A stretch of 64,000 nt of DNA from Takakia lepidozioides (GCA_030704615.1 CM060731.1:68386001-68450000); one strand, 5' to 3'; positions 1-64,000 are shown, counted from the first letter of the stretch. Notes: generated by a model not told the origin, from the letters alone. Translations and numbers: made by a program.

Positions 1-3
1 AGT

Positions 4-726
4 GTGTCCCTTGGATGGATGTACCTCGCAATGGGAGTTCTAGTAGGATCAGCTGTCGTGCCTGTTGCTTTCGTTCTTTTATGGAGGAAAGCAAATGCTG
101 TGGGAGCTATTACTGGGACTATTGCAGGCTGCATTTCAGGTATCATCACATGGCTTGTTGTGACCAAGGTTGAGTATGGACGGGTCAACCTCGATACAAC
201 TGGTCGCAATGCACCAATGCTTGCTGGTAACCTTGTATCAATTCTCACCGGAGGTGCAATTCATGCAGTGCTCAGTTTGATTTGGCCTGATAATTATAAC
301 TGGGACACTACCAAGCACATAACCATGGTTGAAACTGACAGTTCCGATGCGCCGGCAGAGGAATACAATGAGGCAAAGTTGAATGAAGCAAGAAAGTGGA
401 TCATACGGTGGGGTGTGGGACTCACTTTAGTCATTGTTGTGATCTGGCCAATCTTGTCACTTCCCGCCAAGGTCTTTGGTTTAGGATATTTCACCTTCTG
501 GGTTGTAATCTCAATTGTGTGGGGCACCATTGGATCAGCAGTGATCATTATCTTGCCTTTGTATGAAAGCTGGGAAACTATTCAACTGGTGGCAAGAGGT
601 ATGTTTACAAATGACACACTGATGAATAAGCTGGAGGATGTCAGCCTCCGGCTGCATTCTATTATGCAAACAATGCCCGAGGCAGAGCGCCTATATTACC
701 AGGAGAAAGAACATGCTAAAACATAA
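4..726 (+). CDS. DUR3: Urea-proton symporter DUR3-like (sodium:solute symporter family), final exon; 5' part lies outside the window
   Basis: Multi-pass hydrophobic ORF with plant DUR3-like segments ([71 protein letters not shown]). TAA at 724-726. Confidence 0.9.
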
Positions 727-1101
727 GAGGCAGTAACTTATTCATTTGCGAGGGGAGCTAAGGACCAACAAACCAATGGTATCTGAATGATTTGGGCTAG
801 TTGATTTTTAGTTACCTTGGACATATACTGGCAATAGTGATTTTTGTAAAAGAGTTTGAGATGTTATGGTGATAAGTGTTAGAATGTAGTATATGTTGTC
901 AAAACATAGGGACAATATGGTGATTTGCTTACTACATAGGTTTAGTGGGTTATTGCAATACTGTACATTCAACTCTCATGGAAAGTGTGAAATGTAACAT
1001 CCAACAATTTCCCTTGTAACAGTACAGAAGCTAACTATTAAGACTTTGTTAACAAACTGTCAAGATTTGTCCATCAAACTATGTTACTTTTTTCAGAGAC
1101 T

Positions 1102-4100
1102 TCATACTTTTCCCTCTTGATATGAAGTTTGAACACTTGACTCAAAATTTTCTTCTTCGCCTCTGATATTTTCCTCGGTACTTCTCACTTGCTCCTGCAA
1201 CTCTGCTGCTTCTTGTGCTTTTCTGACGGTGGTCTCGTGACCTCGGATAGCCCCCTTGTGCTTCTCAACTTCAACGCCAACATGCTTGAGCTGTTCTTCA
1301 AGCTCACCGTCTCTCTCACTGAGACATTGTAGCTCATTTTGCAGCTGTTCAATTTTCACTTCCAGCTCTTTCACCCTGCATGCAGAAGAGGAAAGGTCAA
1401 GGTACAATATGTGGTATGATTGTACCAAGGATCCAACAATCTGTAACTGCAGCCAACATATCTTAGTTGCTTGTACTAGAATACTATAGGGACAGTAGGT
1501 TATGGAGATGCTTGCTGGGCTCCAACACATCCATTTTTTGCTCACTCTCTTATTCCTTTAGCTGCATTGGTATAACTGAAACAAAAATACATTGAAAGCT
1601 CACCTCCGATCCTTTTCTGCAGCCGACTCCAGTGCTTCATCTCGTTCCAAGAGTGCGTTATTTAGCTCAATTCCCAAACCCACAATCCCCTCACTTGCCC
1701 GTTGCAAGTCCTCACCCAATTTCCCAACCTCTACCTCTTTCTCCTGCAATACCTCAGCAACACTCTCTCCAACTTTAGCCTTTGCCTTGGCAGCCTCTAG
1801 CTCAGTTGAGAGAGCTTTGTGTGTCTGTCTATACTCCCTCAACTTTTCTTTCTCCGAGGCTATCAGACATTCACGCTCCTCATTTTTCTCTTTTACCATC
1901 TCAGCTTCTTCAGCCTTAGCTTTGGCAGTATCCTCCTCTCCTTCTGCCTTGGAGAAGGCACCCATAAACTTCTTCGTCAAATCCTCTATGGTTGACAGCA
2001 GCTCAGTTTTCTCGTTATTAACCTTCTTTGCCGTAGACTCTGCAGCCTGCTTCCTCTCTGCCTCCCACTGCGCCACATCTTCCAGACTTTTCACATCCCC
2101 TTCCAGATTCATTTTCATCTTGAGTGCCTCATCCTTTGCAGCAGAGACCAAGCTGTCCAGCTCTGCAACTCTAGCAGCTAAAACCTTCGCATGGGCAGAA
2201 TCTTCAGCTGCATGTTTCCTCAGACAGTTTACCTCATTTTCAAGGCCGGTTGACTTTACCTCTTCTGCTCTGAGAGCCGCTGCCAACCTGTTTGCACGTG
2301 CCACCGCGTTCCTCAGCTCCTCCGCATACTGCCCTACACTTCCTTGAAACCGAGAGGCTTTCTCTTCTGCTGGAATGGCTCGAGATTGGAAGTGATCTGC
2401 CTGAACAAACAGGAAAGTCTGGTGAAATTAATAGGTGAACTGAGCAGGCAGACATCTGTTGATATTCCAGTAAGCAAACCTGACATCCAGATCATCGTCA
2501 AACTCACCGGAACAATTCTATTTGGAATCAAATGCAAACATGAACTACATCAGGAACGTTTTTCTCTCAGCAATTTTGAAGACGAGTCGCCCAAAGACCT
2601 TCTGTGAGAGCTCGCCAACCAACGCTTCTTTGTCCTTGATTATTTCATCTTTGTCAGCAATCTCCTTACTCATATCCGCCAGTTTAGTTTCCCGCTCACG
2701 GATGCGGGAGTCAGCACCTCTGAGATCTCCTTCAATCGAATGTTTTGCTTGTAACGCGTTTTGCAACTTAGACTGCAGCCCCTTCCTTATAGATTCCGTG
2801 GACAAAAACCTTTCTTCAGCATTCTTTAGAGAAATTTCCAGAGACGCAGTTTTAGCACCAGCTTCTTGCACCTCTATCCCAAGCTTGTCAACTCTCTGCT
2901 GAAAGTCCACAATCTTTGCCTTTGCATCATGGGCTACTTTCTTGGATTTGTCTGTCTCGTTATTTGCCATGTCTACAGCTTCCTCACAGTCTTTCAAGCG
3001 GGCTTTGAGCTTCACATTTTCAGTCTCCAGGAACTTGATTCTCTGCAGAAAAGGAAAGAATTCCACGATAACTCCAGTTCAGGAGAGAAGATTACAGTTA
3101 CACTTCATGCCTACAAGAGAATTGCCATTTGAAATTTTTCTTTCTCTCTCCAGTCCGTCTTCCTTGCACAAGTCAAACACTCCCCAGCAATCTGGTAACT
3201 TCATAAACCCAATCACAGAGATTCAGATCTCAAACACACTCTCTTCAATGCTGTCAAGAAAAGACAAAGCACTGATTTGTATGAATTACAGAGCGAAGTC
3301 CCTCAAGCATACAACAGTTACGTTGGCCCTATATACAGCAAATCTTATCAGCGAGACCTTACAACGTGGCTTCCCAACAGATTGAACCAAAAGCATCATT
3401 CACCTACTTTTCAAGAGTGGTAGCAAGTTGGATGAGGGTGATTTACTGAACAATCATGGTCACTTCCTTGACAACCCAACTGCTTATAAGAGCAGTGGTA
3501 GTTAGGGAATTTGATCATTGAGGGAAAGCATCGGAGTCCGGACCTTACATCTATCGGGAAGGATACCAGCGTAGCGGTCCATTCTAGATCTCATTCTCAC
3601 TCTACAAAGTATGATCTATCGGGCTCCACAAAGAAGTTCGTGTACTGCCTCAATTTCACAATAGCTTTTGATTCTGTCTTCAGGCCACCATCTGGAGACA
3701 CTACAATGGATGGGAGTTCCCAGTTTCCAAGACTAAGGGCTAGAGGTCAACTGAGCAGCAATTTTAAAGGCCCTGCTGATCGCAGTTGTTCCTCTATAAT
3801 AATCAAGATGAGATCTAGATGGTGACCAGATGAAGTACACAAATTGGGAGTGCTATTCGTGCCCGAAAATTAAAGTTTGCAGGTACAGCGATTCCGCCTC
3901 CCTCCATCCGTAAGGGAATTGCAAACACATCCATCTTCGTCACCCTCGAATGAAGCAGTGGCTCTTTTACTCGGTTTCACTTCCGCCGTCACTATGCTGT
4001 GTTTCTGTTCTACATGAGGCTCTCCACCTTAATGAATCCTCAAACTCAATTCTGGTTGTGCTGGCTGGTTGTTGGGGGCCCATCTCCTTGTTTTCTACTT

Positions 4101-4458
4101 TCCTTTGTCCCAGCTTCCCGTGGAATAATTCTCTCATGAATCTCTCTCGCTAAGATGATCATCTGTACACCATCGATCGATCATTTTCAACTAAAAACTC
4201 TATTTTTCGGGTTATTTCCTCTCTCCTCTCTCCGAATCCACTCCTGTATCGAGCTGCCTGCGGTACCCCCTCAAAGTGTTGACAAGAGTTACCTCCCCAG
4301 TTCTCTTGCCGATATCCGAAGGCACCACGACGAGCCCAGTTGCGACAGAACTGTTCTCCTTTCCACCACCAAGTTTCTCCTGAACTTCTTTAGCCTCACC
4401 CTCCAACCTTCTCTTGGCGAATTGAACTGCTTCGGAGGCCTTCTTCGACTGCATCATG
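1102..4458 (-). CDS. Spliced coiled-coil protein of unknown function
   Basis: E/K/A-rich heptad ORFs joined at GT-AG boundaries: exons about 2599-3042, 1604-2400 and 1102-1375. The 2599/2400 junction is in frame. A likely upstream exon lies at about 4293-4458; further exons between 3043 and 4292 are unresolved. Confidence 0.7.
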
Positions 4459-5715
4459 ACCAGTAGTGCAACCAAAGGATACAAGTGAAAACTTCTTGCA
4501 ATTGGTTTGAAAAGCTGCAGGGATCACTCTTGTTGTGCAACTGCAGCCAAATAAGCACAATTTTCAGTAGTGAGAAGCGAATATTTGCTAGTGGTATTGC
4601 ATATCCTATCTCATTCCTCAGGACTCACTTCATCACATGTAATCCTGACAGAGGAAAGGCTATCACAGTACCGTTGCTTCAGTGGTCCAGGTTTGTGTTT
4701 ACAAAAAAGTCTCCAGAACACAGAAGTGCAGCAAAGATATAAATTCCATCACCCAGCTTGACACACCTTTAAATGTAGCCTTCCACTTACTAGTACCTGT
4801 CTCCCTCTTATGTGTCCCTAGGGCCTCCACCGAACGTAATTACATCTGACCCCTCGACGGGCTGTGAGTAGAGCAGTAGACTGAAGGTTAAAAAACACGA
4901 CATCAAGTCCCGTTGTGTCTTTCCCTCCAGGGGTCTCCTCTGGAATTGTTTGAAATGACATTAATCTCTCGCGGATCGGGATCGTTCATGAGTAGATATC
5001 TCTTTCGCAAGTATGCATACATATTAACTCCTAACAAGTTCACACCTCGATGACACAAGCCTCTGAAAGACAAGCTGGTCAGTGGTCGCATCCTAAGCTG
5101 TGAAATCCATATCAAGGGAGCCCAACTGAAGGGGGAAAGAGAGAGCTGTACCCAGCTAAAGATCGGACCGCCAATTTGATAAATGCTCAACACCCGGAGA
5201 GAATGCAACCTGATCCCATCAACCCAACTTCTGCAGCGTGTAAACAGGAAACTTGTCGATCGATCTGGTGAGTACTCTTGTCTAGTCACAAATGTATGTG
5301 AAAAGAGGGGAGAAAGAGTGACCTCCGTGGCTCGCTGCTCCTGCGACATTTGATCCAAATCGTCCGAGGTTAGAAGTATGAGATGGTGTCAAGGGCGACA
5401 CGTGAAGCAAAAGTGACAGTGCAGGTGTCGATTGCGAGGGAGCTAGTGTTTGTTGCATGGCATGACACGTAAGAAATGTAGTGCGATTTTTATCGCCCTC
5501 GGATTGACGCCCCAGAGTCTAGGAAGGCCCTCCACTCACGGCTTTCCCCTGCGTAAAGAAATGGGATGATTTGTCGGAATTACACACAGTGTGTAGTGTG
5601 CATTATACATTTTTGTAATGCCCTTGTACTCGGGCCTGGCTATTACGTAGTACAACGAGCAGATATTAACCCGGTAGGGCGAGACACTTTCCGAGGTGGA
5701 CAGCCAGCCAGGCAG

Positions 5716-5980
5716 CAGGGTTTCTTTTAAGGAATTTGGAAAAACAGCACGAGTGGCTACAGAGTCTTACAAAAAATAGCCATAAATTCTGTTCATCCAC
5801 TGAAATTCATCCACCTCTGTACTTTAATCCATTTATATCATCCATACTTGGCGAATTCATCCACAATTTATTTTTTATTTGGAGAGGTCTGGCAATTTCA
5901 TCCATGAAAAAACAGGGAATTTGTGACAGAATATTCGATTTTATTTTTTGAGGTCGCAATCTGGCGATAATTCGCCAATA
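5716..5980. mobile_element. End of a hAT-like/MITE dispersed repeat (family shared with 18357-18612)
   Basis: Begins CAGGGTTT and carries repeated TTCATCC motifs. Aligns by eye with 18357-18612, which begins CAGTGTTT. Confidence 0.5.
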
Positions 5981-6146
5981 AAAAAAACGCTGACCCATTC
6001 TATTGCGTAACAGCCGGTCGATTCTGACCACAAACACTAGCTACTGTTAAGTTCCCACCCCCACCATAGATTTGTCAAGTTAAATTAATTACAGTGTGAA
6101 CTAAGCTAGACACGGAACATATCTAATATTTAACACTTGGAATTAG

Positions 6147-7050
6147 TAGGAGATGTGCAGGACCCTCCAGAGTCAACTACGGCTATTCTCACTTTGGTTT
6201 TCTTTGATCTTACATGGCTGCTAAAAAGGCTTGGGCTTTGCTATGTGCAGCAGTCGCCAAGAAACCAGAGCGGACCTCTCTTCTCCATATTTTCCGAGCA
6301 ACATGGGCCAAGCACGGGATCATTTGTAGCTGTGCTAATGATCTCATTTGCTTATGGGCGGAGTACAAAATCCCCTCCGGCTGGCAAGGGCACAGACGTC
6401 ACCTCTTCTGTTTATGGGGACAGAATCCCCTCCGGCTGGCAGGGGCACAGATGTCACCTCTTCGGCTTCCCCGGAATTTGAGAGATCAGGTGTTAATTGG
6501 AAGCATGTCAGGCCCTCCTCAGCAGCCAGACTCCACTTCCATAGATGACTCTCTTGCTCTTTATACTCCTCCCCTCTGTAGCTTCTCTCCCCCGCTCCTC
6601 CTCTAGGCCCCTCTCTACTCCACCCCCCTCGCCCCTACCACAGTTCCTGCTACCATAGGTCTCTTTCCCTCGACCTCTCCGTCGCTCCGTCCTGTTCGAC
6701 CCTCTCCTCAAGTTTCTTAAGTTCTCTTCTTTCTTTTGCTTTGCCCTCTTCTCTATCTCTTTCGTTTTTGGCGTGGAGTCCATGCTAGGTTACTGTTAAT
6801 TTCGCTATGGTTTATTTCGTCCTCAGGAAGCTGCGGCCTCCTTCTCCTCATGGTGTCCATTTAATGGTCCGTAATTAAAATCCATGGTGTCCTCGTTCCT
6901 AGTTACTGTTCGTGAGTTATCCAGCATGGTCTACCGTGTGTCAAGCCTTACGGCGGTTTTAATTTTTCTCCCTTCAATAATCATCAATAAAGTTTCATAG
7001 AGGGCCTCTATCCCATGTTATTCAAAAATAAATAAAAATAAAAATAAAAA
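6147..7050 (+). mobile_element. 5'-truncated non-LTR retroposon (LINE 3' end-like) insertion
   Basis: Interrupts the sequence homologous to 36907-37090 and ends in AATAAA (about 6987) plus an A-rich tail (7024-7050). Contains a 55-bp tandem duplication (6369/6424) and a Trp-rich peptide (KKAWALL...HIFRATW) reminiscent of LINE ORF2 C-termini. Confidence 0.5.
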
Positions 7051-7145
7051 TCAAGTGTTAAGCCAGGTGTCAAGTTTAGTTTGATACCTGAAACGTCTTA
7101 TCCTAACGCTATGCTCATCTCTCTCGAGTTAAGCTTGCGACCCAT

Positions 7146-7773
7146 AGGGGGATTGATATGGCGTGGGCACAAATGGCTTGAGCACAAAAAAAACGTCGCA
7201 TGAGCAAGATCCACGGTTATAGGGGTGATATGTATGCCAGCAGAAATACAGCAGAAATACATATAATAGACGGACATACTAGGGTCTTTCTGCGTTGATA
7301 GGGTCTTACATAATGTCTAAATATTATCTTAAACATAGAGCTTGAAAGGGCGAAACCTTTTAAGAAAGGAAAACCCCTAATTTCGTTGATGAAACCCAAG
7401 TTTCGATGACGAACTCCAAGTTTCGCTAGCAAAAAATCCAAGATGCATTTGCGTTTCACCGACGAAATCCATTTTTTGGGTGGTTCTTGGGGATGTTCTA
7501 CACACAGTGTTCTATCAAATATCACATTGTTTACGTTCACTGACCTTTGAGTTCTAGCAGATATATTTGTGGGTCTTTGTGCTCACGTTAGTTAAGCTTT
7601 GGATGATTAATTTCATAAGTTTTTTCGTGTGAGCACGGTTTTCAGATAGTTTCGTATTTTTTTTTTGGCGTGAGCTCATTTTGGTTTCGCTACCGCATAT
7701 TATCCGGATTCTTGGGGAATATGCAAAATATGTCTCTATGCTCACATGAGTCTGCTCACATGTTACCCAACCT
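7146..7773. mobile_element. Non-autonomous DNA transposon (hAT-like) with GTGAGCAC/GCTCAC subterminal motifs
   Basis: Flanked on both sides by cgacc (partial TSD) and starts GGGGATTG, like the insertion at 55898. Motifs are inverted between the two ends. Confidence 0.45.
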
Positions 7774-8179
7774 CGACCGAGGGCTCCAACGTAGTTGTGT
7801 AGCGATACGCATGCGCACAATATATTGGATCACTTGAATTTCCGTATTCAGGAGCTTATAGATCCAAGTGCATAATATTCTCTTTCACTTTTAGATGAGA
7901 ATAGATAATTAGAGTTCACTAGACAAACGATCAAGGGGATGCCGAAAACCTGATTTCCAAATGTATATATCCTGAATGTGGCGGCAATCGTGGCCATCCG
8001 CCGATCAGTGGTGAGGATGGAAAGGGCAGGCAGTAGGAAAAAAAACCTGAAAAGAAAAACCAAAAACCGGCTGGTCGGGAGGACCATGGCCAGCGGTGTC
8101 GTCGCAACGTCGAGGGACCAGTGGCAGCGACGACGGACGTGAGAGGACTGCGCGGGGCGTCGCGACTAGTGGGTAATGG

Positions 8180-9150
8180 TATTGAAGAAAAATTATATTT
8201 CAATACCAGCCGGTTCCATAGTATTGGAATATTCACTTAATCGTAATATCCGCCAGTTCTCAATACTAGTATGATTTTTTATTTGTGGACGGGTATCAAG
8301 TATTCCAATCGTAATAATAGCCGGTTATAAACCTGGATATAAATAATTAAAATTAAAATTAAAATAACTACCAAATCATTAATATGCCTTTAATTTGGAA
8401 ACATACTTGATTTCATATTCTGTTGAAAAATTCAGACTTTGCATTACATAATAATATTGCGGATTTTAGTACGCAAAGTGAAGCGAGCTTTGTTAAAATT
8501 ACAAGCCTCATTGTCAAACATGCCAACATCTGGACAATCAGCATGTAGCCACGTACCACATTGGATGCGGTTGTGGGTTCAAACCACGGTCTGGTGTCAT
8601 GAAGGTGTCCACCTTTCAGCTGGAAGGCAGTAGCCCTTGTGGTGAAGAGACACCAAGTGGACAGTACCCTACCGACATTACTTAAAATTAGCACTAATTT
8701 GTCGAGGTAAGCATTGCCCTACCAACATGCACAAAAAAATGAAAAAGAGTGGCGGGCCCAAGGGGCTGGACATGCCCAGACCCCACCCCAGCCGAAACTT
8801 CATATCTATACCATGGTATAATATGTGTATACTATGGTATAGTCAATAGATACGAAGCTGGTATAGTATACTATAGCTATACTATGGTATAGTCCTTGTT
8901 TTTGCCCATAATATGTGTATTGAACGGGCATTTCCTTTGTCAATACTAAAAAGAGAGAGAGAAGGCCCCATAAGAGCCACTTCGCCTCACGGTTACTACT
9001 CCATTTCGGGGGTGGACCCTATCTTGTCAATACTAGCCTATATAAGGTATTGACGTAGGTATTGGAATTGCCAATACCAGGCGGTTCGGTTATTAACCCT
9101 GATATTGCAACAGCCAATACCAGCCGGGTCGGTTATTTAATACCCTGGTT
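8180..9150. mobile_element. hAT-like subterminal region(s)
   Basis: Clusters of GTATTG/CAATAC motifs ending in ...ggttat(t)taa(ta)ccctg, the reverse complement of a CAGGG terminus, at about 8335, 9102 and 9147. Confidence 0.35.
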
Positions 9151-10880
9151 GATACCCAAAGGCGTGGTGGACAGGGTGACGGAGGCTGACAGGGGACTGC
9201 CTCAGTTTAATGCACGCACTAAACTATCGAGTCCTGAAGAATTTGGCTTATCAGGTTGAACAACGTTCAGTCTGTTCTTTTCCTTTATATTGCTGCAGGT
9301 TGCTTCTCATTCATCTTCTCAAGCTTGGCAGCCTCAGTCTACTGCAAGTACCTTTAACCTCTTCTCCTCCTGTTTCTGTTTCTGTATTGGACAATTTCCA
9401 GCATCTCAGGCTGCACCCACATGTACTGCTCCCTAATTTCAGACAGCCACAGCCCTCGTGGTCTTTCATTCTCTCTTGCATCTCATCTTCTCTACCACAA
9501 AAACTGGCAGTGAATCATCGCCCTGGTTTTTCACTATTTTCAGATGTGAGGCCTGCGAAAATCACGTCGCCAGTAATCTCCGATCTCTACTAAACTCTCT
9601 TCCTACATCCTCAGCAGCTTCATGTTTAGGAATTTGCGCTATGAGATACGGAATTCAATGCAACGATAAGATGCATGTCAGATTTCCATACACACATTCT
9701 ATCTGCGTGATCAAGTTTTTTGAGTTCAAGTCAGTAATTATGGTGACGAAGTGATATGGTGTACAACGACGGGGTAGGCACTTGCAGGCAGAAACATGTC
9801 GATCGCTGGCACTTCGGAGCAAACATTCGACCAGTAGCTACCTTTCAAGCCCATTTCGTTTCAACAAGAATGTACTCAATTTGCCAATCCATGATTGTGT
9901 GGAATCTAGCATTGCATCCTGAGGCATTCCAGCCCAAAACGCTAGAAGGATGCGACAAGCACTGTGACCGTGCAATGTTAGATTGTTTCCAGCAACGTGA
10001 GCTGGAAGCACCACTTGTGCTTTGACCCTGTGGGTACCGGATGAACAAATTCTCGGCATTAACTGTATAAAGTAAGAGGAGATTTCTAAGAAGTCATACT
10101 CTTTATCAAAATGCCCTTCATTGTCACACCACATTGAGTGCTACAGCAAGCCCCAAGGTGAAATATGAGAAGAGGGTCCACATGTATATCAATTGCACCA
10201 CACTGTTGCAGAAGCCATTGCATCACACTACCAGAGGACCTGGGTGTCCTCCATCTCCACCAATACAACAAGGAACCCTTTGTCCACATGACTACATTAT
10301 GCAGGGAGCATTGGTATTGACTCTGACCCCCTTCAATCCGTGGAATATCTCCATCTGACTCCCAGTTCCATGCAGAGAGTGGCAGCAGTGGTGAGTCATC
10401 CCCATCCACATTTATTGCCTCTGTTCAGCCTTCGCATAGAGGTCACACTAGGATTACATGTCTCATACCTTCCTCCATACAGATTCAGCTCAAGCAAAGC
10501 AGATGCCGCAACACCCTTCAGGCTCCCTTCTTCATTTAAATGTCTTGGAATCGTTCATAGAAGCTGTCGGAGAAGATGACATTTGTCAGATCCAGAAATG
10601 CAAACTCCCTGGAAGTACAAAGAAGGAGAAAACGCAGTGCAGCAGGGACCTCCAAACCGGCCAAGTCGACTGGGGCTATGAAAGCTTCGTCTCTTGTCAA
10701 CTTGAATGACTTGCTCCTTACTGGCAGATATCAACAACTGCACTTAATTGCTGACGCAACCCCACCTGCAAGTTCTCTTTAATCATCAAACCTACAGAAG
10801 GCACCCTAAAGTCTCGAAGTGTCTGTTAGATGTACACAGCACCTGCACACTACACCTAATTTGCTGCATAGCTCCGTGCA

Positions 10881-11870
10881 CTAAGGCCAGGCATGGGCAT
10901 AAAATCCTTTAGCACGCAGTTCAGCGAGCAGCCAGGTGGCATCCTCGAGTGTGTGATTAAACTGGTCCCAACCAAAATAACTCATCCTGGGATGGCGGTA
11001 GTGAATTTCCACAAACAACTCATCAACAATATCTGCCATAGCTGGGTCTTGGATCCATCGCTCCAGAATTGGCCATTCGCTTCCCTCTATGTCCATCTTA
11101 ACCACAAGGGTGTCAGCTGCTGTAAGCTTCAATTCTTGTTTGATGAAGCGCGTTATGTTGATGGCCGCGGTAGCCTGGTCGTCGAAGTCGGAGACAAAGC
11201 TGTAGTAAACATTTATGCGATCAAGCATAGCCTGGGGAATACCTGCTTGCTCTTTCACTCGGGTTGAGTTTGTATCCTCTGGAGTCCAGTTTGTCTCCTC
11301 CGGAGGTCCGGCACTCGGTACTCGCAGCAGAGTTTCCTCCACTTCAAATGCGTGGACCTCAGTGAAGTCGCATGGATACATTCTCTGAAACCATTGGATG
11401 CTTGTTTGGAAAACATTTGCTCCGAGATCTAAGTAAACACGACGTTTTCTCTTATTAAGATTGATCTTGCTCCCCAGGAGCCAGGGCAGAATGTGTGTTT
11501 TGTCTTCAACATCACTAGAAAACCTGAGGCTGTAACCTCTCCGAAAGTTGTTGAAAGAATCCAGGCTCTCAATCAGTTGCCCCTTCACTCCACAGGCGGC
11601 CGGCTCCCCAATCCACTTCATCTGATTCCATGCATTCCAAGTCAATTTCCGTGATTTCGTCGCAAGGTGTCCCTCCACAGACTTACACTCGAGGACTTCT
11701 GTCGTCTGTGAACTAAACAGACTGCTTAGATTCGTCGCAGGGCACTTTGAGAACAAAATACTTGAGGAGATATCCAGAGCAATGTAGCTTGCGAGAACGA
11801 AAACAATGAAATAAAGTAGCCGAGGAGGTACTGGTGTCTCACGGGATGCCAAAATGGCGGGGGAAGTCAT
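10881..11870 (-). CDS. FkbM-like (Methyltransf_21) SAM-dependent methyltransferase, N-terminal membrane anchor, intronless; paralog 1
   Basis: 329-aa ORF with an N-terminal hydrophobic helix, VYLDLGAN (SAM motif), VHAFE, VVKMDIEGSEW and VDELFVEIH. Confidence 0.8.
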   Translation of the reverse strand: MTSPAILASRETPVPPRLLYFIVFVLASYIALDISSSILFSKCPATNLSSLFSSQTTEVLECKSVEGHLATKSRKLTWNAWNQMKWIGEPAACGVKGQLIESLDSFNNFRRGYSLRFSSDVEDKTHILPWLLGSKINLNKRKRRVYLDLGANVFQTSIQWFQRMYPCDFTEVHAFEVEETLLRVPSAGPPEETNWTPEDTNSTRVKEQAGIPQAMLDRINVYYSFVSDFDDQATAAINITRFIKQELKLTAADTLVVKMDIEGSEWPILERWIQDPAMADIVDELFVEIHYRHPRMSYFGWDQFNHTLEDATWLLAELRAKGFYAHAWP

Positions 11871-12758
11871 AATTGGGATCGGAGCGCACCCACAGTATAG
11901 AAAGCTGAGAATGGAATTGACAATCCTATGAGGTCGTCATCCCTCCAAAACCTGCTTGATAGTGATTATGGCTGTCCCGTATGCAGCATCCTCATCAGAC
12001 CATGTCTCACCTCCTTCCCACCGCTCTATCTGGACACCATCTGGGTCTCTACTGCAATCGTCGTCTTACTTCAAGATCTTCGGTTCAAAGAACACTTCCT
12101 TCCACACTTTCACGAGCCCACCATGCACGTAGTGGATTCAAGCTCACTTGAGCGAGCTATTCTCGACTCTAGGAGATTCGAATTCTCAACTCACCGACAG
12201 AACTAAATACCCATCAAAGAAGAACCAAAGATAGAACGTGAGAGAACAGTAGCAGCGCGATCGCTGCACTGTTGTGTCTTAAAGAGATCTGCACACACTG
12301 TCTCTGACAGCAGCATGATGGGAGCTTTACCATCATTGCAGACAGCCGTGTGTGGAGTGTGCACCTAGCTGCCAGCTCGTCACCCACCCTTCCCGACACG
12401 AACTAAAGCCCATGTTATGCATCCCTTTTATCTCACATCAATCATTTCAACCTTTATCTTTTGACATGTGAGCACGGTTGGTGGTAGCCCAAAAAACGGA
12501 GGGTCGAATATTATGCGACTACCTCCTCAGTTACCCATGTATCACTCTTGTGTGAATCATTCACAGACAATGAAAAACTGCAGCGAATTTGCTACTCGAT
12601 CAACATACCGATCACCAACGCCTTCAAGAAGAAAGGAAAAAGTTTCTTTGTGGGGCCCTTCAGGCATACGTACTTAGGGCTAATCGACAATGTTCAGGTC
12701 TCGCTAGCCTAATGAGACGTTACCTGCAAAACCAAGACAATATCATAGCCTGAGCACG

Positions 12759-12836
12759 GAAGCAAAACGACATTCATTTCCACAAAAACTTGTTGGCAAT
12801 TGTTTTCTTACATAACTACTACCTTCAGGCCTCCTG
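12759..12836. repeat. 78-bp exact direct repeat, copy 1 (copy 2 at 15552-15629)
   Basis: gaagcaaaacgacattc...ccttcaggcctcctg is identical at both sites. Confidence 0.9.
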
Positions 12837-13299
12837 ATCTGTTGCTCCTGGTATCAGGTAGCTAGAGTTAGCTTTGCTTCGTTCCACGTTGACTATGCAT
12901 TCTATATAATTGAAGTGATGTGTCCAGCAATAGAGCAAACCAACCTTGAAGGAGATAGGGAACTGGATCCCAAGACAAAATTTTGAAAGCTGCAGTGTAG
13001 ATCAGTGTAGTGTTGTTAGATTGGTGGTACAGATGATCAGTTGTCTCCTCTAGAAAGAAAGGTTGTCCGTGTACTAGCTAGTCAGGTCTTTATTGTGCAA
13101 CACAAACAATTCGACTTTGAAGTTTGCTACAGTTGTAGTCGACTTATTTAGCGCAATTTGAGACTGATGCACGACAGTGGTTTGTGGATTGAAAGAACCA
13201 TCTCGACTAGTTTGAAGTACTGTCAAATGTGTAACATAGGCTTAAGGAATGTTCAGCTTTCTACAGGGTCTCTTGCTGAGCCATGTCCAAACAATCAGA

Positions 13300-14346
13300 T
13301 CAAGGCCAAGCATGGACGTAGAATCCCTTAGCTCGAAGTGCAGCGAGCAGCCAGGTGGCCTCCTCTCGGGTGTGATTAAATTTGTCCCAACCAAAAATAG
13401 CCATGCTAGGATCGCTATAGTGGATTTCCACAAACAATTCATCAACAATATCCGCTATATCCTGACCATGAATCCATCTCTCCAGGATTGGCCATTCGCT
13501 TCCCTCTATGTCCATCTTAATCACAAGCGTGTCGGCTGCTGTAAGCTTTAGCTCCTCTTTGATGAATCGTGTAATATTGGTGGCATTCATGGCCAGGTTG
13601 TCGAAATCAGACACAAATCTGTTATGGATTTTTATACGATCAAGCATCCACTCTGGAACACCTGCCGGCTCTTGCACTCGGACTGACTCTGGATTTTCTG
13701 GACTCCAATTCTCCTTTTCCTTAGGTCCAGCAATTGGGATTTTTAGCACAGTTTCCACTACCTCGAATGCATGGATCTCAGTGAAGTCGCAAGGGTACAT
13801 TGTCTGAAACCATTGGATGCTTGACTTAAAACTATTTGCTCCTAGATCTAAGTAGACGCGCCGTTTTCTCAGGTTGAGATTGATTTTGCTCCCTAGGAGC
13901 CAGGGAAGAATGTGTGTTTTGTTTTCAACATCGTCGACGAACCTCAAGCTGTAGCCTCTCCGAAAATTGTTGAAAGGATCCAGGCTCTCAATCAGTTGTC
14001 CTTTCACTGTACATGCGGCTGGCTCTCCTACCCACTTCATCTGATTCCATGGATTTCGCATTCGCCCAGCCTTGGCTGGAAGATGCGCCTCCACAGAACT
14101 GCAAGCCGAGCTGTATACAGTCTTTTGCACATCGTTTACGGGCCACTGTACCTTTGATTGTGAACCGTGTGTGTGATAGAAGAGCAAATCCAAAACAACG
14201 TAGTTTGCTAGGAGGACTAACCATAAGTTCACAGAGAATAGTCGCCTAACCAAAACTGACCAAATATGCGTAACTTCACCACCGGGACTCATCTTGATCA
14301 GCCCTCCTGCAAACGCACTGAAATGGCTCTGAAAGACCCCAGTCAA
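13300..14346 (-). CDS. FkbM-like SAM-dependent methyltransferase, intronless; paralog 2 (start may be the ATG at 14292)
   Basis: 348-aa ORF collinear with 10881-11870, with the same motifs and the same HAWP* terminus. Confidence 0.8.
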   Translation of the reverse strand: MTGVFQSHFSAFAGGLIKMSPGGEVTHIWSVLVRRLFSVNLWLVLLANYVVLDLLFYHTHGSQSKVQWPVNDVQKTVYSSACSSVEAHLPAKAGRMRNPWNQMKWVGEPAACTVKGQLIESLDPFNNFRRGYSLRFVDDVENKTHILPWLLGSKINLNLRKRRVYLDLGANSFKSSIQWFQTMYPCDFTEIHAFEVVETVLKIPIAGPKEKENWSPENPESVRVQEPAGVPEWMLDRIKIHNRFVSDFDNLAMNATNITRFIKEELKLTAADTLVIKMDIEGSEWPILERWIHGQDIADIVDELFVEIHYSDPSMAIFGWDKFNHTREEATWLLAALRAKGFYVHAWP

Positions 14347-16049
14347 CCTGATTCGATCGATAAGAAAAGGTCTGATCAGCCCCGCACATGAATGCTCTCT
14401 ACCACAGCTGTTTGTCCCTCTCTGCCTCTGTTGTCGCTCAGCTTCGTTCTTGCATCAACACTTCCAGCAATCCTTCTCATGAACCCAACATACATAGACC
14501 CCCAAAACCAACCAACACTATCTCGAACACCTAAAACTAGTGTAGCCCTCGACTTCTCCCCTCTGTTCTCTACCTTCCTCCTCCTTCTATCGAATCGAAT
14601 TGAAGATGGAACCCCATAACTACAGTCCACACCTACACCACTCCATCCACTTGATGAAATCGTAAAAGACATCTCCGCCCACTTCTCTGTCGATCGCCAG
14701 CTCATGGAGGACGAGCCGTCCTGGACAACCATGTTGGAGGGGTTGGCAAGCGGAAAAGACATGGCTATGCCATATAATAACCTGATTTATCACCTCGCCT
14801 AGCCGTCTATCACCGAGAATACTGCAACGAATCTACCATCTGCTAACAATGCATTGAACAGTCATCAAGTATCCGCATCGAGAAACACGACAGACCCAGA
14901 CTCCCAAACAGGTCTGAGCCTCGGTCTATATATAGGGAGAGCACTTGCACTTGGTGCTAAGTGCAGAGAGAGATGTGCAGACAGAGAAAAGACTCCAGCC
15001 AGAACTCAGGGCCACTGCCCCTGTTGGAGGGGGGATCTCATGGCTGGAGCTTAGCACATGGGCAACAAGAGAGAGGGAAGGGCGTGGGCAGGGACAGAGA
15101 ATCTCCATCGCCAAATACCAGTGGAGCTTCGTCACTGGAGCTTGACAGATTCCTCCCTTCTCTTGGGTAAGAGCCTCATCCTTGGACTCATAAATGCTTG
15201 TGGAGTTCACAGGGTTATGGCAGGCATTTGTGCAGTAGTCTGCAGTCTGCACTTGCACGTTCAGGAACATGTCCTCTGTCTTCTGGTCTTGAACGAGGAT
15301 AGACAGTCTTTATAGGTAGTTCACTTGCTGGAATCCCTGAAGAAAATTTGACATGATTCCCCATTTAAGTCAATGGCTTGAGTGCACAGGGGGTTGAGAG
15401 AAAGAATGTGCAGGTATGAACTGGATGGTAGCACCTGGGGACAAACAGGCAAAGTCCTTTAATTATGGAGGTAACATCAGATTCCTTAAACCTCCTTGGA
15501 TAGATCCAGCAATGTAAGAGAAGTATGAACTTGGACAGTGGCAGAGCATTAGAAGCAAAACGACATTCATTTCCACAAAAACTTGTTGGCAATTGTTTTC
15601 TTACATAACTACTACCTTCAGGCCTCCTGTGCAAGTCTGCAGAGAGGACCGTCTCAGACTCGGCACCTAACCTCTTGGTAGTGACAAGGCTTCTTTATCT
15701 CCGATACTTTGGTGCTCTGGTCATGATTGAAGTATTTCAATCAAGCTAGCAAGAAACAGAGAAAGAGAAGATAGAGAAACAGAGGCAAACAGGCTAACCA
15801 ATGTCTGTGCCTAGTAGGAACATGACTTCACTTGCTTGTGCACCTATCTTGATTTCAAAATAGAGTATCATTTCAAAACCTATAGACTCCAGAGGCAACA
15901 AGCCTGTTTGAATCAAATACCTCATACAGGGCAGCAGGAAAAAAAAATAGTTGGAGAACTAAAAATGATGTCCCCCTTGAAGTGTGGGGCAATCTACCCT
16001 CATAAGGGTCTCAAGACAGTATGCCTCAAAAAGCTCAGAAACGATTCTA

Positions 16050-17798
16050 TCACTCCTTAATAGCAATGACTTCCTGGATCAAATCAGCTGCATCCTGCAC
16101 TGTGGTGATCTGGTCAGCATTCTCCTCGCCAAACTCAATGTCAAATGACTCCTCAAGAGCCATCATAATCTCCACCTGAAACCAGCCCAATAGGTGGCCA
16201 AATCAAGATACACCCAGATCAATTTTTGGATTGAATAGGCACCAGAAGAATTTTGGTTTACTCTACAATGAAGGAGGATAACACCATCCAGTCAACAGGC
16301 ACCACACAAGGAGCCCCATTGCAGCTGCCTAAGTCACAGTTCTGCTCAAGGGCCTGCCAGCCCCCATTCCTGGGAACAGCTCACCAAAGCATATCCTAGT
16401 GAGATTCAGGAACCAACAGAAAGTGGTAGTCTAGAAGCTATCTTAACTTCCTTACCGTGTCAAGTGAGTCGGCACCAAGCTCGGTAAACTTTGATCCCGG
16501 CAAAACAGTGCTTGCCTCAATGGCCAACTGCTTGGCAATGACGCCTTGAACAACCTCCAATGTCTCTTGTTTGGCCTGTAATAGACAGGAAGAGGAGTAA
16601 ATTTCAAAACTGCTACAAATTCAAAAGAGATCCACTATCAATAACCCTGCAGCAACGAAGTTGAGAGAGTTCCTTATAGCACGTAGAGATGTTACAGTTC
16701 ATTCTGTCCCTCGTTGGTAGAGAGAGTGTGGAAAGAAACCGTTCAGTACCACTATGTGGAATAACACTTGGCCTAACCTGCAATAGACTGGAATCCCTCT
16801 ACTGTTGCTACATAAACCCGAAATGTTTAAAACGGGGACTCTTCTGAAGTACAGAACCAAGCCAACTGGAGCAACGCAAATCTTTCATAGGATCAACTGA
16901 CTTCTAATACAAGTGCATGGTTGAAAGTACACAGTCCGAGTTTGAACTTACAGCGCATGAGATGGAAAGTGACCGTCTAACGGCAACCGAACGTAGCGCG
17001 ACAGCGTTGGTCTGCTTCAGAACTGGGAAAGCCTTCAGTCCGTTGAATCGTGCAACAGGCTGGAAAGGAAAACAGAGAAGTACGAACCATAAGTACAATA
17101 CCGAGACGGCCAGCCGGGAACATGCGGAAGAGACTCAACTTACAACGCTCTGTTCTTCGAGACAAGTCAGAAGTCTGGACACCAATACTCAAGGAAATAA
17201 TTTTCGAGTCCGAGGAACCTCTGTGGACTTCAGAAATGAGATAAGGTAACAACCTCAGACCATCTCCACACAACAACTCAGCGAATATCTGAAAACGGTA
17301 GTATCTGACCTCACTATACATTACATATGCCATCCAGATAATAGGAAGCCTCAACCCTGCGGATGTGCATATCCAATCACTTCAGCATACAAATAGTTGG
17401 CCATGACTCTTGCCATCTCAAAACACTGCCGGGGTTGCACTTTACCAAAGCTGTCAGAACATTCTTCGAACACATCGAGCCTAATGCTAGTTCAAAACGA
17501 GATATCCGAGGAGAAAACCATAGCAAAAATAACAAACGAAGCTGTAGACACCCCTGAAAATGCACGAAAAGACCAGTGGCACGGGCTCCGACAGCATCCC
17601 TAGCCAATACTGAATAGAGATCCTTCACTCCTCGGAAACCTACTCAAAGCAGAACGCATCCTCTCCAAACGGCCGCAACATGCACATAAACACTCAGCGA
17701 CTATCACAGGGACTCCAAGCCTGGGAAACGAAAACTCTTACCCGTTGCTGCGTGCTCCCCGACAACAAAGCAGAGCTCAGCGCCATCATCGAAGCCAT
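16050..17798 (-). CDS. ACP: Plastid acyl carrier protein; exons 17742-17798, 16952-17059, 16456-16575, 16050-16175 (136 aa)
   Basis: Not in the ORF track; assembled from GT-AG exons. Transit peptide MASMMALSS...SISCA is followed by AKQETLEVVQ...FTELGADSLDT|VEIMMALEESFDIEFGEENADQITTVQDAADLI, including the DSL phosphopantetheine site. Confidence 0.95.
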
Positions 17799-18356
17799 GG
17801 CGTCGGCAGCGTTGCCGATCTGCAGCAGCCAGCAGCGAGAAACGCAGAGCGCACGCAGCTTTGTGAGCGCGAAAGGGGCGGCTAAACTCCACCAACCCTC
17901 GCCCTACGCTGCACATGATCTTGATGATGTGTCAGATTACCAGTAACTCAGTTTAGCCAACCCTTTCGCCATTCCACCACCCCCGATCCACCATTTTTTT
18001 TTTTCTTAGGACCATCTTTTATTATCGACGGCCATGCAGTCACCAGTGCGAGCCATCCAATTATATCTCGGTTTTTATTTTCGTCATACCCTTCTCTACG
18101 ATTGCTATATTGATATTAAATAACAAATAAATGCGACGGTGAAGTTGGTGGGATGGCGAGCCGTTGTGCTCGCCATCAACCCATTTACCCAACTCAAGGA
18201 ATGCGTAATACTCATCAGTTTAGCCATTAATGGCTGCATTATGTAATTTTCTATAATTACATATTTTCTATATGTAGCTGCAAGTGAAATGTGACTGCTG
18301 AAAGCTGTCTCAACTTCAAGAGAGCAGGGCCTTGATGACACTGTTGGCTCCCACAC

Positions 18357-18612
18357 CAGTGTTTTTTTTTTCAAATTTGGAAAATAACAGGAGTGGCTAC
18401 TGAGTTTGGCAGGAAATAGCCATATTTTCTGTTCATCCACTAAAATTTGGACAGAATCATCCTCCTCTGTAATTTCATCCATATTAGGCGAATTCATCCA
18501 AGATTTATATATTTTTTGAGAAGTTTGGCGATTTCATCCATGAGAAAATAGGGAATTTACGACAGAATATTTGAATTTGTTTTTGAGGTCGAAAAAGTGC
18601 GAAATTTCGCCA
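18357..18612. mobile_element. hAT-like/MITE terminus, second copy of the 5716-5980 family
   Basis: Starts CAGTGTTT, has TTCATCC repeats and is homologous to 5716-5980. Confidence 0.5.
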
Positions 18613-18654
18613 GAAATTGAAACATTGTCCCACACTCTCCATGCCTGGGAGGGT

Positions 18655-18941
18655 GAGCTTGTGAGAGAGAGATGATGCCAACCGAAGCTAGTGTAAATAA
18701 GAGAGACAACGCCTCTTCCCTTTCGGGAGAGCTTGTGAGAGAGAGATGATGCCAACCGAAGCTAGTGTAAATAAGAGAGACGACGCCTCTTCCCTTACGG
18801 GAGAGCTTGTGAGAGAGAGATGATGCCAACCGAAGCTAGTGTAAATAAGAGAGACAACGCCTCTTCCCTTCCGGGAGAGCTTGTGAGAGAGGAAGAGAGA
18901 GACGTCAAGCAAAGCTAGCATAAATAAGAGCCTCTTCCCCT
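18655..18941. repeat. 74-bp tandem repeat, three near-perfect copies plus one degenerate copy
   Basis: gagcttgtgagagagagatgatgccaaccgaagctagtgtaaataag... starts at 18655, 18729, 18803 and 18877. Confidence 0.95.
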
Positions 18942-19813
18942 TGGGGCTTGGGGGGTCTGCCCCTTTGGTTTGTGGGTTTGTAAGGAAGCCCTCCAGTAAT
19001 ATCCCATCAGGTACCAATGCCTGCAACCGTAAGAAAAGCATTCTTATTTTTTATTTTTGTAGTAAACCAGGGAGCGACAGCTCACAGAGAAGAGGGAAAA
19101 AGAACCCCATTTCATTTATGAGGAATAGAGCAGACTGAACCTCAGACCAGAAGCAGATAATATAACACCGCACCCGACAAGGTAGCAGGAGTTGAACCCA
19201 AACTCACCTGGGAGGCACACAACTGAGTGCAAACAGAACAACACTAGAAGAGCATAGGAACCGCCGTCAGGGGCACTGTCAGCCCAACACGTGGCCCGTA
19301 GCCCTCCGTGACCCGTCCGGGTAACAGGAAGCCCGCACGTATTCATCCGTTCGCAAACGTTCATCCGCAACGTTTTCATATTCAGGCGTGGGATGAATAG
19401 TGGATGAATATAGAGCGACGGACTCGTCCAAAATTTGAGCTCAAGATATGGTTTTTACCCATATCGACTCTCACCCACCACATTGGCAGGTCAACGTGGT
19501 GGCCCTCCTAAACCACCCACGTTTCTTTGACACGGACACTTCAAAAAATCCTAGAGGACGGAGTTTTTTTTCCCTGAGGCACAGTAAATTCCAGTCTATG
19601 CTTCTCTAGAGCACACGCACTTCTTGTGTAGACTTTTTTCATCCAACATCCTCCGTGGAAAGCAGATCATAGATGAAAACAGGCGACCCAATTTGAGTTG
19701 CATCGTCATTTAGGGGCTAATCTTGCAATTAATTATATGCAATTATAATCAATTTTATTAACCGTCATTCATCTCTGCAATTGGCTTGTAGATGGACGGT
19801 AGAAAGAGAGATA

Positions 19814-20130
19814 CCCTACTTACCTAGCTTATTAGGCACTTCCCCGCCTAATAATTAATAAAAAAAGGAATATTATTAGACAGATTCGTTTTTATTATTT
19901 AGACACCTCACCTAGGTAATTTCCAAACATTAGGCATGTATTACAATCGACCCTATTGTTGAGGTAATTTCTTTAAAAAAAACATAATGATTTTGAAAAT
20001 AGAATTCGAGCAATTAGGCACTACTCAGGAATTTTTTGCAAGTTTTAGGCACATTTTCCAAAAATGTTCTAAATTTAATTAGGCACTTGATTTTGAATTA
20101 ATTATTGCCTAATAAGCTAGGTAAGTACGG
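19814..20130. mobile_element. Tc1/mariner-pogo-type MITE (317 bp)
   Basis: 25-bp terminal inverted repeat with one mismatch (ccctacttacctagcttattaggca / tgcctaataagctaggtaagtacgg), flanked by TA on both sides; AT-rich interior. Confidence 0.85.
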
Positions 20131-21988
20131 TAGGCTAGTGATTTGCATAATTCGTATTCCCTCTTCACTTTGGACATGAATGTGTTGAGCCCAAGAATTA
20201 TTATTGTCTAGTCAAAATCATTTTCTAGCTTTTCTCTTGGATCAAATTATTAAGTTCAAATTCTTGCAAGTCTTCTTAATTTTTTTTTTAATCTTGGAGG
20301 TAAGGGCTAGAGTAAGAAGTTATTATCTATTCTAAAATCCCAGCCTCTTAGAAGCTATGAAAGCTATGAAAGTAAATTGGGTAGCCATATTGTGAAATAT
20401 ACTAAATGAATAGGGATCAAAGACAAAAAGTTTAATGAGAGCACCCAACCATACCAACACAACCAAATGAGTACCTCCATTCTTTGAGAGGAGTTTTCTA
20501 TCTTGAGCAGGTAGCCCATGGGTTGGGTGTATGTGCTTTGCCTGTGCATAACCTAGGTGATCCTGGGTTCAATCCTTCAACATGTGCCTGCAGACCGTCC
20601 ATTGGGCCCTCGATGGCATGTGTGTTGAGCAATAGGCTTTGTAATTCATTGGACATTAAAGACTTTATCTTATCTTTATCTTATTTTTTCTGCGAGCTGA
20701 TCTAGCATATTGACACATGCCAGGATTAGCATGATAACTTTACTAATTGCATGCCCAACTTGAGATGTCTCTAACTGCTAGTTGGATTGGGCTTAGTGAC
20801 ATGCAGTTTGGACTGATTCGGTATTCCATGTGTTTATGTCTCAATCTGGATATCCTAGGCGCGCTTTCCTTGGGGCATGCCTTTTATATGTGTTATAGGG
20901 AGGAGGGAAAATGTAACACAAATATAGAATATGCATCTTTTAAAAATCGCAATTAAAAAATGAACATTTATGTAGAGCTTGCAGAAAACCAGAACCTAAC
21001 ACTTATGGGAAAAAAAATGATTTTATATATATCAGAGAGGCTCATGATCGAGAGAGGCTCATGAACGGCAAAGTAAGATTCCAATGTTGATTGTCAATTT
21101 CTTGAATGTGGAACTTACTGATATCCTTATCCAAGGCTAGACATTCTTTTTATCACCTTAGTAACATCTTTATCATGTTGCTCTAATAAAATATGAATAT
21201 TGGTCAAATCCTCACGAACACTTGAATAAGGGACATGAGGAATTGCAACCTCTATTTCTGCATTTTTTTTCTCCTCAATATCTGCATCAATTGCTTCGAA
21301 GTGTTCACGATCAGCTAACTCTTCATGAAACTTGTTTTGCAGAAACTGAAAGGTAATCAAATAATCAACGTTCCACAAAAAACTAGTGGTTCGCGTCTGT
21401 CTATATATAACTATAAAGTCTATGTTCTTGGAGATCAGATACTTGGATCTTTGACAATATGAGTGACAGAATCACAGATATAAAATGTCTGAGGTCTAAA
21501 TTGGGGAATGAGTATCGCAAAAACGCACTAGGATATCGATAGCACCGTAGGTGTGGCAAGGCCAATTTGTCAATGTCCGTGCAGAATCTTCGTTGTCATT
21601 ATCGAAAAGATGGAAAACAACGTGTTGTAACCCTTCTATTTTCAAAGCTCAAGGGCCTCACGCCCACGATTCATCACGCGCAGTTAGAATTGTGGTGATC
21701 CCATGTTTTGTTAATTTGCGTGCAATCTCGAAGCCTATGCCCTAACTGGCCTCCGTCACCACCCCCACTGTGTCCTTCGACCACCACGTCATTCTACATC
21801 GCGAGCACACTCCATTAGGGTTCAGTTCTTCATTCAGTTACGCCATTCTGTTGTGGTGTCCTTGGTTGTGTGAGATAACGCTGAGAGGAATTCCATGCTT
21901 ATGCTGATAATTAGTAAATGTGTCAGAATTTTTTTTTCCCCTTGATCACTTCAGAGACATTTTATGCGTTTCCTTGTGGCATTCTCTA

Positions 21989-23280
21989 TCATCTCCTTGA
22001 ATATGTGAAAATTGGTAATACATCACTCTTCTCCTTGAGGAAATATACCCATGTGAAGCGGTTGTAGTCAACAGTAACCGCTATGAAGTATTTAGAACCA
22101 GAAAGTGATGGAGCAATCAGCCCACAAAGATCCGCATGTACAATATCAAGAAATGAGGTTATTTCTCTAACCAATGCACATACAAAACATCTGTAATTTT
22201 CTTTATTGCACCACTGGTACTCTTGAACTTAGCATGCCCTTTTCCTTCAACACTATGAAGATGACCTCCGACAAATCTTACACTAGAAAAACTATGCACT
22301 ATTTCTATACTATGCAAGAGTTTTAGATTATCACTAACATGTTTGTTTGCGCTTGAATCAACATACCATTGATCTTCATCCTCGATTTTTGTAGCAAGAG
22401 CATCAAGTGTTACCATTGCATCTTCAAGAAGTTCTGTAGTGGCATTTGAGGCCGTATCACTCCCATCAGATTCATGCTCAGGCTCATTCTTCTCTTCAAC
22501 TGCATTGACTTGATGATTCCTGGCTATGAGAATTTCTTCATAAAGAACCGCACAATTAGATTTCCATCCTAATGGCCAAACTTATTAAATCTGTTCATGC
22601 ACGTCGTTGTCTGCTTTCTACCACCAAACTGCTTTCCTCCAAAATTTTGGTCTCCCTCAGGCTTCCTTCAAAACTTCACCCACAAAGCTTATTCGTTTTT
22701 TTTTTTTTTTTTCAGCTCTCTTCTGCTTTCTTCATGTAGCAATTTTTATAGTTAGTTCTTCAAGCGTATAAGAAAGGTCTTTTGACTCAATATAGATTGA
22801 ACATAATGTTTAATTTCTCTTAGGAGAGCAATCATGACCATCTCGACTATCATGTCATCGCATATCTTCAAACCAATTTAACAAATCTTGGACAGTTTTC
22901 AAGAAGCTTTCAATGAATGAATCTTCTGAATGCATTTTCAGATTGGTCAATTTGTTCCGAATTGCAATCTCCTAGAATATGTCTTGACCTCGTAGAGACC
23001 GGCAAGTGTATCTCATACTTATTTGCAGGGATCGTTCAGATGTTGGACATAAGGAATAAATATGTCAGAAGTGAGAGGTTTATGATGGTAAAAGCTCTCC
23101 GTTTTCGCTTCTTCAAAGCCTCTTCTTGTGCTTGACTCGTATGATTGCGGCCTTGATATCCTCCTCTACTACATCTAAAAGATTTTCTCTCATAAGATAG
23201 TTGTTAGATCACTGACTGACATAAACAATAAACAATTCATCGAGCAAATCTATGGTGAAAGCATTCTCCTTGATATGGAC
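21989..23280 (-). mobile_element. Ty1/Copia remnant: gag, protease and integrase N-part (degenerate)
   Basis: WYVDSSANKHV (Copia protease) and DIVHADLCG...SKYFIAVTVDYNRFTWVYFLKEKSDV (rve integrase); degraded gag-like sequence upstream. Confidence 0.85.
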
Positions 23281-23719
23281 ACCTGTAGCCAGTTCATTCG
23301 GCCAAAACGACGTTACGCCGTGAGCCTAGGTCATGAGCCTATGAGCGTATCTCACCTGTTGATGACATGGCGTGAGCCCAGGTTCATATTTGCCACGTGA
23401 CAGACTTCTAGGCTCACGCCACGTCGTTAATGAGAAATATGACCTATATCCGTACTGGAACACCACTTTTAGACCTATAACCATGGAAGAAGGTCCATAC
23501 CTGGAAGCATAAAGAATGCAAAATTCAAGTTGAATATATCATGAAATGAAGAAATAATAGCACGTCCGGTTAGAATGGCTACTCCAACAACGTGTTTTAT
23601 TTATTTTATTTTGTGTTTGGGATATGAATCGTAGACTTGAATTGCGGTCATCAACAACTGTATTTTTGGAGGTTGTTTTTTTTGTTTTTTTGTGGGGTGG
23701 GACAATCATTGGAGACAAT

Positions 23720-25625
23720 CATGAGAAGATTGCTTGGCTTAGAAATTAGCTCAAGAATGCTTATGAAATGACTGACTTGGGGCTCATCAATCATTGCCTT
23801 GCAGCAGAGTTCTTGGTCACTTATCTGTAGGCATTATGATCACTCAACAAAAAAATAAAATAAAATATTAGAACGGTTAATCTTGTTGATTGCAAACCTC
23901 AAGTTGTTCCTAGGGCAGAAGGAACAAGATTCCTCGCAAACATGAACTCTCCAGGTGTTGATTCAACACTTTACAAACAGATGGTCAAAAGTCTTATTTA
24001 CTTGACAAATATGAGACCTGATGTTTCATATGCTACAAGTGTAGTCAGCAGGTTTATGTCCAATCCACATGAAGCCCATCTTGACGCAATTAAGCAAATT
24101 TTTAGCTACATAAAAAGGACTGCTGAGTGTGGTTTTTTGTTTCATGGAGGCATAAACAACAATCTCCATAGCTACGGTGATGCAGATTGGGAAAACGACG
24201 CTTGACAATGGGGTACGTGTTTTGTTATGAAGACTCCGCTGACCCCCAATTGCGAAGTCCGACGCATCTGTATGAATCTCAAATGGACAATCGAACTCCG
24301 GGATATTCATGACTGGAGCTTCCGCCATCTGCTGCTTCAACTCGGCAAAAGCTTGCCACAAAAGGTGTTCCATACCCATACCTTAGACTTCCACAGAAGG
24401 TCCGAAAGCGGCCCCGCGATCTTGGCGAAATTTCTCACATACTTTCGGTAATAGGAGGCGAATCCTAGGAATGATCGCACTCCCGAGACCGAAGTCGGAG
24501 GCTCCCAGTCCAAGATCGCCTTCACATTTCTATCATCCATTTTGATCCCATCCTGTGTAATCACATGCCCTAGGAACTCCACTTTTGTGATCCCGAATCG
24601 CACTTTTTGCTCTAAAAAACAACATAGAGTTGCTCTGTCAAGCATTGAAGCTGAGTATCGCGCATTAACTGAAGGTGCCAAAGAGACAACATGGCTGAGA
24701 AATCTAATATGAGAACTTGGAGTTGCTCGGGGAAGTCACTCGGCATGAATTCCAAACCATGTGCAATAAAACATAGGGTCCAACAAATTTTGAAAAATCA
24801 AAATTCTAAAAGATTTATAATTAACAAAGGGTTGTGGTATTGTGAAAATTACATTTATATAAAGAAATAGAGGTAATTCTTTGCCTTTGTGTTACAAATT
24901 TCTTAAAAAGAATATATGGGAAGAAAAAAAAACCGAGGGGTTGTGGAGCTATGATTCCCTTCACCATTACGATTCCTGATTCATGAACTACGATTTCCTT
25001 CACCATTATGATTGATGTCACTTTAACTTATCAGCCAGAGAAAAACTTGTTTGTGTTAGATAACAATGATGCAGACACATTGAATGAGATTGTTAGTGAA
25101 CGACAGTAGGCCATATTTGCCTGAATAAAGTTCATGTATTTTATTGTTTGTTGTGTATGTGTTGCTATTGTTTATTTTTTCCGTTCAAATTGAACTTTAT
25201 ATGATATTTTAAAGTAAATTTGGGTGCTAACAAAAGAATCTAGTATTTTTTATAATTCAAAATAGGGTGTCTACAAAAAACCCGTATTACAAAATTATGT
25301 AATATAAGGGTTTTTTTAAAAAAAATACCCCCCAACTATATACCTTTTGTTTGCAGATGGTAACAGAATTTTACAATGAGTGATCTCCCCGGGTGGAGTT
25401 GTAAGCGATGAACCTACTGTCATCCTATGTGACAATCAACCCTATCTTCCATGCACGAACCAAACATATAGAAGTACATTATCATTACAATATATGCAAG
25501 AAAGTTGAAAATAGAGAAATAGATCTTGTACATGTTCCAACATGAGATCAACTATCTAATATTCTAACCAAGCCTCTTGAAAAAATCAAGCATTCTAGGT
25601 TTAGAGACGATCTTAGGGTTTGCAG
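23720..25625 (+). mobile_element. Ty1/Copia remnant: RT C-part and RNase H (degenerate, interrupted)
   Basis: LKNAYEMTDLG; YKQMVKSLIYLTNMRPDVSYATSVVSRFM; YGDADW; SKKQHRVALSSIEAEYRA; LCDNQ..FHARTKHIEVHYH; ILTKPL. Confidence 0.85.
24235..24603 (-). mobile_element. Ty3/Gypsy RT-thumb/RNase H fragment embedded antisense in the Copia RNase H
   Basis: VEFLGHVIT...VRSFLGFASYYRKYVRNFAKIAGPLSDLL and PFEIHTDASDFAIGG. Confidence 0.85.
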
Positions 25626-28308
25626 CAGAGCAGACAAATTAAATAGATCAGAGGCTACCACTACTTAACTTAATTAGTAGCAATACTAGTATTTTGTCTT
25701 AGTTGGAAAGATTAGATTTTTAGATTGCTCATACTAGATTACGTTAGAGTCTTGCCATCAAAAGTTGAGTAGCTAGTAGAATGCGTCTACTGGAGATTCA
25801 GTGATCACCGTTCACATGCTCCGTTACCTGACATTGTGGCCGCGCTGTTTCAAGCTTCGTGGGGTAAGCTGATAAGCTTAGAATGGGGTGTTGAAACTTA
25901 ATTAAAATCCACATGTTCGCCATATTCATCGGCGTAGTTGGCAGTTAGTTAATCACCGACAGTGGTAGGTAGACTTTATCAATTTCCTAGTTCTTTGTGC
26001 TCTATGCATATAATTGATTTGCCCTAAAGGGGCTGCGATATATTCTGTCAAAGGTTCCACAAATTCTTCACAAAGTAATTCTCAATTCATAGTCCCTACC
26101 AGTAAGTACCCCCCCCATTCTGTGAAGATCAATAACAATCTATGATGATGATGATGAAACCATGTAAGACTTTATTTACAACATGTACAGGGGTGAATAG
26201 GATGAGAAGTTGCAAAAGGGGGGGGGGAGAACAAGAAACAAGAGAAGAAAACAAAAAGCTATAGTAAGCTATGATAAGTTTATCATTGGAGTCTAATTGT
26301 ACAATTAAAACAACCTGATCTGCACTCCTCGATTCATTTCACTCAAACACATGAGCACCACAGTCTCGAGTCTCGACTGACTCCTGTGATAGAGCCTTAA
26401 TCTAATTTCTAGATCGTGTCCATGTAAAACCATCATCTCAGCACGCTACAGATAGGCAAAACATGGAAATATATGCAATCAAAAGTCCAGAGCTTCGACT
26501 TACTCAAGGCGACGCTTTGAAGACCGTGACGAGACTCGCAAACTTACTCGGTAACTGAACCCATAGCTTCCTCCAGATCAATATATATCCAAGTTGCTGT
26601 TTCGTTTGCTTTGCCCTTGGGTGATTGCAGTCTACACTCCCCTTTCTGTCTAGATATATATATCTTCTCTCTGTCTCCATCTGCCTCGGATTCTCTTCCG
26701 ACTACGGAAGCCTGCCATGCACTTGCCATGTTCACGAGAGGAGTTGCTAAGGTTGTTTCCGGTCCCCCGATTGCGCATGTTGGGCATGTCTATAGTCCAC
26801 GGTCCAAGATTTACCTGGCAATTCCTCACTCATCCATTCCTACACATACCTTTGCAGGGGCTTGTCTGTGTAAAAAGTATTTTTGTGTGTGACTATTGTC
26901 CCTCCAGGCATTAGGCAGCTCCACCCACTTTGAAGAGGTCGGCGAACTGATCACGCAAACAGGGAAAATCTTCTTCCACTCAACGGTTTCGGCATGAGTA
27001 CAAATGTTTGCAGCCTTGGTTTTGTACATATTAATCGATGGGGGCGTCTACTCAGTAGAACACTTTCCCCTCCAAGACAGCTCAATAGCATTCCAACAAG
27101 TCTACATGATCAAATTGAACAGATGTGCGAACACAGCTGGACGCCCACTGTTCAAAATTCCTGTAGCTCATGCGCTAAAATGTAATCCCCACCCATTTCA
27201 CCTTGGTCGGGCACCAGCTATTTCAAACAAACGCGTTACATGTTAGTGCTGCAATGTGTTGATTCTGTAAGCATACTACGTGACATCCGGAAGCACTAGA
27301 TCAGCAGCAAGTACCGTATATTTGTAAGTTTTAGGTCTAATCTGGAAAGATCTTATAATTGATTCATTCGCATATAACTGTGGAAAATATCGTTACCTAT
27401 GTTCGTTGTGTTGAGCTATATTGAATGGGATTTATACTCCAACTTTTCTTAAATTACATGCCGTTTACTCTAGTATGGGTGATGGTGCGTAAGAGTAAGT
27501 ATTAATGGTATGTTTATGTATTTATTTATACCTATCACATCCAGTTTTCTATCTCCCACATCGCAAGTCCAAAAATTATGAAACTGCCTTGATGCACCTT
27601 GCCATCAAGAGCCTTGAAGCGGTATCAAAAACCCGGGCGGAGGCCTTTCGGTTTGGGAGATCTCAACGCTTAGACAAACAAAACAAATCAAAACAAATTA
27701 GGATTGCTAGGATTAGGATTGCTAAAGTATTGCTAGTGTACAAAGAAACTACCAAGTTTTGAAAGCAGCCATCTATCATTTGGGTGGTAAGATCGGGACT
27801 AGGTATTCCATAAAGGTATAAGGACAAACATATAGTTACACGTGGCTGCTCCTTCAAGTGCACTTTTGTAGGTAAGCCAACACACCTATGTACTTGGGCT
27901 GCTCCTCTGGAGTCCTACATGGTGAGCGAGTGAAGGATGTCTGAGCGAATGGCTCCTTTCCCTGGCGAATTTCCTCCCTCATTTTTCATACCTACGTTTG
28001 TCGGAAGAGGTGGAGAAAGAGAAATCATGGCAGTGCATACGGTGAGCATAGGGGACATGTCTTCCTTCTCCGCATGTTCTCGAGGCATCTCGGTGGAAGT
28101 TTTCAACCAAGTGTGAGCTGAACACTCTGTACCCTTCAGCATCTTCCAAACCGCATTGCATTGAGACAAACTGTTTCCAACCAATTGCTTGGGCAGTGGA
28201 GAGCAGTAGAGGAGGTTTATAGACAGGGGGATAAGCAAGGCGGCAGTCCGTAGTCACACTCAGCAAGGAAGTTTCCGGCACAGAAACCTGTTCAATAAAC
28301 CTAATACA

Positions 28309-28377
28309 GACGTGGAGAAGCTTGGGATCGAGTACTTTTCAAACCCCAGTCAGTGGTGGGACAATCGAGGCCATAAG
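28309..28377 (+). pseudogene. OSB/PTAC9-type PDF-motif exon fragment
   Basis: Reads DVEKLGIEYFSNPSQWWDNRGHK, followed by a GT donor at 28378. Confidence 0.7.
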
Positions 28378-29699
28378 GTTTATATGTCTGTTTTGCAGAA
28401 GCAGACTACAAGATGAATTGAAAAAAATTGTAGCAAATTTAATGCCTGGAGTTCTGATCTTTCTTTGTCAGTTGTATGGGGTCTGCTAAAGTACCCTAAT
28501 TGTAATTTTTAGCACTACAGAACAACAAGCAATTCATACATATTGCAAGGAGCAGAGATCTATTATCTACCTATATCAGGCTGATGAGATTACTATAGGA
28601 AACCTTGACATTAGTGTCAACGTTCTATATATTCTTGGGCGCACATGACAGACCAATCAGATTCTGGGCTTATGGCCTATTTTTACTTCAGGGGTGAGTC
28701 GAATTCGAATGCAGACCAAATGTGTCATTAAAAAAACTCTTGACAAACATCTGAAGCATCAAGAGTCTTGCCGGAGATTTTACCATAGCTGGAGGAATGA
28801 ATCGGTTATGATGCCCAAAATTCTTATGCATCATTCATGATAAGATGGATCATCGAAAGACTGCTCTTACCGTTTGCAAACAACGAACAAGATGATTTCA
28901 GGCTTGGGGCAGTTTCTAGTGTCTATGGCGGGTATCGTTACTCACGGTCACGGAGATGGCGCGTACGCTCAATATTGGATGGATTTTTTGGCCAGCAGAT
29001 CCCAACTTCGTTATATGATCTTAGGCTAGAATTTTGCGACAATTGGAGAAACCAACATATCATGAATCAAGAGCCATTTTTGACAACCCCATGCAAACTG
29101 ATTTCTTTTTGTCGTAATGAGAGGAAAATCCAGGTATTTGGATGTTTTGAAGTCTTGTTCTGAAAATGATAAGAAATGAGCGTTTCCATTACCACGAAGA
29201 TTGTATCTACAAATTGACAATTGTGTCAAAGACAACAAGAACACGTGGATATTAGCGTTCTTATCACAAGAGAACAACACCTATGTTCTTTCCGATCTCA
29301 TGAAAATTTCATGGTATCTCAAGACCTACAATTCATTCCACAAATAATTCAAGAAGTTCCAGACTTTCAAGGATTTTGTCGACGGCTTTATTTTAGAGGG
29401 GAAAGAGGCTTTGGTTGGAGCTATGGAAATGCACATTTTTCGGTTTTTTGTTGATTCGGATGGTTGGCCTCTAATGTAATACAAAAAATCTGCAATAGAT
29501 TCGGATTGGCTTCCAAAAAATAGCAATGTCAAAATGTGGAAAGCACAAGACGATGTTCTCCAATGCTTCCAGTTGGACAGCCAAAACCGCTCCGTAAAAG
29601 ACCTATTTTGGGAGATGGTGACGAAGCATTAGAGAAACAATCTTGCATCAAGTCCGGTATTAAAAAGTACATGGATTTTGGAAAAAGTGGACACTCTTG

Positions 29700-32600
29700 G
29701 ATGATCAATATGGAAATATCATGAAATAATTATTCATGCCTGTGAGCGTGGTTGTGTACTCTTCCGTGGGGAGTATGAGAATGTAGACATTTGCCCAGTG
29801 TGCCGCAGTTCCCGTTACATTCCTGGTCGTGGAAGTGTGCCCAAGAAAGTATTGTGACACTTCCCTGTCATTCCAAGGTTGAAACATATGTACCGATGTA
29901 AATCGATCACTAACCTCATGACATGGCACGACAGACATAAGAGCCAGGATGGGTTGGTTCGACATCCAGCTGATAGCAAAGCATGGAGACACATTGACAC
30001 CACATTTTGAGGATTTTGCTGCAGAGCCACGATCTCTGTGATTTGGATTGGCCTTAGACGGTGTAAATCCCTACGGAGCTCAATCCACAAGTTGGAGCAC
30101 ATGGCCCGTTCTCTTGGTCAATTACAATTTACCTCCGTGGTTAATGACCAAAAAGTTCTTTGTCATGTTAGCGCTACTGATTCCTGGTAAGGAGTCTGTT
30201 ACCTCGAACAACGTAGATGTTTACCCGATGCCCCTAGTGGAAGAGCTATTAGAACTATGGAGAGGGATTGCAGCTCATGATGTTTCCCGTCCTCGTGGTC
30301 AACGCGAATTCACACTGAGGGCAATGTTGATGTGGTCAATCCATGACTACCCTGCATATGGCTTGCTCTCAGGTCAAGTGACAAAAGGTTATGCTGGTTG
30401 TCCAGCTTGTGGACCCGGGGTGACTTCACAGCAGTTACACACATGTGGAAAAATTGTTTTCCTAGGCCACCGAAGATTTTTGGCCCGCAATCATCCATAT
30501 AGAAGGTCAAGAATGTTCAATGGCGCTACTGAGCATGGAACTCCTCCAAAACGCAGACTGGAACACAAATCAAGGAGCTTGCAACAGCTCGCACTGCATG
30601 GGTGGAAAACGGAGGGACGCCAGATAGCAGGACAAACCCAGCAAAAACTCATGGAGTTAAGCGATTGTCAATTTTATATGTCTTACCTTATTGGGAGGTA
30701 ATTCTTTCATGACCTTTAAATTGCTGTGTACATTTTTGCGTTTTCTGTTTAAATTGTGATGAGTAAATGCTCAATAGCTTATGTTCATTTTGTAGGGTCT
30801 CCTCATCCGCCACACGTTTGACGCAATGCATTGCGAAAAGAACTTGGCTGAAAATATTATTAAGACTATCTTTGGTGAGAAAGACACATTGAAAGTTCGC
30901 CGTGATTTGGAGCTACTTGGGATGCGCCCGGAATTGTGGCTACAACGTGATCCTGACAGAGCAGATACGTTAATTATGCCTCTTGCCCCTTATGTCCTCA
31001 CTGAGGCTGAGTTACAAGTCTTTCTGGAGATTGTGCAGAACTTGAAAGTGCCAACATGCTACGCATCAGCTTTCAAAAAGCATGTGGTGAAGAAGAAGTT
31101 GTCTGGCATGAAATCACATGACTATCATGTGCTCATGCAGCAAATTATACCGCTTGCTATCCGTGGGCTCATGGCAAGTGGTCCTCGAAGGGCCATTTTG
31201 CGAGTATGTCGTGTATTTAAGAAGTTGTGTGCAAAAGTGGTGAATCTTGTAGAGTATGAGGAATTGAGAACTGAAGCAGTTCTCACTCTGTGTCTTATAG
31301 AGAAGGAGTTCCCACCATCATTTTTTGATGTGATGACACATCTGGTTGTTCACCTAGTGGATGAGTTGTACTTATGCGGGCTCGTAGCATCTCATTGGAT
31401 GTACCTCATGGAGCGGCAATGAAAATATGAAGGGCTACGTAAGAAACATGGCAAGGCCCGAGGGAGCATGGCAGAAGGATACCAATTTGAAGAAGCATTG
31501 GGTTTTTGCACAGAGTATATGGCAGGATTTGATGGAAGTGTACGAAGGGTGTGGGATGCAGATGAGGCAGAATCTGTGGAACGTGAAGTTGTGGAAGGAA
31601 GTCCTAAAGCCCGAAAATTGAATGACCTGTGTGATATTGTACATGAGTACATCATTCAGAACCATCCTCGTCTGTCAGTCATGTTGGGGTAAGAAATCTA
31701 CTTCATTGACATTCAGATTTCCAAGTTTTAGTCATTTATCATTAGTTGGCATATGGCGTCTTTTCAAATCTCCCACGCCACCTCTGTCAATCTCTTGGCT
31801 GACCCTCGGATTGTGACAGGATATATGAAGCAGAGTCCACACGGATAGAAGCCAGACGACGCTTGTTTCGTGAGGAGCAAGGGCTGGAAGGCATGAGCAA
31901 TCCCACGACAATTCAGTACCCTCCTGATTTGCATCCTTGTCCTCCATTTGCAGTTTGGCTCCCTCAAGGTGTACGGGATCATCTCTCAATTCAATCAGAT
32001 GGGCTTGATCCTACAACACGTGAGGAATTACTGGATCTTTCAAGGCCTCCATCATTTACTGCCCTGTCATTCAAGAGTATGACAGCGTATGGTAACCATT
32101 ACAGGGTTACATCCCCCGACATGAACACAACAAGTATGGTGTCTTTTGATTGTGGAGTCTCATCTGTTTTCCAACACCAACCCATTACCAACAATTCAGG
32201 CAATGACATGGAGGAACCTACAAGATATGTAGGTCTTATAAGGGAGATTTTGCAAATTGACTATGGCCAAACACAGCCTATAGTGTTTTTGTGTTCGTGG
32301 ATACGGGCGAGTCGCGTGGGTCATCAACCTATGTCAATGAAGCAGGATGATGCTGGCTTCACACTTGTCAATTTTTAACCGTATGCTTCCACCTTCTGAG
32401 CAACCTTTTGTGTTTCCTGGCCAGGTTGATCAAGTGTTTTTTTCTGATTGTGTGGAGGAGCCGGGGTGGAAAGTCGTCCTGGAGAAGAGCCCCCGAGCAC
32501 GTAGAGTGGTCTGCGACATATCAATTGATAATGATGATGTGGCAGAAGTGGAAGGATTGTTAGCCCAACAAAGACTAGAGGAGACTCTGGTTACTGATGG

Positions 32601-32736
32601 CCCAACATGCAGCCGAGCGGTACCGTTACTCCAGAGCATGTGGCCTCCTTGTACCTCCGAGCACCCCATATATGTGGTGATGATGTTCAGCCAACCCTTG
32701 GACAAGATCAAGTCTGTGATGAAGACAGTGATGTAG
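29700..32736 (+). pseudogene. CACTA TnpD-like transposase (Transposase_21, DUF4218, DUF4216), with stops and frameshifts
   Basis: HAC..GCVLFRGEY..CPVC; RHPADSKAW; LALDGVNPYG..STWPVLLVNYNLPPW; DAMHCEKN; GMKSHDYHVLMQQ; FPPSFFDVMTHLVVHL; QPFVFPGQVDQVFF. GT-AG intron at 30698-30795. Confidence 0.92.
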
Positions 32737-33164
32737 TGACCCAGACATAGATGAGGATGATGAAGATTAGATATGCTAGATTTGTGCACTCCAGTTATAG
32801 ACCATGCATGATAGTTTAAGGTGGTAACACTCCCTTCGCATTCCCATTAAGATATCATGCTTGGACACTGGATTTTATGATCAATTATGGAGTGCTTTCC
32901 TTTCAGCACCTTTTATTCATTTGTTGTTGCAATTGGCTTTGGACCAACCCGTGCTGGTACCATTGCCATGGGTTCTGCCTGCAATGTTTTCTTGCCATGG
33001 ATTCGGCACACGCCACGAAAGGCCATCCAGACCATCCTCTGGAAATGCTCCAATGTTGTTTCAAACATCTCCACATTGCAATGGATACAACACTGACATT
33101 AGATGAGTGAAAGTGAGACTAGACCTCCAGCCAGCCGGCTTTCCCACATCAAATTGAAGGGGAT

Positions 33165-33275
33165 CTGTAGATTATAGATAACGGCTGTTGCCTTCTCAAT
33201 GTCTTTTCCAATCACCTCTGCAATGAACTGGGGTATAAGATCCTTCAAATCACAAGTTTGAGCATCACGCACAAG
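33165..33275 (-). pseudogene. RPS3A: 40S ribosomal protein S3a (eS1) fragment 1
   Basis: VRDAQTCDLKDLIPQFIAEVIGKDIEKATAVIYNLQ matches the C-terminal region of plant RPS3a. Confidence 0.8.
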
Positions 33276-33871
33276 CCACTTACGGGGATAGAGTTTCCAA
33301 TGCAAACCATTGGTCTTTTATTGATAGCATTGTTGTAAAATACATGGACCAACAAGGTCAATTTCGGGAATGACATATAGTACGCTTTCACGTACTATGT
33401 AAGCATGCAACTATGTACCAGTGACGTGGCTTGTTCGCCACTTACCTGTTTGCCCATTCAGCCATCTCCACATTGTCATGGATTTTGCATGCTGGATTGT
33501 GAGGGCCATCCACACCGTCCTCTGGAAATGCTATCATGGGGTTTTAGCTATGTCCACATTTCCCTGGATTATGCCTGCACGAAGCAAGGCCAACTGCATT
33601 CAGCACCCTCCACTTTATTATAGTATTGCAGCAACATTCAAAGCACTTCAATTTGTATCCATCGAAAACATCTAGGCTGGAAAAAGACATTGTTGCAGCA
33701 GAACTTAGGAAAGTACTTCTCCCCTTCCACTACACACGTGAAATGAAAGAAGTCAACCAACAGCATACCAGCCAAGAAAATATGAAACCAGCCAAGAAAA
33801 GAGCCAATATATGCAGTGAAGGTCGACACTAAATGAAACTTATCCAACACTTACATTAGAGGAGGGAAGCT

Positions 33872-33990
33872 CTTACCTCCATAAGCTTGCCCACATCAAA
33901 TTTGGGAGCTTTCAGAATTTTTCCTTTCCGGTTGAATGAACTTGGCTACAAGATCCTTCAAATCACAAGTTTGAGCTTCACACACAATGA
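33872..33990 (-). pseudogene. RPS3A: 40S ribosomal protein S3a fragment 2, internally deleted, with retained splice donor
   Basis: EAQTCDLKDLVAKFI...KILKAPKFDVGKLME followed by gtaag. Confidence 0.8.
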
Positions 33991-34094
33991 ACTTACAGGA
34001 TTGAGCTTCCAATGCGAACCAGAAGTCTTATATTGATAGCATTGTTGTAAAACACATGGACCAACAATGACAGTCTCTGGAATGACATATAGTA

Positions 34095-34440
34095 CAGCAT
34101 GCCGCTTCCAGTTGACCATCTACCCATGTAGGTTTCTTGTAACTATCTTTCCACAGGGAATCATAGGTAATGTGGAGCTTGAAATCCAGCCCTCTTGGAT
34201 GAATCTGGACCCACACTCTATCCCTGCTCCTTCAGCTATCCATGCCTCTGACAGCCTACAATTCTACAGCAAAACACCCAACCATACTGGTGTGGAGTTC
34301 TTCCCCAAAACACCCCAACCCTACTTATCACAATCTGAAATGCATCTGCTTCTCTCTGTAGTCCAACAGGCATTCGCCTTTTTGTCTCCATTGTCCCACC
34401 ATTGGGGTCAGAAAGTGTTCACCCCAAAGCTTCTCCTCAC
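34095..34440 (-). pseudogene. OSB-type PDF-motif fragment (two exons plus intron)
   Basis: EKLWGEHF..WWDN..K, an intron, then IHPRGLDFKLHITYDSLWKDSYKKPTWVDGQL. Confidence 0.7.
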
Positions 34441-35383
34441 CTCTATTATATGTTTTTGGATACTTCCCTGCTGCCACACTGGCAGTAACTTGCCAAAGTC
34501 ACTCCAAACCACCACAGATCTACCCAACGACCTAACTTACAGAATTCAATAGGCATCTTGCGGCCGAGTCTGATGAGAGGGCAACACGGGCTGAAATAGG
34601 TTGAAGAAGAAGGTGCCCTACCACATTGTCCTTAACCTGTCCTGACCCATGGAGGATTTGACCGATGACCTCTTGTGTGTGCTTCTTGTGTCTGTAGTCA
34701 GGTAATGTCGGATTGGTCTGTGAGATCAACCACTAGGGCGTAGCTGAGTAGTCAGAGATTGAAACACGCTTGCTAAGACCAAGCTGACTCTCCCAAGAAC
34801 GGCGAGCTCGCTTCTCCTCGTCTCGTCTCCTTCTCCTCTTCTCCTTCGTGCATCATTTGCTCAACGCCTCCATCCCACGCCCCTGCATATCCTGCTATCA
34901 TCGCATTCCATCCATCCCTCAGCTATGTGGTGTGGCGCAGGAGACAAAAAAACGCCAAGTCCTAGCCCTCCTTTCTGTTCACGATTACACTAATGGGCAA
35001 CCTTATTAGCAATTTTTTAACTTTTTAAAACCTAATGGGCAACCTTATTTGCATTATATGTGCCTTCAAAATGACACGTGTAGTGATGTAGTCGTATAAA
35101 TAGAGCTCTGAAACCATCTTCAGTCATGGAGTCATAAGATTCCATGAAACGTCGTCCACGTGTAGTCAAACATATCACACTAGTATAAACCATCCCTGTC
35201 ATCATGGTCAACAATGTTTGACCAATGCTCCCTAACTTTCCGGAGTCATGTAGTGATATCCATTACTACAAAGTCATAAAACTAAAATTGTAATGCATTT
35301 CAGCGCTCTGTAGTCATCTACCTAGTGCAGTTTTTATGACTCCGCCAAAGCCGTAGTCCTAAAAACGCTCATCTCTTGTAGTG

Positions 35384-36906
35384 ACTATGGCTGAACGAGA
35401 TGTGGTGTCGTGGAGTGCGATGCTTGCGGGGTATGCACAGCAGGGGTGCGGGATGGAGGCTCCAACCTATGAGCAAATGATGGGGGAAGGGGTGAAGCCC
35501 GCCGACATAAGATTTGTGTGTGTTTGCAGTGTGTCTGGTAGCCGTGGAAAAGGGCAAAGAGATCCCTGGTGACATGATTAAATCTGCAATTGTTTCCAGA
35601 TGTCATCCTGAACACTTCTCTCTGGTGGCCATGTATGCCAAATATAGTAGCATTGAGGATGCCAAGGGAGTGTTCAAAACTATGGCTGAATGAGATGTGG
35701 TGTTGTGGACTGTGATGCTTGCAGGGTGTGCAGAGCAGGGGCGCTGGATGAGGCTTTGGAGACCTGAAAGCAAATGATGGGGGAAGGGGTGAAGTTCATC
35801 CACATCATGTTTGTGTGCGTTTGCAGTGCGTGTGCAAGCCTGGCAGCCCTAGAAAAGGGCATCGGAGGTGCATGGTTGCATCACCAAAGCTGGAAATGTA
35901 CCAGATGGATTAATAGCTACAAGAAACCTGCATGGGTAGATGGTCAATTAGAAGCCGCAGCAGCAGCGGCACAATGATAAACTCAGGCACTGGTAATGAA
36001 GGCACCTTCTTCAACACATTTCACCCTGTTTTTCCTTCTTGTCAGAATCGGCCCTAAATTTTCATGTTGAATTCTGCAAGTTAGCTGGTTGAGTGAGCCT
36101 TTGATAGTTTGGAGCGACTTTGACATGGTACTGCCAATGTGACAACAGGGAAGTATCCTGGAATAGGTAAGACAAAGAGAAGTTGTGGAATGAATACTTT
36201 TCTGACCCCAGTCAATGGTGGGACAACCGAGGCAAAAAGGTGAATGCCTGTCAGATTACCAGATGTCATTCTGAACACTGTCTCTGCCCTGGTGGACATG
36301 TAGGCCAAATGTGGGTGCATCGAGAATGCCAAGAGAGTGTTCAACACTATGGCTGAATGAGATGTGATGTCGTGGAGTGCGATGCTTGCAGGGTATGCAC
36401 AGCAGGGGTGCGGGATGGAGGCTTTGGAGACCTATGAGCAAATGATGGGGGAAGGGGTGAAGCCCGCCGACATAACGTTTGTGTGCGGTTTGCAGTGCGT
36501 CTGGCAGACCTGGAAAAGGGCAAAGAGATCAATGGTGACATCATCAAATCTGCAATTGTACCAGATGTCATCCTAAACACTGCTCTGGTGGACATGTATG
36601 CCAAATGTGGGAGCATTGAGGATGCCAAGGGAGTTTTCAACACTATGGCTGAACGAGATGTGGTGTCGTGGAGTGCGATGCTTGTAGGGTGTGCACAGCA
36701 GGGGCATGGGATGGAGGCTTTGGAGACCTATGAGCAAATGATGGGGCAAGGGGTGAAGCCCAACCGCATCACGTTTGTGTGCAAGTTCCAGATTACCTAT
36801 GATTCCCTGTGGATCAATATCTACTACCAACCTGCATGGGTAGATGGTCAACTAAGCTGCAGCAGCAGCGGCACAATTGATAAAATCAGGCACTGTTAAT
36901 GAAGGC
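35384..36906 (+). pseudogene. Degenerate PLS-class PPR repeats interleaved with OSB PDF-motif exons
   Basis: About 300-bp P-L-S units (DVVSWSAMLAGYAQQG..EAL..MMGEGVKP..TFVC; NTALVDMYAKCGSIEDAKGVFNTMAERDVVSW) with stops and frameshifts. PDF pieces lie at about 35905-35975, 36175-36239 and 36790-36880. Confidence 0.85.
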
Positions 36907-39679
36907 TGTCAAGTTAAATAAGCACAGTGTGAAAACAACTAGAATAAAGCTAGTTATTTGTATTTAACACTTGGATTTAGGTCAAGTGTTAAGTTAGGTG
37001 TCAAGTTTAGTTTGACACCTGAACCGCCCTTATCTTCACGAGAGCGGCAGTCGCGCAGCTCATCTCTCTCGAGTTGAGCCTGCGCGACCGAGCTCCTGCA
37101 TCGTTTAGGACTGAGTGTGCTTATGATGGGAGTATAGGTTGTTGTGGGGTGGAGTCCCCATAGCTTGGGGTGCCCCTGGCTCGACTTCTGTTTTTTAACA
37201 AGTGATAGCGATGGATTTCATGTTGTTTCTGGTGTGAACAGTGTGTCTCTTAGCTTGTTCTATCACTCGAGAGAGATGAGCTCTTACCTGTGAGTGCAAG
37301 GTAGGAGTTGAGGGTTAGCACTTGTATGATTACCTGTGTGAGAGTAGTGCTTAGTTTAAGAAGCTTAAAAAAAAACAAAATATGCAGGTTTCGATCAGCG
37401 TTGGTTCTGGCATGGCCGCCGGGCAGGACGGAGCTACACTGCATGGAAGCAGCCTTCGTTTTGGTCAGTGAGGAGACATCATGGAGTAGCAGCGATTGGC
37501 CGTTGGGAAACTGACCAAGTGCGAGACTTAAAGGGGTACCTGTGATCGAGCAGATGGGTAGAACTTCTGTGCCTGGAGATGGCCGATCTGCTCGCCTTAG
37601 TTCGATGTGCACAGACCAGAAGCGGTCAGGAAAGGCAGCGGAAGAGCAGGTGGAGCTGGTGTAGTGGAGCCAGTTGAAGGAGGAGCTGTAAATCCGCCCC
37701 CTCCAGTAAATGCAGCGCCAACATGTAGAGCACGGCGCAGCGAGCTGGTTGAAGGTGAAGGCCCCGAGAGAGAAAGCCTAGCAGCAAAGTGATGGAGAAC
37801 GGGGAGCCCATTGCTGGCATATCATCAACACTGCAAAACCAGGAGTCTCACAAAGCTTCATGCTACTTGTGATTGTGGCTGGGAAAGCTGCTTTCACCTG
37901 GTCGATTATATGCATAAGCAACCAGCTTCCTGACAAAAAGGGTTGTTGGGGGAATTGTTGATTTCGGGGAGTGCAAGGTGCAAAGTCGTTTTTAAGTGCT
38001 TCAGGTTTGTACAAAGCCAAGTAGCTGTTGCTACCTTGCACCTTGGTTCCACCATTTTGAGGTGGAAACTGGTGGAAAGTCGAATGGTGGTTCACAACCC
38101 AGCTTTCAACTCAGCACACTGCCCGAGTCCAAGTTTGTCACCATATATCTGACACTGCTCCTCCGTCCCGCCAATGGTTCTGATTGTTGAAAGATAAGTT
38201 CTTCCTTTAAGACCAAGTCCTCTCAAGTCCTCCTGACTTGGTGCAGGATTGTGGCGATACAGGTCAAGGGAGCTCCAGCTCTACTTGTCTCATCATTGAA
38301 CACTTCCAACTGATCACTTGCCTCTACTGTCATTTCGGCGTCAAGGGTACTTACTTCTGCACAGGTGCTGGTCCTGGGAGTCTTAGTGCGAGATACCACA
38401 TTCATTTAATTGGTGCAGGAATATGAGCTCTATCAGCTTCTGAACTCCAGACTTTCCTGATTATCCCTTTGTCTGGTGTATGGGATGAACCCCGTCTGAA
38501 AACACCAACGATGAGCAAGGTGACCCGAACTGGGCAACAGAGAACTGGGACAACCCAGGTGCAGTTGGTGGCCTTGACCAGACCTCAAGGCCGTACTCAT
38601 CCAACCGGTTAGTGGAAGATGGGAGGTGTGATGGTATTCATAGTATTCATGCAGCTGCCTTGGTGGGGACAGTGAATGCGAGACTGGCAGCTCAACTGGG
38701 CATTGGGATCGTAATTCAGTAGCAGGCTGATTGGAGTTAAAGAGGTTTGGTCATGCCAGTGTCCGAGCAGCCACTGAATCTTGGGTCAGATTTTTTTGAA
38801 GGTATGTTGCATTGCAGTAGGCAGTGTTCCAGGGATTCTGAAACCCCAAGCGAGCAGCATGTGCAAATCAGTGCACGGGTGAATTGAAGCCAACGCCCTA
38901 CCTTTAGAATTCTATTTGCGATCTGCCAGAGAAAGACAGCCAGCTTTGCAGATGTTTGATTGAGGGCAACACTGCATAGCGAGGCCAGTGATTTGAATGC
39001 CGCTGAAATCTGTCACGGAAATGACCTGATTAGGTTTGGCTGAGCATGTAACCAAGTGTCAGGCAATGGAGGCAACGGCCCTTGCTGGAGGATGCATATC
39101 CAAGATGCAGGGATGGTCTGGATGATGCTGGCATAACTGCATTTCCTCTGGCTGCTCCTACAATCTGGTTTATGTGCCCCTGGCACTATAGTGCTGAGCC
39201 CGATTAGATATTTCCGATCTGGTGCTTTCCGGGTTGCATTGTAAGTGTTCCTGCTTTGTTGGGAATATTGGTGCAAAGGATTAAGGCTCAGCATAGCTAC
39301 GGATCTCGACTGGAGGAGAGCCAGTCACTGGGAACGAGGGAACAAGAAACCAGGGAACGGGGAACCAAGACAAGTATTGAAAATAGAGTTTTCCTTGTAT
39401 TTGTTTTGTCTTATATAAAAAAAGAAAAAAAAAAAAAGGTGTTATGTTTAAAAAGCCTGGTTGGTCATATCTTTGTCAAATGAGCTCCGTTTGACTCAGT
39501 TCTTGAGGGGATAGCTGCAGAAAGGGGATATCTACCTATAGCCTGGTTTTTGGTTTTGGGACTCTGCTAAAAATCTATGGAATTTTTAGAGTGTGAGTGT
39601 GCCATGAAAGATCCACAATTCTGTTTCTAGAACCTGTTCTGGTCTATATGAGAGACAAATCTGTGGATGTTCTTCTTGT

Positions 39680-40439
39680 ATGGCTGGGGGAAATGAGGAC
39701 GTAATTGAAGGGCAAGTCTCGTCTCTTAGCCTGTGCACACAAGGGGACATGATTTATGTTTCCCAAGGAACTCAGACTGATTTGAGTGGAGAACAGTTGG
39801 ATGAGTTGATTGCATACTGGGAGTCAGGCATTAGCAGTAGACAACAAACTGCTGTAGTTGGCGTTGATGGCCTCAATGTTGCTTTGGATAGTCAGAACTC
39901 TGTTGGAGCCAGCAGTTCTGAAGCTGTAGGTGAAATACCAAAGTGGGTGAAAGCTAGGCTTGGAACACAACCAAAGACAGCCCCAGGGACCAAGATGTCC
40001 AGCCACAAGGCCGTGGTGTACTGGAGCAGAGGAGCAGGAGCTGCACAAGTTTGTGCAATCAGACATGGTTGCAGCGGATACGCTCTGCACAAGGCAACCA
40101 CGAGCGGGGGTTCATTAGCAATGACAAGTTTGTTTTGCTTGAAGGAGATGCAGTCATTCGCAATGAGGACACCCGCAACCGTCTCAAAGCTTTCGAGTTG
40201 AGAGACTATCAAACCCCCCTTTGTTTTCTTTCGTGTTCAGTGAGCGGGAGATAGGGGAGTATTGCTTTGTCTCTACCTGGCAGAAAGAGGAGGAGGGTTG
40301 GTTAGAGCGAGCTACTGTAGCTTGGGACAAGGTTAGTGGCAGGTTTCTGGACATAGATATACCTCCTACACCCTTACCATCATGCAGAGCGAGGCACTTT
40401 GAGAGAAGTCTGGCAGTTGATAGCATAGATCAGGATTAG
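39680..40439 (+). pseudogene. Accessory ORF upstream of gag (about 250 aa across frameshifts), function unknown
   Basis: Conserved in the second copy (about 61610-62276, - strand): MAGG.D.IEG..SSLSL, GEIPKWV.ARLGTQPKT.PGTK..SHKAVVYWSR, FSEREI.EYCFVSTWQ.EEEGWLER...WDKVS.RFLDIDIPPTP, DSIDQD*. Confidence 0.6.
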
Positions 40440-40933
40440 ATCTTGCTTGGGGGCTTCTATTCTTCCCCTCCATCTCTGTACTATTTTCATTACCTTGTAC
40501 TCGTAGTTGCCAAAGCCTCTCTTGGTGGAGGCCAGTCAGGGGGGTTTTGGGCTGGGCTATTCTGCAGGATGAGCATTGCAGCTGGATTTTGGTGTGGGGG
40601 TGTTGATGTTTTGATTTCTTGTGTTTGGATCCTCCCCAACACCTGCATGCTTGACTGTGCGCCATGTTGGTTTTGTGTGGGCGCTTGCTTTCATAGGGAT
40701 TAGGCCGGATTTGATCACCGATCAATCCTAGAGTATGCTGTCGGTGATGAGGCTGGAGTGATGACCAGCAAGACCACCAGTGTTTCTTCTATGGTGAGGC
40801 TGGGTTGATGACCAGCCAACCATAGGTTCTTGCGGTGGATGCAGGTGCAGGTGCCCTGAGCCACTGGGATATGACCTTAAACTGCAACAGGTGCCTACCC
40901 GTGTCACTATTAGATTAGTAATAGAGCCTTATA

Positions 40934-42558
40934 GTGTCACGTGGGGGAGGTGCACATTGTGAGTGTCATCACGGAGTTACCCATCTGAGGGGAGTACGGC
41001 TACAGGCAGTAGCAGTGAGAGTGGGTTCACCAGACGAGGTGTTCGTTTCAGACCACCTTCACCTCCACCCTCAACTAGTGGAGAGTCAGACACAGACTCG
41101 GAGGCTTCATCAACAGGTGTGCAGTTTCATTCGCCATTGTTGTGGGACGACATGGAGGAGATGTATGGAGCTACCAAGGGGCCTCGTAGGTACTCTGGAG
41201 CTGTGGGCACATCGAGTTGGATGACTTTATCCAGGAGTTCGACAGCTGGTGTGATTTGTAGCAGATGCGCAATCCACAGCTATTCACCCCATTCATGGCG
41301 TGGAAGGGACTGTTCCAGCATTTGGAAGGCCCGCCTATGGACGATTACCATGAGTTCAGGCGAGGACATGAAGCAGAGATTGAGAAGTGGAGGATGTATT
41401 GGTCACCTGACTACGTCTCCATTACTTGAGGCACGACGCGACCAGTAGCTGCATCAGTACCAATATCTCCCACTGCAGCACTAGTAGTGGAACAAGTAGT
41501 GCCGGTACTTCTGCAGGTGGTACCAGTTCAAAAGGTGCTACTACTCCTCCTGCCACAACTACAACACATGTGCCTAGATTCAACCCGGTGGTGGAGTTCT
41601 TCCAGGAGTTGCGGAGGAACTACCAAGGTGTATGGACAGAGAAGCTGCGAAGTTTGCAAGACTTCCAGCGCAAACCAGTGAGAGCTTGCGAGAGGCCTAC
41701 ACTCGTATGAGGCGCTTCATAAGTGTGACCCAGGGGTTACTGAAGCTCAGGCAATCCAGTTCTGGTATGGAATTTTGGACAAGGAGCTCAGGAGAAGGGT
41801 GCGGGATGCAACCCTGTTACAAGCAGCCCAACCCACATTAACAGATGTGTTTCTGCTGGCTGAGCGGATTGAGCTCAACATGGTGGAGGAGCGAGTTGTT
41901 ACCATTGGGTTTGGCAAGGACATGTCTGCACGAGGCGCAGCTGCCAGCCCACAGGCACAAGGGACTACCCAACAGCGTGGTCAGGGGGGCAAGGTTTCCC
42001 AACCCAAGTTCCATGGAGCTTACAGGGACCTCAGGTGCAGAGGCCCGTGGCATCTTTTGCAGGCCAACAGCAACCAGGGGTGATATGTTGGACATGTGGA
42101 GGACCCCATGTCAAGAGAGATTGCCTAGAGAGTGGCAAAGGCCGGCACAAACACAGCCTGCACAGTTGCAGTGTGGGCATTGTGGCAAGTATGGGCATGG
42201 AGATGCCCAGTGTTATGACTTGCATCCTGAGTTGCGCCCAGGCCAGTTCCAAGGGAACAATGGTGGCCGGGGCGAGGTGGACCAGCCCAGAGAGGACGGT
42301 GGTCGGGCACGAGGTGCAGGCCAAGGGCAAGCTCAACATGGCCAAGGACGCGGAGGTCAGGGTGTTGACCAAGGCATGGCCAACCGGCTTCAGCAGCTAG
42401 AGCAGAAGCTCGCTGCCATGGCTACAGCTCAGGCAGTACCGGCTCCCAGGCGGGATGGTCCACCTCCTGCTCCTGAGGGAGAAGATATGGGAGGCATGGG
42501 ATTCATGTGCGCAGCACTACCACTAGAGCAGGTGGAGTCTGCTGCAGCCGTGACTTGA
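40934..42558 (+). pseudogene. gag: Gag (frameshifted) with two CCHC zinc knuckles
   Basis: PRRYSG..ELDDF.QEFDSWCD; ESLREAYTRMRRFI; CWTCGGPHVKRDC; CGHCGKYGHGDAQC. Confidence 0.85.
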
Positions 42559-43069
42559 GCAGCAGCACGAGTTCCTGAGCCACGAGGCAGAGGTGGAGTT
42601 GGATCCACAACGTGGGGAGGCAAGCCGTCAGGCGAGGCTGCCTCAGTCATTCACCTTGGCGGAGACAGTGTCAACGCCATCCATGGCACTAGTTCTCGCC
42701 CGACTGTTACCGAGGCGGAGGTTTCTATGCCATTGGGGAGAGCTACACGTGCATCACTGACACCTGCTGCCAAGGCTAGTGCAGCCGGTGTGTTGTTGGG
42801 GGCAGCCACCTTTGTGTGTCAAGCCCCACTATTCTTGGCAACCATGATTGCGACGCGGGGGGTAAGACCAGCTGCAGTGTTCAGACTAGCAGCAACACTC
42901 TGTGAGAGTGGGGAGGTCACTTCATCTTTTGCGGAGTTACTGGAAGGTGTAGTGGCAGAGGGATCCTCGGATTTGAGGGTCAAGACTGCCACGGCTGCGC
43001 CATGGCAAGCTGCAGCTGCCAGGTTGACAGAGCTACCAGCTAGGCTAGCCTTTGAGCGTCATGGTGACA

Positions 43070-43460
43070 CCTGGAGTTGTCTTGTTAGACAACCAGGATG
43101 GCATTTTCTCTTTGAGTGGACCGGCAGGCAAGAAGTACCGGCCACTGCGGGTCTTGTTGGACTCGGAGCTCAGCCATTGATGTTGGGCAGAGCTGCTATT
43201 GCAGGTTTGGGCCTCATGGAGGCGGATATGGAGCCTTGTCCTTTCCAGATATAGACATCTCTGGGAGGATCAGAGCAGGCTCGGGGCATGACACGACATC
43301 AGTTGGCATTAGACTGCAGCCGGATCATCCTATCGATGGCTCAGTAATGCGAGCCAAGGCCATTGTGACAGACGCGGTCTCTTACGATGTCCTCGTTGGG
43401 GGGGCAGTGTTATACCCCATGGGCTTCACCCTGGACTTTTGGGAGGAGTCAGCATTCTAC
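43070..43460 (+). pseudogene. Retropepsin-type aspartic protease
   Basis: VLLDSG-AQPLMLG (1-nt frameshift here; intact as PVLLDSGAHPFMLG in the - copy, ORF 58444-59076) and a downstream YDVLVG motif. Confidence 0.8.
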
Positions 43461-43639
43461 AGGCCTGGATCCATTGGGGTACGAGCAAGGATTTGCAGCA
43501 GGTTGCTGATCGACGGGTGCAACAAGCCTGGGTAGAGGCTTTTGTACCGTCAGGAGAGGAGGAGAGTGCGGGTATTGCACCAGGACCACCTCAGTTGTCA
43601 CCATTGGATACCACACCTATTGTGTGGCAGTATCCGGAT

Positions 43640-44600
43640 GAAGGCATTTGCCTTCTGGACTTGTTTGGCGGGATCAGCACCGGATTGGCTGCTATGCTAC
43701 AGGCAGGTGTGCGGGTAAGGCGTTACCTGTATGTGGAGAGGGATGAGACTGCACGACGTGTCTCACTACGCCATGTTGCTCAGTTGGTACAGTAGTACCC
43801 TGCTTTGTTGCCAGTGACCAACAAGCCTTGCCAGCAGACATTTCGTTGCTGGGGGCGCCGGATTTGGAGCAGGTTGGCTCCATTGATCTGGTAGTGGCAG
43901 GTTGGCCCTGCCAAGGGCATTCATCAGCCGGGCATGGCAATGGATTGCAAACTCGAGGACGGGTCTGTTTTGGGAGATGGTGCGGATTTTGCGCCACTTG
44001 CAACTTCATCAAGCTGTATCGCCAACATACATCTTGGAGAATGTGCCACTGATGGGCAATTCTCGGGCCAGGGTGATGGCCAGTGTGCATCAAGTCCGGT
44101 CGTGGCTTGGGTCAGCAGTGATGCTGGATGCAGCTGCAGTGGGATCACGGGCTCATCGTCCACGGCTATGGTGGACTAACTTGATGCCACCTGCACTGCT
44201 CAAGCGTGCATTTGATTGGGGTGCAGCGGCCAACACACCTCATAGTGGACAACATTTTGGACACAGGGAGCAGTCTCAACGTGTGAGACACGATGACCGT
44301 TCGCCTTTGGCAGTGGTCAACAGGGTGGGTCAACCACGAGCAGCATTACCTACACTGCTCAGCTTCCCAGGATCCCATGCTTTTCGGGATGGTGGACCTG
44401 GCCTCCTGTGGGATGCTCAGTTGCAACAGTTAGTGAGAGCCTGGTATGCCAACAGCGGAGAGAGGGCAAAGGGGGTTTTAGTCCATCTGGGAGGGGACCA
44501 CGTTGGTGCCTTCTCTTTCTGAGCATCACGTGTCAGGTGTTGGGGCAGCAATGGATCTCAATTGCTTGACCTTGATTATCAGCTTGGCTATGGCTGAACA
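43640..44600 (+). pseudogene. C5 DNA-cytosine methyltransferase domain within pol (DNMT3-like motif style)
   Basis: Motif I LLDLFGGIST (about 43652-43681), II YVERD, IV DLVVAGWPCQG (Cys codon 43909-43911), VI YILENV (ENV 44037-44045), VIII AHRPRLWWTN (44151-44180), IX EPNADERERAM.F (clearer in the - copy), X RQVLG.AMD. Canonical, non-permuted order. Confidence 0.92.
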
Positions 44601-45079
44601 ACGTAGAGTGCGGAGTGCACTTTCCTTGACGGTCTCTCTGCCTACCAGACGGTACAGGCAGCGAGTGGGGGCGAGCCGGTGAGGACCACGGGGTGTAGAC
44701 ATCCATGGCACACGTGGGAGGTGCTCGAGGTTCAGAGGGAGTTGGCAACCAAGGCAGCTGTGATGGATGAGGTTGGGGATTCTTCTCGGGATGAGGAGGT
44801 TCTAAATGATAGATGATGGGGCAGGCTGAGGCCTTGTCATTGACTGAGCAGGAAGGGAGTACTGCTCAAGAGGTTGGCAGCAATAGCAACCACGGGACGC
44901 GTCCTCTACCTCTAAGCCCACTGGACTTAAGGTTGCAGTTACGGAGGACAATTGGAGCCTGACATTGGACCCATTGTCACCGGAGGAGAGAGACGACGTA
45001 TACGGTGGTTCTGAGGCTTACAAGAATTGCTTTGGCCTTCAGTTTGAAGTACTTGGAGCACTGAAGGGTCCAGAGATCC

Positions 45080-46041
45080 GTATTGATTGGCCATTGACAC
45101 GCCAATCTTTCGGAGACCCTATAGATACAGTGACATGGAGAGGTCTTTGATTCAGATAGGACTCAGATCTCTGGGAGGCAGGTTTGGTGGAGCTCTCTGG
45201 TGGAGAGTATTCTTCATCAGCCACATTGATGCCAGCCAAGAAGGATGTCTATGGCAATTGGACGGAGAGACGTATATGCCATGATTACCGGCCTGTAAAT
45301 CGTTAGACCAAGTCCGATAGGTATGCCATGCCGACACCAGAGGAGATCTTTGATGCCATTGGGCATTCCAAGGTCTTTAGCACGTTGGATTTACGATCCA
45401 GATATCACCAGTTGCCGATCAAAGAGGCGGATAAGCAAAAGACGACATTCTGGGGGATCAATGAGCACGGGAAGGATTGCCTATATACCATGGCGGTTCT
45501 TACCATTTGGCTTAAAACGCTCCCGCTGAGTTTCAAAGAGTCATGGACATGATTCTAGCAGGGGTGGAGTTTGCTCGGTGCTACATAGATGACATCACAT
45601 CATCTTTAGTGCTATGGTGGAGGAGCATGAGAGACACCTTCAGGGGGTATTTGAGCGCTTGAGGACGCACGGATTGAAGTTACATCCGGGCAAGTGCAAG
45701 TTTTTCCACAACCAGATTGAGTATTTGGGTCACATGATATATCCTGGAGGATTGGGGGTACATCAGACTAAGGTAGAGTCCATTGCACAGGTTCCACGCC
45801 CCACGGATGTGAGCCGAGTTCGAGCTTCATCATGGGGTTAGCAAACTATTACAGACGGTTTGTTAAGGATTTAATGCCATTGCAAAGGGTCTAACCAAGC
45901 TGACCAAGGTGGACCAGGAGTGGCAGTGGGAAGATGAGCAAGAACAAGCTTTTCAAGAGCTCAAGGCGAGGTTGACCTCGGCGCCCATCTTGAGACGACC
46001 TATCAGGGGGCGTCTTTTTTCAGCTGCATACAGATTGGAGC
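45080..46041 (+). pseudogene. Gypsy-type reverse transcriptase (frameshifted)
   Basis: PIFRRPYRYS; DYRPVN; MPTPEEIFD..FSTLDLRS.YHQ; LPFGLKNAP; YIDD (about 45582-45593); KLHPGKCKF..IEYLGH. Confidence 0.9.
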
Positions 46042-48021
46042 ATGCTGGGGCTTGGAGCGATGCTCACAGAGGTGGATGATGAGGGAAGAGAGTTCGTAGT
46101 GGCTTATGCTAGCCGCTCGAACAATGCTGCAGAGTCTAAGTATAGCTCATATGAGGGAGAATGCTTAGCTGCAGTGTGGGCCGTGGCACACTTCAGGTGC
46201 TATCTATACGGCAATCTCTTCACCCTTGTCACGGATCACCAACCACTCAAGTGGTTGATGGAGTCAGACAAGCTTACGGGGAAGCTTGCACGATGGGAAA
46301 TCATCCTTCAAGAGTATGACTTTCAGTTGGTGCATCGACCGGGTTTGGTCAATCGCAATGCAGATGGGTTGAGTCACAATCCATGTACGAGCCAGCAGGA
46401 TGACACTGGAGCTCGGTGGCATGGTGAGACGGACGAGGAGATGGTGCCCGGATGGCATGCATCTGCATTTCTGTGTATCTTGGCAGCGGAAGGCCAGGTT
46501 GGACCTGCAACAGGGATGACTGTAGATCAAGTGTCTGAGGACCCTGAGGCCAGCAATGAGCAAGGTGGCGCCAAAGATATACATGAGGATTCAGTTGTGT
46601 TGGACTACCTCCGCACTGGAACCACTGCAGCCACTGTGACTGCCAAGGAGAGGGATCGGATCCTACAACGAGCCAAGAGGTTCAAGTGGGAGGGGACACA
46701 CCTGCTCCGAGTGTGGGAGGATGGTCAAGTGAGGATTGTGCCTCACCCAACACAGCGGGCACGGTTAGTGCGGCATGCCCATGAGGAGTTGGGACATTTT
46801 GGGGTGCGACGCACTCATAGTCTACTCCAGGGGCAGTATTGGTGGCGTGGTATGCACACAGAGGTGCAACAATTTGTGGCTAGGTGCATGGTGTGTGACA
46901 AGGTGCGTGCTTCATTCAACGCCCCTACTCCACAATTGCACCCTCTTCCGATCATGGGATTGGGCTACAGGTGGAGTCTTGACTTCGCAGGGCCATTGCC
47001 ACTGACCATGCATCACAATAAGTACATGTTGGTGATGGTGGAGCACTTCTCCAAGTGGATTGAGTTGGTTCCATTGCCTGATAAGGTTAGTGAGGGAGCT
47101 GAGTATGCATTCTTGGATTGTGTGCTTAGCCGATTCGGTGCTCCAGCTGAGGTACTCACGGACCAAGGGAGAGAGTTCTTGGGGGAGTTTCAGGCTTTGT
47201 GTGACAAGGCCTTGATAGACAACCGCACCACTTCTCGGGATCATCCTGAGGCCGATGGCTTGGCAGAGAGAGTTGTTCAGACAGTAAAGAGGGGTTTGCG
47301 CAAGTATGGCTTGAAAAAGGGACACCTAGGAGATTGGGACCTTCAGTTACCCTGGTTAGCCATGAGCTACAGGTTCAGCAAGCAAGCATCACTTGCCTCC
47401 TTCTCACCATACTTTCTTCTCTTTGGCCGAGAGCCGGATTTGCCTGCATCCATTCGCAGAGAAGCTGCTGCAGTTCCTAACCTTGACGATCCGGACGTGT
47501 GGGCACGTGCATGTGAGCAGCGTGCAGAGTTGTTCAAGAAAGTCATGCCCATGGCTTTCGAAAACCTTGACATCGCACAACACCGTGATACGTTGAGGTA
47601 TGCTACCATACGTGGTGGGGGCTATCGTCCTGGGGTTCGAAGATTCAACCCTGGTGACTATGTTTACCTGCAGCAGACTGCTCCTACGACCTTGGATGTG
47701 ACTGCAGGACGTGTTATTTTGAGGGTTCGAGAGGTCTTGCCCTCAGGCGTCTTGGTCTTGGAGGGTCGGGATGGCATAACTTGGAAGGACCATGTGCGTA
47801 ATTGTGCGCCATGTCACCTTCCGAATGTCGATGGCAGGATAGACCCAAACTTGGCAGTGGTATCTGCAGGTTTGAGGTGCATGTTGTATGGGTCTGCTAG
47901 AGGGGCAGCCACCATGCTGGTGTGTGATCGATGCTCTAGAGGTTGGCATATGGGATGCTTGACTCCACCTCTTGAGATGGTTCCGGATGGGGATTGGTTA
48001 TGTCCACATTGCATTGGATAG
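46042..48021 (+). CDS. pol: Pol C-terminal part: RNase H, integrase (HHCC + DDE) and C-terminal PHD finger; uninterrupted 659-aa frame
   Basis: VVAYASR..YSSYEGECLA; VTDHQPL; NADGLS; HEELGH..CMVC; WSLDFAGP, LTDQGREF, DGLAERVVQTVK; CDRCSRGWHMGCLTPPL..VPDGDWLCPHC. Confidence 0.92.
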   Translation: MLGLGAMLTEVDDEGREFVVAYASRSNNAAESKYSSYEGECLAAVWAVAHFRCYLYGNLFTLVTDHQPLKWLMESDKLTGKLARWEIILQEYDFQLVHRPGLVNRNADGLSHNPCTSQQDDTGARWHGETDEEMVPGWHASAFLCILAAEGQVGPATGMTVDQVSEDPEASNEQGGAKDIHEDSVVLDYLRTGTTAATVTAKERDRILQRAKRFKWEGTHLLRVWEDGQVRIVPHPTQRARLVRHAHEELGHFGVRRTHSLLQGQYWWRGMHTEVQQFVARCMVCDKVRASFNAPTPQLHPLPIMGLGYRWSLDFAGPLPLTMHHNKYMLVMVEHFSKWIELVPLPDKVSEGAEYAFLDCVLSRFGAPAEVLTDQGREFLGEFQALCDKALIDNRTTSRDHPEADGLAERVVQTVKRGLRKYGLKKGHLGDWDLQLPWLAMSYRFSKQASLASFSPYFLLFGREPDLPASIRREAAAVPNLDDPDVWARACEQRAELFKKVMPMAFENLDIAQHRDTLRYATIRGGGYRPGVRRFNPGDYVYLQQTAPTTLDVTAGRVILRVREVLPSGVLVLEGRDGITWKDHVRNCAPCHLPNVDGRIDPNLAVVSAGLRCMLYGSARGAATMLVCDRCSRGWHMGCLTPPLEMVPDGDWLCPHCIG

Positions 48022-48365
48022 TGGGAGTGGATACAACCATGGAAGGCTAACAAGAAACGCAAGGCCCAGCTATTAGGAGACCTTGAACACACGAGGTCCT
48101 GGCTCAAGTTCACAGATTGCAAGACGACGACTAACGATGGGGCTACTCTTGTACCCGGCCTCTTGGTCTATAGAGTTTGAGTGCAATAGGGACAGTGATA
48201 GCGGACTTAGTACGGCTGTGGCTATTACATCTTGTAGCTATCTAGAGGTAGAGGGACCTACCCACCAGCTAGGGGGCGATTGTGGCAGACTACTTTATTG
48301 TGCATATATGTGTGGTGTGGTTTGGACAGCGATGTAGTTGTGTAGTGATACGTATGCGCACGACA

Positions 48366-48878
48366 GCACCTTCTTCAACACATTCCACCATGTTTTTTCC
48401 TCTTATCAGAATCGGCCATGTTGAATTCTGCAAGTTAGCTGGTTGAGTGAACCTTTGATAGTTTGGAGTGACTGACATGATACTGCCAATGTGACAACAG
48501 AAAGTATCCAGAAACAGGTAACAGAGATAAGGAGAAGCTGTGGAATGAATACTTTTCTGACCCCAGTCAATGGTGGGACGATCGAGGCAAGAAGGTGAAT
48601 GCTTGTTGGATTATAGAGAGTAGCAGATGCAATTGAGCATAGGAACTAGTGTGATAAGTAGGGTTGGGGTGTTTGCTAGAACAACTCTAGGCTGTCATTG
48701 TCAGCTGCTAGCAGCAATGCAATGATGTATGCATGGTTTGTGTAGAGGCATGGATAGCTGAAGAAGCAGGGATGGAGTGTGGGTCCAGATATTTCATCCA
48801 AGAGGGCCGGATTTCAAGCATAAGGTAACCTATGATTCCCTGTGGATCAATAGCTACAAGAAACCTGCATGGGTAGAT
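48366..48878 (+). pseudogene. Continuation of the OSB PDF-motif gene fragment interrupted by the retroelement
   Basis: Matches 36002-36255. Reads EKLWNEYFSDPSQWWDDRGKK|gt, then HPRGPDFKHKVTYDSLWINSYKKPAWVD. Confidence 0.8.
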
Positions 48879-48884
48879 ATCTAT

Positions 48885-49914
48885 CACTGACCAAAAGGCA
48901 GAAAGTAGTTCATGGCTTTTAGCATGCCTGCGGAGACGTAGTGTAGATATAGTATGTCACCCTTTATCATGGCTGGATTTTGTTGACTTTGTTCCAACAC
49001 TTATTGTCTTGGATTCTATTCTGTTTTTTGAATGGTGAATCTTCAAGAGTATTTTGGATTTGCAGATTCACTTCGAATGTATGGGAATTGTAGGAGAATT
49101 ATATGGGAATGTATGAATCACTTACACACCACTCTGTCAGTGGTATATGTAAGACTGTGACAGTATGCAAGAGTGGTTGTACTCCTCCAGATGTAGCCCC
49201 AATCACTTACATACCACTCTGGTAGTAATAATTCAAAAACATGGTTCCTACTTGGTGGGACATACTGGATGACTTCGTCAGTGATTTTAGCACACAACCT
49301 AACCACTACATTGATACTGGTAGAACCACTCAGTAAGTGGTTTTAGCACACATCAATACTATTAGAACCACACATTCAGTGATAATATACATTGTTTATT
49401 CTCGAATCATGACTATTAGAGTCATTTAAGTCTCACTCACATAGTTGTTTGTGAAGTCATTGCATTTTTTAGCACATCCCTAAAATAGGGCACGTGCTCA
49501 TTTGCAATATCGCCACGTGTCCAGATAATGGAGCCCATAATCGTCTAATTGGATTCGGCCACGTTTCCATATGGATACGGACACGTGTCCGTCCATTGCT
49601 AAGCATGATCGACGGAGTTATTGCGTCCACGTTGCATACGGTGGAAGTGGTCTATGTTCTGAAGTGGCTAGTTTACCACTGTGACACATCATAAGTGGTT
49701 AGTTTATCACTGTGACACATAAGCGAACAGCTGGACTCGGAGGCAAGTGATCGTAATCACTGTCTTTAACCACTTTGGACACGTCATGTCTTTAACCACT
49801 GCTGAGTCAAGATCCACTGGTTCTAGACCACTCTGGGGCCAGAGTGGTTGGGTGTCTTTTCCCACTCAAAATGAGTGGTTGCCAGAGTGGTTATTCCGCG
49901 TTTTTCCTCTAGTG
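48885..49914. mobile_element. CACTA-type terminal segment (duplicated at about 54726-55754)
   Basis: Dense ACCACT/AGTGGT subterminal repeats in both orientations, ending in CTAGTG (reverse complement CACTAG) exactly where the - strand Gypsy copy is cut. Confidence 0.65.
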
Positions 49915-51230
49915 GATCCTCAACCCGAGAAAAATCCCCAACCTCATCCATCACCGCCGCCTTGGCTGCCAACTCCCTCTGAACTTCGAGCACCTCCCAC
50001 GTATGCCATGGATGCCTGTACCCCGTGGTCCTCACCTACTCGCCCCCACTCATTGCCGGGGATTGCTAAACCGTGAGCAGAATTCTACTCACGCTTCTGG
50101 ATGTGCTCACCTATAACCGCAGACACCTATTCGGCTTAGAGGACCTATTACTGCGGGTAATGTCCAGTATAACATGCATACCAATTCATCGTTATGGATG
50201 AATGACGGATGAATGATGGATGAATGGACGATGAATGTATGTTGGACGAATGACACATGGATGAATGTAGTTTGTGGTTGAATGCAAAATTAAAAAGCAT
50301 TTTTGAGTAGTGGTTGCCAAATCCCCCGAGCTCCAGAGTGAACCTCTCCCAACTGCAGAGGGTTGTGGTTGTCCTTTCACCAGGTATCCTAAGTTGAGAG
50401 AGATGCTGACACCCAATTGCAAAGAAGGTGGAGAGGCCTTTGGTGCTTTAATATAAATCGTTTGAAAACAGCCGATTCATTCCGACGAAGAATATCCACT
50501 GCTACTGGAGTCAGAGTCCAAAACGAACTGTCTATGAAGACACTAGCCTTGCTCGGCACAAAATCCTCTCGATCGTAAAGCACAGGAGGGGAGAAGAGAT
50601 GAGACTAAATTTGCAAGCTGCAGCCTCCGCATAACATGACATCTGTAACGTCATCTGGTGTGCTATTTGGGGTGAATGGCATCTACAAACTGTTCGGACC
50701 ATATAACTTATGATTTGTTGTCATGTCTTTCTTCCATGTGACCAAAAATCCATGCTGGGTAAACGCCAGGTCTTTTGCTTGCAAAGCAGGGGTTGGGTTC
50801 ATTTGCAAGTTTTCCAATTTTTATTTTTATTTTTATTTTTCCCCGAATGTGCCAGATTAAGGTGTCGTCAACGACACCTTAATCTACCTTAATTTGGCTA
50901 ATCTTCTGGTGTGTTATTTTGGGTGAATGGCATCTACAAATTGCTCGGACCACATAACTTATGATTCATTGTCATGTCATTCTTCCATGTGACCAGAAAT
51001 CCATGCTGGGTAAACGCTAGGTCTTTTGCTTGCAAAGCAGGGGTTGGGTTCATTTGCAAGTTTTCCAATTTTTATTTTTATTTTATTTTTTTCCCGAATG
51101 TACCAGATTAAGGTGTCGTCAACGACACCTTAATCTGGCTGGTCTTCTGGTGTGTTATTTGGGGTGAATGGCATCTACAAATTGCTCGGACCACATAACT
51201 TATGATTCATTGTCATGTTCTTCTTCTATG

Positions 51231-51730
51231 NNNNNNNNNNNNNNNNNNNNNNNNNNNNNNNNNNNNNNNNNNNNNNNNNNNNNNNNNNNNNNNNNNNNNN
51301 NNNNNNNNNNNNNNNNNNNNNNNNNNNNNNNNNNNNNNNNNNNNNNNNNNNNNNNNNNNNNNNNNNNNNNNNNNNNNNNNNNNNNNNNNNNNNNNNNNNN
51401 NNNNNNNNNNNNNNNNNNNNNNNNNNNNNNNNNNNNNNNNNNNNNNNNNNNNNNNNNNNNNNNNNNNNNNNNNNNNNNNNNNNNNNNNNNNNNNNNNNNN
51501 NNNNNNNNNNNNNNNNNNNNNNNNNNNNNNNNNNNNNNNNNNNNNNNNNNNNNNNNNNNNNNNNNNNNNNNNNNNNNNNNNNNNNNNNNNNNNNNNNNNN
51601 NNNNNNNNNNNNNNNNNNNNNNNNNNNNNNNNNNNNNNNNNNNNNNNNNNNNNNNNNNNNNNNNNNNNNNNNNNNNNNNNNNNNNNNNNNNNNNNNNNNN
51701 NNNNNNNNNNNNNNNNNNNNNNNNNNNNNN
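51231..51730. other. Assembly gap (500 N)
   Basis: Run of N. Confidence 1.
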
Positions 51731-54700
51731 TCTAACCAAGCTGACCAAGGTGGACCAGGAGTGGCAGTGGGAAGATGAGCAAGAACAAGCTTTTCAAGAG
51801 CTCAAGGCGAGGTTGACCTCGGCGCCCATCTTGAGACGACCTATCAGGGGGCGTCTTTTTCAGCTGCATACAGATTGGAGCATGCTGGGGCTTGGAGCGA
51901 TGCTCACACAGGTGGATGATGAGGGAAGAGAGTTCGTAGTGGCTTATGCTAGCCGCTCGAACAATGCTGCAGAGTCTAAGTATAGCTCATATGAGGGAGA
52001 ATGCTTAGCTGCAGTGTGGGCCGTGGCACACTTCAGGTGCTATCTATACGGCAATCTCTTCACCCTTGTCACGGATCACCAACCACTCAAGTGGTTGATG
52101 GAGTCAGACAAGCTTACGGGGAAGCTTGCACGATGGGAAATCATCCTTCAAGAGTATGACTTTCAGTTGGTGCATCGACCGGGTTTGGTCAATCGCAATG
52201 CAGATGGGTTGAGTCACAATCCATGTACGAGCCAGCAGGATGACACTGGAGCTCGGTGGCATGGTGAGACGGACGAGGAGATGGTGCCCGGATGGCATGC
52301 ATCTGCATTTCTGTGTATCTTGGCAGCGGAAGGCCAGGTTGGACCTGCAACAGGGATGACTGTAGATCAAGTGTCTGAGGACCCTGAGGCCAGCAATGAG
52401 CAAGGTGGCGCCAAAGATATACATGAGGATTCAGTTGTGTTGGACTACCTCCGCACTGGAACCACTGCAGCCACTGTGACTGCCAAGGAGAGGGATCGGA
52501 TCCTACAACGAGCCAAGAGGTTCAAGTGGGAGGGGACACACCTGCTCCGAGTGTGGGAGGATGGTCAAGTGAGGATTGTGCCTCACCCAACACAGCGGGC
52601 ACGGTTAGTGCGGCATGCCCATGAGGAGTTGGGACATTTTGGGGTGCGACGCACTCATAGTCTACTCCAGGGGCAGTATTGGTGGCGTGGTATGCACACA
52701 GAGGTGCAACAATTTGTGGCTAGGTGCATGGTGTGTGACAAGGTGCGTGCTTCATTCAACGCCCCTACTCCACAATTGCACCCTCTTCCGATCATGGGAT
52801 TGGGCTACAGGTGGAGTCTTGACTTCGCAGGGCCATTGCCACTGACCATGCATCACAATAAGTACATGTTGGTGATGGTGGAGCACTTCTCCAAGTGGAT
52901 TGAGTTGGTTCCATTGCCTGATAAGGTTAGTGAGGGAGCTGAGTATGCATTCTTGGATTGTGTGCTTAGCCGATTCGGTGCTCCAGCTGAGGTACTCACG
53001 GACCAAGGGAGAGAGTTCTTGGGGGAGTTTCAGGCTTTGTGTGACAAGGCCTTGATAGACAACCGCACCACTTCTCGGGATCATCCTGAGGCCGATGGCT
53101 TGGCAGAGAGAGTTGTTCAGACAGTAAAGAGGGGTTTGCGCAAGTATGGCTTGAAAAAGGGACACCTAGGAGATTGGGACCTTCAGTTACCCTGGTTAGC
53201 CATGAGCTACAGGTTCAGCAAGCAAGCATCACTTGCCTCCTTCTCACCATACTTTCTTCTCTTTGGCCGAGAGCCGGATTTGCCTGCATCCATTCGCAGA
53301 GAAGCTGCTGCAGTTCCTAACCTTGACGATCCGGACGTGTGGGCACGTGCATGTGAGCAGCGTGCAGAGTTGTTCAAGAAAGTCATGCCCATGGCTTTCG
53401 AAAACCTTGACATCGCACAACACCGTGATACGTTGAGGTATGCTACCATACGTGGTGGGGGCTATCGTCCTGGGGTTCGAAGATTCAACCCTGGTGACTA
53501 TGTTTACCTGCAGCAGACTGCTCCTACGACCTTGGATGTGACTGCAGGACGTGTTATTTTGAGGGTTCGAGAGGTCTTGCCCTCAGGCGTCTTGGTCTTG
53601 GAGGGTCGGGATGGCATAACTTGGAAGGACCATGTGCGTAATTGTGCGCCATGTCACCTTCCGAATGTCGATGGCAGGATAGACCCAAACTTGGCAGTGG
53701 TATCTGCAGGTTTGAGGTGCATGTTGTATGGGTCTGCTAGAGGGGCAGCCACCATGCTGGTGTGTGATCGATGCTCTAGAGGTTGGCATATGGGATGCTT
53801 GACTCCACCTCTTGAGATGGTTCCGGATGGGGATTGGTTATGTCCACATTGCATTGGATAGTGGGAGTGGATACAACCATGGAAGGCTAACAAGAAACGC
53901 AAGGCCCAGCTATTAGGAGACCTTGAACACACGAGGTCCTGGCTCAAGTTCACAGATTGCAAGACGACGACTAACGATGGGGCTACTCTTGTACCCGGCC
54001 TCTTGGTCTATAGAGTTTGAGTGCAATAGGGACAGTGATAGCGGACTTAGTACGGCTGTGGCTATTACATCTTGTAGCTATCTAGAGGTAGAGGGACCTA
54101 CCCACCAGCTAGGGGGGCGATTGTGGCAGACTACTTTATTGTGCATATATGTGTGGTGTGGTTTGGACAGCGATGTAGTTGTGTAGTGATACGTATGCGC
54201 ACGACAGCACCTTCTTCAACACATTCCACCATGTTTTTTCCTCTTATCAGAATCGGCCATGTTGAATTCTGCAAGTTAGCTGGTTGAGTGAACCTTTGAT
54301 AGTTTGGAGTGACTGACATGATACTGCCAATGTGACAACAGAAAGTATCCAGAAACAGGTAACAGAGATAAGGAGAAGCTGTGGAATGAATACTTTTCTG
54401 ACCCCAGTCAATGGTGGGACGATCGAGGCAAGAAGGTGAATGCTTGTTGGATTATAGAGAGTAGCAGATGCAATTGAGCATAGGAACTAGTGTGATAAGT
54501 AGGGTTGGGGTGTTTGCTAGAACAACTCTAGGCTGTCATTGTCAGCTGCTAGCAGCAATGCAATGATGTATGCATGGTTTGTGTAGAGGCATGGATAGCT
54601 GAAGAAGCAGGGATGGAGTGTGGGTCCAGATATTTCATCCAAGAGGGCCGGATTTCAAGCATAAGGTAACCTATGATTCCCTGTGGATCAATAGCTACAA

Positions 54701-57071
54701 GAAACCTGCATGGGTAGATATCTATCACTGACCAAAAGGCAGAAAGTAGTTCATGGCTTTTAGCATGCCTGCGGAGACGTAGTGTAGATATAGTATGTCA
54801 CCCTTTATCATGGCTGGATTTTGTTGACTTTGTTCCAACACTTATTGTCTTGGATTCTATTCTGTTTTTTGAATGGTGAATCTTCAAGAGTATTTTGGAT
54901 TTGCAGATTCACTTCGAATGTATGGGAATTGTAGGAGAATTATATGGGAATGTATGAATCACTTACACACCACTCTGTCAGTGGTATATGTAAGACTGTG
55001 ACAGTATGCAAGAGTGGTTGTACTCCTCCAGATGTAGCCCCAATCACTTACATACCACTCTGGTAGTAATAATTCAAAAACATGGTTCCTACTTGGTGGG
55101 ACATACTGGATGACTTCGTCAGTGATTTTAGCACACAACCTAACCACTACATTGATACTGGTAGAACCACTCAGTAAGTGTTTTAGCACACATCAATACT
55201 ATTAGAACCACACATTCAGTGATAATATACATTGTTTATTCTCGAATCATGACTATTAGAGTCATTTAAGTCTCACTCACATAGTTGTTTGTGAAGTCAT
55301 TGCATTTTTTAGCACATCCCTAAAATAGGGCACGTGCTCATTTGCAATATCGCCACGTGTCCAGATAATGGAGCCCATAATCGTCTAATTGGATTCGGCC
55401 ACGTTTCCATATGGATACGGACACGTGTCCGTCCATTGCTAAGCATGATCGACGGAGTTATTGCGTCCACGTTGCATACGGTGGAAGTGGTCTATGTTCT
55501 GAAGTGGCTAGTTTACCACTGTGACACATCATAAGTGGTTAGTTTATCACTGTGACACATAAGCGAACAGCTGGACTCGGAGGCAAGTGATCGTAATCAC
55601 TGTCTTTAACCACTTTGGACACGTCATGTCTTTAACCACTGCTGAGTCAAGATCCACTGGTTCTAGACCACTCTGGGGCCAGAGTGGTTGGGTGTCTTTT
55701 CCCACTCAAAATGAGTGGTTGCCAGAGTGGTTATTCCGCGTTTTTCCTCTAGTGGATCCTCAACCCGAGAAAAATCCCCAACCTCATCCATCACCGCCGC
55801 CTTGGCTGCCAACTCCCTCTGAACTTCGAGCACCTCCCACGTATGCCATGGATGCCTGTACCCCGTGGTCCTCACCTACTCGCCCCCACTCATTGCCGGG
55901 GATTGCTAAACCGTGAGCAGAATTCTACTCACGCTTCTGGATGTGCTCACCTATAACCGCAGACACCTATTCGGCTTAGAGGACCTATTACTGCGGGTAA
56001 TGTCCAGTATAACATGCATACCAATTCATCGTTATGGATGAATGACGGATGAATGATGGATGAATGGACGATGAATGTATGTTGGACGAATGACACATGG
56101 ATGAATGTAGTTTGTGGTTGAATGCAAAATTAAAAAGCATTTTTGAGTAGTGGTTGCCAAATCCCCCGAGCTCCAGAGTGAACCTCTCCCAACTGCAGAG
56201 GGTTGTGGTTGTCCTTTCACCAGGTATCCTAAGTTGAGAGAGATGCTGACACCCAATTGCAAAGAAGGTGGAGAGGCCTTTGGTGCTTTAATATAAATCG
56301 TTTGAAAACAGCCGATTCATTCCGACGAAGAATATCCACTGCTACTGGAGTCAGAGTCCAAAACGAACTGTCTATGAAGACACTAGCCTTGCTCGGCACA
56401 AAATCCTCTCGATCGTAAAGCACAGGAGGGGGAGAAGAGATGAGACTAAATTTGCAAGCTGCAGCCTCCGCATAACATGACATCTGTAACGTCATCTGGT
56501 GTGCTATTTGGGGTGAATGGCATCTACAAACTGTTCGGACCATATAACTTATGATTTGTTGTCATGTCTTTCTTCCATGTGACCAAAAATCCATGCTGGG
56601 TAAACGCCAGGTCTTTTGCTTGCAAAGCAGGGGTTGGGTTCATTTGCAAGTTTTCCAATTTTTATTTTTATTTTTATTTTTCCCCGAATGTGCCAGATTA
56701 AGGTGTCGTCAACGACACCTTAATCTACCTTAATTTGGCTAATCTTCTGGTGTGTTATTTTGGGTGAATGGCATCTACAAATTGCTCGGACCACATAACT
56801 TATGATTCATTGTCATGTCATTCTTCCATGTGACCAGAAATCCATGCTGGGTAAACGCTAGGTCTTTTGCTTGCAAAGCAGGGGTTGGGTTCATTTGCAA
56901 GTTTTCCAATTTTTATTTTTATTTTATTTTTTTCCCGAATGTACCAGATTAAGGTGTCGTCAACGACACCTTAATCTGGCTGGTCTTCTGGTGTGTTATT
57001 TGGGGTGAATGGCATCTACAAATTGCTCGGACCACATAACTTATGATTCATTGTCATGTTCTTCTTCTATG
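51731..57071 (+). repeat. Near-identical direct duplicate of 45890-51230 (probable uncollapsed contig overlap)
   Basis: Offset is 5840-5841 bp. I saw only one substitution and a few homopolymer indels, and both copies abut the gap. Confidence 0.9.
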
Positions 57072-60000
57072 TGACCAGAAATCCATGCTGGGTAAACGGT
57101 CTTTTGCTTGCAAAGCAGGGGTTGGGTTCATTTGCAAGTTTTCCAATATATATATATATATATTATATTATACTATTTTTCCCCGAATGTACCAGATTAA
57201 GGTGTCGTCAACGACACCTTAATCTGGTTGGTCTTTGGGTGTGCTATTTGGGGTGAATGCCATCTACAAATTACTCGGACCATATAACTTATAATTCGTT
57301 GTCATGTCCTTCTTCCATGTGACCAGAAATCCATGCTGGGTAAATGTCTGTACCGTCTCGGTAGTTGGCAATGAGACTGTCAAGGGAAGGGTAGTGACGG
57401 AAGTTGTCCGCAATCTATGCTGCTCAGCCATATCCAGGCTGACAATCCAGGTCAAGCAATTGAGATCCATTGCTCAATGCCCTAACACTTGTCGACGTGA
57501 TGCCTCAGAAAGAGATAGCACCACCGTGGTACCAGTGGAAAAATCCATCGCCCGCTCGCGCTCGTCAGCATTGGGCTCCACTAATTGCTGCAACTGAACA
57601 TCCCACAAGAGACCAGGTCCACCATTCCGAAAAGCATGAGATCATGGAAAGCTGAGTAGTGTAGGCAATGCTGTCGTGGGTGACCCACTTTATTGACCAC
57701 TACCAAAGGTGACCGGTCATCGTGTCTCACAGTTTGAGACTGCCTCCCTATGTCCAAAATGCTATCCACCGTGAGGTGTGCTGGCCGTTGCACCCCATCA
57801 AATGCACGCTTGAGTAGTGTGGATGACATCAAGTTGGTCCAACCATAGCTGTGGCACAGATGCACACCCCGATGCACCCCGAGCTGGCAACGTGCATCTC
57901 CGTAGGCAACCAGTCATGCCTGAATGCCCGGCCAATGTCCAGCCACCGCTCCTATCTTGATCTTGGCAGCTGCTGGTATCCACAAACTACAGACACCGGC
58001 AACAACTTAGGTACTGCTGCACCAGTTGAGCAACATGGCATAGTGAGATGCGTCGTGCAGTCTCATCCCTCTCCACATACAAGTAATGTTGTACTCATAC
58101 ACCTGTTTGTAGCATATCAGCCAAACCAGTGCTGATCTCGCTAAACAAGTCCAGAAGGCAGATGCCTTCATCCGGGTACTGCCACACAATAGGTGTGGTG
58201 TCCAATGGTGACAACTGAGGTGGTCCTGGTGCAATCACCGCACTATTCTCCTCTCCTGACAGTACAAAGGCCTCTACCCAGGCTTGTTGCACCTGTCTAT
58301 CAACAACATGCTGCAAATCCTTATTTGTGCCCCACAATGGAGTATGAGCAACCATGGCAGGCAATTCCGCCGTACCATGCATATCATCCTGTTCTGCTGA
58401 AGGTGACACATCCTCTGCATGAGCATTGCCTTTTAGCAACTCTCTAGGCCAAGTCACTGCACCTGTGAAGGCTGCTAGTGTCGGCATCGTGCCCCGATGG
58501 GCAGCAGCAACACCCCCAATGAATGTCACAGGAAGTTGCACCCACCGGCCATCCCCTGACTGCCATCCAGGCCTGTAAGAGGCCGACTCTTCCTAAAAAT
58601 CCAGGGTGAAGCCCATGGGGTACAACACTGCCCCACCAATGAGGACATCGTAAGAGACCACGTGTGTCACAATGGCCTTGGCTCGCATCACTGAGCCATC
58701 TAATGGCCAACTCACGCCGTGTCATGCCCCGAGCCTGCTCTGATCTTCCCAGAGATGTATGTATCTGGAAAGAACATGGCTCTATATCTGCCTCTGTGAG
58801 CCCCAAACCTGCGATAGTAGCTCTGCCCAACATAAATGGATGAGCTCCCGAGTCCAGCAATACTGGTAGTGGCCGAAATCTCTTGTCCGTCGGCCCACTC
58901 AAACAGAAAACACCATCCTGGTTGTCCAACAAAACAACTCCAGGTGTCACCATGACGCACTCAATGGCTGGCCTAGCTGACAGCTCCATCAACCTAGCAG
59001 TTGCAGCTTGCCATAGCACAGCCATGACAGTCTTGACCCTCAAATCCGAGGATCTCTCCGATACAGCACCTTCCACTAACTCCGTAGAAAATGAAGTGAT
59101 CTCCCACTCTCATAGAGTGTCGCCGCTAGTCTAAACACTGCAGCTGGTCGTACCCCCGGCGTTGCAATCATGGTCGCCGAGAACAATGGGGCCTGACATA
59201 CAGATGTGGCCGCTCCCAGCAGCACACTGGCTACACTAGCCTTGGCAGCAGGTATTGGTGCTACCCATGTGGCTCTCCCCAAGGGCACAATAACCTCCAC
59301 CTCGGTATTCGTCGGGTAAGAACTAGGTGCCATGGATGGCGTCGACACTGTCTCCACCAATGTGAAGGATTGAGGCAGCCTAGCCAGACGGCTTGCATCC
59401 CCATGCTGTGGATCTAACTCCACCTCTGCACCTCGTGGCTCATGAACTCATACTGCTCCTCGAGTCATAGCTGAAGCAGAATCCACTTGTACAAGTGGTC
59501 ATCCGAGTGTTGCCCCGCACATAAATCCCATGCCTCCCATGTCTACCATGTCTCCACCGTCAGGATGACGCTGCTAAGGAGGAACAGGAGGTGGACCCTC
59601 AGGTCTTGGAGCCGATACCACCTGAGTTGTGGCTATGGCAGCAAGTCTTTGCTCTAGCTGTTGAAGCCGGTTGGCCATGCCTTGGTCAACGCCCTGACCT
59701 CCACGTCCTTGGCCATGTTGTGGTTGCCCTCGTCCTGCACCTCGTGCCTGACCACCTCGTCCTCTCTGAGGTGTTCCATTTTGCCCTCGGCCACCATTGT
59801 TCCCTTGGAACTTGCCTCACCACAACTCAGGGTGCAAGTCATAACACTGTGCCTCTCCATGCCCATACTCGCCACAATGCAATTGTGCAGGTTGTGCTTG
59901 TGCCGGTTCTTTGCCGCTCTCTGGGCAATCATTCTTGACATGGGGTCCTCCACATGTCCAACACACCACCTCTGGTTGTTGTTGGCCTGCAAAAGAAGCT

Positions 60001-62600
60001 ACTGGCCTCTGTACCTGAGGTCCCCTGTAAGCTCCATGGAGTTTGGGTTGGACAACCTTGCCTCCCTGACCACGCTACGGGATGGTGTGTTGCGCTTGTT
60101 GATTGGCAGACATACCCCATGGCATGTCCTTGCCAAACCCAATGGTCACTACACGCTCTTCCACCATGTTGAGCTCAATCCGCTTAGCCAGCAAAAACAG
60201 ATCTGCTAAGGTGGGTTGGGCCGCTTATAACAGGGTTGCATCCCGCACCCTTCTTCTGAGCTCCTTGTCCAAAATTCTATACCAGAATTGGACTGCCTGA
60301 GCTTCAGTGACCCCTTGGGTCACACTTATGAAGCGCCTCATACGAGTGTAGGCCTCTCGCAAGCTCTCACTGGACTTGCGCTGGAAGTCTTGCAAACTTC
60401 GCAGCTTCTTTGTCCGTACCCCTTGGTAGTTCCTCCGCAACTCCTGGAAGAACTCCATCACCGGGTTGAATCTAGGCACATGTGTTGTAGTCGTGGCAAC
60501 AGGAGTGGTAGTACCTTTAGAACTAGTTCCACCTGCAGAAGTACCGGCAACACTTGTTCCACTACTAGTGCTTGTCGTTGGAGATGTTGGTGCTGATGCA
60601 GCTACTGGTAATGGAGACGTAGTCAGGTGACCAATACATCCTCCACTCCTCAATCTCTGCTTCATGTCCTCGTCTGAACTCATGATAATCGTCCATAGGC
60701 GGGCCGTCCAAATGCTAGAATAGTCCCTTCCATGCCATGAATGGGGTGAACAACTGTGGATTGCGCATCTGCTGCAAATCATACCAGCTGTCGAACTCTT
60801 GCATAAAGTCATCCAGCTCAATTGTGCCCACAGTTCCAGAGTACCTACGAGGCCCCTTGGTAGCTCCATACATCTCCTCCATGTCGTCCCACAACAATTT
60901 CAAATGAAACTGCACACCTGTTGATAAAGCCTCCGAGTCTGTGCTAGACTCTACACCAGATGAAGGTGGGGATGAAGGTGGTATGAACCGAACCCCTCGC
61001 CTCGTGAACCCATTGACAGTACTGGTGCTAGTGTTGGCTTGTCTTTCTGAACCCTCTGGCAACTCTGTGATGCCCGTTGTTATCCAAACCTGTCCATGTG
61101 ACACTATAAGGCTCTATAACTAGCTCTAACAGTGACACGGGTGGGCACCTGTTGCGGCTTAAAATGTCATGTCCCAATGGCTAAGGGCACCTACACCTGC
61201 ATCTACCGCAAGAACTCCTATGGTTGGCTGGTCATCAACCCTGCCTCACCATAGAAGAAACACCGGTGGTCTTGCTGGTCATTACTCCAGCCTCACCATC
61301 GACAACATACTCTAGGATTGACCGGTGATCAAATCCGGCCTAATCCCTATGAAAGCAAGTGCCCACACAAAACCAACATGGCGCACAGTCCAGCATGCAG
61401 GCGTGGGGGGGATCCAAACACAAGAAATCAAAACATCAACACCTCCACACCAAAATCCCTCCGAAGTGCTGCTCCTGCAGAATACCCCAGCCCAAAAACC
61501 CCGGACTGATCACTGGCCTTCACCAATAGAGGCTTTGGCAACTACAACTACAAGTAAAGAAAATAGTAAAGAGAGGGAGGGGAAGAATAGAGGTCCGACC
61601 ACTCAAGATCTAATCCTGATCTATGCTATCTACATGATGGTAAGGTGTGGGAGGTATATCTATGTCCAGAAACCTGTCACTAACCTTATCCCAAGCTTCA
61701 GTAGTTCGCTCTAGCCAGCCTTCCTCCTCTCTCTGCCAGGTAGAGACAAAGCAATACTCCCATATCTCCCGCTCACTGAATACTAAAGAAAATAAAGGTA
61801 GGGTCTGACGGTCTCTCAACTCAAAAGCTTTAAGACGGTTGCGGGTGTCATCATTTTGAATGACTACATCTCCTTCAAGCAGAACAAACTGTTCGTTGCT
61901 AATGAACCCCCGCTCGTGGTTGCCTCATGCAGAGCGTGTCCGACTGTAACCACGTCTGATTGCAAAAACTTGTAGCTCCTGCTCTGCTCCAGTACACCAC
62001 GGCCTTGTGGCTGAACACCTTGGTCCCCGGGACTGTCTTTGGCTGTGTTCCAAGCCTAGCTTCCACCCACTTTGGTATTTCACCTACAACTGTAGAATTG
62101 CTCTCTCCCACAGCACTCTACCCGTTGCCTGACTCCCAGTATACCACAAGGTCATCAAAATGGCTTCCACTTAGCTCAGTCTGTGTGCCTTGGGAAATAT
62201 AATTTTTTTCCCCAACTGTTTGAAGACTCAACGAGGAAATGAGCCCTTCAATGGCATCATCATCCCCTCCAGCCATACACTAATCCAAAAGAGCGCCAGG
62301 TGTGTTACCAACACAAAACTCAATGATCATCCATTCAATTGAAGTAGTTTATTCAATAGGCCTCAAATAGATATGGGGAGGGTCTAATTTACATTAGAAA
62401 AAATCTATATATTTTGGCCAGGTCCAAAAACTTAAACCCCTTTCTGTAGGTTCCTGTGCAAGTTTGAGGTCAAACAGGCTCTGTATGCCAAAGATATGGC
62501 CAAACAGGCTATGTAAACATAATATTTGACCTTAAATGGTAACAAATACAAGGAAAAAAAAAATTCAATTAATTTCCTTTGGTTCCCCGTTCCCACGTTT
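55755..62600 (-). mobile_element. Second, more decayed copy of the DNMT-Gypsy element (5' region, accessory ORF, gag, protease, partial DNMT); probably continues to the window end
   Basis: Reverse-complement homology to about 39350-44795. Includes GICLLDLFSEISTGLADMLQTG, PVLLDSGAHP, gag and the accessory ORF; truncated before RT at a CACTA end. Confidence 0.9.
55898..57344. mobile_element. Insertion in the - strand Gypsy copy containing about 245-bp tandem repeats with internal palindromes
   Basis: Splits sequence that is contiguous in the + copy (44650-44670). Starts GGGGATTG, has GGATGAA repeats, and units start at 56498, 56749, 56990 and 57238. Confidence 0.7.
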
Positions 62601-64000
62601 TATGCGATGCCCTGCAGGTTCCACGTACAGTCACCGTTCCCAAGTGCCCATCGATTAATGCACCAACCAAATTGAATTCACCAACGCAATGGTGTACGCT
62701 GATGCAATACATCTGCTGTCAGCCGCCTCTATGAATGGATTGAAAGAGCCAGACATATGAATATCAAGGTCAGACATGAACCTGAATTGAGACCACACTG
62801 CTACCCGTAAGCACTTACACGGCCCCAACAGGTCACCTCGCGATGAAGCAACAACACACTAGCTGCAACACATCCAATATAGGTTCATCATGTACACCTT
62901 GTAAGAAAACCCTCTTGGAAATCTGAATCCATGGACCTGGTGCGTGTAGCAACTTCCAAACAGCCAGTCTTATACCACAGTCTCAAGTGAGCTGGTCGCC
63001 TCAGACTGTCATGCGTTGAAGAACTTGCAAATTGTGTCTAGCAGATTCGGCCTCCCAGTGACATCTCAACTCACAGTGGGCTATGGGCTTACCACTGCAA
63101 TCATGGGCAGGGCAATTTCCGGGTCTAGCTCACCAGCCAGAGCAAAGAAAAAAAAAAAAATCTCGGCCAGCCTTTAACTTGTATCATATGGGAGTTATGC
63201 AAAACACCTCCCCTGGAAGTTTCGAAGCATTCCTGCAGCAGCTGTGCCTAGCATGCATCTGGATAATTTCAACTTGTTTGAGTTTCCATACTCTAATTCC
63301 AACCCCAGCGCTTTCTTGTCAAAGCATGGAAGCAGAGTGAAGCCTGAGGAGGAATGGAGCTGCAGACCGACGTACCTCGATCGACGTACCTAAACAGCCC
63401 TAGCTGATTAACCGAGCCTCACCGTCACCATGGCCCCCATCCTTCTTTGCCACCGTGGTGATGGTGCATGTCAAACCCCTGACATCATGGGAACTAGCGA
63501 TTGACGAATCTGAACCACTCTGGATCCACAGGTACTTGCTTCGTGCCCTCATTTAAATCTTCAATCGCCTCACTGGCTTTCAGCTTAATTGTTCCATTCT
63601 GGAACTACCCTGACGCAGGTAATTTATTTCTCTTACAGTCACCATGCTGAGATGTCGAATGAGTATAACCCCATGGAGCTGTGATCACCCACTATCAATC
63701 TCAGTACTCTTTGCGATGCAGCTCTGGCATACTAGCAGCAAAGCAGATGTCTTGGACTAGGTATATACTGCAAGAGAACCATCCAGGCGGCTCCGCACAC
63801 ATGCTCAAGTACGTGTGAGGAAACTTTGATGTAGCACTTGTCATATTCGAACCATTGGCGGTGTTATAACAGCCGAGAGCACGCCAGGAAACATCGGCAG
63901 CCAAGAAAAATCAGAAAAATCAACCCGAGCACAGAGAAGGAGGGACTTCGGGAGCATTTTAGCTTCAACCTCACTACTCCATGGACAATATGCCAGCATA

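Follow-up and report, generated by a model that had tools for sequence, protein, structure and literature searches.

A DNMT3-like methyltransferase domain ahead of a conserved stop codon in a Ty3/Gypsy lineage of land plants

The window, a 64,000-nucleotide stretch of the Takakia lepidozioides genome (GCA_030704615.1 CM060731.1:68386001-68450000), contains a broken Ty3/Gypsy element, copy 1, in which gag, protease (PR), a C5 cytosine DNA methyltransferase (DNMT), reverse transcriptase (RT), RNase H (RH), integrase (INT) and a PHD finger follow one another (Table 1). At 36907-48365 it is longer than the original prediction had it (40934..48021). The PR-RT-RH-INT order and the DDE (rve) integrase are those of Ty3/Gypsy elements, and the best PDB match of the frame at 45994-48021 was Ty3 Gag-Pol (E 1.2e-36). 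The RVT_1, rve and PHD domains that had been foreseen all gave profile matches, RVT_1 in pieces and the other two within this frame.

Table 1. Features mapped in the window
Feature	Position	Strand	Remarks
Copy 1, whole element	36907..48365	+	11.46 kb; TGTCA...CGACA termini; A-coding-PPT-B; dead
Start of repeat A	36907..37084	+	relic matches at 6073-6146 and 7051-7139
Low-copy insert in 5' region	37250..39340	.	possibly a decayed LINE piece, - strand
gag, two CCHC-like knuckles, broken	41152..42560	+	tblastn to Marchantia P0005/P0006
Aspartic protease, broken	43079..43470	+	LLDS at 43154; Asp_protease_2 in relatives P0021, P0176
DNMT3-like C5 cytosine methyltransferase, broken (stop and indels)	43634..44620	+	motifs I-X in canonical order
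Conserved in-frame stop, TAG-CAA-CCA	44884..44892	+	between ORF1 (gag-PR-DNMT) and RT frame; readthrough-type context
Reverse transcriptase, broken	45100..45830	+	YIDD 45582-45593; RVT_1 pieces, E 3e-8 and 1e-4
Open frame: RNase H, integrase (H2C2 and rve core), C-terminal PHD finger	45994..48021	+	Pfam
Purine tract, then repeat B	48265..48365	+	end ...GCACGACA; aligns with PPT-B end of moss-type locus L064
Duplicate of 45890-51230	51731..57071	+	99.9% identity; a 500-N gap intervenes
Copy 2: 5' region, gag, PR, DNMT without motifs IV-VI	57345..62600	-	stops before RT

Insertion of copy 1 split a repeat, whose paralog at 35952-36033 represents the empty site, and left a 2-bp GC duplication. 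The 5' start of the copy resembles sequence found 3' of B in other family copies (loose end 48367). The insert in the 5' region is absent from copy 2, and its depth in run X1, measured at 39000-39320, was about 100-fold below that of the element. It gave a weak zf-RVT match (E 0.004), under the cut-off, and no extra gene was found in the 5' region of copy 1 beyond this match.

Termini of the TG...CA kind, a purine tract and target site duplication (TSD) are present, as in other Ty3/Gypsy elements. The usual two identical LTRs are replaced by split repeats, A-coding-B(-A-B); neither a standard LTR pair nor a 5'-3' direct repeat was found in copy 1. Moss-type relatives show the arrangement A-coding-B-A-B, with both ends seen in L019, L060, L062 and L064 and the 3' B-A-B in L017, L029 and L059. 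A 2-nt spacer lies at the B-A junction. The window copy has A-coding-B only, and a B-to-A junction was found in run X5. Of the eight moss-type loci for which both ends are available, six are flanked by a 4-bp TSD, at 5 distinct sites.

Copy 2, on the opposite strand, is 84% identical to copy 1. It had been put forward as an independent instance of the same architecture, and its DNMT does again lie 3' of the protease, but motifs IV-VI are lost, motif I reads DLFSEI, and the element breaks off at 57345 with no RT. Its gag gave a weak Retrotrans_gag match. Both window copies are dead. The segment at 51731-57071 looks like a third insertion, but its near-identity across the N gap probably reflects assembly overlap instead.

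The DNMT motifs of copy 1 fall between PR and RT in the order originally predicted, starting at 43658 (I, DLFGGI), 43730 (II, YVERD), 43900 (IV, GWPCQG), 44037 (VI, ENVP), 44154 (VIII, HRPRLWW) and 44548 (X, AMDLN), but motif IX is garbled, and the motifs are distributed over three frames, interrupted by a stop beyond motif II and by small indels, of which there are several. The order is canonical, as had been claimed, unlike the circularly permuted motifs of plant DRM. A match to PF00145, expected from the motifs, was found in intact relatives (P0002, P0003, P0006 and P0007, for example, at 35–36 bits), whereas the broken pieces in the window peak at 20.8 bits (E 2.9e-4), below the cut-off of 22. 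A profile built from 44 relatives matched the window with i-E values of 2.9e-54, 1.9e-21 and 6.8e-14. The top match was DNMT3A both by phmmer (E 6e-12; DRM 1e-8; M.HhaI 4e-3) and by profile search (E 1e-26; DRM 7e-18; M.HhaI 2e-9), and it was again DNMT3A when the AlphaFold model of relative P0001 (pLDDT 91.8) was submitted to Foldseek (E 4.5e-19, TM 0.65/0.82). By these similarity ranks and this predicted fold, the enzyme of the element is DNMT3-like. It shares a DNMT3-type catalytic domain with host plant DNMT3 and DRM; here the domain lies inside a retroelement and no introns were seen. Among the PR-DNMT-type proteins checked, motif IV with its Cys was present in 19 of 21, and ENV or ENA likewise in 19 of 21.

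The DNMT is under purifying selection. Comparing copies 1 and 2 of the window gave a dN/dS of 0.24 for the DNMT, 0.19 for gag and 0.25 for PR, and comparing families gave 0.09–0.18 for the DNMT; young pairs gave 0.6–0.9, and dead copies prevail. Recurrent C>T/G>A changes acted as confounders in a first polymorphism test on the moss-type loci, which was therefore redone with these removed. Shared variants in the DNMT then numbered 19 N to 20 S, against 211 to 64 for private ones (p = 0.0007), and PR and the two linkers next to the stop that precedes RT gave no purifying signal in the same test. These loci were deduplicated at 97.5% identity, which kept at least one same-site pair (L062/L064), so that 56 "distinct" loci is an upper count; 10 of 80 loci lay below the 78% identity filter. 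The observed/expected ratio of CpG was slightly lower in the element (0.48) than in its flanks (0.57), and there is thus no clear footprint of self-methylation.

Relatives with species names come from Marchantia, Calypogeia, Sphagnum and Closterium, and sequence comparison assigns copy 1 to an abundant land-plant retrotransposon lineage with liverwort and peat moss relatives. Elements of liverworts, mosses and algae all have the DNMT in this place; it is a family trait under purifying selection, as had been supposed from the two window copies. Trees of the DNMT and of the integrase show congruent splits. They are quick IQ-TREE runs, unrooted, with SH-aLRT support only and half of the RH-DNMT-INT rows omitted, and for these reasons do not give the direction of domain movement. 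On the host side, the DUR3 gene branches apart from the angiosperms and from the Sphagnum+Ceratodon group in an unrooted tree of 28 rows, among which there are no liverworts, hornworts, lycophytes, ferns or gymnosperms. Marchantia polymorpha carries copies in which ORF1 is open over a long stretch and the motifs are intact; they are annotated as hypothetical genes (e.g. Mp_4g09160 and Mp_8g17980). A land-plant description of DNMT-bearing Gypsy elements, of which none was known at the outset, was not found in the literature searched, mostly papers outside subscription.

The original prediction treated the element as a separate system with its enzyme inside pol together with RT. Both parts need correction. 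In its architecture the element closely follows KnitGypsy-Dnmt3, published from Klebsormidium nitens (PMC5890265): both have the Gypsy domain set and a Dnmt3-like DNMT that is unrearranged, lacks introns and is kept by purifying selection, and the moss-type relatives also show the DIRS-like A-coding-B-A-B layout. KnitGypsy-Dnmt3 has its DNMT in one ORF with RT and RNase H, an arrangement encountered here only in P0176 and P0042, whereas the DNMT of the land-plant families closes ORF1 at a stop; because of this difference we class the element as a variant rather than a member. The hosts differ as well, a land plant here and Klebsormidium there, and the C-terminal PHD finger has no mention in the text on KnitGypsy-Dnmt3 consulted here (PMC5890265). 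The comparison uses the published description, no Klebsormidium-named sequence being among the retrieved relatives. Other retroelements also carry a C5 DNMT: SymbioDIRS-Dnmt3 and SymbioLINE-Dnmt (PMC5890265) do so on DIRS or LINE backbones, and EpiLTRs (bioRxiv 10.64898/2026.05.21.726589) are chromoviruses with DAM and a DNMT4-like enzyme; the hosts of these elements are non-plant or chlorophyte. Among the plant Gypsy elements of REXdb (PMC6317226), Ogre/Tat elements share two-ORF forms with GAG-PROT first, and TatI/II carry an extra domain (aRH) between PROT and RT, as the DNMT does here; Ogre differs in its intron of ~274 bp and its normal LTR pairs. The terms methyltransferase, PHD and Marchantia had no match in the main text of that paper.

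The conserved stop before RT is the new part of the architecture. In the land-plant families a single in-frame stop parts gag-PR-DNMT (ORF1) from RT. It was found in 45 of 46 covered moss-type loci, and no other stop position recurs in more than 13 of 53. The ORF1 products of Marchantia, Calypogeia and P0014 run on for 91–97 amino acids past motif X, and the moss-type frame for 97. In three families the stop and the RT leader are 16, 22 and 27 codons apart, spacers that keep the reading frame. The stop is not universal, since P0176 and P0042 carry the same domain order in one open frame.

The letters following the stop are also conserved. In the window family and in L056 they read TAG-CAA-CCA, which is the UAG followed by CAR-YYA of type I readthrough, a motif that works with UAA too (PMC3542737). 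The moss-type stop is usually followed by CAA-CCC (TAG/TAA-CAA-CCC), matching CARYYA at five of six positions with the last base off, and a fourth family (L066, L076) has TAA-CAA-TCA. In the decayed copies of the divergent family the full motif is kept in only two of six; L077 is without the stop, and L073, L074 and L080 do not show the motif. After other stops CARYY occurred in only 4 of 314 cases. On these letters the stop context matches the readthrough signal of tobamoviruses, with which it shares a single in-frame stop before a polymerase and CAA-YYN (PMC3542737). Tj1, in which the in-frame stop is required, and type C retroviruses also have a single such stop before their polymerase (PMC4600332). 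Theirs follows Gag, whereas here it follows PR and the DNMT, placing the enzyme in the abundant product, with readthrough predicted. A stem-loop 3' of the stop was tried as a further element and is unsupported: z was −3.25 in the window and only −0.5 to −1.8 in five relatives, flanking controls reached −2.1, and the alignment fold had 6 pairs at −0.95 kcal/mol. A 2.2-kb contig of run X7 spans the junction unspliced; X7 is taken for RNA by guess and may be DNA, so the contig is given no weight here.

In our reading, ORF1 encodes Gag, protease and the DNMT3-like enzyme up to the conserved UAG-CAA-YCN stop, which ribosomes probably read through on occasion, yielding RT, RNase H, integrase and PHD. 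Output of the DNMT would then be on the level of Gag, with RT and INT at a few percent. Packaging of the enzyme at Gag-like abundance, and its release by the protease, are likely, and it is quite probable that the enzyme is catalytically active. We lean slightly towards new cDNA as its substrate, with cytosines, probably CG, methylated before integration; the incoming copy would then likely gain by already resembling methylated host DNA. The PHD finger would recognize histone H3 tails and in this way guide integration, a step whose chances we regard as balanced. For the explanation as a whole, a leaky-stop Gag-PR-DNMT ORF1 and a packaged enzyme that methylates new cDNA before integration, we see even chances.

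RT could instead be reached by splicing over the stop, as described between GAG-PROT and RT in Ogre (PMC6317226), or from a separate RT message, leaving the role of the DNMT the same. Predicted gene models P0005 and P0023 do link DNMT to RT while skipping the junction region, ~30 nt past the stop there is a run of pyrimidines and then AG, and moss-type copies have an ATG two codons beyond it. That ATG is missing in the window and in L056, however, the AG close by has a different codon phase in each of three families, and what is found is just one stop, in frame with both sides, directly followed by conserved CAA-YC. We consider this route unlikely.

As to the enzyme, a one-off capture of a host DNMT3 fragment, carried as a functionless passenger, would suit two broken window copies, one of which has lost its catalytic block. 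This reading is already largely refuted and now scarcely credible in view of the purifying selection, the constant position of the domain in liverwort, moss and algal elements, the congruent DNMT and integrase splits, and, for runs X1, X3 and X5, a read depth over the DNMT region equal to that over RT and INT. A non-catalytic job, binding and shielding cDNA or scaffolding the particle, would fit a stoichiometric binder made in Gag-level amounts and the failure of the KnitGypsy-Dnmt3 enzyme to methylate in a yeast assay, which its authors call inconclusive; the related SymbioDIRS-Dnmt3 enzymes gave de novo CG methylation in yeast (PMC5890265). We think such a job very improbable, as the SAM-binding motif I, the catalytic Cys, ENV and HRxR are kept across highly diverged members. 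An active enzyme might also work in trans on chromosomal DNA, whether at the insertion site, at copies already resident or at elements that compete with it. Because the stop uncouples the enzyme from RT, there would be far more of it than one cDNA per particle calls for, several Marchantia gene models have long open ORF1s with intact motifs, and accidental host methylation has been raised before (PMC5890265). Against this, the DNMT lies after RH, inside pol, in 77 of 191 retrieved proteins, as would suit an enzyme working within the complex for replication or integration, and we judge action in trans improbable compared with packaging of the enzyme for methylation of cDNA.

The role of retrotransposon-borne DNMTs has been open since 2018, with reported hosts being algae that offer few genetic tools. 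By predicting the enzyme at Gag level and RT at a few percent, the conserved stop speaks against the view, put forward in print, of a DNMT that works solely within an RT polyprotein. In its widest form our picture is tentative, and it is doubtful that all of it holds: seed-free land plants, Marchantia included, would harbor a Gypsy lineage, ancient and in some cases highly abundant, that puts a DNMT3-like enzyme into every particle at capsid level by way of a leaky stop, integrates through a split-repeat intermediate and delivers copies already methylated, while surplus enzyme methylates host chromatin de novo. If true, this would make Marchantia a genetic system for the role of transposon-borne DNMTs; that role is directly testable there because open ORF1 copies occur alongside existing methylation mutants (10.1101/363937). 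Counts of DNMT3 genes in bryophyte annotations may also be inflated by copies of this kind.

The predicted coding region at 40934–48021 is indeed that of a Ty3/Gypsy element, but it is interrupted by numerous stops and small indels, and the element extends further on both sides (see table). Its cytosine methyltransferase (DNMT) motifs are flanked by the protease (PR, 43154) and the YIDD of the reverse transcriptase (RT, 45582); the canonical order claimed for them holds for six motifs, but motif IX is garbled. The broken DNMT pieces scored 20.8 bits against PF00145, below the cut-off of 22, whereas intact relatives exceed it; a profile built from 44 relatives matched the window at i-E 2.9e-54. 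The open frame 45994–48021 contains clear RNase H, integrase and PHD domains. Many breaks of this copy (copy 1) are absent from the copies in the sequencing runs. It interrupts a repeat whose paralog at 35952–36033 serves as the empty site. The insertion target consists of tandem decayed repeats (35384–36906 and 48366–48878), which we take from their motif to be PPR-like. A high-copy protein-like stretch lies 5′ of gag in copies 1 and 2 (39650–40450, +; 61610–62280, −); a Pfam search with it gave no match, and it is possibly an extra ORF of the element family.

Methyltransferase motifs and element ends of copy 1
Feature	Position	Strand	Remark
C5-methyltransferase motif I	43658	+	canonical order
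C5-methyltransferase motif II	43730	+	canonical order
C5-methyltransferase motif IV	43900	+	canonical order
C5-methyltransferase motif VI	44037	+	canonical order
C5-methyltransferase motif VIII	44154	+	canonical order
C5-methyltransferase motif X	44548	+	canonical order
Element ends	TGTCA at 36907 to CGACA at 48365	+	

Copy 2, on the minus strand and 84% identical to copy 1, repeats gag-PR-DNMT as originally predicted, but has lost motifs IV–VI and ends ahead of RT. A ~250-bp tandem-repeat array (56491–57344, 50650–51230) cuts it off directly after DNMT.

Contigs of three sequencing runs (X1, X3, X5) cover ~39400–48400 at very high summed depth, which is not copy number. Depth over DNMT equals that over RT and integrase, which argues that the family is abundant and regularly includes DNMT; together with the relatives and a DNMT dN/dS of 0.09–0.18 across families, this bears out the prediction of a family trait. 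The DNMT piece as query found 29 proteins, including eight Marchantia polymorpha entries (50–60% identity), two from Calypogeia fissa, one from Sphagnum fallax and three from Closterium; a search of 50%-cluster representatives gave 269 matches at E ≤ 1e-30. Among 191 relative proteins, DNMT follows RNase H in 77, lies directly ahead of integrase in 15 and precedes RT or RNase H in 13; 19 have PR-DNMT only and 67 DNMT only. A larger Gypsy polyprotein set (P0025, P0026, P0177–P0190 and others) has this DNMT located after RNase H and before integrase, and a PHD at the C terminus; P0184 additionally has NUDIX and G-patch domains. In quick trees without outgroup (DNMT, 79 rows; integrase, 38 rows), the PR-DNMT-RT type is split off by a single branch (SH-aLRT 96 and 94, respectively). 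Named land-plant DNMTs form one subclade (99) of the DNMT tree and Closterium falls in another. The sequences fit a single old DNMT-bearing Gypsy lineage whose DNMT domain would have moved in one direction or the other.

The best PDB matches of the DNMT family are DNMT3A/B/C, followed by DRM and then bacterial enzymes; for relative P0001, an AlphaFold model of pLDDT 91.8 gives a match to DNMT3A at E 4.5e-19. Of 21 PR-DNMT-type proteins, 19 have motif IV with its catalytic Cys. Comparison of the two window copies, a check proposed with the original prediction, gave dN/dS of 0.24 for DNMT, 0.19 for gag and 0.25 for PR. In the moss-type loci (the main, Sphagnum-like family in the metagenomes), synonymous changes are enriched among shared variants of DNMT (p = 0.0007) and likewise of RT, with no such enrichment in PR or linkers. 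Young pairs show dN/dS of 0.6–0.9, as expected from dead copies.

DNMT had been placed within pol; single-frame forms do exist (P0176, P0042), but in land-plant families a conserved stop precedes RT. Moss-type loci have a single stop at a constant distance of 97 codons past motif X, and RT goes on in the same frame. We examined 80 metagenome loci, of which 54 aligned at this position: the codon is TAG in 40, TAA in 13 and GAG in one, and CAA-CCC comes next in 51. Among deduplicated moss-type loci the stop is found in 45/46 covered, compared with 13/53 for the next most recurrent stop, and the CARYY context occurs at only 4 of 314 other stops. In the window, TAG-CAA-CCA at 44884 opens the frame toward the RT leader, and by arithmetic this stop is in the DNMT frame of the run copies. 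TAG-CAA-CCA also stands in L056, and a divergent family has TAA-CAA-TCA (L066, L076); of that family, L065, L067 and L071 retain the stop but differ in the codon after it, and no stop occurs in L077. Nothing was seen at the position in L073, L074 and L080. Judged by their protein sequences, the gag-PR-DNMT proteins of Marchantia (P0003, P0006, P0008) and Calypogeia (P0007), and P0014, end 91–97 residues past motif X. Linkers around the stop otherwise align poorly across families, with length differences of whole codons. Excerpts of two papers describe UAG_CAR_YYA as a type I readthrough signal (PMC3542737) and an in-frame stop as required by Tj1 (PMC4600332). We think it quite probable that ribosomes read through the stop; the main rival is splicing, by which RT would be reached without readthrough. 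A conserved stem-loop after the stop was unsupported.

Moss-type termini are TG...CA. With A and B denoting the terminal repeats, L019, L060, L062 and L064 are arranged A-coding-purine tract-B-A-B, and L016, L042 and L078 A-coding-B. Copy 1 has this short form, likely produced by recombination between two B repeats; a B-to-A junction is present in run X5. All 8/8 moss-type B-A junctions have a 2-nt spacer, and 6/8 moss-type loci with both ends have 4-bp target duplications. Copy 1, a single case, instead duplicates 2 bp, GC (36905–36906, 48366–48367). GC is the commonest B-A junction spacer (L008, L029, L064 junctions), where it and the adjoining ends of the repeats make up a palindrome.

The general kind of architecture is already known as KnitGypsy-Dnmt3 of Klebsormidium nitens, for which PMC5890265 gives a DIRS-like A-coding-B-A-B layout. 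Compared feature by feature, our families share an unrearranged Dnmt3-related DNMT, A-coding-B-A-B and purifying selection on DNMT, but KnitGypsy-Dnmt3 has DNMT in the ORF of RT and the land-plant families do not; we therefore class them as a variant. As predicted, our literature searches found no land-plant description, including in the accessible parts of PMC6453930, PMC11982613, PMC12885004, PMC9985172 and 10.1101/363937, though subscription papers or supplements may contain one. Passages of later papers (PMC12344493, citing the 2018 study; bioRxiv 10.64898/2026.05.21.726589) mention Gypsy-DNMT3 of 'streptophytes' solely as previously described, and neither methyltransferase nor PHD is mentioned in the accessible main text of the REXdb paper (PMC6317226). 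The interest of these families lies in their presence in land plants, in the conserved stop and in split ends combined with a DDE integrase.

We propose a mechanism joining a leaky stop, DNMT freed in the particle, a cDNA substrate and PHD-guided insertion, and give it as a whole an even chance of being right. One RNA would yield mainly Gag-PR-DNMT and, by leaky termination, a small share of full polyprotein. Within the particle the protease would release DNMT, whose nearest substrate there would be double-stranded cDNA; methylation would likely be in CG context, judging from DNMT3 and SymbioDIRS-Dnmt3. The integrase-borne PHD is most similar to those of KMT2C/D, CHD4, KDM5, PHF21A and UHRF, and many PHDs of this kind read unmethylated H3K4; such reading would steer insertion away from promoters.

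Elsewhere in the window, 51731–57071 duplicates 45890–51230 at 99.9% across a 500-N gap. The differences lie at homopolymers, one of them opening the RNase H frame, which suggests some sequencing indels and that 51731–57071 is probably an assembly overlap. A relic at 6073–7818, with pieces of repeat A (6073–6146, 7051–7139) and the end of repeat B (7791–7818), is probably a non-autonomous derivative that arose by internal deletion. Two paralogous long open frames (10881–11936, 13300–14454, −), 80% identical and with a YLDLGAN...KMDIEG pattern, presumably resemble FkbM-type methyltransferases. Fragments at 30042–32736 (+); 22159–22581; 24337–24735 (−) we take to be like CACTA transposase, Copia gag-pol and another Gypsy RT/RH, the last with a tblastn match. 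The host is a land plant by its gene for the urea-proton symporter DUR3, whose 3′ portion lies at 1–726 (+): a small unrooted tree places this gene apart from both the angiosperms and the moss group, its best match being Sphagnum compactum (74%).
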